A stretch of 63,526 bases of DNA, filler included, from Streblomastix strix (taxonomy: Eukaryota): assembly GCA_008636045.1 (NCBI GenBank). It is 4 parts of 4 records of this genome, joined end to end, with 100 filler letters (N's around TTAATTAATTAA, not from the genome) between each part and the next. Parts side by side here need not be neighbours in the genome. Positions count along the whole stretch, not along the records: positions 1 to 15,819 come from SNRW01000930.1; 3 more parts are not named here. One strand, 5' to 3'. The translations under genes were made by a program, and so were the position numbers. Below the pieces are notes generated by a model, which was given only the letters and a program-made list of their open reading frames with translations, did no database searches and was not told where the DNA came from. This document shows, piece after piece, positions 1 to 63,526 of the stretch; the stretch's first letter is position 1, and each line of letters opens with the position of its first letter.

Positions 1-1
1 A

Positions 2-442
2 TTTGTTGAAAATGATGATCCAACTAATAAAAGATAAATAGATCACAAAAATGGTATTAAGACTGATAATAGTATATAAAATTTATGCTAGATGAATAAT
101 AGTAGTAATTAGAGAAAAAATTCGAAACACAATGCTGATGTTATATATGAATATGATAATGAAATTCCTGATGATGCTATAACCATTAATGATTATGGAA
201 CACATAGATTTGAATTCTATTCCTATAGTTAAGATACAGATAAATTTTATTACTATAATGGTTTAAAATATAGAGTTTTACACATTAATGAAGTAAAACG
301 AAGTGGAATGTTATTTGATCGCGCTAATGATATTGATAATGATTTAACAAAAATATTCATAAATAAATTCAAAAGACTAAAAAAACATAATTAATTGAAT
401 CATCATTTTTGCTTCCTTACTATAAATTAAATGGCATTATGA
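2..442 (+). CDS. HNH endonuclease, C-terminal part (5' truncated, 3' end uncertain)
   Basis: With TAR=Q frame 2 reads FVENDDPTNKRQIDHKNGIKTDNSIQNL..., matching the phage-type DHxNGxKxDNxxxNL HNH motif; first in-frame TGA at 440-442. Confidence 0.75.
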
Positions 443-848
443 GAGTAATAACAACTTGATCGACAGAAAAATATACATTTTTATGCACTAGCTTATAATT
501 ATTTGTACAATTTTAGTAATACAGATAATACTATATTAGCAAAGGAGTCGATGAAGAAATTATTAGATATAGATTCAGATAAAAGAGTTTTTGAAGTTGT
601 GTATTATTATACTAGTTATTTGCTAACTGATGATTATAATAAATTATGGGATAAATATAAGAGTTGGGTTGAGGATGAAAATCCTGAATTCTATAAATTT
701 ATCATTGCATAAAAGGTTCATGATTAATAAATTTCTTAAGCGAGATTTGATAAAATCAATCAAAGACCTTATAGTGACTCAAGATCATAATCAATTAAAC
801 CATAAATTTAAGTATATTAACCTATTAAATTAATTAACCAATTTTGAA
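431..848 (+). pseudogene. Hypothetical element protein, disrupted
   Basis: TAAATG start at 431; MAL*EQQQLDRQKNIHFYALAYNYLYNF...LWDKYKSWVEDENPEFYKFIIAQK; TGA at codon 4; reading decays after ~850. Confidence 0.45.
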
Positions 849-1898
849 GATTCCAACTATTTAACCTTTGATACCTAAATCAAAAGTAAAAAAACAAAGC
901 AAATCAAAAACTTTTGTTAATGAACTTAATAAATTAAAGTAATAATTAATAGAAATAATTGGTGAATAGGAGTAATTCAATTTAGATAATGATATAGATT
1001 CAAACATAACAATAACTGCAATGCTTTAATAAGAAAATATTAATACGAAACAATCATTTTATAATACTATTCTGAATCATAAGTTCAATTAATCAGTTCA
1101 AAGTATTGGATTATAAAACATAAACTATTAAATTTGTAGATTAATTTCTTAGCTAATGGTATGACTAATATATCTTATAATTTAGTGAGAGATATCCATA
1201 GAAAATTTATGCTTTATAGTCTAAACCAAAGAAATTTAATAAGCTCTAGAATGATAACTTATTCCAAAAAATAACATAAAATCAATTCCCTTTCAAATCA
1301 AAGTATGATGTCATTCGAGTAGTTAATGAAAAAGACCAATGCCCTCACATTGATAAACACAGTGATTTGCCCACGTCAGAAACATCCAATATTATGACGA
1401 ATTGCTGACATATGAAAAATGAATAGATTATCTAGAACCGAAAATCAAAGAATAAATTGATATTAATAAAGAAATACGTATAAAATAATAAATTATAACA
1501 TTTAGGAATATCATTAGTAATGAAAAATAATTGATATGATTTACGATATGCATTTATGATAAAAAAAATTGGTATGATTTATGATTTGCGTTAATAAAAA
1601 AATAATTTATCTGATTTCTGAGACGCACAAATAAATAGGATTTAGGCAATGTTTCGGGCATTTGTCTTTCTCATTAACTACTCGCACAGAGCTAGCTTAT
1701 TTATCTAATTTTCCCACGATTAGTAATCTGTCCGATTAAGTTTTCATTAACGAAGTTGAAATAATGGCATCGACTAGCTGGTCGATGAGTGAAATACGTT
1801 ATTTGATGAAATTTATGGTGATAAAAGTTATTGATTGGACTGATGGTTATGTCGAATTAAGCGGGGCAATGAAAAAGATTAATGGTGCGGATGAATGA

Positions 1899-2064
1899 GA
1901 TGAATTATCTACCTGCACGAGGACTATTCTAAGACAATTCTTGAATTAGTGTTCTGACATTGAGATATATATTAATTTATCCATCTGCACGGGGTGCTCT
2001 ACCTGCACGGGGTAAGTTGATAAACTATTTTGATATCTGTCATTAAAAATTATTGCCATAAATT
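1899..2064 (+). repeat. ~166-bp repeat block copy 1 (three CTGCACG(G/A)GG cores)
   Basis: Aligns by eye along its length with 2132-2297, e.g. shared AAGACAATTCTTGAATTAGTGTTCTGAC and ACCTGCACGGGGTAAGTTGATAAACTATTTTGA. Confidence 0.92.
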
Positions 2065-2131
2065 TGAATCATGAAGAAATCGATTGAATTATCTTAAATG
2101 AAAAATAAGACAGATAAGACAAGACAAGACA

Positions 2132-2297
2132 GATGAATTATCAACCTGCACGGGGACTATCTTAAGACAATTCTTGAATTAGTGTTCTGACGTGGAGATA
2201 TACATTAATTTATCCACCTGCACGGGGTGCACGACCTGCACGGGGTAAGTTGATAAACTATTTTGAGATCTGCCATTGACAATTATTGCCATAAATT
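2132..2297 (+). repeat. ~166-bp repeat block copy 2 (direct)
   Basis: Direct copy of 1899-2064, ending ~50 bp before the primase-helicase ATG. Confidence 0.92.
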
Positions 2298-2348
2298 AAG
2301 TAAAAATTATTTTTCTCATGCTATTTCAATATTTTATCCGAAAGTAAA

Positions 2349-5126
2349 ATGGCAACAGAAGAATTTTCAAATGACAAATCAAACCAACAAACAAACGTGA
2401 AATGTGAAACACTTGAGAAAGGACCGAAATGTAAATATACACGCAAATCGAAAACAGATGAGAAAGCAAAAGCTATGATTGATCAAATGATTAATGAACA
2501 GACGAATGAACAGACGAATGAATTGACTATTGAACCCACTAACAGCAAAGATGCTGGCATAAATGCTATTAAGTAGATTATTGAAGAGAAATATGACCAA
2601 CACATAAGTGAATTATGTAATTAACATGGAGGAACTGATAAAGAAAAAGATGAAAGAAGCTATTTAATATATCGATTAGAAAAAAATAGAGAAGATAATA
2701 TATTTGAAGAAGTATTGCAACCGTTAGTGGAATTATATAGGTAAGAATAAGATTCAAAAACAATAATTGAACGCGTCAAAAATGCTGTGATTAACAAAGT
2801 AAACTATACAAAAATAGGTTAATATGATGGTAAAAAAAATTAATAAATAACAGGCAAATTAATTGATTCATCATTAATGGATGAAGATAATCTATGTGTA
2901 GTTGATATAGACATTCATAAGGATAAATCAATAAAAGAGATTGATTAACTAGGATAAAATATAATTGATTCACTTCCACAAAATGTAGGTTTAGTTAAGA
3001 CTGCTCATGGAGGATTACATATCTATTGCAATAGGAATTTCTATCTATTACCTTCAAACTGTAATGTAAAAGTAGCTGTAACAGATAGTTTTGATATTGA
3101 TGTATTTGCTAAAATGATTAAATATAGAATTGAAAATGGATAAGAGACAAAAGAGAGAGTATAGAATCGGGTAGTTACTCCTAATACTTCTATTCGAGAA
3201 ACTAAAAGTAATTAAAGAGTTACACTCAAATATGAAGCAGTTAATGATTGGGAAAATGCATCTCATTTAGCGAGCTTGAGAGAGATATTTGACAAATGGA
3301 ATATAGATATTGAGATGTCATATAAAGATTACGCATAATAGTAACATTATAGAATATATGGAGTGTAAATCAATGATGACGGTGCAATTGAATAAATAAA
3401 TGATGAACTTGCATAAGCATGTGTTGATGGATTGAAGAATCTTGAAATACATAACTATCTTTAGCCGATTAATATGAAAGGGTCTCTTCTAAGTATATTC
3501 TGTGGATTATATGGAATTACTAATGAATCGATTAGAACCGAAGGAATGAAGAATATACGCTAATTCAATAAGCAAACCGCAAACGCAGATAAAAACTATG
3601 GATAAGCTTCATCTAATGGTGAACACAAACGAAATCCATGGATCCTTACAAAAATCTTAAGATACCATAATAAAGACTATTATGAATAAAAAATTAAACC
3701 ATTATTGAAAAAGAATTATGAAGTGAAAAAATAATCGAAAATAGTTGATATGGTGAAATAAATTGAGAAGCATGAGATTGACCTAAAAGATGTGTTCACA
3801 TTAACAGATGTATCTAGTAAAGCACTAAATGGATAATGTTAAAATTAATTAGAATTAGTTGCAGAAGATTTGTTTAAAATAATAAAGGTTGTACCTTGCT
3901 AAAACGGATGGTGTTTTGTCATTAAAGAATATGATTGTTTTCATAATACTAATACAATTCATTATAAGAATAAGACTGCTATCTATGATTAATTACGTTC
4001 GATAAGATTATGGTAAGATGGGAAAAAGAATTTAACTGCAATTGATGCTTTAGAATAATATCATTCACTATTCGAGAAGGTAGGTATAAGATTCATTAGT
4101 TAAAACCCTAAAATTTTCAGTGTATTTTAAGGATATAAGTACTTACAATTAGAAGAAGTGAACTATACAAAAATGGAAGGATTCCTAGGATTAGTGAAAG
4201 AGATTATCTCTGCAAATGATGAATTGATTTAAGAATATTTACTAAATTGGTTTGCTTTTATTGTGTAGAATGCAAGTAAGAAAACTGAAACAGCTATTAT
4301 ACTTCAAAGAATATAAGGTATTGGAAAGAATGTATTCACTAACTTATTATGAGAACTGTTAGCAAGATATTCATCGAAGAACATAACTGATATAGATGAT
4401 TTTGTTGGAAAGTTTAATGCAACTATCGAAAACAAGATGTTGGCAATTGCTGATGAAAAGAATAATTTTGGAGAATCGAGAATGTCTAGTATGGATGCGT
4501 TGAAGTCAATAATTACTGAATATTCATTTGATATTAATGAAAAATATATTCCAAAGCATGAAGTTGAGAATGTAATGAATATGATACTTGTAACCAATAA
4601 TATCTTTCCAATAAAAATAGAGAATAATGATAGACGTTATGTTGTATGCAAATGCAATTAAGTTCATCGAGAGTATCTAACTTAATTCCCTAATCTTTGT
4701 AATAGCTTTGATGAAGATTTTTATAACAACTTATTCACATTCTTTATGACTAGGGATATTTCATAATTTAATCCAAGAAACATTTCAATGACATAAGCTA
4801 AGAAAGATATAATAAGAGCATCAAGGTCAAATGTTGATGACATTATAATTGATCATTTCAAGTAGTTCAAAGATGGTGTAATCATATCACAAGTCGAGCT
4901 ATGGAAACTTCAAGATATGATACTAAAAAATTATCAATTAACGATAAGTAATATATGTAGCCAAGTATGGAGATCAACTAATGGATAAAGAAAGAGATTC
5001 TATAAAATGAAAGAAGAAATGGTTATGATATATGAGAACATGCTAGATGAAGATGCTGATGAGAAAGAAGCTGAAGCATAAACAGCTGAACAAGAGAGGT
5101 AAGAAGAAGGTAATGAATACATATGA
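2349..5126 (+). pseudogene. AEP (Prim-Pol) primase fused to D5-like superfamily 3 helicase, ~925 codons, one internal TGA
   Basis: Single frame with TAR=Q. AEP motifs VVDID (2898-2912) and KTAHGGLHIY (~2997-3026); Walker A QRIQGIGKN (4305-4331, first G replaced by R); Walker B AIADE; sensor ILVTNN; DRRY arginine finger; in-frame TGA at 4350-4352. Confidence 0.88.
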
Positions 5127-5193
5127 ATAAAAGTGATCGTGCAGTTAAATGAATGAATTTATTTTTTGTGCTAGAATCATAGAGTAATGAATC

Positions 5194-5283
5194 AATTTGT
5201 CCATCTGCACGGGGTGCACGGCCTGCACGGGGTAACTTGATAAACTATTTTAGGTGCTGCCATAAGCCATTAATGCCGTAATT
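5194..5283 (+). repeat. Repeat block copy 3 (partial, direct)
   Basis: AATTTGTCCATCTGCACGGGGTGCACGGCCTGCACGGGGTAACTTGATAAACTATTTT matches the 3' half of copies 1 and 2. Confidence 0.88.
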
Positions 5284-5417
5284 GAAATATTAAGAGTTAG
5301 TACCATTCTGAAGTGAGTAATATTTTATAAGATGAACGATTTTGATTATTGCATGTAATCATCGGATCATATTTATTTTTCCTTATGATTCTGCTAATAT
5401 GGTGTTGAATTAAATAT

Positions 5418-5567
5418 AATTACGGCAATATGGCAAATTGCAGCATCTCAAATTATTTATCAACTTACCCCGTGCAGGCCGTGTACCCCGTGCAGATGGA
5501 CAAATTAGTGCATATCTCCATGTCAGAACACTAATTCAAGAATTATCTTAAAATTGTCCCCTTGCAG
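5418..5567 (-). repeat. Repeat block copy 4 (inverted, near full length)
   Basis: TATCAACTTACCCCGTGCAGGCCGTGTACCCCGTGCAGATGGACAAATT...GTCAGAACACTAATTCAAGAATT is the reverse complement of copies 1-3. Confidence 0.9.
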
Positions 5568-5987
5568 TGCATGTGTACTCGAAATATTTGATATAATATC
5601 TCATTAGCACATACTTGATTAACGCACATCATTAACGTAAAAATAAATCAGAGCTACCGACCGACCAACTATTATTTTTGCCAATTTTAGGGGGTCCAAC
5701 CCTGCACACCTGCACACATGAATAATTCACTTCATTTGCCCACTTCGCTAAAGCACATCATTAATGCAAAAAAAATCACATTCACTAGTTATATCGATCA
5801 ATTATATCACTAATTTAAAGTAAATCCTAAACGTTAGTTATGATAGTTTTCTAAAGATGCCGAATCAACAGTAGTTACAAATCGTTAGCATATGCACAGA
5901 ATTCCTATCGCTGAATTCTATATTTTTATTGTGCATGAGATCGTTACTCTGCGGCAATGCGTTCGGCTTCGCATGCTCACAATCAAA

Positions 5988-6839
5988 TCACACTCTAATC
6001 ATATTCAGTATTTTAATAATTAATTTACTAGTATTATCATCTAAATTTAATGTAGAATATTGTTGCTATGTTCGTTAATTATCATTGATAATCTCATGAA
6101 ATCTATTCAAATCTATCTCTTATATCTCTACTCTGTAGATACCTGCATCACCACTCTTGATCTATCGTTTCTTCATTGTTTCTTCAAAACTGATGCTCTT
6201 GAACATTTCATACATTAATTGTTTTATTTACATATTATATCGTTATGCAGTTGATGGAGAATCAAATGAGTCGGTTAATTAGTATATATTTTCTAGAAAC
6301 AATAATATTCCCTTTCTACCATTCCCATCTTCATGTGGATAAATGCGTTCGTATAATAGATAACACGCAAACATAACCATAACCATATTTGATTGATCAT
6401 ACTCATTAGCGAAGTCCACCAGTTCTTAAAGCTCAATTGGATCGATATTTTTATGTTGGATTCCAACGTTAGCTGCAGAGATTATTTTTGATTTATTCTT
6501 ATCACTAACATATACACTACAATGCCTAAATGTCTCTCTTTTGGTTAGTGCTTAGTATAGTTCATCGATCTATGGCACTTTCCTATTCTTAAGGTACTCT
6601 ATTGCTTCATTAATGTTATCCTTTGGTAATATATCATATTCAATACAGTTAGAATCCATAATATTTTTATACATTAATCTATCTGCTTCAATCGTATCTA
6701 TTACCTTACCTATTTAATCACATCCATCATCATTCAACAATATTGTAAATTCTTTAATTTTTATCGAATATTTTGATATCATTTTAATAATAAATGAAAT
6801 GCTATTCAATATAGTTATTAGAACATCATTAACGTTCAT
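5988..6839 (-). CDS. Fic/DOC-domain protein (~283 aa), divergent active site
   Basis: Open frame with TAR=Q; ...LYERIYPHEDGNGRKGILLFLE (motif 6341-6306) versus the Fic consensus HPFxDGNGRxxR. Confidence 0.78.
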
Positions 6840-6972
6840 CACTATTGAAAACATTGTCTTGTTTCTTATTGCTGCATCTGCATATAACACCATAACCAAA
6901 GAAAAAGAAAAGACTTCAATAAATTTACTATTTTATTCATGATTATCAACTAGTAATTTTTGGTAGGAATAA

Positions 6973-7566
6973 ATGTCTTTGAAACGATCAGTATCACCAT
7001 CTGAAAAAATTTATTAAAACGAACCAATGTCTCCTCGTTAATCAGTACCGATTATTCCTGCAATAGTTGAAGTAGATTCACCATTCGAAAAGGAATAAGA
7101 TAAAGTGTCTGTATAATCTGTTCGTTCAAGAAGAAGATCATCTATACTTGAAGAAATAATTGTTCCAGATCCATCAATATGTCGATGGCTACTTGATATA
7201 ATTAGTGAAGATGAACATATGACTAATGAACCTGCACATTTCATATTATCCGAACATTAATTAATAAGAGTAATTGCATATATATTTTATGTAGTGGAAA
7301 ACGAAGTTATCCTTAATACTGAAGATGAAGGATGTTGTGGAAAATTTATGCACGATGGCACTAGAATATTAAGAGAAATTACAATTAATAATGTTATTAT
7401 ACTTACTCTAGATATCGATAAAGTCAATCTTCTCAGAGATTCATATAAAATATGCTTATAAAAAGTGAGAAAAATAACTAGTATATTAGATCTTGGAGAT
7501 ATCTCATCAAATTTAATGTCTGCAACAAGTAAAGGATTAATGGCAGTTCTATCTCAGATTTATTGA
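6973..7566 (+). CDS. Hypothetical element protein (197 aa)
   Basis: TAAATG start, open to TGA 7564-7566 with TAR=Q (MSLKRSVSPSEK...EDEGCCGKF...VLSQIY); no domain recognised. Confidence 0.65.
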
Positions 7567-7593
7567 TTGATCTATATTATTTTTGGTAATTAA

Positions 7594-10110
7594 ATGGCTG
7601 ATACAGACTTACACTCTTTAGATGTACTCTTAATTTACAATGAAATTCTGTATGGAAACGTTCGTCATAATACTATTGGCTTGATTGAGTAAGTTACAAA
7701 TATTAACAATCAAATTAATAATATAAATAATGCTCCTGCACCTGATGTATATACTAAACCTGAAGCAAATGAAATATTTGATACAAAAGCTGATAAATCA
7801 GAGACATATTCTAAGACAGATACTGATACATTATTAGATGCAAAAGCAGATAAAACCGACACTTATACGAAAACTGAAACCGATACTCTACTCGATGCAA
7901 AAGCAGATAATACTGACAATTATATGAAAACTGAAACCGATACTCTACTCGATGATAATGCAAATAAAACTGAATTAATTGACTTATATTCCAAGACAGA
8001 AGACTACGCACTCTTATTATTGAAAGCAAATGTTGCTGATTTGACCAATTATGTAGATTTAACTTCTGTACAAACAATAACAGGATAAAAATAAATCAGT
8101 ATGATTAATATTTCAAGCAAATCGAAATTGAGTAAAAATGACGCTTCTATTCATCTTGCAGGTAGAGGAGATATGTTAGTAAGTTCATTAGTAACTTAAT
8201 CATAATTATAAGAAGTTGGAGATATTGCTACTGGAAAGCCAAAAATATGTATTCTCTACGTAAGATGAGTTGAATGACTGGATGGCTGTTCAAGATAATG
8301 TAGCAAAATTGGTAATTGGAGATAATTTATATATTGCTGATAAGGAAGTTACTGATTATTGGTGGGATGGAACTGATTTAAAAGTGTTAGAAACAGAATT
8401 ACCAGATATGAGTAATGTTATAACAACCCAACGAACAGCTACTGGAGGAGGTAATGCAATAACTGATATATCAATTGATGGTAATGTACTAACACCAGCG
8501 AAAAATAAAAATTTTGTAGATACAGATTATGATCAAAGTATTAGTGGTTAAAAGACATTTAATACAACAATACATTCAGTTGGAATCACAGATTCAATAT
8601 ATGATAATACATTTGTTATTTGTGCGTGTGGAGGAGTTAGATCAATTGCAGATATTTAAAATACCTCATATTCCAGATCAGAGGATGATGCACTTTTATT
8701 ATTGAAAGCTGATAAATCAACAACATATACCAAGACTGAAGATGATTCACTTTTACTATTGAAAGTTGATAAGACATAACTGATTGATTCATACTCTAAA
8801 GGTGAGACATATAATCTCTTAAGTAATAAAGCAGATACTGGAGTTTCCTATACGAAAGGTGAAGATGATGCACTCTTATTATTGAAAGCTGATAAATCAA
8901 CAACATATACCAAGACAGAACCTGATCAATTAATATCTAAGATTGATGTCGGAGATGTTGATTTGACTTATTATTACAATAAAACAAAAACAGATGAATT
9001 ATTAGGAGAGAAAGCTGACGCAATCGAACTATATAATTATATTACATTAGGTACTTTATAAACAATTAATGCAAATAAGACATTCAATAAGGCTTGTAGA
9101 TTCACAAGTACAATAGATTGAATGTCAACAATTACTGGATCATCATTTATCAAATCAGGAGCAGATAATGCAGTTGTATTACTTGGAGCAGGTGGTACTA
9201 AACCAATTACAGAATTTGGGGGAAGTGTTGATGATTCGAATTATGTGAAGAAAACAGGATAAGCAACATAAAATATCGCAGGAAATTTAATAAGATCAGA
9301 TAGTGAAGATTCTTTTGATTATTTATAACCTAGATAATATGCTACAAAATATAGTATCGATGGTGCTTACGTTAAGAAAACAGGAAAAGAAACATAATCA
9401 ATCGAAGGAAATTTAAAAAGAAGCGGCAGTGAAATATTATTTGAAAATCTTTACCCATTCCAATATATAATCAAATAGGATGCAAAGTACGGATTTGTAT
9501 AAAAAGAAGGATAACAGGTATAAGAAATCGAAGGAAAATTACGTAGAAAACAAGATGATAAAAAATCTGAAAATGGTGACTATTTAACAAAAGATGAGAT
9601 GGATAATAAATATGTAACACTTGGAGGAACTTAAACGATTACTGGTATAAAAACATTTATTATATCAGTAACTGCACCAACATTTGTAAAATATAGCGGA
9701 ACTAATTAACAAGTACTATTGGCAGATGGAACTGTTTAACAATTATCTGAATTTGGAGGAGTGCAAGTGGAAGACATTACAAATTTAATTGTCAATTTAT
9801 ATTCAATTATTACATTGAATTATTTAAAACTTACTCGAATAGGTACTTTTTATATTTTAATGATGGAAATTCAACCAAAAACTTAATTCAATATCTCAGC
9901 ATAATTTATTATTTGTAGTATTGGAAATATCGGTACTGGCATATCTCCTCCAACGCCTCCAAGTACTACATATCTTATTTAGTTAGCAACGAAGCGAAGG
10001 ACATTAATATATTCGCACTCATATAGAGAAATTCGAATAACTGCGGATTCAACAGAAGCTTGGGGTGTTAATGATGATGTTGGCTTAAAAATTTAGTTGG
10101 ATGCTTTGAT
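7594..10110 (+). pseudogene. Tail-fibre/virion-fibre-like repeat protein, disrupted
   Basis: Tandem KADKxxTYxKxExDxLL repeats (~7785-8030, ~8665-9020), QTITGxK/QSISGQKTF/QTITGIKTF fibre motifs, three VxKxG..Q.I.G.L repeats; frameshift ~8245, TGA 9119-9121, probable frameshift ~10090. Confidence 0.75.
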
Positions 10111-10170
10111 AATAAGCACATTCATATTACCTATCAAATAAGTTTAATACTTTTATTTTTGAACTATGAA

Positions 10171-11031
10171 ATGAATTATGAAATAGGCAGTGTATACATA
10201 GATGAAGCATTATTAGAAGCTGCAGGACTATTAGAATTTCCAGAATGTTATGCGTATATTATCGAGAGCGATCAAGAGCCAGTTCCACTAGCATAACGAA
10301 TACCAATCAGAGAATAAACCTTACAAAAATAAGTGAAAGATAATGATGACATTCTCTTTAATACAAACGAATTGTTCATTCCTCCATTTTCAAATGCTCC
10401 TACAAAATTAGACTTAAGTTCATAGCTAGAACGATCTAGTTTCCTAGCATCATGTGGATCAGATCCATAATTAATTGTGTACGGTGATCGTGTTACATTA
10501 ACCGCGTCATATGAAACTTCTGGATTATTTCCCAATGGTTATTTATTCAAAAGTTATCCAGAAGAAGCGAGACCAAAAGCAGGAGATAAAGTGATTGCAT
10601 TAGTTGGAACAGATACTACGAATAAAAATAGTATATTTTGTTATATCGATTAGTATGGACCATTTATCATCAGTACATCAAAGATTCCTTCAAAAACTGG
10701 TCTCTTTATAAACGTAACTAATTATAAAAAATATGAGTCATCTAATAAAATAAATTATGATGCAAATAATGATGGCATAGTAAATATAATGGATACTTGG
10801 CACGTCAATGGTAAAGGAACATTCGAAACATAATCTCATGTATATGATACTGTGAAAAAATAAACTGATTTAATTGCAACTGGATTGTTTGGAGATAATA
10901 AAGTAAATTATTTAAATAGTGATATAAAATTATAGGATGAATTAGCAATCTATTAAGCGGATAGAGCAGCATTCTTCATTAAAAATATAACTATAAATGC
11001 TTTAAATAAATCAAAAAACAAAAAACAATGA
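10171..11031 (+). CDS. Putative virion/receptor-binding protein with a dockerin/EF-hand-like loop (286 aa)
   Basis: Open with TAR=Q; LFKSYPEEARPK resembles the LP..xRP motif of fibre tip domains; DANNDGIVNIMD at 10759-10794. Confidence 0.55.
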
Positions 11032-12482
11032 ATGATTGTATCTAAAAAAATGTATTACTAAGCAGAATGTTTGAATAAATCTACAAAAAAATGCATTTAA
11101 TAAGAAAAAAATCAAAATTCTTGTTGTTAATCAAATAATACGAACATAAATCTAACTAATTCAGATAAAATTCTGAAACAAAGCAAATGTATGCAATGAG
11201 TGAATATATTAATTAGTCAATCTCTACAGTAAAAAACGACAAGTTGAACACATATTTAAATAGAAGTCGAATTAATTAGCCATATTTTTTGTTTACATGT
11301 ATTAGATACTTTTGAAATTACATTTGATATTTATTCATGATATAGAATCACATCTTAGGTAGCTTTTGGAGCAAATATCGTATATGATTTAACTATTCTT
11401 TTTTAATCGATCAAACTTTTTTAATATCTATAGTTTTGAATATATTGAAAAATTTAAGGGCAGCGTATATAATTTTATCAAGCAAAACATAAATCTAAAT
11501 TTAATATGCAAAATAATTAAAAATTCGAATTCCTATCAAATTATTTAACAATTTCTTTAACAAATCGTTTCTTTATTTTTTAACTGTAATTCTTTACTTA
11601 ATAAATATTGCTTGTTTGAGCAGATTATGAAATTAGTTTATGTAATACCAAATTTGTGAATCAATAATGTGAAACAAAACAAATGAATGATAAAGATTAA
11701 TGGAAGGAATTGAATTAAATATATGAGTATGATATATGAATATTATTAATGGATTTAATTAATAGAAGTAATCATGCAAATAATGAAGGTTTATTATAAA
11801 TTGAGACGGATTATACAATTAGAATAAATGAAGAATTATCCTCATCGTAATATTTAAAATGAAATAAACTAATTAAAACAAATTTTATACAAAAATTGAT
11901 GGAATAGAAATTAATATTTTTTAATCTCGGGCATTTTAAACTCTGCCGGTAGATACTGGTTAATAGTTTCGGGAAAATTATCCACTATTAATTATAGATT
12001 TAATTAATAAAATTATCCCTTCAAAAAAATAAAGATCTGAATTTTACAGCTATATTCTCTAAATACTTTAACACCAATATTTACAGATATTATCACGGTA
12101 AGGTATATTTTCAATGCTCTTAAATATTCAGCAGCCACATTTTAATTATCTTACATTATTAATATCTCCTTCGTCGTGAGTTTATAAAAAATCGTGCTAC
12201 TACACATAACATCGCTTACCATTTATGCATATGCTAATATTAATCAATAAAATTTTAATTGCTGTTGATTTTTCCACCTTCATTTATATCATTGACTTAA
12301 CCTGCGCATAATTCTACCGGCTTAAAATAATTTTTTAAAAATTATGTTTTTATTTGCTATCTTTCACTATTATCAATGTATTCCAACTATTTTTTATTTC
12401 AAAATATCACTTCTTTATTTTATTCAAATAAATTAGCAAAATCCTTATATTTTAACTTTATTTTTTTATATAAAACTTTAGA

Positions 12483-14747
12483 ATGATGAATAATAACGAA
12501 TTTAATATATAATCTGCTGGTTATTAAATTAATCCTGTTAGTTCTACTTTTCCTTCATCTTCTAATCCGTCTCTTTTTTCTAATTTTATTACTCCATAGC
12601 TCTTTGCAACAACCCCCGCTCAACTACAAAATCCACCACCTGTACTTTAAATTTCTTCGTAGGATATTCCTCAATACAGTTAGAAATATATAGTTGTTTA
12701 TGTGCCTGTTTTGCGCTTAGGGTAGGTAGCTCCATTTAATTCATCACCTCTTGTATAGACTCAATTTGCAAACTAAAACCTTTACTATCAAAATTAAGTA
12801 CCAAATTTTATTTAAAACACAAATAACTTTGGAGTTAATTAAGACTACTAAAATGGAATCAATGATTTAATGCATTTCATTGGAAATACAATATCTTCTC
12901 CATTTATACCTCAATAATAAGTATAATCATATTCTCCTCCTCCTTTATCAGCATCTGAACTCAATTACTATGATATTAATAAATATCCAAATAATACAAA
13001 TCCTTAATAGAAATACATTAGAAGACAATAAAATTAACTGTATATACCAACAAAATAGAAGGAAATACCAAGATCAATGAATTAACTGTTTGAACTATAG
13101 AGAGAAATTGAAATAATGAATATTATTGGAGACAAAATGAAGAAATTTGCTGAATTACATAAACTCATTATTGGAATGGATGAAAATGATATATAAGCTT
13201 CAATTAATCAGAACTTCTTCATTTGGCTGAAAGATCATTTCTTCTCTTCTTAATATATTATTCAGCTTGAAATAATAACAATGCTCCAAGATATCATCTA
13301 TAGAGGAGAATAAATATCACCAAGTAAGAAAAAGAGCATATTCTTCAGACCTTTGAATAGATCAAGGTTTTTGTGGGGTATTCATATTCTAATAAATAAA
13401 TAAGCTGAAATACAAGAAAAGAGCAAAGATTAATAATATGAAGATTCTGAATTTATGCAAAAATGTTTGGATGTATTGTTTGGTGTAATGAGAGAGAGAT
13501 ATATGGTAGAAGAATAGCTTCGTGAAATATGTGGAAAAGTACTTATTCATTGTCTGAACAAACTTATAACATATTTAATTGAAGCAAGTAAGACATTGAA
13601 GACTCAACCACACTTAGGAATAATGACAAGTAATAGATTTAGTGATGAAATGAGAAGAGGAATATAAACTCTTCATACACTCAGTTGTGCAACTTAGAAT
13701 AAAATTACACAGAACTTCTTAGTTGAAAAATTTAGAATTCATGAAGCAATTACGCCTCTACTACATATTAATTGTGATTATCTTGCTTGCGAACATCGTA
13801 TTTAATTGCCTTTCTCTTTAAAATTAGAGAAATTACAATTAGCTATTCTTGATGCTGTTTCATCACTTTGTGAGAAAGATGAAGTAATTTAGGCATATCT
13901 TGTATAGGAAGTTCGACTCATTCCTCATCTGAGTTAAATTCTTATAACTTTTGCCTCTTAATTGTGTCCCAACTTTAAATAATCTAAATTTGAAAACTTT
14001 CAATCATCTCCACAATCAATATAATCTCCCTTATAATAACCAGAAACAATTGAATAATTAAAATAAAGTGAAACATCAGATAAATCAAATACATCGCATA
14101 CAAATCCAATTTAACATTCAACATCGACATAATCTCCATAAAGCCAAAATTCTTCTTAGCCTTCAGGAACTGCTGCAATACGAATAACATAATAATTGTA
14201 TTATGCTGTACTTGAACTTCTTGAATATATTCTTGATGGTAATAGATTATCTGCTGAAGGGATTTGCTTTGAGCCAAGTCTTGTTTCAGCATTTGCAGCT
14301 CTTTCTCAAGTTCAGAGGAAGTAGTCAAATTAATTTATATTGGATGAGTAAGTTGCAGTTGAAATCAGAATTAGAAGTATTTGGTATTTGAGATAAGTCT
14401 AGATGAATGGAGGAGACAAAGTTTAGAGATCTTTAGTAAAGGATGGTATATATACAAAACGAGTTCTTACTGATGCTATTTCAAGCAGTGGAGGAAATAG
14501 TGAGGATTGTGTTGATGTTATCAAAGAATCATTATTTGGGTTGACTTAGCTAATTATGACACTTCGAGAAGGGAACAGCATTTGTTAAGGATAGACTACT
14601 CTCCTTGAACTCGTAACTGAACAGCTAGAAGAAGAAGGTGCAGTTCAGGAAGTTGATGCATAAGTGTTTTGTACTAAAGAATTAATTACTTCAGGTGTAC
14701 GTGCCACAGCAATACAGACGCAAACTAGACTAATATTTTATATTTGA
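12483..14747 (+). CDS. ARM/helical-repeat-like protein of a lineage-expanded family (754 aa, intronless, Q/P-rich N-terminus)
   Basis: Uninterrupted frame with TAR=Q; shares PLLHINC..C..RI..P and C-terminal EQLEEEG..EV motifs with 61805-63515. Confidence 0.75.
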
Positions 14748-15468
14748 TAACTAGAAGGAAATAATCTTAGAGTTTTTCTTTGCTTTCTATCTTTTTTGTG
14801 ATAAGGATAATAAATTTTTAGCTATCAGAATATTTAGTTATTGATTTTGATATTGTTGATATAAAATTGACTATATATTTCTAACAACATTGTGCAAATG
14901 TGAGGATCTTGTGAAATAGAAACATGAATTTATGTGATTAAAATAATCTTGATCTCAATCTAGAATCAGCACTTATGTATTTTTTATTTGGATATCCTAA
15001 TATGATGTGAAATATATTTATTTGTCTTTCTTTAGCATAAATATCTATTTTCTGATTCAGAATCGTTCATTCTATTCACGAGCTTCGCACCGTTCATCCA
15101 ATATATAGATTGCAATTTGATATATCTTTTTATCTACTAGAAACCAATTCTAATATAATTTATACTTATTGAATAATATTTAACCACCATGGTGCAATAA
15201 TATAACACCGAAGAATATTTTTATTTAAACGCATATTGAGCATCATCCAGTTCTATTCTTAACATGGAATTGCAATTATTTTTTGTGTTTCCAATTTTCT
15301 GATCGAATATAGATGTCATAATACCAACAATAAAATAACCTATGATTAAATATCTGAAAACACTCAAAATACTTCGTATCATTCTTTTGAATAATTTACC
15401 AAACCAAATTGTACATATTATTTTAACATAATATGTAAATTAATATTATTTAATAATTATGATTTAGA

Positions 15469-15819
15469 ATGGACACTCAAGATTCAAACTTGGGTTAGGG
15501 AGTAAAACGTTCGGTAGTAAGAGAGCGAGTAAGACAGCGCGGACACGATATGATTTTTCTTGAACATGCTGATGATACAGACAGAACCCCACTAGAACCT
15601 GATATTATACCAGTTCCGCGACAAAGAGGAATCCCTGTGAGTTCACGCGGATAAAAAAAGAATGAAAAGCGTTAAACAGAATCAACAAACTCAACTAATA
15701 TTTCTCCATAATTCTAGACATATCCTGCTTAATAACCTGTTTATACTCCGCCATTTTAGTAACCTTATCCATCTCCTTATCCTGCAGTTTATCCACCTCC
15801 TTATGGAGCTTTATATCCT
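15469..15819 (+). CDS. Hypothetical P/Y/Q-rich protein, N-terminus (truncated by contig end)
   Basis: MDTQDSNLGQGVKRSVVRERVRQRGH...QPYPSPYPAVYPPPYGALYP, open up to the gap. Confidence 0.55.
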
Positions 15820-15919
15820 NNNNNNNNNNNNNNNNNNNNNNNNNNNNNNNNNNNNNNNNNNNNTTAATTAATTAANNNNNNNNNNNNNNNNNNNNNNNNN
15901 NNNNNNNNNNNNNNNNNNN
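15820..15919. other. Artificial contig linker (N44-TTAATTAATTAA-N44)
   Basis: The same 100-nt spacer occurs three times. Confidence 0.97.
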
Positions 15920-16080
15920 CACCCATTTATTTAATCTAATCATCTTCTAGATTTTATTTATAAAAGTAGAGTGAATTGAACATCCAAATTGTTAATAAAT
16001 AACAAATAACTCATTTATTATATTTATTATGATTTTTTTTTCTAAAAAGTTTTTTTTAAATCAACAACATTAATGCAAAG

Positions 16081-16350
16081 GAAGATTAATTTGGATATGA
16101 TGATGATGAAGATGATGAAGAAGGAATAGATAAAGAAGATGATAAAATGAAGTTGAATGTATTGAGACGTTTAAAATAAGAGAATGAAGCTGAGAAAGAT
16201 ATTGATGAAGATGAATAAAAGAAGAATAGATTAGATTAAATGTAGAAGGATATTAATTCTGATGATGATTCAAATGCAAGTAGTGAAGAAGAACAAGAAG
16301 ATGATGGGAATAAAACTTCATCAAAATAAAGAATGAAAAAGGACAAATGA
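16081..16350 (+). CDS. Acidic C-terminal exon of a gene truncated by contig start
   Basis: EDQFGYDDDEDDEEGIDKEDDKMKLNVLRRLKQENEAEK...MKKDK then TGA 16348-16350. Confidence 0.5.
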
Positions 16351-16651
16351 AAATCATTTTGTAATTAATAAAAATAAATTCATTCAAAAAATATGTAAAT
16401 ATCAAAATTTGATATTTTGGTTTATATTTATTCTCCAAGTGCATATGTTGTGCAAGTGAATTGAATAGCGAAACAGAAAAAGAAATCAAAATGATTGTGA
16501 AAGTGAGAAATAATTTCTTATATGTGAAATCAAATGAATATATAATCTTCCTTGCGATGTTGAATGATACGGAAAATAATATTCATTCATTAGTATATCA
16601 AATTATTTATTCCAATTGAATTTATTTTTCATTTGTTCTGTTTATATTATT

Positions 16652-17484
16652 TCATATTCTATTCACCAAGATATGTTTAATGATAATGGAAAGCGGAATA
16701 CGTCCTTCTGTTTTGATTTTCTTTATTAAATAGATTCTTCTTAGCCAATGATCCTTATATAAAACTTTCATTGGATCTTTTTATGCTACAAGATCAGATG
16801 ATTTTGGACTATTCAATTGATCAGATGATTTTGGAATAGAAGATGAAACTTAGTAAGAAGTAATTTTTATTGGTGGAACTGTTGCAGTTTTTGAAAAGTC
16901 GGATTACTGGTTTCCATTTGAAGTTGGTGTTGAACTTGATGAATTCGAACATCTTGATTCTTCTGAAGTTAATTCAATGAATGAACCACTCACTTTTGAT
17001 GAATTTGAACTCTTTGAATTCAGCATTATTGAGTTTTGAGCACTTCTTGTAACTTATTGTTCAGCATTTGAAGTTAAAAAGTCCAAATCTATTTCATTAA
17101 AGAAATCTCCAATTTAAATGTTGTTTGAAGGGCTCGATCTCGTTTATTCAATGCAATCTCTATTAGAATGAGTAGAGTGATGGTTTCCATCATCTGCTCC
17201 AACAGCAGCAGAATCATTGCGATTTTGCTCGATTTCATGTTAATCTCTTTTTGGATCAGATGGATTTAGGGTATGAGCAACATATATAGTTGAAAAATGT
17301 AAATAATACTGAATATCAGGGCATACTAATTGTTCTACCTACGAGAATGTCTTGATTAAACAGGAGCATCCGTTCTTTCTCTCAAATTAAGTGGATTTCC
17401 GTTATTCCCTTGCGCTGGCCTTAGATCAACTTCATGTATCTCAGATGCTTGGCAAGGATTCATATTTTTTGTGCGTCTAGACAT
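16652..17484 (-). CDS. Hypothetical Ser-rich protein, probably one intron; boundaries uncertain
   Basis: Two open minus-strand segments (MSRRTKNMNPCQ... and VAHTLNPSDPKRDQ...HWLRRIYL) with TAR=Q; no domain recognised. Confidence 0.4.
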
Positions 17485-17868
17485 TGGGGATTATTATTGA
17501 ATTAATTAGGTTATCCAATTTTGGGTTTTAACCCTCGCAATCTCCCTGAGCCATCGCAGGCATAATTAACATTCAGATTTGGCAAACACATTTATATTAA
17601 TTTACTCTATTTATATCAACCATGCAAGTTGGAATAGCAATGTGTGGGCCGAGAAATTTTGTATTTTTCAATCTGCCCCAATATTCATCATTGATATCAG
17701 AATCACCAAAAATAATATAAATGTAATAATTTCAATTCATTTTTAGTATAAATTTGTTTATTTATAAAGTCTCCAATTTCAGTTTAAAAATAATCTGTAC
17801 ACTCATTTTTTGTAATTATTAACTCAAAATTTAATAATTTTATTATTTATTAGTTAGATACAGAAATT

Positions 17869-20800
17869 ATGAGTTAGTCATTTAACGAGAAAACTAACTT
17901 TACAGATACAACTGACTCCAATTCTCTTTGGACTGCTGGCGAGTTGTAGAGAGAAGCAGGTAAATATTTTGATGGCGTTCTGAGTAGTAATTAATAGGAG
18001 GAAATTATTAATTTACTTATTCCTTTTGTCACTTCAAAGAAGGCTAAAGAGGAGGGAAAAAACGAATAATCCTAAGATTCTGGATTAAACACTCAGGAAA
18101 AGGATATTGAAACATTGAAAGTTAATTAATTAATTTCTGCCCTTGCCAAACTTCATTTTGAATAGGAATCCAAGTTGAAAAAATAGAACCCTTTTGATAG
18201 ACAATCGTCTTCATTAACTAATATCCGAAAACTTCAACCAACCAATAACATGTCATTGATACCCCGCTCTCCATTGATTGCTCTGCCTTCTCCAGCCTCT
18301 TCATTAATATCAAATGCAGATTTATTCAATTTATCAGTTACCTCTAATCATTTGATGAATCAGGCACCAAGTCCATCTCATTTATAGCTTTAATCAACTC
18401 CAATATCATTATCTTCTTTCCCTCTTTTGACAACTCCTATTGTTTAGTAAACAAGTGCTGATATAAGAGGATCAAATATTGACAATAATATAATAAAGAC
18501 TAATAAAAATATTGGATATAACCCATGTCTATAAGTATAATAACCAACTCTATCTTCAACGCCCCATAAATTGACTGTAGGACCAAAAGAGAATGTATAT
18601 AATTCTGCATTAGCATCAAAAGTACTTGCAGAGAAAGCTCTTCCTCAGCTTGCACATCCATTAGATTCATCATCTGACTTAGCATTAATTAGATCACTGC
18701 ATCCATATCCAATATCTACTAAATGGAAAGGTACTCTAGTGATGCAGAGTACAGTTGGTAGTGTTGCTGATAGAAATGGGAAATTGATGGAAGATGAATG
18801 TCTAGCCTGTTCTATTAATGGAGGAACAGGGAAGAGCGGATCCATTCGAAGTGTAGCAACTGTATTTGATGGTCATTCATACAACAACAAAGCTGGTAGA
18901 GATGTAGCTTCATTTGCAAGAGATAGAATGTGGTCTACAATTATAAGGAAACACATGACTATGGTTGAATCTGGAGAAGCACAAGGAGCTGAAATCAATT
19001 CAGGAAGATTGGGTGCATATCATCCTTAGTTATAAGAGAATACTTCAAAGTAATACATTAAGTTTATATCTGATTATAATGATGTACTCAAAGATGATGA
19101 ATTAGTAGTAGAGAAAGAAGTAGGGATATCAATGCAACATGCATTTGAGGAGATTGCAGAAGAAATGAGGACAATTGGAGCAGGTGATGCAGATTCCGAC
19201 AGTGACTACTTCATTCATGCAGGATGTACAGCATCTGCAGCTGCTGTTGTTGCTGCCCCAGACAGTTACAATGAGATTGGATAACCAACTGCACATCCAA
19301 TTGCATCTCTTAGATTGGAATCTTTCTTCTCAAAGGAGAAAGAGAGGAAGATGATTACTGATGCTGAGAAGAAGGAGTTAAAAGATTCTATTGGGAAAGA
19401 CAAGAAATAAGTGAGTGATATGGAATAGGATGAAGAAGATGATGATATCAATGAATATATAGTTGCTGGTACATATGGATTGGTTACAGCTAATATTGGA
19501 GATAGTGAGATATATATGTTCTCCTCATTACCTCCTTCAAACCCATAATAATCTGGATCAATTAAGAATAAGAGAGAATAAATAAAAGAAGACTAAGAAG
19601 ATACTCCAAGTAGTACTTATTCCCCATTTAATCTGCCATTAGAGTTATCATATGCACATAAAGCCACTGATCCAAGGGAGTAGAAGAGATGCTAAGATAG
19701 TGGTGGGATTGTGCAATCTTTTGATATGGAGTAATTTGGACCAATGAATTCACCCATGTAATTAAAAGCGATGGGATAATTGAGTGAGATGATGAACTAA
19801 ACAAGAGTGAATGGATTGGCTGTAACAAGAGCATTTGGAGATTATGGATCTAAATAGACAATTAAAGTACCTTATATCAGGATGATTAAATTGAGACCCC
19901 TATTTGAGGATCCAAGGAGTGTTGTATTAAATAGAAATAGTATATAGAATGAGAAGTTGGATAATATCAATAGCAATGGACAAGAAGTGACAGAATCAAT
20001 CAATTAATAATAATAATAATAACAAACAGATACATCATCATCATCTAAATAAGGATAAGATAAGTAATTTAAAGGGAAGAGACAACCACTTCCACAGTGG
20101 GTAGTACTCGCTAGTGATGGATTCTGGGATGTCATTAGTCCAGAATTATGCTCAGAGTTAATACCACGTATAATTGATTAGTATGCTGTAGTATAAAAGA
20201 GGTATGATACATTAAGAGATATTATGTTACTAAGTTCAGCATGTTAGAATGAAAGTGCATCTCTTATATCAGAGGTTAAGGAAGATGAAACACGACCACT
20301 GAAGAAATCAAGTAGTTAATAAGGAATGGCAACACTTACATAACAGCAGATAAAATAATTCACTTCAATATATAACAATGGATCAGTAGATGACTTCTCA
20401 TGTTCTAAAGATGGTCATACTCCCAATAAATAGACTGAAGAATAGAACACATCTCCAATTGACAAGAAGAAATAAGAATAATCTGATCTTGCTTCAACAT
20501 CCAAGACTTAGAGTGATCATCCTACTCTAAGGGCTCGCTTAAAGAAGGCATAAACAGCTTTGAACTATTCTTCATCATAATCTTAGATTAATTTAGAATC
20601 AAATTCGCAAACATCTTCATTTGAATAATTAATTGGTTATAAACCAGTTCCAGTTCCATAACAATATTTCTATGTATCTGCACAAGAAGCAGCAGTTGCT
20701 CTATTTGATGCAAAAGCTGCCAGTATTACAGCCTAAGAAATGGCTCAATTACTCTTATAAGCATCACTTGATGTATATAAATAGAAAGGACATACAAAGA

Positions 20801-21738
20801 TATTACCTGAAGCACCTCCTCCTTCTCATAAGGATAATGTATCTGTTGATGTTATTAAGATATCCTGGATTCCATTTGATGTTATAACTGAAGATCCGCA
20901 ACAGATTCCTCCTCATTTGTTACAATTGGGGAAATAAATATTTCCTTTTTATTCAACACAAAAAGGAATATAGCTCCCAGCAAGTAGATTCTAAAGCTCA
21001 GGTTCATAAGGATTCTTACCAAAAGCTGAGACTGATAATCCAACATCTTCATCTTTTTCTTAATCTTTTTCTTCTTTTTCTTCTTCATCATCTTCTTCTT
21101 CATCTTCTTCTTCATCTTCTTCATATTCTTCATCATCATCTTCTTCATCTTCTTCTTCATCATCTTCTTCATCTTCATCTTCTTCTTAATCAATAACTCA
21201 TTCTCTTTAAATTAACATTCCATCCACACAATAATAATAACCTACTATGTCACCTGGTCCATTGAATACTCCATAAGCAGATAAGAAAGACAAATAAATA
21301 AAAGGATCAAATACAAATAAGGAAAAGAGTAAACATAAAGAGAAGGAGGAATTGGAAGATAAATCAGATTCACCTGAAAAGAATAGAAAAATAAAAGAAA
21401 AGGAAAAAGATAAGGATAAAGAAAAAGATAAAGAAAAAGAGAAATCAAAAGATAAGGAGAAAGATAAAGATAAAGATAAAGATAAAGATAAGGATAAAGA
21501 TAAATTAAAAGACAAAACAAAAGATAAGGAAAAAGAAAAAGATTAAAAAGATTCTAAAAAGAAAGAAGACAGTAAAAAGAAGGTAAATGAAGAAGGAGAT
21601 TAATAGAAAGATAAAATTGAATCTAAAACATCAGAAAAAAGTAAATCAGAAACAAAGAAGGACAAAGAGAAAAGTTCTGATCATAAGAAGGAGGGCAGTT
21701 TTGACCACAAAAGTAAAAAAGAAGATAAAGTGAAATGA
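17869..21738 (+). CDS. Protein phosphatase 2C (PPM family) with large low-complexity insertions, 1289 aa
   Basis: PPM motifs in order in one frame: RNGKLMEDE, VFDGHS, AGCTA, ANIGDS, GLAVTRAFGD, VLASDGFWD, KDNVSV; Ser-rich and (KD/KE)n tail. Confidence 0.92.
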
Positions 21739-22470
21739 AATCAATAATACTCTTCTTTGAACTCATATTATATATTTTTTCTTATGTATATTCAAACTTT
21801 TCAGTTTTTATCTTAAATAATTTTAAATATTAATAGATATATAATATTAATAGGCATGCTATTTTTGAAACTTTTTTATTGAAATCAAGTTGAAAATTTG
21901 ATTCAAAGTATCCTATTGCGAATATTATATATAAATTTTTGATAATTTAATTATTAAAGTTCCAAGACTTATTAATTCGTAAAAACTATGTTATTAATCA
22001 CTGAAACATGAAATAATAACTATATTTTTTTTATACTTTGATTTATCTCCAGATTAAGCCCGGAATTTGACAATCAAAATTCCTGAAATAAATATTAAAT
22101 TGTATTTGAACAAGATTGAATTTATTTGCTTAGTAGATTAATTTGACATTAAAATTAGCATAAAATCTCCATATAATATATTTGATGATAAAGCAAACAT
22201 TTAATTGCTAAAAAGATAACTCAAACAATTTTCATGATTTTTCTTACATTATTTTGGAATAACTTACACTTTTCAATTCCAATTTCATGACATTTATTTA
22301 TTAAATAATTTAATCCTTTCATCATTATCAACTTTATTTACCTTATTTATATCATTATTCCATCATTATTTTTATTTTTATTATTTTTAAACTGTAATAT
22401 TTTCTCATTTTATTTGCTGAAACATATAATAATAGATATTCAAAATTATATAAATTATACGTTATTATCC

Positions 22471-23582
22471 ATGGAGCGAAAAAGAGGACGTACAACAACT
22501 ATTGCACCTGCCTAAATACGAAAAAAATTAGCATCAAACACAGAGGATGCATAAAAGAAGAAAGTTGTTTTAGCTCCTTAATTTGCATAACGATTGATGA
22601 AAGAGCTAAAAATGATACAATCATAACCTCTTGACTTCATTAAATTAGATGAACACATAGAGGATATGTCACAGTATGCAATTAATTCTTACATTTCAAT
22701 ACTTATTAATATAATTACTTTCAGAATACTCGTATATTTATCTGGACCTAAAGACTCAATATTTGAAGGAGAGAACTTTACTCTTTCTATTTAAATAACT
22801 GATTAATATCCAATGGAATCACCTATAGTTGTTTTTGTTCCTCCAATGGTGCCAAAACATGAAGTATTATTATTTATTTATATTTTAAATATTTATTTAT
22901 ATTTTAAATATTTATTTATATTTTAAATATTTATTTATATTTTAAATATTTATTTATATTTTAAATATTTATTTATATTTTAAATATTTATTTATATTTT
23001 AAATATTTATTTATATTTTNNNNNNNNNNTTATTTATATTTTAAATATTTATTTATATTTTAAATATTTATTTATATTTTAAATATTTATTTATATTTTA
23101 AATATTTATTTATATTTTAAATATTTATTTATATTTTAAATATTTATTTATATTTTTATGTATTTATTTATATTTGTATCTATTTATTTATATTTGTATC
23201 TATTTATATTTGTATCTATTTATTTATATTTTTATCTATTTATTTATATTTGTATCTATTTGTTTATATTTTTATCTATTTATTTATATTTGTATCTATT
23301 AAGCATGTCTACTCAAATGGGCACATATGCCTATCTATATTATATGATCAATGGACACCAACAATTGGAATTCGGGGTATATGTCTAAGTATTGTAAGTA
23401 TGTTAGCTTCAGCAAAAGTGAAGGTATACTAATTTATTATTCTTCAATTATTCTTCAATTATTTATTATTTATCATTATTTGGTTGAATCAGAAAAGGCC
23501 TCCTGATGATAAAGATTATTCTAAGACTGCTTCAGATAATCCAAAGTTGACTTAATGGGATTTCCACGATAAATTTGTATGA
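22471..23582 (+). CDS. UBE2W: Ubiquitin-conjugating enzyme E2 W-like, 4 exons
   Basis: QRLMKEL, GPKDSIFEGE, YPMESP, HEHVYSNGHICLSIL.DQW, C-terminal WDFHD; introns ~22674-22724, 22864-23303, ~23424-23492. Confidence 0.9.
22872..23300 (+). repeat. Intronic minisatellite: 19-nt TTTATTTATATTTTAAATA unit grading into ~20-nt TTTATTTATATTTGTATCTA
   Basis: Tandem array visible directly, with a 10-N gap at 23020-23029. Confidence 0.92.
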
Positions 23583-24419
23583 AATTAATTGAATAAAATA
23601 ATTATGAATAATTTATAGTATTTTTTTTGTAATACTGCATTATCATTATTTTTCTTACTATTCTTCATTTATTAGTGCTGAAATATTTCTTTAGATTCGA
23701 ATAAACCAATTTAATATATCATTAGAATTTGACATGAAAATATTATCAATCCTTCACTATTCATTTCATATAAAATCATTGGTTACCCTCATTTCATGTG
23801 ATCAATTAAACTTTACATATATTCTGTTATTAATACAATTTTACTTATTTATGAGCATTTATTTGGTAATATTATTTAAGTTGTTATTCATGATTAACTC
23901 TTGAAATATTTATTTCTTTATTTATCAAACACAACAAAGGTAAATATAATATTTCTGAGTATTCTATATTTGCTAGTTCAAAATTAATATAAAATAAAAT
24001 ATATCAGTCATGCTTTAATTTAATCGTAATTATAGGGAATTGTAAATCTAGTTTTTAAATGTATTCATCAATCAATCTTGAGGAATATTTTGATAAATAA
24101 TAATAAGTATATATTTTCTTAGAATAAACTACATAAATTTATACTTTTTCTATACCTATAACTGGAAATACGAAATTTACTCTTTGCTGATAGAGCATGA
24201 TGTTTTATTATTACTTTTATATGTCTATTATGGACCAAATACTAACTTAAGCATATATTAAGTAAATTTTATAAATATAAAACATTACAAACAGTACTAT
24301 ATGGTTAAATAATTATATTTTTTATAATGAATTTATCTACTCCAATTTTAATTTTTATACAAAGATAATTATGTTTATTAAAATTTATAATATTTTATAT
24401 ATAATATAGTTATAAACAA

Positions 24420-27400
24420 ATGGGAAATGCTAACACAAGGGTAAACTCAAATATCTGGACCATGCCAATCACTTCTAGGAGCCAATCGAGGAGCATTGAA
24501 AAAGTGAGTCAAATGAAATAAGCTGAAGTAATGAGGAATTTAGCAGTTCTTAAAGATTTTATATAAACAGGTAACAATGATATTATTAATTTCTTTTTAA
24601 AATAAAAATTTTAATTTTTTATATTTATAGGAAACTCATTTGGTGGTAAAAGCGTTTATGATGCATATATCGTACAGGCACTAATATTCCTTTCTACTAC
24701 ACATCCAGACAAGAAAATCAGAGTATGATTCATCATTATTTATTATTTACTCATCTATTTTGTATTTACAGATGGAAACTATAGGAATACTATCTACATT
24801 TACTTTGAAGAGTATGAAGGATGACAAGAAACAGATCAATGCTGTATTGACTCCTTTCCTTGTAGGTGCTTTGGATGTACATATTCTTATATTTTATTCT
24901 CTCTTATTGTTTATTAATCATTTTTAATAATTTATATTAGACTTCACATTTCTAAACAGCAATTCTCGTATTTTCACATTTCAGTAATCTATTGAAGCCC
25001 AGAATTCTTAGTTAATCTTCTTAGGTATTTAATAGAATAGAAACTTCCAATATTAATTAATAACAGAAAGGAAATCAAATAATAAAATAGAAATAAGGAG
25101 AAGAGACCCAAATATAATCATTATAATCCAAATTGAACAACCAAATAGAATCTGAACACACAACATAATCATCATTAGCATTATAACTAATCTCACATCC
25201 ACATTTCTTCAATATAATAGCCAACACACATCTCCAAGAAGAGAACTCATTCTAGTTGCACTATGCAGCATTAGAGCTCCTATTCTGGATGAGTGAAGCT
25301 GGAGAGAAAGAAATTGAATCTGAGATTGAAGAGAAAGAAAAGAAGATTGAAGTGGAGCTGAAGGAGATTGAAGAAGAGCATTGGAAGAAGATTAGTGATG
25401 TCAGTTAATAGAATCAGAGTCAGGATCAGCAGATGAGTCCTCAGCAGTTGGAGTAATTTGTTAGTTCACACTTGCATGGAGACAACTGCATATTCTGTAA
25501 GTTATAATGTAAGATATAAGGTAAAGAAGAAAGGAAGAATAGAAGATAAGAAAGAAGGATTTAAAAGGAGAAGGATAAATAAATAAGGAAATAATAAAGA
25601 TAATAAAGAAGAGAAGAAAGAAGAAGAAGAAGGGAAATGAGGAATTAATAATAATAAGGTAAGAAATAAAGATTAGATGGAATAATATAATAAAATAAGA
25701 AAGATGATTAATCTTCTAATCAAAATGGAGGATTGATAAGTAAGAGTTAAATAGTCAATATTATATCACCATAAATAGAATCATAATCATAATAAGGAGA
25801 AGAGCGCAAAATAGTCAGAGTTAATATGAATGATTTAAACAAAGGATCACATTAACAGCATAAAATAGAAATAGATTTAGATGCTGAATCTAAAAGATTA
25901 GGTCTGAATGATAGTAACACTCCAAAGATAATAATATATGAATTTAATTTGGGTAAGAAAGGTGAAGGAAGTGAATAAAGCAAAGAAGAATAAGAATAAG
26001 GAAAATAATAGTAACCAGAATAAACTGTAATATGGACTTCATCTTCATAATAACCTGATTCATCTTCATCTACTTCTACATTCCCATCTACAATGTCTTC
26101 TTCTTCCTCTTCTTCTTCTTCATCATCATCTCAATCATATTCATAACCCATATTTTCTGGTCCTTATTCATCTAATCCATCTCCAATATCTCCATATTAA
26201 CCTCCTTCTTCTTCTTCATCTTCTTCATCTCCACAATCATAGGTTATTATCCAGTCTTAGGGCAGTTCATCTGATTTATCATATCTTCCATCTTTTGAAT
26301 CAAACTCATCTTCTTCATAACATTCATTGCTATCAACCATTAATCAGTTGAAGGTTCAGAATGAGTCAACAATATAAGAAGAGAAGAAGAAGCTGAAACA
26401 GGAGATGAAACAAAGAGAAAAAGAAAGAATAAGGAAACAAAGATAGAAATTAAGAAGAGAGAGATAAATGGAGAAGTAGAAGAATAAGGAGAAAGAAAAA
26501 GAAAGAAGAAGATAATGGAAGGAAAGACAGTTATAGAAAATAAAGGAAAGAGATGAATCCAGAAGAAGAAGAGAAAGATAATAATAACTATAATCATTAT
26601 AATCAGATAAAGATGGTAATACAGATTAGACTAAAGATAGTAATGATAGAAGAGGAAGAGTTATGAATAGATTTGGAGATACGAATAGATACATGTCATC
26701 TGTATCATCATCACATCCATCTTCATCAACATCTACATCTTCAACTACTCACTAAACTTCTTCTTCTTAATCTGCTTCATCTTATTATTCTCCTTTTAGT
26801 TCTTCATTATCTTCTCATTTATCAAGATCAGCTACTCCACTGTCACTATCAAATACAAAAGCATAATTAGTATAGTCTTAATAAGGCCTTAAAACACCTC
26901 TAATAATAAATTCATCTTCATCTCAATCAGCCAAATTGACATCTTCTTTCTCTACACTATCATCTCTCAAGTCCCATACAAATGAATCTAATACATCTGC
27001 TACACAGAATTCAGGGGCTCCTCATGTAATAGCTCTTCTCCTACCTCCAAAACCACTTCCTTCTCCACCTGCTGTACAAGTAAGAGGTGATACTTCACTT
27101 ACTGACATATCATCTAAAGCTATATAAGGACAGGATGGTGCAAGTTAAACAGGGAATACAACACAATCATCAGTAATATTCAGAGGTACATCATCTATTA
27201 GTTTAATAAGTACTCAATCATCCAACAGACAATATAAGAATCAATCCACTCATCTTCTTCCTCCTCCACCTCCACCACCATAACAATAACAATAAGATAC
27301 CAACTCCATCAATATGGGAATGGGGATGAATATGTCAATGAATATGGGAATGAATAATGATGTTGTTGCAGCTGCAGCGGCAGCAGCAGCAGTGGCAGCA

Positions 27401-30400
27401 GCTGCAGCAACAGCAGCTGCACACGCACCTCCTTTCAAGATGCCTGATAACCTTGACTTCCAATTGGATAATGTTCTGATGCCTCAGAATTAGAATTAGA
27501 GCTATGATAATTCTGCTCATATATCTTCATTGCCTTTTCCTTCATTATAACCACTTCCTTATATTAATTAATTCAATTAATAATCTTTCTTGAATTCTTT
27601 TACTCCTCCTTCACCTCTGAAAGCTGATTTAAAGGAGATTGCAGCATAAGAATAAGCAATACTTGAAGGATCAATATCCAAATCATCTTAGATTAAGAAA
27701 GATAAAAATGAATAATAATAATAATAATAGTAATAGTAATTAGAAGGAGACAACTAAATTGAAGAAATCATCTGGATTGGAAGAAAGAGAGAAAGAGAAG
27801 AGACTCCATAATCAATATAATCCATATCTCCAGATGCAATATTCATCAATGCAGCTCAAATGGAGAAGAAAGCTTTGTAATAAACATAGAAGAATAATTT
27901 GTAGATTGAATATGTTAAATAAGATGAAAGTAAGAAAGAAGAGAAGAAAGATGGTAAATAAGATTAAAAAGATGAAGAAGACAAAAATATAGAAAATGAA
28001 ACAACAAGCCAATCAAATACCAATTCAAGTACATCAGGATCATCATATTACACATATTCCTCAGATTAGGATAGGGATACAAGTTAATCATCATATTATA
28101 CAGATGAAGATGAAGAAGAAGAAGATGCAGACAGTGTCAGTCAGAAGTAGGTTAATGCATCTCCTAATGCAGCAGATTCAATTCTTCCTTCATTCGGATT
28201 CTTCTAAGATGGGAGTGACATCAACAGCAGAGAAGAAGAATATGATGGAGAGATTGAGGATGAGGAATTATGGAGAGCGTATAGAGCATTGAGGACAAGA
28301 TAGAAATAAGCAATTTTGAAGAAGAAGAGAGAAAGAGAACAAGAAATGAAGAAGAAGGCCAAATAATAAATGAAGAATAAGAAGAGGAAGAAGAAGAAGA
28401 AGATAAAGAATGAAGATGACAGTAAAATGAGGCAGACTCCATATTCATAGAAGAGCCACAATAAGAGTAAGGTAACTAAAGATAAAACAAATACAAGATC
28501 AATTAGTTCATAGAGACTATCACTTTCATTTAGTGGAAGTTTGAATGAATAGGAGAATAATATCTAAGATGAAAAGGAAGCTCAAAGATCAGAAGGAAGA
28601 AGAAGTGTGAATAAAGATGTGAATAAGACATTGGAATAAGAAAGAAAAGACAAAAATCAGAGTAAGAATCCATCACATTTAGATACGCATGCTTTCTCAG
28701 CTGTTATAACACCTGATGCAGATTCTGACTCTGATATAAATTCTGAATAAATTAAAGAGCTTTCTTAAGAGTTGATATAAATAGAAGACAGTATTAATGA
28801 TCTATATACAACTAAAGACTCAAATGATAAAGAAAAAGAAAAAGATAATAGAGGATAAAAGATGAATGATAAGAAGAGTAGAAGAGGAAGAGAAAAGAAA
28901 AAGGATAATTAACAGAGTGCGAGTAAATTGGGTAAGACAAGCATAGTCAGGGATTAGAGTAATAGTTCAGATTATTCATCTGGATAATAAAGTAAGAATC
29001 ATAGATAAAGATAACATCACAGAAGCAGATCTGAAAGAAAGAGACAGTCAAATGAATATAAATAGAACTCTAATAAGAAGTAAGACATTCATACAAACAG
29101 AATAAAAGCAAGAAAGATTGAAAATAAATAAAGAGAATAGAAACAAGTTAATAGAAGAAGATATGCTGATGAATAAGAAGAAGATAATAAATACAAAAAG
29201 AATGAACATGGATAAACAACTAAAAAAGAGAAGATGAAAGTTTAAATAAAGAAATTAGAAAATATAAAATAAAAAGCAAATAAAATGATTGAGAAGAAGA
29301 AAGAGAAAGAAAAAGAAAGTCTCAGAAAGAGGAAACATCAACAAAATAAGAAGAACAGACACAATTAATAAGAGAAGAGAAGGAAAGAGAAAGAAAGAAG
29401 AAAAGAGAAAGAAAAAACATTTCCAAAGAAATAAGAATCAGTTGCCTTAACATCCAGAATATCATAACCAAGTAACACTCCTACAAAACAAACTTAATCA
29501 ACTAAAGTATCTGAAGTATCGAAAATAACAACAATTTCTCCACTTGAGCTTCCTTCTGGGGCTTCTGCTGCTGTTGCTGCTAAATTAAGCAGAATTAACA
29601 ATGAAAAAGAGAAAGAGATTATTAATGAGAAAATGAAAGTGAATTTAAAAGGGAATGAAAAAGATGCGGAATCTTCAAATTATTCAACAAAAGATACAAA
29701 AGATAAGAATATTGAATAACAATCACAAGCTCAATCATAATCAATATCTGTTGTATCTAATGTGAAAATACCTTCTAATTATATATCACATGCAAGCTAA
29801 GGTGCTGCTGAATAAATTTCTCCTTTAACTCTTCCTAAAGTTTCATTTGTAGCTCCTTAATTCCCACAGAAAAAGAAATAAGATATTAAATCTGCTCCAA
29901 ATACTGCCATTCAAATTATTACTGGCTAATAAAGTAATTAATAAAAACCAAATGCAAATTCAAACTATTTAACTCCAAATATTTTATAGACAATTTAATA
30001 ATAATAATCTTCATATACTCCTTAATCAATAACATCTGGAATAACTACTAATAATTTTGCCATTACTCCTGCCTCATATTTTACATCTGGAAGTTTGAGT
30101 ACCTAATTTGCATCTAATATTAGAAGAAGAAGAAACAATCATTCTGATATTTATTAGTTATTCAGAGTTCATTTTGCCAAAATTCTGCAATTCTGTCGGA
30201 TAATAACATCATACAAGAATGAAAATGAATATTTAAATGGGAAATAGAAAGCCATTGAATAGAAGGAAAAGAAAGAAAAAGAATAACAATAATCTTAGTT
30301 ACTTATTGATGATGATGATGATGATGACACTGCTCATTCAATATTAGATTTAGACAAAGAGAAAATAGATATGAGAGTTGTTATTGAAGATTAAAGTGAT

Positions 30401-31722
30401 CCAGTTCTGAGAAATTTACTGTCATCTTTATCAAGACTAGATAAACAGAGATTTCTATTCAGAACTTCTCAGCATCTAATTAGTTTCCACAGTTCCCCAT
30501 ATGCTAATATTAATATGAATAAGTAATAACTAGAGGAAATTGAAAGCAATAAGAATTATAAAATATTATCACTTGGAAAAAATAATAACAAATAATAAAT
30601 AGCTCAATAATTGAATGACCCAGAACCGCTTATTCAGAAATTAAGTAGTGGAAATGAGAGAAATATACAATAGACATAATTTGGAGCACATGCAATTAAG
30701 AAGACAAAAGAAGAATATACTCAATTCAGTATTGATTATAACAAGAATAGAAACTCGAGAGGAAGTGTAACAAAATAGAACAAATTATCAATTAATGCAG
30801 GATAAGCACAAATTCATAGAGAGCACTACTATTATGACTTTGAAACCTTCCAATGGCGCAGTTTCTGCACACCTTCAACATCCCCAAGAGCTCCAAGTCC
30901 ACCTCCTCCAAGAATACTGACTCCACACAGGAGATTATTATTGGCTTTATCTGCAGCTGTAGAGACATCAGATTAAGAAGATAGTGTTAATGGGATAACA
31001 AATGAATAGAGATCAACATCAGGTGGATAAGGATCAACACATTCAGACACACCACCATTCAAACTTCCTTCTTCTCAGAGATTGGCATAATTACTTCATT
31101 CAATGCCAATGGGTGGAAAGAGACCTGAAGCTCCAAGACCCAGGAAGATGACTCCTGATCCTCCTCCTCCATATTTGAGGGGGGTTTATTATTTCCATCC
31201 TTTGTATTCATAAGGGAAACCTTAACCACCTCCTCCAATACTACTTTATAAATAGAGGTCTTCTTCTTCTAATTCAAATAATAATAAATAAAAGAATAAG
31301 AATAAGAGAATTTAATCTGGGAATAGAATAACTTAGATTAACTAATGGAGATATACTAAAGAAGATAATGATATTGATATTGATAATAATAATTCTTCAG
31401 ATAAATCATAAGATGAGAAGTTTAAAAAACCTTCAAATAGACCAGTCAGTTTGAATCTTGAAAAAATAGCTACTCAGAAACCAAAGGAATAATAAATATA
31501 ATAAACATAATAACAATAACAATAACATTAACAATAACAGCCATAATCATTATAATAACATTAATAACCATAACAGATTCTACACATTCATGAACCCGAG
31601 TTAAAAATTGATAAAAACGTTACAATATAAAAACCCCCATTAAAACCAGAGAACATCCAACTTCAGTAATAAAGAAGTATTCATCCAAGATCCTTCTCAT
31701 TAATTAGATCACAAGGACCAAT
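24420..31722 (+). CDS. Very large low-complexity protein (>2300 aa, 3' truncated), possible N-myristoylation signal
   Basis: MGNANTR start, three short introns before ~24940, then a ~6.8-kb TGA-free exon with S-, Q-, K/R/E-, A- and P-rich tracts. Confidence 0.75.
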
Positions 31723-31822
31723 NNNNNNNNNNNNNNNNNNNNNNNNNNNNNNNNNNNNNNNNNNNNTTAATTAATTAANNNNNNNNNNNNNNNNNNNNNN
31801 NNNNNNNNNNNNNNNNNNNNNN
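31723..31822. other. Artificial contig linker
   Basis: N-TTAATTAATTAA-N 100-nt spacer. Confidence 0.97.
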
Positions 31823-32299
31823 CCAAGTTTGCAACGATCAAGGAAGTCTTTATATATTGGGAATCGTTGATCAATCCAGAGCGAGTTGCTTACATTGAAT
31901 ACTTAGATGGTGTTTTCCATTTACTTTCCCATGGTTAGAATTGCTTGGAAATCGAGTGGCTGAACAAATAATAATAAAAATAAAACTAAATAAATAATTT
32001 TTAGTATGTCATACCGTCTTTCCAGTGGGAATATGAAGCAAACGTATAAATGCCTCTAATGTCTGTCCTGCTGATCCAGATGAAGCAAGAGCAAGCGCTT
32101 CATGAATTGAGAGTGGTGAGAAAAATACGCTTTTTCCTGGAGAGGTTATCTCTTATAATTTTGGTAATATTTCAGAAGAAAATGAGCAAATAGCTCTGCT
32201 TTACTCATCTCTGCTTTGCATGATAAGAGGAGGCTTTAAGCCAGGAGGAGGAAACACGAATGAAGGTCCAGGAGATGGAGTTTCGATTATTTTAGCCAT
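31823..32299 (-). CDS. Serpin, N-terminal part (truncated by contig end)
   Basis: KSVFFSPLSIHEALALASSGSAGQT and, after one intron, NVSNSLWIDQRFPIYKDFL, matching serpin s6B/hB/hC and s2A signatures. Confidence 0.88.
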
Positions 32300-33167
32300 T
32301 AATTTGCTATTATAAAGAAATATAAATAAATAAAATATTAAATTGTGATAAAAAGAATAAAATAATTATAAATTATAAGAAAAAATAATATAAATTTGTT
32401 TGGAAGTTAAGAAAAAATGAAATTTTAATTTTTTCATGAATTCATCTTTCCATGTCCAAATAAAGGTTAAAATGAAATAAAATTTAACTATTAAAATAAA
32501 TAGCGCATGTAAAAGTAAATTATTAAATTAATATTAATATTTAAAGGTTAGATACCACAAATTTTGAGAGATTATTACATTCGTGTATATTTGGAATTAT
32601 TCACTATTTATACTGTTCAGCAAATATTAATTTTATAAAAAAATGATAATTCTTAAATTTTCTTCAATTAACTCGCAAAGTAATAAATTTATTTTTTTAA
32701 GCTTATTTTCGCAGCCATCTTTGGTAAATAATAGTTATTGTGTAAATATAATTTTTATGAAATATTTATTATTATTTTATTTCTGATTTGATGATGAAAA
32801 GCACTTCTTTAAAGACAAAAAATTAATTCTCTTGAATTATTTTTACTGTTCTACTAATTAACCTGCAAATTTTAACTTTTATTTTTTCATTTTATAGAAA
32901 CTATATTAATATCCAATATATTTTATATATTATTTTAAAACACTTGTTTTATAACATTTGAAAGCAATAAATAAATTTTCAAATCAAATTCTTCTTTCAC
33001 ATCACAATTTTAAATTTGTAATTTCATCATTATAATATTTAATTTCTTTAAATTGAAATATTTTCTTGTTATCAATTCAAAATGAAAAAAAATATGTTAA
33101 AATGACACAAATTTTATTTATTTCAATTATTTTTATTTTTTCTATTCAAAACAATTAGTAATTAAAG

Positions 33168-36100
33168 ATGTCTAGGGTTGAAGATTGTATGTAATAATTT
33201 TTATAATAATTTTATTCTCATATTTTTATTATTTGTTCATAAGACGAAATCATACGACAATTGAAAGGTGGATCGATCGGAAAAGCATTTCTTACTAAAT
33301 TAAAGAAAACAGGAGTTTTATATGTCTTAAAGCGTTTGGAATATTTTATGTCTGATGACAAAAAACATGTTGATGCTTTGGTAGCATAAATATAACATCT
33401 TGAATCACGATATACAGTTTATATCTTTTATTAATTTTCTATTTAATTTATACTATTATTTATTTGTATATTTCAAATATTGTTCCACAAAAATTGTTAT
33501 AATATAAGATGAAACTAATTTGTACATTTGCAGATAGAATGGATTTGTGCCTCATCTTTGAATTTTGCGAATTTGGTGATATTTACAAAGGTATTGTTGG
33601 AATATAAGAACTATCAGAAGAAGAGCAACAAAATGTATAATTTTATTTATTTTTATTAATTTTCAATTATTTAAATATTATCATTGTAATTAACAGCGTG
33701 TATGGGAAATTTTAGCATAGATAGCAAGATCTCTGGATTTTTTACATTCACAAAATATTATTCATCAGTTTATTGAAATATTTTTTCATAAAATTATTTG
33801 GTTTTGTTTATATTTAATACAATAATATTTTCAGAAACATAAAGCCATCCAATATCTTTTTGATGGAAGATGGTTCTGTGAAATTGGGCATGTCATTTAA
33901 TTTTTATACTTTAGAATATTTATTATTTATACTGATTTTTTATTTTTAGATGGAATTGGATTAACTGATGAATCAACAAACAAATATTATCAGATAATGA
34001 TAAAATCAAAGTTTGTTTTTTTAACTTATTTTTAATAATATTTTTGAATTATTTTGCAAACGAATAGTATCTATTAAGCGCCTGAAGTTTAATTAAATAA
34101 AAAGTATGATATAATTAATTTATATTTTCCATAACAAACAAATCCTTCTTTCTTTTTTTAATCTCAATCAATAGGATGGATTAAAGCTCAAATGTATTCT
34201 CTTTAGGTTGCATAATCCATGAAGCACTCACAGGATAGCATCCTTTCTTTGCTCCAACTAAACAGGAGATGATTGAAAAGATTAGAAAAGGTTAGTTTAC
34301 TGAACTTCCTGATTGGATTGAGCCAGAAATGAAGGATTTAGTGTTGGCTATGATGAATTAAGTTTATTTATTTATTTATTTTTTGTTTATTTATTTACAA
34401 TATATTTTTTTAAAATTACATATCTTAATTTCAATCAGAATCCTGATAAAAGACCAACAATTAAAAGAATCATTGAGATGAAAAAGATTAAAAGTCTGAT
34501 TAGTCATTTTATTGAAAATGAATAAATTAGAGAATTGACCATTGAAAAGCTAAAAAGGATGAAAGATGAAGTATAAACTGTAGAAAATGATAAGAAGTCT
34601 TCAGTTTGTTTAATAACTAAAGTCTCTGAAGGATTGAAAACTGTTCGATATATCAGAACAGGTAATGAAATACAAATAAATGGAAAGATTTATGAACTGA
34701 TTAAAGAAGTAACTGAAAATTGTGCATCAATAATATCTAGAGTAATTTAAAGCGAAGAAGATGTAGAACTTGCATTTCAGCACAATCTTATCTAAGTTCT
34801 TATTGATTTACTTCGATGCACACCACTTGATGATATTACTCCAAGTATGACAAAAGCATTTGAGATAATTAGTGATTAAGGATCATCAGTACAAACGCAC
34901 AGATTGTTTGAGATGAGCACAATACATTCTCTTGTTCAAATAATTAGAATTAAAGATAAGGATATTCTATTGAACATACTCAAGACTTTCATACATATCA
35001 TTAAGAATGGGTGGAGTCAAATAAAAACATCTTAATCTTAATATGCTTAATAATAATTTAATTTGCAGTAATTACTTCAACCTAATTCGCATCCATACCT
35101 GGTTTAATTAGAAAAAGATGCAATAATAAGAATAATAATTGAAGATTTATTAGCGAATGAAAGTACGTATTTATGGTGCAAATACAAAATATGCGAAATT
35201 CTTGATATTCTTTATCCAGAAGGTGCTCAACTACCATCAGATTTACAACCATAAATAATTAATTAGCTTTATTCACCAATGAAATAAAAACATGAGATTG
35301 AGCCATATGCATTGTAATCACTGTCATACTTGGCTATAAATTACGGTTTGTTATTATTTAAATGATAATAAGAAAAATTTAGAATATTTGTGTTAATTAT
35401 ATTTTCTTTTATAATCATATTTATTATTCATTATTATTAGGTAACCATGGAGCTATTATTGCTGGAGGAGGAGTTAATATAGCATCTGAATATATTATGT
35501 ATGAAAAAGCATTGATCATTTAATTGTAATTAAAATTATCTAAATTTTATTTAATTAATTTTCTAACATCTTTTTTATTATAATCTTCACATTAGGAAAA
35601 ATTCAAAAAGCGAAAGGATCAATTCTTCTATTGCATATATTTCTCTGAAATTTTTGCATAATCTATTCTTATTTGGAAGTAAAAATACTCAGTAATAAAT
35701 ATTAAACTCAATTAATGCAAAATAACTTAATAATTTAATTAATAACAAAAGTTTTACATAGAAAGAAAAAGCTATGAAATTATTGAGTGCTTTTTCAGAT
35801 CCAGAAGGAATGAGGTAATTGTTGCAAATAAGAAAAATAATTGAAATTAAAAATAAAAATGAATAAATTGAATTGATAAAAGCTGGATTAATGACCTTAT
35901 TAATTGAAAATTTAAATTAAACTGTTGAGTAACAAGAATGTGAAGGAAAAAGGATTATAATAATAAAAATAATAAATCTATTGACATTTGATAACATTGA
36001 AGCAAAACAGATAATTCTCGAAGAAACAAATTTTGTAGATGGTTATATCCATTTCATAAACATTCTTCCATTTAACAAAGTGTTCATTGAACTATTCGAT

Positions 36101-37224
36101 GTTTTATGGGAATTGTCTGTATTTCAACCAAAAGATTAGAAATATACATTATTTTCAAAAGCAATAATTCAAACATTGATGAGAATTCTTGAATTAAAAG
36201 ACTATTTTATTAGATTAAAAGTGTGCGTAATAATATTAAATGTTATTAATTCTGGATTAATTGACATTAAAGAAGGTGAAAATCATCCATTTCTCAAACC
36301 TTTAAATGATGATAAGAAAATTGAAAAACTCTTTCAAATGATGAAAGATAAATAATATGAAAATATCCACAGATAAATTGCACACATTCTTGCTTATTTA
36401 TTCAAAGCTGCATTACTTCCAATTGAAATAAGCAAAATTGTAATCAAATAACTGAAAACTGATGAAGATTTTGAAGGACTTGCTTTTTTAGCGGAGAATA
36501 TAGGTAAAATATTAATAAAAATATTAAATTTATTAAATTTATTTATTTCTATTAATTTTATTTCAATTCATCTGAAGGTCACCACGACATTATTCTGTCT
36601 AAAGACTTTGAAAAGAAAATATTTGAAAATTAAAGCAAAACTTATGAAGCTGTTAAATTAACACTTACGCTTCTTCATATTGGATCAGATGAGAATAAGA
36701 AGAAGATTTCCATATCAGTATATTAAAATGTAGAGAATTTGGCAGATGATGAATATGTGAATGAATTTGGTAATAAATAAATAATAAAATGGAAATAGGA
36801 TTTGAAAGAAGAGATAATTTTGAAAGCAAAAGAAATTCTTTTGATCATAAATGATATTTTTGGAGAAAAGATAAAAATATTATAATCTTCGCAATCAATA
36901 TAATAATCTTCAAAACAAACATCTTTATCTTCATTTAAATCCTTCATTACAAATACTTTTAGTTCTTTCATCACTGGATCAACCAAATAAGTGTAAACTG
37001 TTTACATTGATGATAGAAAAGAGAAAGAAAAATAATATATTGTATAATAAATGCAAGAAAAAGAATAAATAAAGGAAAAGGAAAACGAATAAAATTAGGA
37101 TTAAGAATCAGAATGGACTAAAGATAAGGTAAAATAATAGGAAGAAAGTTTAGAGATAGAGAATGATGACTAATCTAAGAAAATGAATGAAAATGCTTAA
37201 GATGATTAGAAAGAGAATAATTGA
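33168..37224 (+). CDS. NEK-like pseudokinase with C-terminal ARM-like repeats, multi-exon
   Basis: LKGGSIGKAF, YVLKR, catalytic loop HQNIKPSN instead of HRD, DGIG instead of DFG, YQAPE, HPF, NPDKRPT; then helical repeats containing HP(Y/F)L. Confidence 0.85.
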
Positions 37225-37489
37225 TATAAAAGATATAAATGATGAAGTATAAATCTGATGATAATCAAGTTGAATGATATGATAAAATTAGTATTCATCA
37301 TTTCGTTGGCAAAATACTTTCCATTTTATTGATTTTCAAAAGCTGTGTAATAAATATAAAAATTTAATTAAAAAATGACTATTTATTATTTAAGTATTTC
37401 AAGATTGGTTAATTAATTACAAAAGTTAATTGATTAAAAATTTGAAGTGAAATGGTTTATAAAATTAGTGAAAAAATGTTTTCAATTAA

Positions 37490-40999
<3,510 letters not shown>

Positions 41000-41639
41000 T
41001 ATACTCACTGAAAAGATTATTATGTAAAATAAAGAAATTAAACAATAAATCAGATCTATAATCAAAATTTAATTTTAGGATATTTAATTCCGTTTTTTAA
41101 AAAGAAAAATTTAAATTAATTTTAATTATAGTAAATGGAATTTGTTATAATAATTTAAAATATTCGATTTATTTATAAAAAATTAAATTTAGAATTATGT
41201 AACAAGTGTAGCGAGCACATTATTTAAAGAAATTTATTTTATTAAAAATAAATGTTTTAGCTATGTTAAAAATAAATTTTTATAATATAATTAACTTTAA
41301 ATAAAATATATGTATTTAATATGAATAATTCAATATATGAAATACATTGGTATCGCCCAAGAAATTATATTTTTTGAAATAATAATTCTTTTAATGTGTA
41401 ATAGTTTAATTATTTTATGAAGGTGGTGTTATATGGTATCTTTATCGATTTTATGATGCCAACAAAATCTACTGAGTGTTGCACGGATGAAAAAATAATA
41501 GTAAATTTTTTTTCAAATTTCATCTAAATCTTAAATTATTATTTTGTTTTAAAAAAATAGATATAAGTGAAATAAAATATATTTATTTGAGAAGTTTGCA
41601 CATTAAAGAATTTATGATTAATATTTTTTATAAATTATT

Positions 41640-42344
41640 TTTTCTCATCAACCTTAGATATATATTTCATCTCAAACTACCTCCTGAAGTTAGTTACAAC
41701 ATCCAAATCTTTCCTAATTCGATCATTCTCTTGTTTCAACTTACCATTCTGCCATTCAATTTATTCCTTTTCTATTTCTAATTCATTTGAACTCAAACTC
41801 AATTTCTGGTTTATTTTCTCCAACTCATCAATTTTTTCAGCCATTTATTTCTTCTCTTCTTTTTCATACCTCAATTCTTATTCTGCTTTTCTTTTCTCTT
41901 TCTCTTTTTGAATCAGACTTGTTCACATTTTATTTTCTTTCTTAATCACTTTTTCTTTTTTTTCTTTTTATGATGTTTCGTTGGCTTTTTGATTTTGTCT
42001 TCGTCATTCAATCTTTGCTGTTTTTCATTTCGGAGCTGCGTTTCGATTATTTTCTTTTCTTCGCAGTTTTTCGCTTCAATTTCGTCTTTTTCTCTTCTGA
42101 GGGTATCATTATCGGATCTGAGTTTATTAATTTGTAACTCTAATGAAGCCCTTGCCTGAAAATAAGTAATCAAAAATAAATATTATTATAAGAAATTAAA
42201 CTTTATATAGTTATCATTATTTTTTATTTATTTTTTATATAAAAAATGTTAAACCTCGGCATTCACAGCTTAGCTTCTAATAGTGTCATTGAAGCGAATA
42301 GAATCATCAAATAATTTCCCAGAATCGCTGTTTTGAAATGACAT
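41640..42344 (-). pseudogene. Coiled-coil protein, frameshifted remnant
   Basis: MSFQNSDSGKLF...AE, intron, ARASLELQINKLRSDNDTLRREK...; frame breaks in A-runs around 41990-41920; 3' end uncertain. Confidence 0.5.
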
Positions 42345-42568
42345 TGAAAACGAATCTAAGATAGGGGAGTAAAAAAAATAAAAAATAAAAATATTAATTA
42401 AAAAAATTGAAAATTTGTTCAAGGCATATTTGAATAATAAATTTGTAGAAATTGTAGTTAATTAATTGTATATTTGAATAATTTATACTGATTATAAATT
42501 TTTTTTATGGAATTTATTTTCTGCTTTTTAAAGAAAAAAATTTCGCGGGTTTTATTTCGTTTGATAGA

Positions 42569-44616
42569 ATGGAAGAAAGTTCTGAGCGGACAAACAGAAA
42601 TTCTGTAATTGCAGGTGCAACCAACATCGAAGGAATTGTTTGAATATTTTCCATTTATTTTTAGTAGTTATTTACATTCAAATTTAAATTTTTTAAAAAG
42701 GCAAATATTCCGCAATTAGCTACTGATCTTCGGTCCTCTAATAGAGATTTACATTATCCTGCACTTTAGCGGCTGTTGATTGCAATTGTGATGGGTTTAA
42801 ACTCACAATTTTGATTTAATTTAAAATCTTATTTTTTTTAAAATATATTTTTTTTACCGCTCATAAAACTCAAAATTTTCTTTATTTTTAGATTCATAAA
42901 ACATTGAAGTTGTCATTTAATAAGATATTATTGGAAGTCTATCCAATTTTCTTGTATCTGAAGTAAGACCAGAGATTCAAGTTTTTTTTTAATTTTTTTT
43001 CTAGAATTTCTATTTTCAATCAATTATATAGGAACTGAGTAGTGCAATTATTGGAGTGCTAGGAGTCCATGGCTTACGTCGAAAGAAACATAGTCGTGCT
43101 TCTTCGAGTAGCTGGGCCCTTATTCAGATTATTCTTGTTTGGAAATTTTTTTTAGATTTTAATTAAAATATTGTTTTATTTATGTTCAGAATTCAGATGA
43201 AATTCTTTCTAGATAAGGAACCGAAGCGTTGTGCAAATTGATTGTAGCTGATGAATAAATCCGTGATGTAATGCTTTCAAGACGATTCGTTGATCTTGTT
43301 CTTGAAACTTTGACTGATCAAAAATCAATTAAGAAACAAAATTCATCATCATCATCAGAATAAGAAGAGGAATCTGAACCTATCTTTGTGAAAGTTGGAT
43401 TACTTACTGTAGTTCAGAAGTTGGCTGAAGAAACTGAAAATCCAATAATTATTGGCGCTTTAATACCAATATTAGAAGAAATTAAAAAGAATGGAGAAAA
43501 AGAAATGATGAAAAAAGCCAGGACAATTTTAGGATGTTTACGAGAATAAGAAATCACAGCTCCATAATCAGATGAAACAAATGAAAGAAATGAAAAGGTT
43601 TGATAATTGGAAGAAATAAATCGGAGACTCGAAGAATAACTTCGAAGGAATGATGAAGAAAAAGAAAGAGAAAAAATAGAAAAAGAAGAAAATAAAAGGA
43701 AAATTGCTGAACTTTAGAGAAAAGATGAATAAAATAAAAGAAAAATCATTGATCTCGAGAGATAACTTGCAGATTCAAAATCAATGCCCATCACTAATAG
43801 CCAAAATGCTTCTTAACCCAATTCAGATGAAATTCCAATTTCAATCACAGTTCCATCTGGATCATATAAAAAGAAAGAAGCAGAATTCACTTACACATCA
43901 ACAAAGAAAGAATATAAGACATTCCCAATTAGTCCAGCAATTTCTAATGGAGTTTGCAGATGCGAAATGAAGTTAATCAAAAAGGGAGATAAACGTTTGA
44001 TTATATTTTTCTTAATTGAATTTAATTCATTTTGTTTTAATAATTATTCAGATGTTGGTGTTATGAAGTCTGGATTGAATGTTCCATTTGACAAGTTCCC
44101 AGGCCATGAACCTTGTATGATAATTTTTTCAAATATATAACTTTTTTTTATTAATATTTTATTTATTAATATTTTACATCTATTTTGTTCAAATTGTTAA
44201 GATTGCAGGGATAGCACTGTATTTTACAAAATGTATTTAAACTTAATTTTTTAGACAAATTAATTTTGTTATCATTGTCTAGTGGAGACGTTGGTTAATT
44301 TTCTTAATATACTGAAGGGAACCAATAAATGAAAGACGGGGATCTGGTTTCAATAGAAGTTAATATGGATGCAAAGCCACGAACTGCTCATCTGTTCATA
44401 AATGGGCACTAATAACCTGTCTTTGTTTCTGGATTGCCTGAATCTATTCAATTTTGGGTTTGCATTTTAATTGGTTAAATAAATTAATTTTTGATGATTT
44501 TGTATAAGTTCTTCTTAAATTGGAAAGATGATTAAATTACTGTTCTTTCCCTAAAGAAATTGACTTCATCAAGTGTTGCTTAGATTCCCAATGAAAAAGA
44601 GGTGAAGTGGGGATGA
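42569..44616 (+). CDS. ARM-like plus coiled-coil plus C-terminal SPRY/B30.2-like protein, multi-exon, one internal TGA
   Basis: C-terminal VGVMKSG...GNQQMKDGDLVSIEVNMDAKPRTAHLFINGHQQPVFVSGLP...VKWG; in-frame TGA 43601-43603 within the coiled coil. Confidence 0.72.
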
Positions 44617-45441
44617 AAAGTGACCAATTATTACTTCTACCCCATAAGAATTATGTACATAAAATTGATTGATACTATTAAATAAAAAATAAACGATTTA
44701 ATAAATTTCAAAAGATCTTTTTTTTCTAATTTTATTCCATTATCATTTTATATTGGCCAACCATTAATAAATTCTTTCAATAAATATTGCTGGATAATTG
44801 TTCTAATTGTGTAAATAAATTATCTCTTTCCGCATATTAATATCTATATTTATCATCGAAGAATGCAGCAACTAATTAGCTATAATGTATTTGTAATTCA
44901 ATACTTACTTTCACAATTAGATAAAGTGGATCAATAATCTCATATATTGCTTATAAAGAATAGTCATTTAACAGATGGAAGAAAAATTATTGATTACAGA
45001 ATTAAATTTTGATATATAAAACAAATTAAAATAATTTTCATTAAAATAACTATTAGTGTTGTTGTATTAAATATACTATTAAACCACAAAGAATTTCAAA
45101 AATAGACTAATGCAATACATACTAAAGAATAATTAAAACTAGTAATAAACTCGTTTATGAAAAGAAAAATAATCTTAAAATTGTTAAAAGAATATTTAAA
45201 AAAATAAAATTAACATAAAAAGAAGATGCTAAAAATAAAATTCTTCTAGAAAATGAAATAATAAATATCAATTTAAGTGATTGTAAATAAAAAATATTTA
45301 ATCTATTCATAATAAATAGCAAAATTAAGACTTGTTAAAATAACATTTATTATAAAATAAATTAAATCATAATATTATCATTGAAAATCAAATTCTAAAG
45401 ATGTTTCAACGAATTTAAATTAAAAAGAATCATATTTTGAA

Positions 45442-47070
45442 TCAGTGATCGATTCTGGCTGACAGAATATGCAGAATCTCATCAAACAGACGAGAAAATG
45501 TTTCCTGCTATATCCAAGTATCGAAATCAATTGTTTATAAGAATAATGTTTCTGATTCGTTTAAGATTCTTATAGGAATAGCAAATATTCGAGCGAAGCA
45601 GCTGTTCTTATATACAATATCTCGATGAATTTTCATTGTAGCAATGAAAAGAACAACAAGAAAAGTTTCAATGGGTAAAAATTCGCCCTTTCTGGAAAAT
45701 GCTATAAAAAACCCCTGAGGGGTCATTTTTGAGTTAATAATAAATTGTTAATCTATGACTTCGGACTCATAGGTTTTTGAAGTCTTTCATATATGTTAAT
45801 TGAAAATTTATCAAGAAACATGTCAGGATTATTTTTTTGCAAAGAATCACAAGTTTTAAGAATTAAGATTGAATTGTATGTTAGTTGTATTAATTTAACT
45901 GAATTTTACAAAATTGATAAGATTTTTAAGTTTAAAAAGGTATTTTTGGCCAAGAATGATGACAATTTCCATAAGCTCAATTTTCACGTACTGTTATGCC
46001 AACAGTTTAGTTACAATTTGCTTAGCTAATATTATTTCTTTTATTATTTTGCATATTTAAAGTTATTATAATAACAATTGTCCATATTTTTTTACTTGAT
46101 AGCCACGAATTCATGTTGTAAAATATCAGTCATAAAACTCATGTTTCTAATTGAATCGTTCATCCATACACTTTTAAAATTTCGTTTATTTAATAAATAT
46201 ATTTTTAAATCAGATTTTATACAACAATTATATATTTTTAATTATTGGTAATCGAGAAATTCTAATCGCGATAAAGAAATTGCGCACTGGCCTACAAAAA
46301 TTCTCAAAACTTTTATTTTTTACTTTTTCGCTTTTATTGTTATGCGACATATCAAATAAATATTAAATTTTCAAATTATTTAAACTTTTAAAAATCGAGC
46401 TGTTTTTTCTAATTTTCTGTTCCAACTTCATCTCTGATAATATTTTATTGAAACGATATATATTTTATTTCGTTTGCCCCTCGTTCAAATAGTTTTCCAG
46501 AAGATTGGATATATTTAAACAATTACTTATCATAAAAAATTTCCAATTTTTTTATCCAGATCCAAGCATTATTGAGTAATTTAATGCCTTGAAATTATTT
46601 AATTTGAGGGGCGAACCGCACATTTTCTGGATCATTTTCTTAATTTCAACCTCATTATGTATATCGCGATTTCCTCGAAACGATCCGTCAGGGGTTTTTC
46701 CAGAAAGCGCGAATTTTTACCCAATGTTATTCGCTTTTAGAATTTGAACACCCTTCAAATTTTATTTCTATACGAATCTTTGTAGAAGAGCTATCGCAAT
46801 GATGCATTCTTCAATAGATAAACAAGCATTCACCTTCAAAAAATTGAGGAAATTTGCCAAATTCGAAATTGTGACATTTGAACCTGTGCCTGGAACATGG
46901 ATCTCCAAATTCTTCAAGAGCTCTTGAGCAATCAATTAGAAGTAGATATCAGCTACATTGACATAAAGTAAATTGTCCAGAATACAATTGTCGTCAGCAA
47001 TCTCAAGTTTTTTATTTCGAACTTTCATTTCATTGCTTGGATTATATCTTCCCTCATTTACAATATTCAT
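45442..47070 (-). CDS. PHO80/Pcl-like cyclin interrupted by a TIR transposon
   Basis: N-half ...FLKVNACLSIEECIIAIALLQRF...ILKANNI and C-half IETFLVVLFIATMKIHRDIVYKNSCFARIFAIPIRILNESETLFLQTIDF join in frame into one cyclin box when 45673-46722 and one TSD are removed. Confidence 0.82.
45673..46722. mobile_element. 1050-bp non-autonomous TIR DNA transposon with 3-bp TSD (PIF/Harbinger-like termini)
   Basis: Left TIR GGGTAAAAATTCGCCCTTTCTGGAAAA, right TIR TTTTCCAGAAAGCGCGAATTTTTACCC (26/27 match), inner AAAAACCCCTGA/TCAGGGGTTTTT; TSD AAT at 45670-45672 and 46723-46725; no transposase recognised. Confidence 0.92.
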
Positions 47071-47624
47071 TATGTATTAATCTGTAAAATAAAAAGTAGA
47101 ATAAAAGTAAATAATTTTTATTTTGATTTTAAATATATTTTGTTGGTAAATTAGTCTTTATTTTTATCTCACTGTATGGTAAAAAATAGAAAAATTAAAC
47201 TATTAAAAATAAATAGTTTACCGCTTGTGTTCATTTAATTTAGTATTAATTCGATTATTAAACCTTCAAAGTTTAGAAATAAATCAGAGGTTTTATTTAA
47301 TGGAAAAATTAAATAGGATTTCAATATGAATTATCAATGTCTCTAATAAACCGTCACATCCAAAATTAAGCATGTTAAGAACAACTTTTTTTGGCCCAAA
47401 TTGTCTGTCCAAGATTTTTGAAATGTCCAAGCATTGAAAATGCTAAAATATATATATCAATAATTAGAAATTTAAAGGACTTCTTTTTGTATATTTTTTT
47501 TAATTGGTTTACCGAAATAATGTTCATTATATCAATTTCTAAGTATATAAAATACTGATTTTGTATATAAATATAAACGTTTTATTATATTGATTTAAAT
47601 TATCTTTTTATTCTTTATTATTCA

Positions 47625-47724
47625 NNNNNNNNNNNNNNNNNNNNNNNNNNNNNNNNNNNNNNNNNNNNTTAATTAATTAANNNNNNNNNNNNNNNNNNNN
47701 NNNNNNNNNNNNNNNNNNNNNNNN
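47625..47724. other. Artificial contig linker
   Basis: N-TTAATTAATTAA-N 100-nt spacer. Confidence 0.97.
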
Positions 47725-49241
47725 ATATGTTACTTTGCTTATAAATAAAACAAACTTCTGTAGCATCTTATTGAGCAGCATATATCCAATGGTCGTCATG
47801 TTTAACTATGCAAAGCATCCACATTAACCATTGCACCTTGATATTAGACATATTAATATAATAAAATTATAAAAAATATAAAAATATAAAAATATAATTA
47901 AATTAAAAAAGAAAATAAATATTAGTATAGACATTATTATTATATCAGTTTTATAATTAACACCTTTGTGGGACTAACAAGCGGAGTAAGAGAAATATAA
48001 TCATTGGATGCTTTTGATTTCTCACTTTTATCATTAACATCTTTGTCATGTTTATCATTTTCTATATTTAATTCTTATTTCTATTCCTATTTCTATTCTT
48101 ATTTTAAATTCATTTTTTATTCATTAATATCACTTTCTTCCTCTTATACTTCCACTCCAATCGCTTTTCTTACTATCTATTCACCACCTCTGATATCAAC
48201 CATCACATCAATTAGTGCTTTGAACAACAATTCCTGTTTCCTGTTCTTGTTATGCCCCTTCTTATGATGGAAATTTTTCTTTTATTCGATTACAGCATCT
48301 TTATTGTATTCCACTAAGTTTGTATCTTTTCCATTCAAATTATCACTTTCGAGGTTTTAAGTATTATTATCAATCAATCCAACTGTTTATTTAATCTTCA
48401 ATTATTCATTAATTTCTTCCTTCTCTTTCTCTTATTCTATTTCTTCTTCTTTGTCCATTCTTTTTTCTTCCTCTTCCATACGCTTCTTGTTTTAGATAAC
48501 TGCTATTCCACGGCTAAATGTATCTGGAATGGGAATATCTGATACATCTTTTTCTTTCTCATATTTGAGCCCATTTTCAATTACATATTGGAGGAGAACT
48601 TTAGAAAAGGGTAAAGCGTATGTTATAGCTTGCACAGCTGCACCAAGATAGCATGAGTTCCCTACATTTGGAATAGATTGAGATGGAGCAGACCATAATA
48701 TCTGATCATGTGCGATTGGTACAGCTAGAGAGTCAGGTGTGAAAGAAGATGCAACTGTTGGAGCAATTGATAAATTAGACGAAGATGGTATTTCACTTCC
48801 ACTGGGTATCATGTAGTTTCGAAATTTAACTTATATTCTAGGCCTAAATAGTAGTCGTTTGCGTGATATAGATGTTTATGAATTTACTTAATCCAAAGAG
48901 TTCTGTAATATTTTTTTCGATTCAGTATTTGAGTCTGTGAATGCGTGAGTATAAATTATAGGTTGACGAAGAATTACTATATTCTTTTTATCCTTATTTA
49001 TTTACTCTTTTTTCGTTTCAGATTTAATTGGTTAAGTTGGATGAGTTTCGAGAAAATCTCTTGGTATAGTTTAAGGCTATGTATTATCGCTTGAGATTTA
49101 TTGAATGATTTAAGGTATTATAAGACTGGTTGATCTACGTCTAAATTATATATATGGTTTATTTCTATTAGAAATTTATGTGTCGAAAGCGTGAATTTGC
49201 ACTTTTGGTGTTTATAGTATTGTTCGTACTTCTCTGTGCAT
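47725..49241 (-). CDS. Ubiquitin-specific protease (USP/C19), N-terminal part, truncated
   Basis: Cys box SIPNVGNSCYLGAAVQAI and, after an intron, QQDATE (second Q encoded by TAA). Confidence 0.85.
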
Positions 49242-49405
49242 CACTTTACCTTATTAAATATAAATCCAATCAGAATGAATATAAATTTAATAAAAATTAA
49301 ACTTCAGTCTCAAACCGCCTTATAATGGCGGAAAAGCGCAAATTTTGGTAATGAAATAAAAGTTTAAAATCCATGCGAATGATTAATGATTTTATTAATT
49401 ATTAA

Positions 49406-50668
49406 TCATAACTCACTTTTATGATCATTTTTCAAAGATGAATTGTTTGTTTGCTTGCCATCCTCGGCAAAAAGCAGTTCAGCGTAATTCCTCTGCTGCG
49501 CACTGAGCTCTTATGGGAAAATGACATGAAATTTGACATGGAGATCTCCTCTTATGCCGAACCTTACATTGTCCTTGATTGGCATCCCTTCACCAGGCAC
49601 AATAACTTCAGTTTCCCCTCCTGTGCATTTCCCTCTTCTATCAATCTTAATCTCGCGCCCATCAAGATGCTTGAAAAAAACCTCACATCCAAGAAGAGCC
49701 TGATTATGAATTATTATTAATCATATATTATATTAATATATAATCAAATAAATATTATAGGATGATATCTCATACGTCTTTAATTCCAATTGTAACTGTT
49801 GTGTATAAATCATTAACTTTCCTTATAAATCGTGGATCCGGCTTTTCTTTCACTTTCAGAATGAGTTTCCCCGTCTCGATATCAGGTCCTTAATCAGCCA
49901 TCCCCTAGTAAACAAACTCCTCGCCTTCCTTCACGCCCTGATCAATGAACACAACCTACCTTTCTTCTGCAGCAACATTTCCATCACCTTTGCATTTGTT
50001 GCACTTCTTACCTACAACTCTACCAGATCCACCGCAGCTGTCACACGGTTTCTGGAACTGCATCATCCCCAGGGGCGTCTGCTGCTGTTCCATATACTGA
50101 CCTCGTCCTTGGCATTTTGGGCAGAAAGTCATTCCATCACGTTTTGCGCCTGTACCACTGCATTTGGGGCAGATTATACGTCTCACTACTCCAATATCAA
50201 TTGCTGCTCCTGTGAATATCTCGTCGAGCTCAACTTCTATGGGAACTATTATGTCGGATCCGGGTTTTAGCTGTTTCTTGCTGTTACCGCCTGGTTGGTT
50301 GTTATTGTTGTTGAATCTGCTGAATAACTGTGAGAATAAATCTTGTTGTTGCGCGGGTCGAAGATGCCTCTGGTCATATTCTCTTTTTCTCTATGGGTCC
50401 TGCAGAAAATCATACGCTGCATGACATTAAGTATGTAAATATGAGTAGATGTTTAAAAATACAAACCATCGCTAATCGATGCAAATTTTTTCTCGGCTTC
50501 CTCAAGAGTTAAGTCTTTGTTCTTGTCAGGATGGTACTCTAATGATAGTTTTTTGTATGCTTTTCTGACTTCGTCTTTACTTGCACCCCATTATAATCCG
50601 AGTACCTCATAATAATTAATTTCTTCACCGAAAAACTATGTAATAAAGACGATTAAGAATATGAACAT
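49406..50668 (-). CDS. Type I DnaJ/Hsp40, probably ER-luminal (Scj1-like), 3 exons
   Basis: Short hydrophobic N-terminus, J domain with YHPDKN, four CxxCxGxG repeats, C-terminal domain (GEGMP, GDLHV), ends HKSEL. Confidence 0.92.
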
Positions 50669-51180
50669 GCGAGGCGATATCTAAGAGGTTAAAAAAATGA
50701 AATATAATATAAAAATAATATAAAAAATAATATAGTTAAATTTGTTTGTTAACATAATTATATGTTAGTGCCAATCAATGAATAATATTGCTTTAGAAAA
50801 AAAATCAGTTTCGTTTGATATCAGAATAAAGGTACTTGTAAATATTAAAAAATGAAATTAAAGAACGTTATTCTAAAAAATTTGATAAGAATACATATTT
50901 TATTTGAAGGAGAATATAAATACTGGTGAGAAATAACTGTTTTTAATTTCTGCGCTTTTTCCTCTTTCTGTACAAGGTTAATATTCATCAAAATGGTGCA
51001 ATAATATAAAAAATAAATATGTATGTATTTTTAAATAAGTATTATTTTAAAAGAATATCTAAAGAACAAGGAAAAGGAAAAACTACGCAGTTTTTAAATG
51101 TTTACAGGTAGTTAAATAAATATTAGCGTTGAAATAATTAAGTTAAAAATATTTTTATTATTAAAGTTAAACACATTCCA

Positions 51181-52451
51181 TCAGACTTTTATTTTGAATG
51201 CCTCTTCGTTTTTAATATCAGCTTGTCGGCTATATGACTAAAAATATTATAAATATAACATATAAAATTAAATAATAAAATAAATTCAATCTAACATATA
51301 CCAAATCCATTCACATATATCTAATATAATCGCATACATCCTTAGCATTCTATTTCAAACCATCCCACCTCCTAATCAGCTCCATCTTAATCCTCTGATC
51401 GTCCCAATCCGGCTGCTCATTCGCAATAACAGGGTAGAAAACCTCATTGTACACTTTCTGGCCAGTGTATGTCTACGACCTCAGGAAATACCTCTTTGGT
51501 GAGAGGGGTTGTGTTGCTTTAAGTTTTGTTGGGCTTTAGATGGACAATGTTTTGTTTTTGTTGTTTAACGGGGATGTTTCGTAGACTTCGGGGATTTTGA
51601 GGTCTTTGGATGTTGTGTCTTGACTTTCAATGTCTTAACTGTCAATATCTTTATTAACAATATCTTTATTAACAATATCTTTATCTAATCTCTTGATTAT
51701 CTTTATTTTCTGTATTTTCGGTGTATTTTGTGTTTCTTTTTATCCAAACCCAATAACTCTAATTAACATCAGAATTGGGAATACTATATATGATCCATAT
51801 GTAGATAATATGATCATCAGATTACCAATGCTACTATTATCTCCATATATTTCTTCTGAGAGAATACAAGCTACAATCATTAGCATTGCAGATCCCCATA
51901 TCAAACATAATTCATTGATGAATTTGCTTCTCCTGATGTATGTGAATATGGAAAAGGCATAAAATGGGCCAAAGAGCAAGACATTGATCTGGAATGAATA
52001 TAAAATTAGAATTATTGAATAAAATTGTGAATTGTGAATTATTAAATATTACGTATAATGTTAATATGATAAGATTTTATCTTTTACACACCCAAATTGA
52101 TATTCTGTACCATAAAGGTCTTGCAATAAGCAAGTAGTCATATATATAACCATAATAATGAATAACTTCTAAAATATGGAAATAAAATATAATAAAAATT
52201 AATATGGAAATAAAATACGTTATCAAACTAATTAAAGGTGCAGGTGGCCAGATAGGTTGTGTAAAATTATTTGGATCCTTAATAATTAACTGTTCAATAT
52301 TGATACTGTAAATAATCTTTGAAAATAAAAAAAAATAAAAAATAAGAAGAGAAAAAATGAAGAATAAAAATATTAAAATCATTACCAAAAGATTTATTGC
52401 AAAGAAACCGACGAATACAGCATCAATAATTTTCTACAAAGTAGTTTTCAT
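51181..52451 (-). CDS. EXPERA (TM6SF/TMEM97/EBP-like) membrane protein with a C-terminal HMG-box-like domain
   Basis: Four hydrophobic segments with WPP, YG...D.LL.ARP.W, LLFGPFY, ILSEE; tail FYPVIANEQPDWDDQRIKMELIRRWDGLKQNAKD|SYSRQA across intron 51238-51337. Confidence 0.7.
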
Positions 52452-53159
52452 CTAAATATTAAAGACTAATATATGGAAAAAAAAATATAAAAATAAAATA
52501 GTTCTTTAAAATAAATGAGAAAAATTGAAATAAAGTTTGAAGATATCAATTTATTAATTTAATGCGTATGTTACTTTTATTTATAATATTTTTACAGATA
52601 TCTTAATTATACACATAAATTTGATTCAAAAATAAATAAAATATTTAGCATAAAATAGAGTAATAATATAAAAGAAAACGAAAATTAATTTTTTTAGTAG
52701 TTTAATGCAATTCAGTTCATTGATTAACAAATAATGGCAATTTTTTAATTTATTTAAATAAATTGAATATAATTTGGGTAACAAACTTAGATAGGGTAGT
52801 TTGCTAAAAGCTGGAAATTTAGGTTGAGTTTTCTCAAGCAATGGCAATATATCAATCAGAATCAATTCTTCCCCCTTATCTTTAAAATACAAGAGATGAT
52901 ATATATAACGTGTTTCTCATTTTTTTTTTATTTTTTGTTGAGTTATTCTACATTTTTATTATTTAATTCAGAATACAATAAAAATTAACTATATTTTAAA
53001 CCATTCTATTCAATTTTATATTTTATATTATTAATTACCAATATTTATCCAAAACTAAACATTTAAAATTTCTTATACATTAAATCGCCTTAAACTCCAG
53101 AAATAAATTGATATATATTATCATACTTAGAATATTAAACTAATTATTTTTGTATTAAG

Positions 53160-56100
53160 ATGAATACATCAAAGCGAACATCGCCTCCACCAAGTGGGAA
53201 AAAACAGGCAGTTTAACCTACATAATCCAAAGTTATAATTACTCAAGTAACATCTGGTTCGAAATAAGGTGGATAATCAGTTTCTTAACAATAATCTGCA
53301 TCAAAACAAACATCTATACCACAAACAAAGTCGAAAGAATTGCTGAATAAACCTACAGATAAACCGAAATAATAATCAATACCACTAACAAAATCGAAAG
53401 AATAATTGAATAAACAGTCTCAACCAAAGTAATCATCACTACCTTCAACTTAATTAAATTAGAAATTGAATCCTCCTAATAAACCAAAACAACTTTAATC
53501 CAATCAAAATCTTTCCAAAGTTGAAATTTCAAAACCGAAGTAATTAACCAGACTCAATTCACGTTCAGTAACTCCGCCTCCAGTTACAAGACATTCAGAA
53601 TAAAATCAATCAAATATTCCTTCTAAAACAAAACCAACATAACAATATGCATAAAAAACTAAAGTATACAATTCTAATTAGACAAAATAGTAATAATAAA
53701 TAAAAGTTGCTTCTAAACCAAAGTAGAAACTTAGCAGATCAAACAGTTTCACAGATACAGAGAATTTAGGAGATTAATATTAAGACTCGAATATATTCAA
53801 ACTGTAAATAAAAGACCAAATAGAACAGGAGAAACTTATTCGCCTTCAGAAACAGGAATAAAACAAATAAGGATCTGGAAAGGAAAAATAAGAATAAGAA
53901 TAAAAGAAGAAAGAAGATGAAAATATGTTCAAAGATTATTAACTTCAAGTTCAGCTTTATTAAGAATTGATCAAATTTGCAACTGAAGAAACAGAAAAAA
54001 TTAAAAAAGCAGAAGAACAACTGAAATAATAACAAACTAAATAAAGTGATCTGAAGATGCAAATTATCGCTAAAATGAATATATTCACAAAAGAATGGAT
54101 GAAAAAAGCTAAAAAAAGCGAATAAGAAAAACAAGAAGAAGAACAACGAATAACTGAAGCTGAAGAAGCAGAAAGATCTGATCTTCTCTGAATAATGTAA
54201 GAAGAGGAATTAAAAAAGAAATAAAAGAAAGAATAAGAACAAGATCGTATGAATCATGAGAAGTAATTTGACAGATGGAAAAGATTTGCTTTAGAAGTGA
54301 GAAAGAAAATGGCATTAATTGAAGCTAAGAAGAGTAAACAAAGAGACAATTTCCTCAGAATTAAGCAGCTTGATTCGGACAGAAAATAAAAAGAAGAAGA
54401 TGAAAGAAAAAAATAAATGTTTCGTGATGAACTCAAATAGAGTAAATTAAAAACTACTTTTGTATAACATTTTGATTCTATACTTAAAGATTCTTCGTAT
54501 TTCCATTCATAAACATTCCCTCAATGGAATAGTGCATAACATTCCATCAAAGCATCAACATAATAAACAACTTTATTCATGTCATCTTATTAATATCAGT
54601 ATTAATTCAAAAGAAGCGATTATTAACCAGAATTACTTAGACCTAAAGATATATATGACAATAGTAAAGATCAAATAACTGTTTTCAGTAAAAGTAAATA
54701 TAAAGAGAGATGGAATCTGATTGAATAAGGACAAGTCGGAGATTGTTCATTGATTAGCTCAATCATTGCAATGCTTAATATGGAAGAGAAGAAGAACCAA
54801 CAAATTGTCACAGATAAGCTCTATCCAAAAGGACCAGATAATTATGGAGTGTATAACTTAGATGGGCATTACATACTTAGATTGTTTATAAATGGAGATT
54901 ATAGAATGGTTGAGATTGATGATATCATTCCATGCTAACCCAAATAGCCATTCGAAAGAGGAGATACAAGGCCCAGATAGATTATGGGCTCTAAATCCAA
55001 ATTAAATGGAGAAATATGGATCAGTTTAATTGAGAAAGGATACCTGAGTTTGTTCAATGGGTATTAATCGAGCTCATTAAGTTCTGCAGAGGTTATCTAT
55101 TCATTCAGCAGGTGGATACCCGATAATTCATGGGATCTGAAGTAGATCTTTCATAACGACTTCGAATGGAAGAAACTACTGAGAAGAATCAAATAAGGGA
55201 ATATTCTTATGCTTATCAACATCCCTATGAACAGATTCAGATAGAATTTCGATCAAGGATTAGGGCTATACTCCAATCACGGATACGCAGTAATTGATGC
55301 TGTTGAATCTGGGAAATAACGCCTCTTACGTATTCGTAATCCTCATGGCAAAGAAGTCTATCGTGGGAAGTTCAGTTTATGGGATAATTAGTCTTGGACA
55401 GCAGAATTGAAGAAATTGACTAATGTTACAACTGTTAGATCTGAGAATGAATGCATTCAGGATGGAACATTCTGGATGTCAGTTGATGAAATCGAGTAAT
55501 ACTTTGATCATGGGAACATATCTTGGAATCCAGATCTTCTTAAGTACTAGGATGTGATTCATTTTACTTGGAAAGAAGAACATTATAGAATGGGGGTCCC
55601 TGAATAACGAAATCGATACGCACCACAATTTCTGATGTACAGGAAATCGAAAGACCAAAAAATATGGCTTTTGCTTAATCGTCATTTCTAAGGGAAGAGT
55701 TCAATATAAAATAACTAAGAAGAAGACATCTATATAAACATTCAGTTCTGTAAACACGACAACCCAAATGAAGCTCCCTACTTCAGCAGAGTTATAAACA
55801 GACATGTTGGGAAATTCATTGAAGCCAATTATACGAGTTCGAAGTTCCATCTTCTACAAATAGGACTCTTTGATGAAGATATTCATCCAACTGATCCAAG
55901 AGAGAGGAATTTAGCTGAGAAATAGTTTGAATTGGCACAAATTCAGCATTTTTCAAAAGATTATACAGGATTTTTCACAGTCAGAATTGGCCTATACAAA
56001 AATCTTCTTCGCACAAAAGGAGATCTCAGGTTTAGTCTGTTTGTATATTCAGATCAAGAAATTGTGAACCCCATATCTCGAGTAAAGATCAACCATGAAG

Positions 56101-57464
56101 ATTAAGCTGTTGTTGACACGCACTGGGCACTTTCGCCAATGATGGAATTCAACTATGGGTTGCAGCATCATTATGTCCAAATATATAATAAAGGACAAAC
56201 AAAAACAAAGATGCTTTTATTGTGGAATTCAGTTGGTATTACATCGGGAAAGAGATCTTGGCAGGATGATTCTGGAAGATCACTCATTCAATCACTCACA
56301 TAAGCATTTGAAGATCAAAACACTGCTGATGCATTCTTCCAGATAGCGAGATTCATCCTTGGAACTCAAATAGATCTGATTCTAACTCCTAAAAATGAAA
56401 AATAAAAATATGGAGATAAATTGGAGATAAATTGTGTATTTGAAAATGGAGTTGAAGGAGGCGTTCATTTCTCTGAGGTTGAAAACGGATTAAAAGATCC
56501 TAAAGCGAATATTGGAATGGGAGGTCTGATGAAACTGAATTTGTACAATGATTCTTGGATATAGAAAGGAATCGCATAAAGATAATATACTTTAGAAACA
56601 GAATACAAATAAGGGAAGAATTTTGTCCCTGTAAAGAAACGTGCTTTGAGAATTGTACCTTTTACTTCACAGAAGTATTTTGGGAGACGAGATCCATTCA
56701 CTCTTGAATCAACAGGACCTGAAGGATACATTTCCTAATTCATTCAAAGAAAAGGACCCTGGGAATACACTAGTTATGAAATCAGTTGGACTGATAAGCT
56801 TCAATCTAGAATATAGACAAGGTAGGATGAAGGATTGCCTATGAAACTGTTCTATATAATAAAAGCTGAAAAAGCGACTGAATTGTATATCCAATTTATT
56901 ATGCTGCATTGCTCAGATTCAAGATATTGCCCAAAAGCTGAATTCTAAGTAGTGAAACTTGTTGGACCATAACTTGCGAATGAAGCAGCGATTGCAACTC
57001 GACTGATTGGAGCTGCTGATCGTAAATAATGGGAAAGAGATGTATATATAATATAATAATAATTATTATTAATAATAAAAGAATGATCTTATCTTTTTAT
57101 TATAATGTATATTTATTTAATCTATTTATAAAGGACAAAGTTCTATTTACACAAGACAAGTCTTTATCTGAAGAGATCATTTATTCTGAGTTATTTCCAC
57201 AATCTGGTGGATATGTATGAATAAATAAAAATATATTCACCAATTGAAATATTATTTAATTTATCCATTAATCTCAATTTCTCTTATATATTTGAACAGG
57301 AAAGAGACGGATGGATTCTCACACACTCTGGTTCTGGTAGATTGGATGACAGCAATGCATATTATGGTTTATGTGTAAGTGCGCTTCAGTTTGTAGATGA
57401 GCCTATCATTATTTCTGCTTTTGCTTGGTCGAATGCAGAAATTTAGTTGTACAGAGTTAAGTGA
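53160..57464 (+). CDS. Calpain-family cysteine protease (calpain-7/PalB-like) with low-complexity/coiled-coil N-terminus, one internal TGA
   Basis: Catalytic QGQVGDCSLIS (Q = TAA 54726-54728), NHGYAV, RIRNPHG; also WISLIEKGY, GTFWM, SWNP; two introns near the 3' end; in-frame TGA 54189-54191. Confidence 0.88.
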
Positions 57465-57747
57465 ATTTTGCACTTACTCACGTAAATGTGTTTATATACT
57501 GTTAAATAATTTAATAGGTTGATTACATTTTAACGTTTTCAGTTTAATATTTATTAATTAAACAATAAAATTATCAATAATAAACTTTTATATTCAAATT
57601 TTTTATAAAAATCCAATTTATTATTTAATTTTTTTATATATGATGAATATTCTTCAGAATTTTCACTAGATTGAAGTGTAAAATAATGAAATAATCTAAT
57701 CTTAATATTATTTCATTAGCCATTAATTAACATTACATTATTTATCT

Positions 57748-60741
57748 TCATTAATTTGCTTTATAATCTGATATAAATTTATAGGAATGATATATAAATT
57801 AAACAAAAATGATATTTTAGAAAATTATAATAAATAATTAATAATTATATAAAAATAATCTAAAATTATACTTACCTGCATTGCGAGAAATAAATTTCAA
57901 TACACTTTATACTTTATTTCTCATTTTATCATTGGAGATATTGATACTTTAAATACGCTTAATAGCATCCTTTCTCATCTACAGATCTATTTCAGGCTAT
58001 GATAAAAAATATTCAATGCACAAAGATAAAACATCTCTTAACTATTCATTTTTACTCTTATTATATAAATGGACAATCTTTTCAATTCCTCCATTTTCTC
58101 GTATTTCTTATGTATATGGGTGTTATTCAGTAAAAGGCGCAAAATTTGCTCTTGAAATTAGAATTTCCAGAATGGAATTAATAGCATACCATACAATATT
58201 ATCATTTTTATGATCAAGTAGAAGTATTAACATAGAGAAAGGCCTTCGTTGATATACTAATAGTTTAATTAAGTCATTTGATGGTGCTAATATATTGTAG
58301 AATGCTTCAATATATGGTAATGTTATTTAATTTAGCCATCTGCTAGAAATTATATTAATCAGTGCTTCTATAATCCCAGATGAGATAATGAGATATCGTA
58401 GTTAATCATCTTCTCGATCTTATAAAACTTATGTGAGATATTGACATTATTATTCTTATTTTAATAGAATTTGCTATTATTTGTTATGTGATCCTACCAA
58501 TGGTTATTATAAATATTATTTGATTGCTTGCACTTGAAAATTGCTTAAGATGCCTAACAAATATAATTAAATAATATATTAAATGAATTAAATTGAGATA
58601 AATATCATTATTACATAATTTCAAATTTATAACTTTTATATAATATATTCATACTATCATTTATTTATATAAAGCATAATGCAAATCTATATGCTTCTTT
58701 AAAAAATGAAGATGAGTCATTGTGTAGGCATGAAAGATGAATTATAATCTCTTTTCTCATTTGAGCAGGTTATATTTCGCGTGATCTAAAGAGATAGCAA
58801 ATGCATAATGCAGCAAAAGTCTTTGATTAATGACTCTTATTCTATTTGAATAACTCAAATATCTTCTCAATTCCATTGCATTGTTACATGGCTTCAAAGT
58901 GTGGTGAAGATTGGATGTCAGATGAAGTATTAATTCCTGATACAATAATATCATGGATAATTTTTATTGCATCGTGTACATAATTGATGTCAGAATGTTC
59001 CAATAAACGCAGAAGACTTGGAAATGCATTTCTTGTTGATATTAACAATCTCTTTTAATAACTTTCCTTATTTAAGCATGAAAACAAATAAACATCAGCA
59101 TGCGTAATTTAGTCAAGGTTTCTTGTGGATAATATATTAAGAAGCCCATTAATTACTCCTGATTAAATTATATGGAGGCAAATTTCAATGTTATTGCTGT
59201 TTTATACTAATTGGAGCAGACGAATGATGCTATCTTCTTATTTTCTTATTATTTATTTTTATTCATTTTCGGTTCCTATAACAATTTATTAAAATTCTTT
59301 GGCAATTATCTTTAAATCTATTTATTATTCTTGATATTAATAAATTTCTTATTGAGGATTTATTTCAATATATTATATTGTATTTTCTTCATTCATTTTT
59401 AATTATTAATATTCTTTTACTACATCATTCTCAATTTCCTATTATTGTTTCATTAATTCAGTATCAAGAAGTTCAGCAATTGTTGGGCGTTTTGATGCAT
59501 CCTAATATAATAATAAATATTTCCAAAAATTAATTAATAATTAATAATTAAATTATTAATTATTTGATATAATTTAATAATATAAGTATAATACATACTG
59601 GATCTATCATTCTTAATATCATCAATTTAAGATCATTTTAGACAAAATCAGGAAACACAATTTAATTTATATTTCTGTCTGTTGAACTTTTAAATGGATA
59701 TTTACCAGTTAATATTTCAAGTCCAATTACACCAACAACCCATATGTCGCCAGAATATGACACTCTATATATTGATTAAAGAAAGAGATTAAATTAAAAA
59801 TTATGGAAACAATATTCATTTCAATAATAATATTTTCGCTATTAATTTTGAAAATAATAATATTTTACTTTTTGAGCGTGTGAGCTTCATAAGGCTAATA
59901 CTTTCTATGAATAAATAATAATTGAATATATACAAAATATATGAAAATTAAAAGAAAAACAGAACAATATTAAAAAAAATATATAAAATAATAAAATAAT
60001 TCATCTTGCACACATTGTTCCTGCTGCATTGACTTCTACAATATCACAGACTTATTCTGCCAGCCCAAAGTCTCCTAATTCAAATCAACGTATAGTAATA
60101 AATGTTTAATAATATATAATATATATTGATACACAAACCTATTTTACAGTTTCCATCTTTATCCACAAAAACATTCCCGGGTTTAAGATCTCTATGAATT
60201 ATTCCAAGAAAGTGTATATGTTTCAGACCAACCAAAAGTTAATACATAACTTTAAAGCATATCTGTTTGGAGTATTCAATTAAATTATATTCAAACAATT
60301 ATATATAATCAATTAATATCAATATCATACATTCAATCTTTCAGCAATTGGTTTCTTCTTCATCGATTTTATTAGTTTACATAAATCACCACATTCATAA
60401 TATTCTTATAATATAAACATTGAATTTTAATATGTGAATGAATCTATATATTTAGCTGTGTATTATGACTCAACTAATTTCATAATGAATATCTCTTAAT
60501 CAACCATCTATTATTGTTATGAATTACTATAATCTACTTGTTTCAATATCATATTTTTATCAGGTTACGTATCCAATTGTACAATGTATATTTCTCCGTA
60601 TGCTCCTCCATGAAGTTGGTCAATGATGTTGTCTGTTTATTAATCATAAAAAAATATTATATACTTAGTAAAATTATATAATAAAAGAATTTACATACAA
60701 TCTTCTAAACTGTGCTTTGATTGCAATTAATATCTTGACAT
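57748..60741 (-). CDS. NEK-like Ser/Thr kinase with C-terminal ARM-like repeats, multi-exon (3' end approximate)
   Basis: [46 protein letters not shown]; two ~200-aa helical repeats. Confidence 0.9.
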
Positions 60742-61804
60742 CTATGTATTATTTTTTCAAGAAAATGAAAAAGATAAATAAATAAAATATTTTAAAAATA
60801 ATAAGAAATACATTGATATGATTAGTTAAATACATTTAAATATATGAAACATTGCAAAATATAGCAAAAAAATGAAAATTTGATAATAATTTTTTCAAAT
60901 TGTAATTTCATGTCCATTATATTGAGATATGCAAAATTTTGAATATAATTTGTATAAAAATAGTTGTATCTTAGAAAATATAAGACGGATTCAAACGATC
61001 TAAAGTCAGATAAAACCAACCAATTAATACAACAATTTATGGGGAATTCTGGTTTGCTTCCGTATTGTGCACAATTATTATAAATTTGAATATTAAAATA
61101 CATGCAATATTTAAATAACTAATATTTTCTAAAAGATTAGTTAGAAAAATGGAAATTTGATAATTTCATTTTATTAATTCTTTAAATATAATTTATTATA
61201 AAATTTATTTAAAAATATATATTTTTTATTTTATTATAGCATTCCACCATTTTGATGAATATTCACCTTGTACATAAAGTGAAAAAAGCGCAAATATTAA
61301 AAAGCAACTATTTCTCATCAGATTTTATATTAAAAACTAAATAAAATACCGTAGACGACTTTAAAAGTAATCGGAGAACATAATACGTAATAAAGGTGAA
61401 ATTTACGATTATTTTTTGCAATTTAGCAAGAAGGCAGCTAATTTCTATTCAATTCATTTCTTTATAAATTAGTTATATATATTAGCCACAAATACACCAC
61501 TTTGAATAAAAAAATTTTGATATTGTCCAATTTTTATCCAAAATATTGCAATTTTGTATTTTTTATTTATTTATACAAATTTAATAACGTACACACTTAT
61601 AATCTCTATGAAGCCACTTTTTTCTGCATATTAATAAACGTGAATATTATATTGCTCTACCTATTATTCGTATTTCAAAATTTTCAAATATTAGCGAAGT
61701 TTGCTTTCTATTAAAATTTTCTTATAATACAATAATTTAACATTAATTTGCCTAATTTCTCATATATATATTAAATTTGAATTATATTTTTTATTAAGCT
61801 TAGG

Positions 61805-63515
61805 ATGAATAAGTCTAATAAGTAAAAATAAGCAACTGATAACATCGGATGGGTTGAATAATAAGATCAACAAGGAGATATATTAATACTGTCAGAAAAT
61901 TCATAAGGTAACTTTATATATTTTTTTTAAATTTAACATATTTATTTATAATTTAATACTTTTTATCATAATTTCAGCGCAAATTCAACCTATTTTCCAT
62001 TTGAATGATTAGATAAATTAAATATGTATCACTATTGAATCAGAATAATTAACAGAAGGAGAGAAAGAAATAAGGATTGAAGAAATATTTGAATAATTGA
62101 AGAAGAAAAAAGAAGAACAATTGAAAGAAATATTTGACTTAGATTCATTGAATTTCATTAAATATAATATAAAAGGCAGAATAACAAGAATTGAAACTAT
62201 TCTTTTAGATATAATTGAATTTATTGCCAAAAGGGGATTAAATAATTATGAGAATACTTTCTTTAAAGCGTTTCAAAGTTCTGGTCTCATAGACCAAATA
62301 TATATTCTTATTGCAAAGAAAGTTGAAATGAAAGAATAATCAAAAGATGAAAAATCAAATCCAGAAAGTATAGAATAATTATTAAGTATTTATTTAATGA
62401 TAATGTATTGAAAATAAATTGATAAAGAAATAATATGTAATTGCATAAGTATATTAGATAAGAATTTATCCTATATTTTGAATATTCTTAAAAACATTGG
62501 CAAAGATAAGGATAAATAAAACAATAATATATTATAGAATGAACAATTTGAAAAAGACTTAATAAGAACATCATCAACAATTCATGCACTTGTATCATTT
62601 AAAAATGTTAATTATAATTCATTTTTGGATCAAATAGTATAGTTAATTAAAGAGAGAATTTCTCCATTAATTCATATTAATTGTGTTGATGAACTTTCTT
62701 GTCCATTTCGCATTACTATTCCAAATTCGGAATTTATTCAATAATTTCAAAATGAATTATTCAATTCAACTGCAATTGTTTCTTTAGGAAATTAAGATTT
62801 AAGAGATTATTTAATCAAATCTCATAATATTCTTCTTCACCTTTCTCTTCCTGTAATCTCTTTTACCAAATAATATCTTAATCAAAATGCAATTAAAAAT
62901 GAATAAGATTCTAATTCTATATTTTCTCCTTAATCAGTTTCATCATCTATCAAATTTCTTTATTCTTTCTTTTAATCATCAAATTTCAATTCAATCTCAG
63001 ATATTCCAAACCTTTTACCTTCTATTATTGTACTTAATAATTACAATCTCAAATCGGACATCAATTTGGAAGAGGAAATATGTACGTTTGAGATAATAAA
63101 ACATAGTCGATGGTTCCGGAGCTAGATTATTTATGTTAATAAAGAAACAATACCAATATAATTACCTAATTTAAAATATATAGGTTCATTAGCATAATCA
63201 CTAAATAATGCATTAAAATTTAAAGAGAACTATGATGATGAAATATTTTTTACCTTAGAACACTTCTGCAATTTCTTCTCTATTCTCAAAAATGGATATT
63301 ACTATGATCAAAGACATGCATTTCCACACCAACCTGACCTCATTAATTAGTCCACTGAACAATTCGAAGAAGAAGGTGGTATAGAAGAAATAGAAATTCA
63401 ATTTGTTAATAAAGGATTTGGTGGGAACGTCAAACTTCATGCCAAATGTGCAAAATATCGCATTTTTAATTTCTTTATTGATTAGAATAGTCAAAGACCA
63501 AATTGGCGGTGGTGA
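61805..63515 (+). CDS. ARM/helical-repeat-like family protein (paralog of 12483-14747), one intron, one internal TGA
   Basis: PLIHINC...CPFRI and EQFEEEGGIEEIE motifs; intron ~61908-61977; in-frame TGA 62409-62411; terminal TGA 63513-63515. Confidence 0.72.
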
Positions 63516-63526
63516 TTTACATTCAT

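Follow-up and report, generated by a model that had tools for sequence, protein, structure and literature searches.

A truncated, decayed copy of a many-copy element in Streblomastix strix, likely a Metamonada-group Polinton-like virus

Results and Discussion

Streblomastix strix harbors a many-copy element, likely a Polinton-like virus of the Metamonada group, and bases 1-10,983 of the DNA analyzed here are very probably one truncated and mutated copy of it; in other copies a capsid gene lies just past the right breakpoint. Streblomastix strix is a protist of the termite gut. The window, by which we mean the whole stretch of 63,526 nucleotides, is composed of four contigs and spacers, and bases 1-15,819 are a single S. 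strix contig in genetic code 6. The element sequence carries genes for an HNH endonuclease, an AEP-type primase with an NrS-1-like SF3 helicase, a Fic protein, a fibre and a receptor-binding protein (Table 1), several of which are broken, and this copy is likely dead. Neither end of the element is present: the left is cut at the contig start and the right at a breakpoint within the last gene, beyond which other copies continue. An earlier note had proposed an integrated, decaying dsDNA virus-like element over 1-11,031. Our analysis supports that reading, with the capsid gene located in other copies, but the element sequence stops at 10,983. The note's suggestion of a possibly uncharacterized lineage is not supported in its strong sense: the major capsid protein (MCP) is the one that Bellas et al. 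2023 reported from S. strix and assigned to the Metamonada group. The linkage to this MCP in other copies makes the present sequence likely a decayed copy of that known virus and not a new lineage.

Genetic code, gene content and copy number

With translation table 11, merely five ORFs of at least 80 aa overlap positions 1-16,000, the longest of 114 aa, while table 6 recovers the ORFs that the earlier note had described as invisible in the standard code. ORF length alone is weak evidence for genes in code 6: six ORFs of at least 280 aa compare with a shuffle mean of 1.3 (maximum 5 in 100 shuffles), and 12 of at least 190 aa with a mean of 6.2 (maximum 12). It is homology that establishes the element genes. 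The replicase has 100 matches and the last ORF 119, every one of them an S. strix gene model; these models were predicted automatically, and their introns are probably false. TAA and TAG make up 50-86% of glutamine codons in eight element ORFs and 62-76% in three other long ORFs of the window.

Summed depth is 1,414-253,597 across 1-11,088 versus 19-69 beyond, indicating many copies. Depth in the HNH-replicase half (1,414-16,407) is well under that in most of the structural part, and the replicase found here may therefore be missing from many copies that carry the capsid. The seven or more tightly packed ORFs of the earlier note correspond to fewer genes: a single stop divides the one replicase gene, and the three fibre ORFs belong to one broken gene. 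Nor are genes tightly packed in 443-2348 and 5127-5987, which consist of decayed or repeat DNA. The claimed HNH, primase-helicase, Fic and fibre genes all have domain matches in Pfam or PHROG, that of Fic being weak.

Table 1. Features of the element copy and its flank (window coordinates).
Position	Strand	Feature	Evidence
2..442	+	HNH endonuclease gene, 5' end lost at contig start	Pfam HNH_3 E 9.6e-8, above Pfam cut-off
443..1315	+	Decayed coding fragments, high-copy like the element	Fragments in three frames; depth
1316..1684	.	369-bp piece between 29-nt inverted repeats (93%)	Repeat search
1898..2297	+	Two direct copies of the element repeat (167 nt, 92%), each with a triplet of 9-bp units	Repeat search
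2349..5126	+	AEP-type primase-polymerase fused to NrS-1-like SF3 helicase, single gene	DUF5906 E 2e-8; PHROG primases
5178..5567	.	Opposed repeat pair behind replicase, candidate replication origin	Triplets 5205-5231 (+), 5469-5495 (-)
5988..6941	-	Fic-domain gene, start uncertain	Pfam Fic E 0.005 (below cut-off); phrog_5978 E 1e-7
6973..7566	+	197-aa ORF, high-copy	Depth
7594..10162	+	One fibre gene, ~850 codons, 19-21-aa repeats	phrog_5004, tail-fibre phrog_10305, BppL_N
10171..10983	+	Receptor-binding protein gene, 5' part only, truncated	119 S. strix homologs; predicted phage/virophage fibre-head domain
10983..10984	.	Junction of element with low-copy flank, a breakpoint distinct from the element's natural end	Depth drop and contigs running on
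12483..14747	+	Long single-copy ORF in flank, likely host gene	Depth 19-35; 71% of Gln codons TAA/TAG

The C-terminal part of the HNH protein resembles a small gene adjoining a related replicase at locus L012 (35% over 48 aa, E 3e-10). The fragments at 443-1315 gave no convincing Pfam or PHROG match. No integrase, either tyrosine recombinase or rve, was found within the window, and the fragments at 443-1408 match neither family. The piece at 1316-1684, at which no target-site duplication was seen, is possibly a MITE or a rearranged part of the element.

Link to the capsid module

Relatives of the last gene either adjoin the S. strix MCP reported by Bellas et al. 2023 or occur with it in a single gene model. 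When neighbors were counted as tags within 3 on contigs of at least 5 kb, the last-ORF family and the MCP were neighbors 10 times, versus 1.1 +/- 1.0 in 218 shifted controls (maximum 5), and nine of these pairs sit on equal-sized contigs. Gene models P0158, P0194 and P0203 fuse the last-ORF family to capsid sequence. P0158 is 76% identical to the last ORF of the window over 152 aa and 53% identical over 200 aa to P0284, which is EZS28_003037, a confirmed MCP in the consulted part of the Bellas et al. 2023 listing (PMC10120064). Four further models (P0303, P0319, P0328 and P0330) connect the C-terminal part of the family to the MCP, and P0306 connects the fibre repeats to it. The best 120 of 214 MCP-search matches are all from S. 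strix; at least three of eight MCP tags taken from the Bellas et al. supplement are among the matches listed.

The order in other copies is fibre, receptor-binding protein, small amphipathic protein and MCP, an arrangement not found in the literature searched. The capsid gene thus lies outside the fragment, as the earlier note had anticipated. The amphipathic protein gene sits just before it, past the breakpoint and outside the window; its product has a basic amphipathic N-terminal helix with a hydrophobic moment of 0.55-0.61, versus at most 0.48 in the MCP. In this helix and in its small size it may resemble adenovirus protein VI-type membrane-lytic peptides.

Support for linking the replicase to the capsid module is only moderate, and weak by count. 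Replicase and MCP are neighbors four times versus 1.2 +/- 1.1 (5% of shifts reach 4) or 1.9 +/- 1.4 (14%), and replicase and last-ORF family once versus 0.9. The replicase shares equal-sized contigs with the MCP in two cases and with the last-ORF family in one. Gene model P0010, which adjoins an MCP, clusters with the replicase of the window in a tree built by a quick method.

Attachment and accessory genes

The last ORF is predicted to encode a receptor-binding protein with a fibre-head domain. Modelled residues 77-187 of its relative P0102 resemble gp15 of Listeria phage PSA (Z 11.2, rmsd 2.7, 104 aligned), Zav_19 of the Zamilon virophage (Z 8.8, rmsd 3.0, 106 aligned) and adenovirus knobs (Z 4.6-7.5). 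The predicted fold is thus like the heads of siphophages, Zamilon and adenoviruses, but identity to the best matches is only ~10-16% and the rest of the protein is modelled with low confidence; folding the last ORF from its sequence alone reached only pLDDT 33. A penton assignment considered for this ORF is not supported by its confident domain, a predicted fibre head, and the remainder of the model gave no assignment. Phage-type receptor-binding heads in such an element were not found in the literature searched.

The fibre gene carries a frameshift near 8244, an in-frame stop codon at 9119-9121 and probably a second frameshift near 10,089, and it has indels relative to other copies; P0216 aligns through the stop. 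Alignment of the Fic gene to solved Fic proteins gave a best E of 0.055. Other residues occupy the positions of the catalytic His and the second Arg, so the Fic protein of this copy is likely inactive, judging by its sequence. The ORF at 6973-7566 has no Pfam, PHROG or convincing PDB match.

The replicase and its repeats

A Polinton-like virus requires a replication gene, either pPolB or a primase-helicase, and here AEP-type motifs are present together with an NrS-1-like SF3 helicase. Primase-helicases are listed as replication genes of Polinton-like endogenous viruses in the consulted part of PMC10120064. The helicase aligns with the NrS-1 structure 6k9c at E 8e-27 and 1e-32, the primase motifs only weakly with pRN1 ORF904 (E 0.07), and the best phage matches show 24-26% identity covering <40% of the protein. 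The gene is interrupted at 4350-4352, just past Walker A, by what is the single stop in one-frame alignments to all three homologs tried. Gene models P0023 and P0090 extend past the replicase into 5751-5990, in support of its tie to the rest of the element. An ORF beside a related helicase at locus L013 resembles an rve integrase by eye; Pfam, PHROG and PDB searches with it were blank.

An unlikely alternative is that the replicase and its bracketing repeats (~2146-5567), perhaps with the HNH gene, form a separate mobile cassette that enters or swaps among capsid-bearing elements. Inverted arms of 118 nt (89%) flank the replicase, but they lack a target-site duplication and no transposase was found; moreover, the repeat occurs four times, three of them in one orientation. 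The unequal depth of the element halves would fit a cassette, as would P0083, in which sequence like 1316-1402 sits behind the replicase instead of in front, and a preprint which, in the part consulted, describes repeat-bracketed replicases in such viruses and proposes their mobility. Yet two other copies run into the same sequence past the bracket, and L012 has no clear bracket. Sixteen of 20 relatives looked up are on contigs <5 kb, although this is expected of any many-copy element. A circular cassette suggested by a joint from 5270 to 2332 was rejected as unproven; repeat likeness can explain the joint.

We favor reading the repeats as part of the virus-like element, in which those at 5178-5567 may be a replication origin because their layout resembles that of SaPI origins. 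The opposed iterons lie directly 3' of the helicase gene, with three 9-bp units on each side and the first 78 nt past the stop. According to the consulted part of PMC9371898, SaPI origins consist of opposed iterons located immediately 3' of rep, and NrS-1 is structurally closest to PriRep5. The element thus shares with phage NrS-1 and SaPI PriRep replicons a homologous helicase (E 1e-32) and opposed iterons behind the replicase, but differs in its eukaryotic host and code, in units of 9 bp instead of 5-6, and in two further triplets upstream of the replicase. Unlike in SaPI-type origins, the central region is not more A+T-rich than its surroundings, with a spacer GC of 0.283 (inner part 0.264) versus 0.29 for the element. 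Neither an internal origin of this type for Polinton-like viruses nor opposed 9-bp triplets behind a replicase were found in the literature searched. Eleven metagenome loci matching the repeat motif were rejected as relatives, all having 49-70% GC and no protein match; in L010, the only locus examined over its whole length, the motif belongs to a coding repeat within a bacterial protease gene.

On a broader and tentative reading, the S. strix virus would replicate in the manner of a bacterial satellite: an NrS-1/SaPI-type primase-helicase would load itself at opposed 9-bp iterons immediately 3' of its own gene, the iterons would be specific to subfamilies, replicase and origin would be swappable, and the capsid would belong to a still unplaced lineage.

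Relation to known elements

Membership of the Metamonada group was judged by an MMPC_40 MCP, a double jelly roll, a replication gene, an A32-like ATPase, a penton, an integrase, TIR/TSD and a length of 15-30 kb. The MMPC_40 MCP is supplied by other copies and lies outside the window. Its double-jelly-roll fold comes from Table S3 of Bellas et al. (Foldseek to Sputnik 3j26, E 2.6e-12; consulted part of PMC10120064), while our profile search of PDB sequences with 42 MCP rows gave no match. No capsid, packaging ATPase, penton, integrase or terminus was found within the window, no A32-like ATPase in the window or the stray parts of 338 gene models, and no pPolB, rve integrase or adenain protease, the marks of a Maverick/Polinton in the strict sense, in the 11 kb; the unseen part may encode them.

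We consider it very unlikely that the family has become a replicative transposon of non-viral kind, one which never forms particles and keeps capsid and fibre genes as relics. That no ATPase or penton was seen and that many gene models are fragmentary would agree with this. However, there are many full-length MCP models (~560-570 aa), and an alignment of 42 MCP rows has 157 positions with conservation of at least 90%, which fits selection on the capsid. Pattern scans of viral contig collections with the replicase, the MCP and the repeat motif gave no relatives, which would also suit a transposon, but such scans have low sensitivity, particularly for code-6 DNA, to which the MCP patterns are blind because they are rich in Gln.

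In the parts of PMC10120064 consulted, 820 MCPs are listed for the S. strix assembly, and host, genetic code and the capsid protein of linked copies are those of the Metamonada-group elements (MMPC_40). With the family's presence in S. strix already published, our locus is one decayed copy among hundreds. The same parts treat S. strix by its MCP and make no mention of Fic, fibre, receptor-binding heads, amphipathic protein or repeats; we found no account of S. strix Metamonada-group gene content in the literature searched. The Mavericks/Polintons of Trichomonas vaginalis have an MCP in the same cluster (~28-37% identity in the supplement rows consulted), but encode a protein-primed PolB, whereas the present fragment has an NrS-1-like primase-helicase and no PolB. 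A 2026 preprint, in the part consulted, still leaves the Metamonada group unplaced among Polinton-like viruses.

Junction and flank

At 10983/10984 depth drops from tens of thousands to 24, and past 10,983 contigs from all three sequencing runs, of which X1 is possibly the source of the assembly itself, continue with one common sequence. No partner repeat was found for the right edge of the element, both ends being absent from this copy. The junction, which the earlier note had wanted confirmed with reads, is crossed without differences by a contig of flank-like depth 24, but with only 29 letters on the element side against a mapping rule of 31. This short overlap, the high repetition of the family and the lack of a single read-derived piece covering the whole stretch would suit an assembly mosaic of several copies joined to the flank by chance. 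We nevertheless find a mosaic improbable, given the depth and identity of the junction contig, an exactly matching 211-nt piece at 9337-9547 with depth 18.7, and the agreement of independent gene models on gene order.

As the window consists of four contigs and spacers, the flank is limited to 10,984-15,819. Its long ORF, described earlier as an ordinary host gene, has single-copy depth but no family match, and is therefore likely, not demonstrably, a host gene.

A bacterial prophage or plasmid of the protist's symbionts can practically be discounted: domain matches do fall in phage families and phage structures, but the genes are readable only in code 6 and not in the bacterial code, the named homologs are from S. 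strix, the phage matches of the replicase are distant and partial, and the linked capsid is a eukaryotic-virus MCP.

Proposed life cycle and implications

Replication of an intact element would fall to the primase-polymerase-helicase that it encodes. This enzyme may load onto the opposed 9-bp repeats located 3' of its gene, and the chains would then be extended either by host polymerases or by the element's own primase domain. The DNA would be packed in double-jelly-roll capsids equipped with receptor-binding heads and fibres; during entry, the amphipathic protein may breach a membrane. Enzymes for integration and packaging are presumably encoded in the unseen part of the element.

These findings add anatomy to an unplaced capsid lineage, namely its gene order, its replicase type, its attachment proteins and a likely entry peptide. 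With the opposed repeats, there is a concrete, testable candidate for the start of replication in Polinton-like viruses without a protein-primed polymerase. If true, the satellite-like reading would place a defined origin inside the genome of a Polinton-like virus and would offer a mechanism by which replicases are swapped across these viruses.

Contig layout and genetic code

The window consists of four AT-rich pieces, each about 15.8 kb long, with identical spacers separating one from the next; since these are size-sorted contigs, adjacency across the spacers carries no meaning. The replicase ORF, which encodes an AEP-type primase fused to an NrS-1-like SF3 helicase, is 100% identical to Streblomastix strix gene model EZS28_005908 from a 15,819-bp contig. 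Because the first piece is this one contig, the element is cut off where the contig begins, and its flank is 10,984-15,819 only. TAA and TAG are read as glutamine in S. strix (Bellas et al. 2023, PMC10120064), and the ORFs described in the earlier note indeed appear in translation table 6, while table 11 gives five ORFs of at least 80 aa in positions 1-16,000. These two codons account for 50-86% of glutamine codons in the eight element ORFs tested and for 62-76% in three other long ORFs of the window. Host-type genes for a PP2C phosphatase (E 1e-9) and a calpain (E 7e-29) were found on other contigs.

Features of the window and of two related metagenome contigs
Feature	Sequence	Position (strand)	Remark
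Element	window	1-10,983	
Coding fragments	window	443-1315	
369-bp piece	window	1316-1684	29-nt inverted ends
Element repeat	window	1898-2064, 2131-2297, 5178-5270	inverted at 5430-5567
Replicase	window	2349-5126 (+)	
Last ORF	window	10171-10983 (+)	truncated receptor-binding protein gene, predicted fibre-head domain
Ca-binding-like loop	window	10738-10790	in last ORF, after fibre-head domain
N-TTAATTAATTAA-N spacers	window	15820-15919, 31723-31822, 47625-47724	identical to each other
PP2C phosphatase and calpain	window	17869-21738 and 54195-57086	
Small gene and full related replicase	L012	305-637 (-) and 674-3262 (+)	replicase in standard code
17-nt tandem repeat at start; related helicase beside rve-like ORF	L013	1-136 and 2598-4004	

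Gene content and decay of the element

The domains named in the earlier note were recovered in part: HNH_3 and DUF5906 score above Pfam cut-offs and Fic falls below its cut-off. A PHROG search adds primase and tail-fibre families to the element genes. The decay proposed for the element is evident in several genes, in addition to coding fragments upstream of the replicase. The replicase is a single gene carrying one in-frame stop, as indicated by all three homologs tried. The three fibre ORFs are one broken gene: other copies differ from it by small indels near 8244 and 10,089, and a homolog aligns through the stop at 9119. The Fic motif, with positions taken from a PDB alignment, has other residues in place of the catalytic His and the second Arg. 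Sequence similar to the 369-bp piece is found behind the replicase in copy P0083.

Copy number and right edge

Contigs from four sequencing runs, representing two samples at most, were aligned to the element-bearing contig. Summed depth in run X1 was 1,414-253,597 over positions 1-11,088 versus 19-69 beyond, which is a contrast only and not a copy number. Contigs departing from the window at 10,982-10,983 (nine in X1, two in X2, four in X3) share one common sequence. This sequence matches the next residues of longer last-ORF homologs, so the element edge at 10,983 is a gene-internal break. A single X1 contig (1,130 nt, depth 24, no differences) spans 10,955 into the flank; it has only 29 letters on the element side, below the rule of the tool, and X1 may be the source of the assembly itself. 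The element-flank junction is likely to be real.

Link to the capsid module

All 119 homologs of the last ORF are from S. strix, and three of their gene models (P0158, P0194 and P0203) continue into sequence of the S. strix major capsid protein (MCP). Using the capsid part of P0203 as query gave 214 matches; the best 120 of these 214 are all from S. strix and include three of eight MCP tags noted in the Bellas supplement (PMC10120064), namely EZS28_003037, 004006 and 004805. P0158 is 76% identical to the window's last ORF over 152 aa and 53% identical to EZS28_003037 over 200 aa. On contigs of at least 5 kb (49 last-ORF and 80 MCP models), members of the two families have tags at most three apart in 10 cases, versus 1.1 +/- 1.0 in 218 shifted controls, and nine neighbour pairs are on contigs of equal size; pairs from contigs below 2 kb were left out as chance. 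Both lines of evidence support the earlier placement of the capsid gene outside this fragment.

A small basic protein is encoded between the last-ORF family gene and the MCP gene in other copies, with an amphipathic N-terminal helix in three of four models tested. It may resemble adenovirus protein VI in its role. A similar helix has been proposed for mavirus (PMC6048507).

The link between replicase and capsid is weaker than that of the last ORF. On contigs of at least 10 kb (35 replicase, 41 MCP and 22 last-ORF models), two replicase-MCP pairs and one replicase-last-ORF pair were of equal contig size, and closeness by tag distance was marginal or nil. The link is supported by the two replicase-side MCPs, which share 85-88% and 80% identity with MCPs adjoining the nearest relatives of the last ORF in the window, by one MCP-adjacent replicase that clusters with the window's own, and by two other replicase models extending into sequence at 5751-5990. 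The lower depth of the replicase half of the element counts against it.

Relatives of the replicase and the receptor-binding protein

The helicase part matches phage NrS-1 (E 8e-27 and 1e-32); alignment of the N-terminal motifs with the pRN1 primase-polymerase is weak (E 0.07). A quick tree places 15 of 16 S. strix replicases on one starred branch, the other leaves being mostly environmental relatives; looking up 20 replicase relatives returned two clusters with generic names only. A Yaravirus preprint mentions a Streblomastix relative of its primase-polymerase. Among the replicase gene models, P0096 and P0073 show fusions with an OTU-like protease stretch (Pfam E 0.02) and with a source-named DDE-1 stretch, which may be neighbouring genes or prediction artefacts.

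On metagenome contig L012, the gene adjoining the replicase is small and homologous to the C-terminal portion of the window HNH. This short, AT-rich contig is filed under an archaeal MAG and is likely a misbinned gut-protist virus contig. L013, filed under a clostridial MAG, may represent the terminus of a polinton-like element; its rve integrase-like ORF, a likeness seen by eye, had no database match.

The structural model of P0102, a last-ORF homolog, is confident only at about residues 77-187 (mean pLDDT 45), and over this stretch the predicted fold matches receptor-binding heads of phages as well as the fibre-head protein of Zamilon. For the calcium-binding-like loop after this domain, last-ORF homologs show a weak dockerin match (E 0.08), and some carry an EF-hand name.

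Candidate replication origin

Every copy of the element repeat contains three GC-rich 9-bp units, whose core hexamer is found at 14 sites in the element (10,983 bp) and at one in the remaining 52,543 bp. The last two triplets start 78 nt past the replicase stop and point towards each other with 237 nt between them. In SaPIs, the origin consists of opposed iterons directly behind rep, and NrS-1 is nearest to the SaPI PriRep helicase (PMC9371898). By this analogy, the opposed triplets behind the replicase could tentatively be a replication origin, which we consider possible rather than probable, although the spacer between them is not unusually AT-rich. Three-residue periodic tails end four other gene models (P0070, P0083, P0084 and P0090), an indirect hint of 9-bp triplets of other sequence behind those replicases. 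Alternatively, replicase and repeats could form a mobile replicase cassette instead of an origin layout, as proposed in a preprint (10.64898/2026.10.13.758929); however, no target-site duplication was seen for such a cassette. Our literature search, with most subscription papers outside its coverage, returned nothing on a polinton-like origin of replication with an iteron and little on a Streblomastix polinton or virus capsid.

Relation to published elements

The S. strix assembly has 820 recorded MCPs of the Metamonada group in PMC10120064, and the gene order may already be in the gene maps of that paper. With the MCP family thus published for this organism, the idea of a possibly uncharacterised lineage, taken in its strong sense, is not upheld. 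Metamonada elements are described as still ungrouped, with frequent switching of replication modules (preprint 10.64898/2026.06.19.733378), and Trichomonas vaginalis Mavericks/Polintons encode protein-primed PolB (PMC3671162, PMC11296320). The element is real and is likely an integrated, dead copy of a published Polinton-like endogenous virus family. This copy yields useful anatomy and one testable idea on the replication origin.

What the first reader, a model, noticed from the sequence alone, without database searches (positions are those of the whole stretch)
1899..5567. Primase-helicase gene bracketed by iteron-like CTGCACGGGG blocks: two direct copies upstream, a palindromic pair downstream
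Seen: a ~166-bp block with three GC-rich CTGCACGGGG cores in otherwise very AT-rich DNA occurs at 1899-2064 and 2132-2297 (direct), 5194-5283 (direct, partial) and 5418-5567 (inverted). Copies 3 and 4 form ~90-bp arms around a ~135-bp spacer; copies 2 and 4 enclose the gene as inverted repeats; related CCTGCACAC cores recur at ~5701-5717. Inference: replication origins or initiator-binding sites, or the ends of an invertible or independently mobile replication cassette.
Basis: partly seen in the sequence, partly recalled or inferred. Interest (0 to 1): 0.72.

Follow-up and report, generated by a model that had tools for sequence, protein, structure and literature searches.

The report
Candidate origin beside protist viral primase-helicase
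In a many-copy virus-like element in the genome of a termite-gut protist, short GC-rich repeats face each other just behind a primase-helicase gene, a layout kept in distantly related copies and matching that of bacterial satellite origins, so they likely mark where the element's own protein starts copying its DNA (untested, and this copy of the gene is broken).

Summary
The repeats are real: 11 CTGCACGGGG-type cores, all at 1913-5567 (0.07 expected by chance). The DNA is eukaryotic and reads TAA/TAG as Gln. Read so, the gene (2349-5126) is one 925-codon frame with a single TGA and an altered Walker A. It encodes an NrS-1-like primase/SF3 helicase with a predicted C-terminal winged helix, one of at least 60 Streblomastix strix paralogs. 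It lies in a many-copy virus-like element (HNH, Fic, tail-fibre-like genes) that ends near 11.25 kb; no capsid or recombinase gene was found there. The downstream facing pair is no assembly chimera: diverged contigs from three samples tile gene-c3-spacer-c4-flank, and a 47%-identical paralog's run-on gene model holds both arms 267 nt apart (263 here). The block is non-coding. Best reading (0.5): an iteron-type origin like that of SaPI satellites, bound by the element's own primase-helicase; the upstream copies would be extra binding sites. Inversion is unsupported: 3 of 3 informative paralog models point to the same right flank. The idea is already published as a hypothesis for polinton-like viruses; binding is untested.

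The parts
1898..2064 (+). Block c1: three cores (1913, 1985, 2003), spaced 72 and 18 nt; begins at the stop of a small ORF of unknown status (1581-1898)
2131..2297 (+). Block c2: three cores (2146, 2218, 2236); ends 51 nt before the ATG; candidate extra (autoregulatory or titrating) binding array
   Evidence: role inferred. A diverged X2 contig runs 2223-2421, from c2 into the gene start
2349..5126 (+). Primase-helicase gene, table 6, 925 codons: primase-like motifs (VDID at 185-188, TAHGGLH at 218-224), DUF5906/NrS-1-like SF3 helicase, predicted C-terminal winged helix. Broken in this copy: in-frame TGA at 4350-4352 and Arg in place of the first Walker A Gly
   Evidence: folds were made on paralogs P0003 and P0119
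5178..5283 (+). Block c3 (partial): two cores (5205, 5223); left arm of the facing pair, first core 79 nt after the stop codon
5284..5417 (.). Spacer between the arms (134 nt, 25% GC; 234 nt between the double cores); candidate melting region
   Evidence: function inferred
5418..5567 (-). Block c4: inverted; cores at 5468-5477, 5486-5495 and 5558-5567; right arm of the facing pair
5684..5740 (.). Second short-repeat element ('E'): GGGGGTCC followed by two CCTGCACA units; much more widely matched by related contigs than the blocks
   Evidence: summed depth in X1 14,105-23,252 at 5670-5741 against 123-5,949 over 5166-5597
1316..1684 (.). Separate inverted repeat: 29-nt arms 1316-1344 and 1656-1684, 93% complementary; a homologous stretch follows the primase gene in the model of paralog P0036
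2..442 (+). HNH endonuclease gene, cut by the contig start
5988..6776 (-). Fic-motif gene (HPHEDGNGR), convergent on the facing pair; start codon uncertain
   Evidence: (Pfam Fic E 0.005, below the curated cut-off)
7594..10162 (+). Tail-fibre-like repeat ORFs (KADK repeats, BppL_N), in pieces
   Evidence: phrog_10305 tail fiber, E 5e-5
10171..11031 (+). 286-aa ORF of the element, no family found
11200..11300 (.). Approximate right border between the many-copy element and low-copy host DNA; exact end not defined
   Evidence: X1 summed depth 22,447 (10843-11259) falls to 29 (11260-11676); one X1 contig spans 10955-12083 with 0 differences

Best explanation
The CTGCACGGGG blocks are non-coding repeats of a many-copy virus-like element in an oxymonad genome, and the facing pair behind the gene is likely the element's replication origin, predicted to be bound by the element's own primase-helicase. 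Inferred mechanism, by analogy to SaPI Rep: hexamers would recognise the double cores on each side through the C-terminal winged helix, open the DNA between them, load as helicases facing outward and prime synthesis with the N-terminal primase. The two direct copies in front of the start codon would be extra binding arrays that repress the gene or titrate the protein. Shown: the repeats, their layout and their conservation in diverged copies; the reading frame; the family identity; the two lesions in this copy. Predicted: the winged helix. Inferred: binding, melting, priming and the role of c1/c2. This copy cannot make a working helicase, so the site could only be used in trans.
For: (1) Layout matches the SaPI ori as described in PMC9371898 (passages): repeats immediately downstream of the rep ORF, at least two on each side, pointing in opposite directions. 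(2) Protein: best PDB sequence match is the NrS-1 helicase region, E 6e-28. Fold matches for paralog P0003: NrS-1, ASFV PrimPol, SaPI5 PriRep 7OLA E 3e-7. The C-terminal domain of paralog P0119 models at pLDDT about 90-95 over residues 31-90, and the structure lists are filled with winged-helix folds, best Z 7.9. (3) Conservation: diverged contigs tile the pair. X1 record 1 covers 4950-5338 with 56 differences (gene end, c3, spacer); X1 record 6 covers 5270-5498; X4 records 28 and 29 cover 5338-5507 and 5356-5505; X2 records 13 and 14 run from the spacer into c4; X2 record 15 (5493-5613) and X4 record 30 (5533-5634) run from c4 into the right flank; X3 records 19-21 cover 5112-5385. (4) Paralog P0041 (47% identity) has a run-on gene model that reads through both arms. 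It was picked by its c4 match (tblastn E 3e-4). A block profile then found the forward arm too: score 38.3 against 13.7 +/- 5.2, 0 of 150 shuffles, 267 nt from the inverted arm against 263 here. (5) The double cores are invariant at 22 of 22 positions in the four copies against 26 of 40 around them (anchored on the cores, so biased). (6) Non-coding: substitutions fall 16/14/12 over codon positions; only 2 convincing protein matches among 1.84 billion representatives, both short S. strix models. (7) A single block does not fold (z -0.4), which suits a double-stranded binding site.
Against: No binding or replication data. The spacer is 25% GC against 29% for the element; the lowest 40-nt window is 20%, so an AT-rich melting centre is weak. 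The cores are 10-11 nt inside 166-nt blocks, not 5-6-nt iterons. The arms pair over about 90 nt, more than protein binding needs, which also fits a hairpin or recombination site. Winged-helix Z under 8 may mean only a common arrangement, and Foldseek gave no match at E 0.001 or better. Only 1 of 8 C-terminal run-ons and 0 of 30 N-terminal extensions scored for the block (such models skip most flanking DNA). One X2 contig leaves c1 at 2064 into 255+ unrelated letters, so the block may also lie in other contexts. c1 and c2 are unexplained by an origin alone. The P0041 evidence is read through a protein model, not DNA.
Confidence: 0.5

Rival explanations
1. The facing pair is a recombination or hairpin site: the joined ends of a linear genome, a resolvase/attP-type site or a cruciform. 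It may double as an origin, as Barth et al. propose for inverted repeats beside PLV primase-helicases.
For: About 90-nt arms form a stem at z -12. c3 and c4 share states at 4 of the listed variable sites against c1/c2, as from conversion between arms. One X4 contig joins 5304 to 5440 on opposite strands (depth 6, side 62). Published model: PMC11296320 (passages); terminal palindromes in elements without pPolB: bioRxiv 10.64898/2026.07.28.741278 (passages).
Against: The pair is internal and whole: contigs run from gene to spacer and from c4 into the right flank, and the host junction is about 5.7 kb away. No recombinase was found in 1-11250, though the contig starts inside the element. Joints between homologous blocks arise from mapping alone.
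Confidence: 0.18
2. The blocks are transcription signals (promoter, enhancer or 3' end signals) repeated between genes and bound by a host or helper-virus factor.
For: c2 ends 51 nt before the ATG. c1, c3 and c4 each lie downstream of a stop codon in the same orientation (small ORF, primase, Fic).
Against: No core occurs near the other genes of the element (0 further matches in 5568-11250). The fixed 263-267 nt facing geometry in a distant paralog is not needed for a promoter.
Confidence: 0.13
3. The blocks (or the E element) are the ends of a cassette that inverts, or moves independently of the structural genes.
For: c2 and c4 enclose the gene as 89% inverted repeats. Joints 2277-5393 (opposite strands; X1, X4; side 31-38) and 5270-2332 (goes back; X1; side 57). 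P0036 has the upstream 1316-1402 sequence behind its gene. An HNH gene is adjacent. Repeat-bracketed replicases are proposed to be mobile in bioRxiv 10.64898/2026.10.13.758929 (section 13) and PMC11296320 (section 9 part 1).
Against: P0023, P0042 and P0112 (70, 73 and 82% identity to the queries) all run on into 5751-5990, P0023 also into 6714-6794; none of the 8 run-ons matches the reversed left flank. So the gene keeps its neighbour and orientation in 3 of 3 informative copies. The joints are what homologous blocks give without any rearrangement. No recombinase or transposase found.
Confidence: 0.12
4. Neutral local duplications or a small dispersed repeat (MITE-like) with no role for the gene.
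For: This copy is decayed. A loose end at 2064 in X2. P0108 carries a c4-type block behind an N-terminus with only a marginal likeness to the family's C-terminus (E 0.09).
Against: Both arms and their distance persist in a paralog at 47% protein identity; the cores vary less than their flanks; the block has no terminal inverted repeats of its own.
Confidence: 0.06
5. Assembly or amplification chimera.
For: No listed contig spans both arms or the c1-c2 tandem; no long reads were available.
Against: The copies differ by 8-16%. Each junction of the downstream pair is in diverged contigs of 2-3 samples and in an independent paralog locus. Model P0107 suggests two blocks in tandem on another contig.
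Confidence: 0.01

Closest known systems
SaPI replication module (SaPI5 PriRep, PDB 7OLA, with its iteron ori; PMC9371898) and the SCCmec Cch2 origin (PMC7581432)
   Same: Fused primase-SF3 helicase with a C-terminal winged helix (predicted here); repeats directly downstream of the gene, two or more on each side, facing opposite ways.
   Different: Eukaryotic endogenous element using table 6; 10-11-nt cores in 166-nt blocks with long pairing arms; centre barely AT-enriched; two more blocks upstream; no binding data; not a SaPI.
PLV 'replicative end module' and repeat-bracketed replicases (PMC11296320; bioRxiv 10.64898/2026.10.13.758929)
   Same: Primase-helicase beside inverted repeats proposed as origin; repeats on both sides of the gene; a neighbouring endonuclease gene.
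   Different: No tyrosine recombinase found here; the pair is internal, not a TIR; sub-repeats with fixed spacing are traced to a distant paralog.
Metamonada Maverick/PLV endogenous elements of Streblomastix strix and Trichomonas vaginalis (PMC10120064)
   Same: Same host and genetic code; many diverged copies; the closest named non-oxymonad homolog is T. vaginalis TVAGG3_0043110 (34%, 198-member cluster).
   Different: No capsid, ATPase or integrase gene identified in the 11 kb present; the passages read do not mention these repeats.
Phage NrS-1 primase-polymerase-helicase (PDB 6K9C, 6K9E)
   Same: Best sequence and fold match for the helicase region.
   Different: 18% identity; the N-terminal domain matches pRN1 ORF904 only at E 0.94.
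Iteron plasmids such as P1 (recalled; only a search listing was seen)
   Same: Rep gene with repeat arrays on both sides, one serving as origin and one for control.
   Different: Their RepA is not a primase-helicase and their origin iterons are direct, not facing (recalled).

Membership tests
SaPI-type iteron origin (works-like test) | Repeats immediately downstream of the rep ORF | tested here: met
   Stop at 5126, first core at 5205; criterion from PMC9371898
SaPI-type iteron origin (works-like test) | At least two repeats on each side, in opposite directions | tested here: met
   Two + cores, three - cores; same pair in P0041
SaPI-type iteron origin (works-like test) | AT-rich centre | tested here: inconclusive
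   25% GC against 29% for the element; lowest 40-nt window 20%
SaPI-type iteron origin (works-like test) | Six to twelve iterons of 5-6 nt | tested here: not met
   Five 10-11-nt cores downstream, eleven in all
SaPI-type iteron origin (works-like test) | SF3 helicase with a C-terminal winged-helix domain | tested here: met
   helicase; winged helix, predicted on paralog P0119, Z up to 7.9
SaPI-type iteron origin (works-like test) | Specific binding and melting by the cognate Rep | not testable with these tools
   Needs EMSA or footprinting
Metamonada Maverick/PLV endogenous element | Many diverged copies integrated in a protist genome, using the host's code | tested here: met
   60 of 105 and 32 of 35 hits named S. 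strix; 18,042 related contig records in X1 and a host junction; Gln is the commonest residue opposite TAR, 14% against 2% elsewhere, in 33 more distant homologs
Metamonada Maverick/PLV endogenous element | Replicase of pPolB or primase-helicase type | tested here: met
Metamonada Maverick/PLV endogenous element | Double jelly-roll major capsid, penton, A32 ATPase | tested here: inconclusive
   None found by Pfam, PHROGs or PDB sequence search; the contig starts inside the element; these capsids are highly divergent; no alignment to a published S. strix capsid was run
Metamonada Maverick/PLV endogenous element | Integrase (tyrosine recombinase or rve) | tested here: inconclusive
   Not found in six frames of 1-11250 (this scan also missed the weak Fic match)
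Metamonada Maverick/PLV endogenous element | Terminal inverted repeats and target duplication | not testable with these tools
   The left end lies outside the contig
Invertible (flip-flop) cassette | Both orientations among copies | tested here: inconclusive
   3 of 3 informative run-ons in one orientation; opposite-strand joints ambiguous; sample too small
Terminal hairpin or terminal palindrome | Located at the end of the element | tested here: not met
   Element sequence continues on both sides in diverged copies
Protein-coding repeat | Codon-position bias and a protein family | tested here: not met

The most novel reading that the evidence does not exclude
The S. strix nucleus holds dozens of primase-helicase subfamilies, each with its own iteron core co-evolving with its winged helix, like plasmid incompatibility groups. 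The gene with its origin and upstream control arrays is a self-contained replicon that copies itself and swaps between capsid modules, and decayed copies are replicated in trans by intact relatives.
Probability: 0.15. Interest if true: 0.75.

Novelty: new variant of a known kind. Interest (0 to 1): 0.45.

Why it matters
How polinton-like elements without a protein-primed polymerase start replication is open; the papers read offer inverted repeats beside the primase-helicase as a hypothesis only. No held paper holds 'iteron' together with both 'virophage' and 'polinton' (none of the 12 listed uses 'iteron'). This locus gives a defined 10-nt core, a fixed geometry seen at 47% protein identity and a small, well-predicted DNA-binding domain, so one gel shift tests the idea. 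Limits: the copy is broken, the concept is already in print, and a bacterial precedent exists.

Tried and rejected
No whole genome is held, so no genome-wide map of the block. Pattern scans: viral contigs 0; GTDB genomes 0; metagenome contigs 11 loci, all 11 unrelated 49-70% GC tandem repeats sharing at most a 29-nt match. Alignment search of viral contigs: 13 pattern matches, 0 confirmed. No RNA holder listed. Rfam: 3 matches, all below gathering score, rejected. Block as coding repeat: rejected (the search was weak, it missed P0108). P0109 and P0110 judged chance matches. An inverted copy of the E element upstream in this window: not found, scores 24-26 against a null maximum of 29. 'GVQPC' at the end of P0041 as a match to 5691-5705: dropped, it may equally be a further core. 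Summed contig depth was used only for 'many related copies' and for the border, not as copy number. X1 may be the sample behind the window and X4 is the same sample, so independent support comes from X2 and X3. P0002 (EZS28_005908) is this locus itself, not a second copy: its contig has the length of the window's first contig (15,819; N gap at 15,820) and it differs only by skipping the 15 codons around the TGA. The 286-aa ORF stays unassigned; it was not folded. A published S. strix capsid sequence seen in a supplement was not aligned to the window.
Full report
OBSERVATION. c1 (1898-2064) and c2 (2131-2297) are 92% alike; c4 (5450-5567) is 89% complementary to c2; the c3 and c4 arms are 84% complementary over 93 nt. 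The core occurs 11 times with at most one mismatch, all between 1913 and 5567, against 0.07 expected. A profile of the block finds only these four copies in the window. The pair folds as one long stem (z -12.2); a single block does not fold (z -0.4).

WHAT THE DNA IS. Under table 11 the gene falls apart. Under table 6 it is one frame from 2349 to 5126 with a single TGA. In 33 more distant homologs Gln is the commonest residue opposite TAA/TAG (14% against 2% elsewhere; 100% and 97% at two conserved sites). Of 105 homologs, 60 are named Streblomastix strix proteins (one, P0002, is this locus); next come unnamed sequences at 31-37%, a Trichomonas vaginalis protein (34%) and a Monocercomonoides 'poxvirus D5' protein. 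A search for shorter proteins added 35, of which 32 are named S. strix. The runs holding the stretch are mostly labelled termite gut metagenome. Neighbours are an HNH endonuclease, a Fic-motif gene and tail-fibre-like repeat ORFs. Thousands of diverged contigs lie on 1-11.25 kb (18,042 records laid from X1 on 1-12,500), and the summed depth drops from 22,447 to 29 at about 11,260, with one contig crossing the border without a difference. So the region is one copy of a many-copy element next to host DNA. The window is a scaffold; this contig ends at 15,819. Bellas et al. report endogenous viral elements in S. strix that use the same code (PMC10120064; passages; two supplement rows). No capsid, ATPase or integrase gene was found in the part present, so 'polinton-like' is likely but not shown.

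THE PROTEIN. The helicase region matches DUF5906 (E 8e-18) and NrS-1 (E 6e-28). A model of paralog P0003 (mean pLDDT 78.5) matches NrS-1, ASFV PrimPol and SaPI5 PriRep and phage Prim-Pol proteins. A model of the C-terminal domain (paralog P0119, 67 sequences) returns winged-helix folds throughout both lists, at modest scores (Foldseek E 0.02 at best; Z 7.9 at best). This copy is broken: the TGA lies just behind Walker A, and Walker A has Arg where all 31 of the 58 paralogs matched by the pattern have Gly.

IS THE LAYOUT CONSERVED? No other genome was available and the collections hold no relative. Two indirect routes worked. First, contigs of public runs laid on 4950-6000 (32 of 1,332 laid records listed): a copy about 85% alike runs from the gene through c3 into the spacer (X1), others run from the spacer into c4 (X1, X2, X4) and from c4 into the right flank (X2, X4); X3 covers 5112-5385. 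No listed piece spans both arms. Second, S. strix gene models that overrun their stop codon record flanking DNA. Of 90 paralog models examined (55 without this locus, 35), 8 have C-terminal run-ons of 30 residues or more. P0041 (47% identity) contains a c4-like stretch (E 3e-4) and, predicted from that, a c3-like stretch: score 38.3 against 13.7 +/- 5.2, 0 of 150 shuffles, 267 nt apart against 263 here, each with the 18-nt core spacing. Its residues imply a slightly different core (inference from amino acids). P0023, P0042 and P0112 read into 5751-5990; P0036 reads into 1316-1402; P0095 into tail-fibre genes; P0032 and P0039 match nothing outside the gene. Only P0041 of the 8, and 0 of 30 N-terminal extensions, score for the block. 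Two short models, P0107 and P0108, carry the block on two other contigs. For the upstream tandem the support is thinner: c1 and c2 differ by 8%, one X2 contig joins c2 to the gene start, and P0107 seems to read from one block into a second.

NOT CODING. Substitutions among c1, c2 and c4 fall evenly on codon positions in every frame, and no protein family exists. No Rfam match reaches its threshold.

HOW IT LIKELY WORKS. In SaPIs, Rep binds through a C-terminal winged helix to iterons immediately downstream of its gene, at least two on each side of an AT-rich centre and pointing in opposite directions (PMC9371898, passages; similar for SCCmec Cch2, PMC7581432, passages). Here the same protein architecture is followed after 79 nt by two cores, a 234-nt gap and two inverted cores plus one. 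I infer that c3-spacer-c4 is the origin, bound and opened by the element's primase-helicase, and that c1/c2 in front of the start codon are further binding arrays for control, as in iteron plasmids (recalled; only a search listing seen). Against this: the centre is hardly AT-enriched, the cores are longer than SaPI iterons, the arms pair over about 90 nt, and nothing has been measured. Probability 0.5.

RIVALS. Recombination or hairpin site (0.18): long arms and signs of conversion between them, but the pair is internal and no recombinase was seen. Transcription signals (0.13): positions fit in part, but no core lies near the other genes. Invertible or mobile cassette (0.12): c2 and c4 would allow inversion and joints suggest it (2277-5393, 5270-2332, 5304-5440), but such joints arise whenever homologous blocks differ between copies, and 3 of 3 informative paralogs keep the same flank and orientation. 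Neutral or dispersed repeat (0.06). Chimera (0.01).

WHAT IS KNOWN. Inverted repeats beside PLV primase-helicases as origin and recombination substrate, and repeat-flanked mobile helicases, are proposed in PMC11296320 (passages and section 9 part 1). Repeats bracketing replicases, with possible autonomy and nearby homing endonucleases, are in bioRxiv 10.64898/2026.10.13.758929 (passages and section 13). Terminal palindromes in elements without pPolB are in bioRxiv 10.64898/2026.07.28.741278 (passages). Metamonad elements remain unplaced (bioRxiv 10.64898/2026.06.19.733378, passages). Nine paper searches listed no description of this repeat; subscription papers, the bioRxiv supplements and the annotated element files of PMC10120064 were not seen and may bear on this. 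Earlier AI notes of this scan report like layouts in other genomes; one of them pointed me to the SaPI comparison; they are leads, not support.

VERDICT. A real, conserved, non-coding repeat set of an endogenous virus-like element; works most likely like a SaPI-type iteron origin but is not a member of that family. New variant of a known kind; interest 0.45.

Noticed in passing
window 5684-5740: A second short-repeat element (GGGGGTCC plus CCTGCACA x2). Models P0036, P0107 and P0021 seem to carry related elements with a different 9-nt unit, some in reverse orientation upstream of the gene or of the 1316 region (read from amino acids only). It could be a more general terminal or binding motif shared by subfamilies.
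   Followed up: partly
window 5649-5788: About 140 nt are skipped in several related contigs (X1, X4), between direct repeats 5613-5646 and 5742-5775; this segment contains the E element, which is thus optional in some copies.
   Followed up: no
window 5778-5993: Non-coding-looking stretch behind the Fic stop with the highest summed depth of the 4950-6000 region (35,000-152,000 in X1), kept downstream of the primase gene in three paralog models.
   Followed up: no
window 1316-1684: 29-nt inverted repeat (93%) enclosing three 38-nt direct repeats (1523-1635); possible small non-autonomous element or control region.
   Followed up: partly
window 2349-5126: The public gene model EZS28_005908 (P0002) removes the TGA and the end of Walker A as a 45-nt 'intron', hiding a pseudogene; many S. 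strix paralog models look similarly patched.
   Followed up: yes
window 7594-10162: Phage-tail-fibre-like KADK repeat ORFs; model P0095 joins a distant primase-helicase (24% identity) to such fibre sequence, so a second replicase subfamily sits by the same structural genes.
   Followed up: partly
window 10171-11031: 286-aa ORF present in many copies, no family or PDB match; candidate structural gene.
   Followed up: partly
window 15820-15919, 23020-23029, 31723-31822, 47625-47724: Runs of N: the window is a scaffold of several contigs; only 1-15819 was analysed in depth.
   Followed up: yes

What the first reader, a model, noticed from the sequence alone, without database searches (positions are those of the whole stretch)
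45670..46725. TIR transposon whose inverted repeats encode splice sites that would remove it in frame (introner-like element in a cyclin gene)
Seen: a 1050-bp element with 27-bp TIRs and an AAT TSD splits a cyclin box. Read inward, each TIR starts GG|GTAAAA (donor-like); read outward it ends TTTTCCAG|AAAG(G/C)GCGAATTTTTACCC (pyrimidine run plus AG). On the cyclin strand an intron 46720-45692 leaves 2 + 19 + 3 (TSD) = 24 nt, restoring the frame as ...NNI-GKGEFLPI-ETFLVV with no TGA. Because both signals lie in the TIR, the same 24-nt residue would result in either orientation and any phase. Both cyclin halves lack stops and frameshifts. Inference: a splice-out, intron-generating DNA transposon that leaves an 8-codon scar. 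Introners are known from other eukaryotes; I do not know of this family being described.
Basis: partly seen in the sequence, partly recalled or inferred. Interest (0 to 1): 0.9.

Follow-up and report, generated by a model that had tools for sequence, protein, structure and literature searches.

The report
Transposon interrupting a spare cyclin gene
A 1,050-base jumping-DNA element from a multi-copy family sits inside one of several cyclin-like genes of a termite-gut protist, and although its ends contain splice-like signals that could remove it in frame, these signals fit the host's own introns poorly, so it is likely an ordinary gene-breaking insertion.

Summary
The anatomy is real. A 1,050-bp element (45673-46722) with 27-bp TIRs (26/27 matching) and an AAT duplication splits a PF08613 cyclin whose closest relatives are Streblomastix strix proteins. 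Paralogous empty sites lack exactly 1,053 bp. The element belongs to a multi-copy family, and its ends (GG, ANT duplication) fit Pangu/PHIS transposons. The 24-nt in-frame arithmetic is correct. The introner reading is poorly supported. In 27 hand-mapped host introns (50-109 nt), 0 have another AG within 26 nt upstream of the acceptor. The proposed 1,029-nt intron has AGs 10 and 23 nt upstream, both frameshifting, and its acceptor outscores only 1 of 27 true ones (0 of 27 in the reverse orientation). The predicted TIR stem buries both proposed sites. Shuffled TIRs pass the same in-frame test 8-13% of the time. The gene has a Gly-to-Glu change at a residue kept in 6 of 6 paralogs. In favour: GTAAAA is a real host donor (2 of 27). 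Two published introner screens list S. strix with zero families, with a filter caveat. Splicing itself remains untested. The scan has noted this pattern on other DNA before.

The parts
46723..47070 (-). Cyclin-like gene, 5' half (ATG at 47070, 116 codons, ends ...KANNI)
   Evidence: Open under table 6; 61-87% identical to five S. strix proteins
46723..46725 (.). Target-site duplication, copy 1 (AAT on +, ATT = Ile codon on the cyclin strand)
   Evidence: empty site skips 1,053 bp
45673..46722 (.). Non-autonomous TIR DNA transposon, 1,050 bp, 26% GC, no transposase found
   Evidence: multi-copy in run X1
46696..46722 (-). Right TIR, 27 bp (5' end on the cyclin strand)
46719..46720 (-). Proposed donor GT (G|GTAAAA): a rare but real host donor type; predicted base-paired in the TIR stem
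   Evidence: 2 of 27 host introns start GTAAAA; scores above 5 of 27; unpaired probability 0.00
46688..46695 (-). Subterminal 8-bp extension of the inverted repeat, pairing with 45711-45718
45715..45717 (-). Competing CAG acceptor 23 nt upstream of the proposed one (frameshift, stop after 143 aa)
45700..45710 (-). 11-nt extra stretch of the left end; holds a competing TAG (45704-45702) 10 nt upstream of the proposed acceptor (frameshift, stop after 127 aa); predicted single-stranded bulge
45692..45694 (-). Proposed acceptor CAG; leaves 19 nt of TIR in the exon; predicted base-paired
   Evidence: scores above 1 of 27 true acceptors; 8 of the other 37 scored AGs in the element score higher; unpaired probability 0.00
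45673..45699 (+). Left TIR, 27 bp
   Evidence: 30 of 35 X1 contigs laid on 45632-45735 are at least 95% alike
45670..45672 (.). Target-site duplication, copy 2 (AAT)
45667..45669 (-). Glu codon where paralogs have an invariant Gly (one base differs, at 45668)
   Evidence: 6 of 6 paralogs covering the site have Gly; the X2 empty-site contig reads Gly
45442..45669 (-). Cyclin-like gene, 3' half with TGA stop at 45444-45442
   Evidence: Pfam PF08613 E 8.5e-07 with the duplication codon included

Best explanation
A non-coding cut-and-paste DNA transposon with GG ends and an AAT duplication, from a multi-copy family that likely belongs to the Pangu/PHIS group, sits in the coding exon of one member of an expanded cyclin-like family in a Streblomastix-type oxymonad and likely inactivated that copy. 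Shown: the ends, the duplication, the empty sites, the family, the paralogs. Inferred: a transposase encoded elsewhere cut an ANT target with a 3-nt stagger and inserted the element. The GT belongs to the fixed end sequence (GGGTAAAA), and the in-frame GT/CAG pair is likely a coincidence of the TIR. Inferred: most transcripts either read into the element and stop at codon 287, or are mis-spliced at better or earlier AGs and shift frame, so little full-length cyclin is made. Close intact paralogs likely buffer the loss.
For: Host introns are short: 50-109 nt, median 68, in 27 hand-mapped introns of 4 window genes, which join into continuous frames (one gene keeps one in-exon TGA); 46-229 nt in 21 cDNA-confirmed introns (PMC1501061). 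The proposed intron is 1,029 nt and A-rich (41% A, 33% T) against 52% T in host introns. AG exclusion: 0 of 27 host acceptors have another AG within 26 nt upstream (chance per intron 0.52); the proposed one has AGs at 10 and 23 nt, both frameshifting. The proposed acceptor outscores 1 of 27 true acceptors, 8 of the other 37 scored AGs in the element score higher, and the reverse-orientation acceptor outscores 0 of 27. Both proposed sites are predicted fully paired in the TIR stem while the frameshifting UAG is unpaired. Shuffled TIRs pass the in-frame test 8-13% of the time. Gly-to-Glu at a site invariant in 6 of 6 paralogs. The 8-residue insert would fall four residues into a predicted core helix (residues 99-123 of P0002). 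Intact paralogs up to 84% identical exist. Two introner screens list S. strix with 0 families. The ends fit Pangu: ANT duplication, TIR 11-40 bp starting AG or GG (PMC4482050).
Against: GTAAAA starts 2 of 27 host introns and outscores 5 of 27 true donors, so the donor is usable. No variant was listed at the GT or CAG positions among 35 X1 contigs (weak, since differences near contig ends are not listed, and TIRs are conserved for transposition anyway). Both gene halves are open although this copy differs from at least 90% of the laid family depth at 16 listed positions; the chance of no indel at 2-5% divergence is 0.06-0.32 under an assumed indel rate. Private amino-acid changes (5 of 94 columns) are not clearly above those of intact paralogs (0, 1, 5, 6). 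Donor recognition can precede transcription of the 3' TIR, so the stem need not block it. The splice model rests on 27 hand-mapped introns without RNA. The published screens drop families whose similarity runs into exons, which could hide this one. The fold has mean pLDDT 58, and the retained Pro could re-cap the helix.
Confidence: 0.72

Rival explanations
1. Leaky rescue at this one locus: the spliceosome uses the TIR GT and, in a minority of transcripts, the in-frame CAG. A little 199-aa cyclin with an 8-residue insert is made beside frameshifted products. The family as a whole is not an introner.
For: Donor type used by the host (2 of 27); CAG is a normal host acceptor triplet (10 of 27); the in-frame product has no stop; both halves are still open despite some age of the insertion.
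Against: Length, AG exclusion and eight better-scoring AGs; sites buried in the predicted stem; five internal GTs outscore the TIR donor.
Confidence: 0.15
2. One reading: an introner family whose TIR encodes both splice sites, so that insertions in either orientation and any phase are spliced out leaving 8 codons.
For: The arithmetic is orientation- and phase-independent; the TIR is conserved across the family; PIF/Harbinger-class introners and introners of about 1 kb or more are listed in other lineages (PMC12130899 dataset); the Aureococcus precedent adds 4 residues.
Against: The reverse-orientation acceptor scores -8.5, below all 27 true acceptors, with an AG 12 nt upstream. S. strix has 0 introner families in two screens (filter caveat). 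Only this one exonic copy is known. An 8-residue Gly/Pro-containing scar would damage most folded domains (inference).
Confidence: 0.05
3. The element is removed from mRNA by a spliceosome-independent, TIR-hairpin-triggered route like SOS splicing, imprecisely and not at the GT/AG sites.
For: The TIRs form a predicted duplex of about 35 bp (-56 kcal/mol); SOS splicing is triggered by paired inverted repeats and rarely uses GU-AG (PMC12779559).
Against: Described only in C. elegans and human cells in the passages read; the factors (AKAP17A, CAAP1, RTCB) were not looked for in oxymonads; even there, rescue failed for insertions in a conserved domain.
Confidence: 0.05
4. The element-in-cyclin junctions are an assembly or amplification chimera.
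For: No listed contig spans either junction or the whole stretch in the tables shown (tables cut).
Against: An exact 3-bp duplication with the reading frame continuing across it and a 1,053-bp empty-site difference is what transposition makes and a chimera would not; an X1 contig matches the 5' half with 0 differences over 177 bp.
Confidence: 0.03

Closest known systems
Pangu group of the PHIS (PIF/Harbinger-ISL2EU-Spy) superfamily (Han et al. 2015, PMC4482050; passages read)
   Same: 3-bp ANT duplication (AAT here; other family flanks end AAT or ATT), TIR within 11-40 bp starting GG, duplication confirmed by paralogous empty sites.
   Different: This copy is 1,050 bp with no transposase; no autonomous partner was found; no oxymonad is among the 15 host genomes described in the passage read.
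Aureococcus sp. Introners that carry both splice sites (Gozashti et al. 2022, PMC9860276 Fig. 2F-G)
   Same: Both splice signals inside the element; an in-frame scar made of element ends plus duplication.
   Different: There splicing is annotated family-wide and adds 12 bp; here 24 bp would be added, the intron would be about 10 times host size, the acceptor is weak, only one exonic copy is known and splicing is not shown.
PIF/Harbinger-class introners (Panicum virgatum fam10, Polarella glacialis families; PMC12130899 dataset file 8)
   Same: Same broad superfamily; the Panicum family has GG/CC ends and a 3-bp duplication; one Polarella family spans about 1.1 kb.
   Different: Most listed rows co-opt both splice sites from the target; all passed a filter of four or more annotated introns in unrelated genes; S. 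strix has 0 families in that study.
SOS splicing of DNA transposons from mRNA (PMC12779559; passages)
   Same: Exonic TIR element whose ends would pair in the transcript.
   Different: Spliceosome-independent, imprecise, shown in animals; untested in oxymonads.

Membership tests
Pangu / PHIS DNA transposons | 5'-ANT-3' target-site duplication confirmed by an empty site | tested here: met
   AAT on both sides; empty site lacks 1,053 bp; 6 of 8 foreign-flank contigs align through AAT, the other 2 have a consensus giving ATT (7 of 11 loose-end rows shown)
Pangu / PHIS DNA transposons | TIR 11-40 bp beginning AG or GG | tested here: met
   27-bp TIR starting GGG; definition
Pangu / PHIS DNA transposons | Autonomous partner with DDE transposase and a second ORF | tested here: inconclusive
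   Two element ORFs have no Pfam hit above cut-off; one of them has no homolog among proteins of 93-298 aa; none of 63 other window ORFs hit a transposase family; loose ends show family variants with other inner sequence that could not be read
Pangu / PHIS DNA transposons | Transposase groups with Pangu/IS5 in a tree | not testable with these tools
   No transposase sequence in hand; no whole genome held
Introner | Repeated family of similar copies | tested here: met
   X1 summed depth 150-1,750 over the element against 12-147 in flank-only bins (not a copy number); 8 contigs with foreign flanks at the left end
Introner | Four or more copies forming introns in non-paralogous genes | not testable with these tools
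   Flanks of other copies were seen only as merged 30-letter consensus. Published screens: 0 families for S. strix, though their filter could drop a family that leaves 19 nt in the exon
Introner | Element is spliced out of the host mRNA | not testable with these tools
   No RNA data could be laid; see Tried and rejected
Introner | Splice signals that the host spliceosome is expected to use | tested here: not met
   Donor acceptable (2 of 27); acceptor breaks AG exclusion (0 of 27 exceptions), outscores 1 of 27, and 0 of 27 in reverse orientation; length 1,029 against 50-109 nt. A prediction from 27 hand-mapped introns, not an RNA result
PF08613 cyclin (S. strix expanded family) | Cyclin-box profile match and paralogy | tested here: met
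   C-half E 8.5e-07, 29.9 bits against a cut-off of 21; the N-half has no Pfam hit alone but is 61-87% identical to S. strix proteins, two of which carry PF08613

The most novel reading that the evidence does not exclude
An oxymonad Pangu-like transposon family whose single TIR encodes both a donor and an acceptor, so that any exonic insertion, in either orientation or phase, becomes a 1-kb intron with a fixed 8-codon scar; it would have been missed by published introner screens because part of the TIR stays in the exon.
Probability: 0.06. Interest if true: 0.7.

Novelty: new member of a known kind. Interest (0 to 1): 0.22.

Why it matters
As most likely read, it is a modest addition: an apparently undescribed non-autonomous PHIS-like family in an oxymonad, and one more broken member of an expanded cyclin family. 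It also shows that an in-frame GT/AG pair in a TIR arises about one time in ten and must be checked against the host's own intron rules. If the introner reading were true, it would be an introner in a metamonad gut symbiont for which published screens found none, and a symmetric self-splicing-out design that current screens would likely filter away.

Tried and rejected
No whole genome is held, so no genome-wide TIR search, exon-enrichment test or search for an autonomous copy was possible. No RNA holder listed; this is no evidence on expression. Runs X1-X4 are contigs only; none showed a joint at the proposed splice sites, and X4 had no cover of the cyclin halves; absence in contigs proves nothing. 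The metagenome scan gave 6 exact 20-mer matches, all chance: no match beyond 21 bp at the TIR, GC 39-62%. The element's 170-aa open frame found no homolog (35 candidates, none at E up to 1). No annotated protein equal to the spliced (199 aa) or read-through (286 aa) product was listed among 5 and 7 hits, and none of 7 fetched proteins carries a scar pentapeptide; this says little about other genes. The search of 50%-identity representatives never ran, so exonic copies in other genes were not sought that way. P0002 found no PDB sequence match and its model no fold match at E up to 0.001; the top row was cyclin Y at E 1.5. A longer duplication with a shorter TIR was considered and rejected, since the ends are then not symmetric. 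One search had one intron end and one start codon misplaced; one search corrected them and its intron statistics are the ones used. The look-up of earlier findings by sequence gave one unrelated note, and by place none.

Full report
Setting. The window is four contigs joined by N spacers; the finding lies in the third (31823-47624). Frames are open under NCBI table 6, and all protein hits are Streblomastix strix, an oxymonad in which TAA and TAG encode Gln (PMC1501061). No whole genome was available.

Observation. The element spans 45673-46722 (1,050 bp, 26% GC) with 27-bp TIRs identical at 26 of 27 positions and AAT on both sides. The TIR pattern matches twice in the window and never in 100 shuffles. 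It interrupts a minus-strand gene after codon 116; the 3' half hits Pfam PF08613 cyclin at E 8.5e-07. The proposed GT (46720) and CAG (45692) give a 1,029-nt intron and a 199-aa product. A contig of run X2, about 95% identical (23 other letters in 451), joins 45667 to 46721 and so lacks exactly element plus one duplication; a contig of X3 at about 88% shows the same empty site, as does a paralog in X1. These may be paralogs rather than the same locus.

The family. In X1 the summed contig depth is 150-1,750 across the element and 12-147 in flank-only bins, with many variant positions and inner rearrangements (depth is not a copy number). On the left end 35 contigs were laid, 30 of them at least 95% alike. 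Eight carry foreign flanks: six align through AAT and two have a consensus giving ATT (7 of 11 loose-end rows shown). Of the 40 difference rows shown out of 203, 23 lie in the element, and at 16 of these at least 90% of the laid depth differs from the window. So this copy is not brand new, or belongs to a minor subfamily. GG ends, a TIR of 11-40 bp and an ANT duplication define the Pangu group of PHIS transposons (PMC4482050, passages). No transposase was found in the element or in 63 other window ORFs, so membership rests on the ends alone.

Would the host splice it? I mapped 27 introns by hand in four window genes (two kinases, a DnaJ, and a gene at 42900-44620). Removing them gives continuous frames, with the DnaJ domains and kinase motifs restored; the fourth gene keeps one in-exon TGA. 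They are 50-109 nt long (median 68) and 52% T. The 21 cDNA-confirmed S. strix introns in PMC1501061 are 46-229 nt with conserved A, U, G at +3 to +5 (parts 1-2 of 4 read). Against: none of the 27 acceptors has another AG within 26 nt upstream (chance 0.52 each at intron composition), while the proposed acceptor has a TAG 10 nt and a CAG 23 nt upstream, which give stops after 127 and 143 aa. The proposed acceptor outscores 1 of 27 true ones, and 8 of the other 37 scored AGs in the element score higher. In the reverse orientation the acceptor scores below all 27, which undercuts the either-orientation claim. Five GTs inside the element outscore the TIR donor. In the folded transcript the two TIRs pair; the proposed GU and CAG have unpaired probability 0.00 and the frameshifting UAG about 1.0. 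This is an equilibrium prediction, and the donor could be bound before the far TIR is made. The model is small and hand-built, without RNA.

Is the coincidence surprising? Shuffled TIRs carry an early GT and a reverse-strand acceptor that leave a multiple of three with no TGA in 8-13% of 20,000 trials per setting (six settings). Open halves are weak evidence: only 1.4% of single changes make a stop, so P(no stop) is 0.67-0.85 at 2-5% divergence. The chance of no indel is lower, 0.06-0.32 under an assumed rate of 0.1 per substitution, which counts mildly for continued function.

The gene. Six paralogs covering the site all have Gly after NNI or its equivalent; this copy has Glu right after the 3' duplication. 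Overall it has 5 private changes in 94 otherwise invariant columns, against 0, 1, 5 and 6 for four intact paralogs and 9 for the truncated P0001, so decay is not shown. The closest intact paralog is 84% identical. In a low-confidence model of P0002 (mean pLDDT 58) the site lies four residues into the helix at 99-123; tolerance of an 8-residue insert cannot be excluded.

Literature. Introners that carry both splice sites and add codons are known (Aureococcus, +12 bp; PMC9860276, part 2 of 7), and PIF/Harbinger-class introners are listed in PMC12130899 (dataset file 8; part 2 of 7 and the methods section read). Both studies list S. strix with zero introner families (12 of 14 supplementary files searched, file cut when stored). 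Their pipeline drops families whose similarity runs into exons and depends on annotation, so this zero is weak for an element that would leave 19 nt in the exon. Whether the window derives from the assembly they screened was not established. SOS splicing (PMC12779559, passages) is an imprecise, spliceosome-independent route shown in animals; the lead came from an earlier scan note. A review (PMC11282704, part 2 of 5) states that exonic insertion usually inactivates the gene. Passages of PMC8767320 and PMC6759080 give mean intron lengths of 119-124 nt in Monocercomonoides. I found no description of this family in the listings of searches; the S. strix genome paper was not read, and repeat libraries were not available.

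Verdict. Shown: a real, multi-copy, Pangu-like non-coding TIR element in a cyclin exon with an in-frame GT/CAG pair. Inferred: it most likely breaks a redundant paralog (0.72). Leaky in-frame splicing at this locus is possible (0.15); a true introner family is unlikely (0.05). Only RNA junction reads can settle it. Interest 0.22.

Noticed in passing
window 1-11100 (first contig): Genes without apparent introns and with a virus-like look: HNH_3, a DUF5906 helicase-like ORF behind a 690-aa ORF, and repeat-rich ORFs with a weak baseplate hit, several broken by TGA. Endogenous DNA viruses using table 6 are reported for S. strix (PMC10120064, passages), so this is likely a decayed endogenous protist virus.
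   Followed up: partly
window 1898-2064, 2131-2297, 5178-5295, 5420-5567: A dispersed repeat of about 120-170 bp, 77-92% alike, in both orientations; the last two copies form an imperfect inverted pair.
   Followed up: no
window 50913-51080 and 61164-61331: A 170-bp sequence, 81% alike and in opposite orientations, lies 250-600 bp upstream of the DnaJ gene and of a kinase gene; possibly another small mobile element.
   Followed up: no
window 33888-33949 (+): A probable GC-AG intron (GCATGT donor) in a kinase-like gene with altered catalytic motifs (HQNIKP, LDGIG).
   Followed up: partly
window 43601-43603 (+): An in-frame TGA inside the long exon of the gene at 42900-44620, which otherwise splices to an open frame: a premature stop or two adjacent genes.
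   Followed up: no
27 hand-mapped introns, window 33187-60698: 5 of 27 acceptors are AAG and 11 of 27 donors have T at +3, wider than the YAG and GTATG consensus reported from 21 introns in PMC1501061.
   Followed up: partly
window 46491-46525 and 46372-46429: Short inner segments of the element are shared with otherwise unlike contigs in runs X3 and X4, suggesting related element families with common inner motifs.
   Followed up: no
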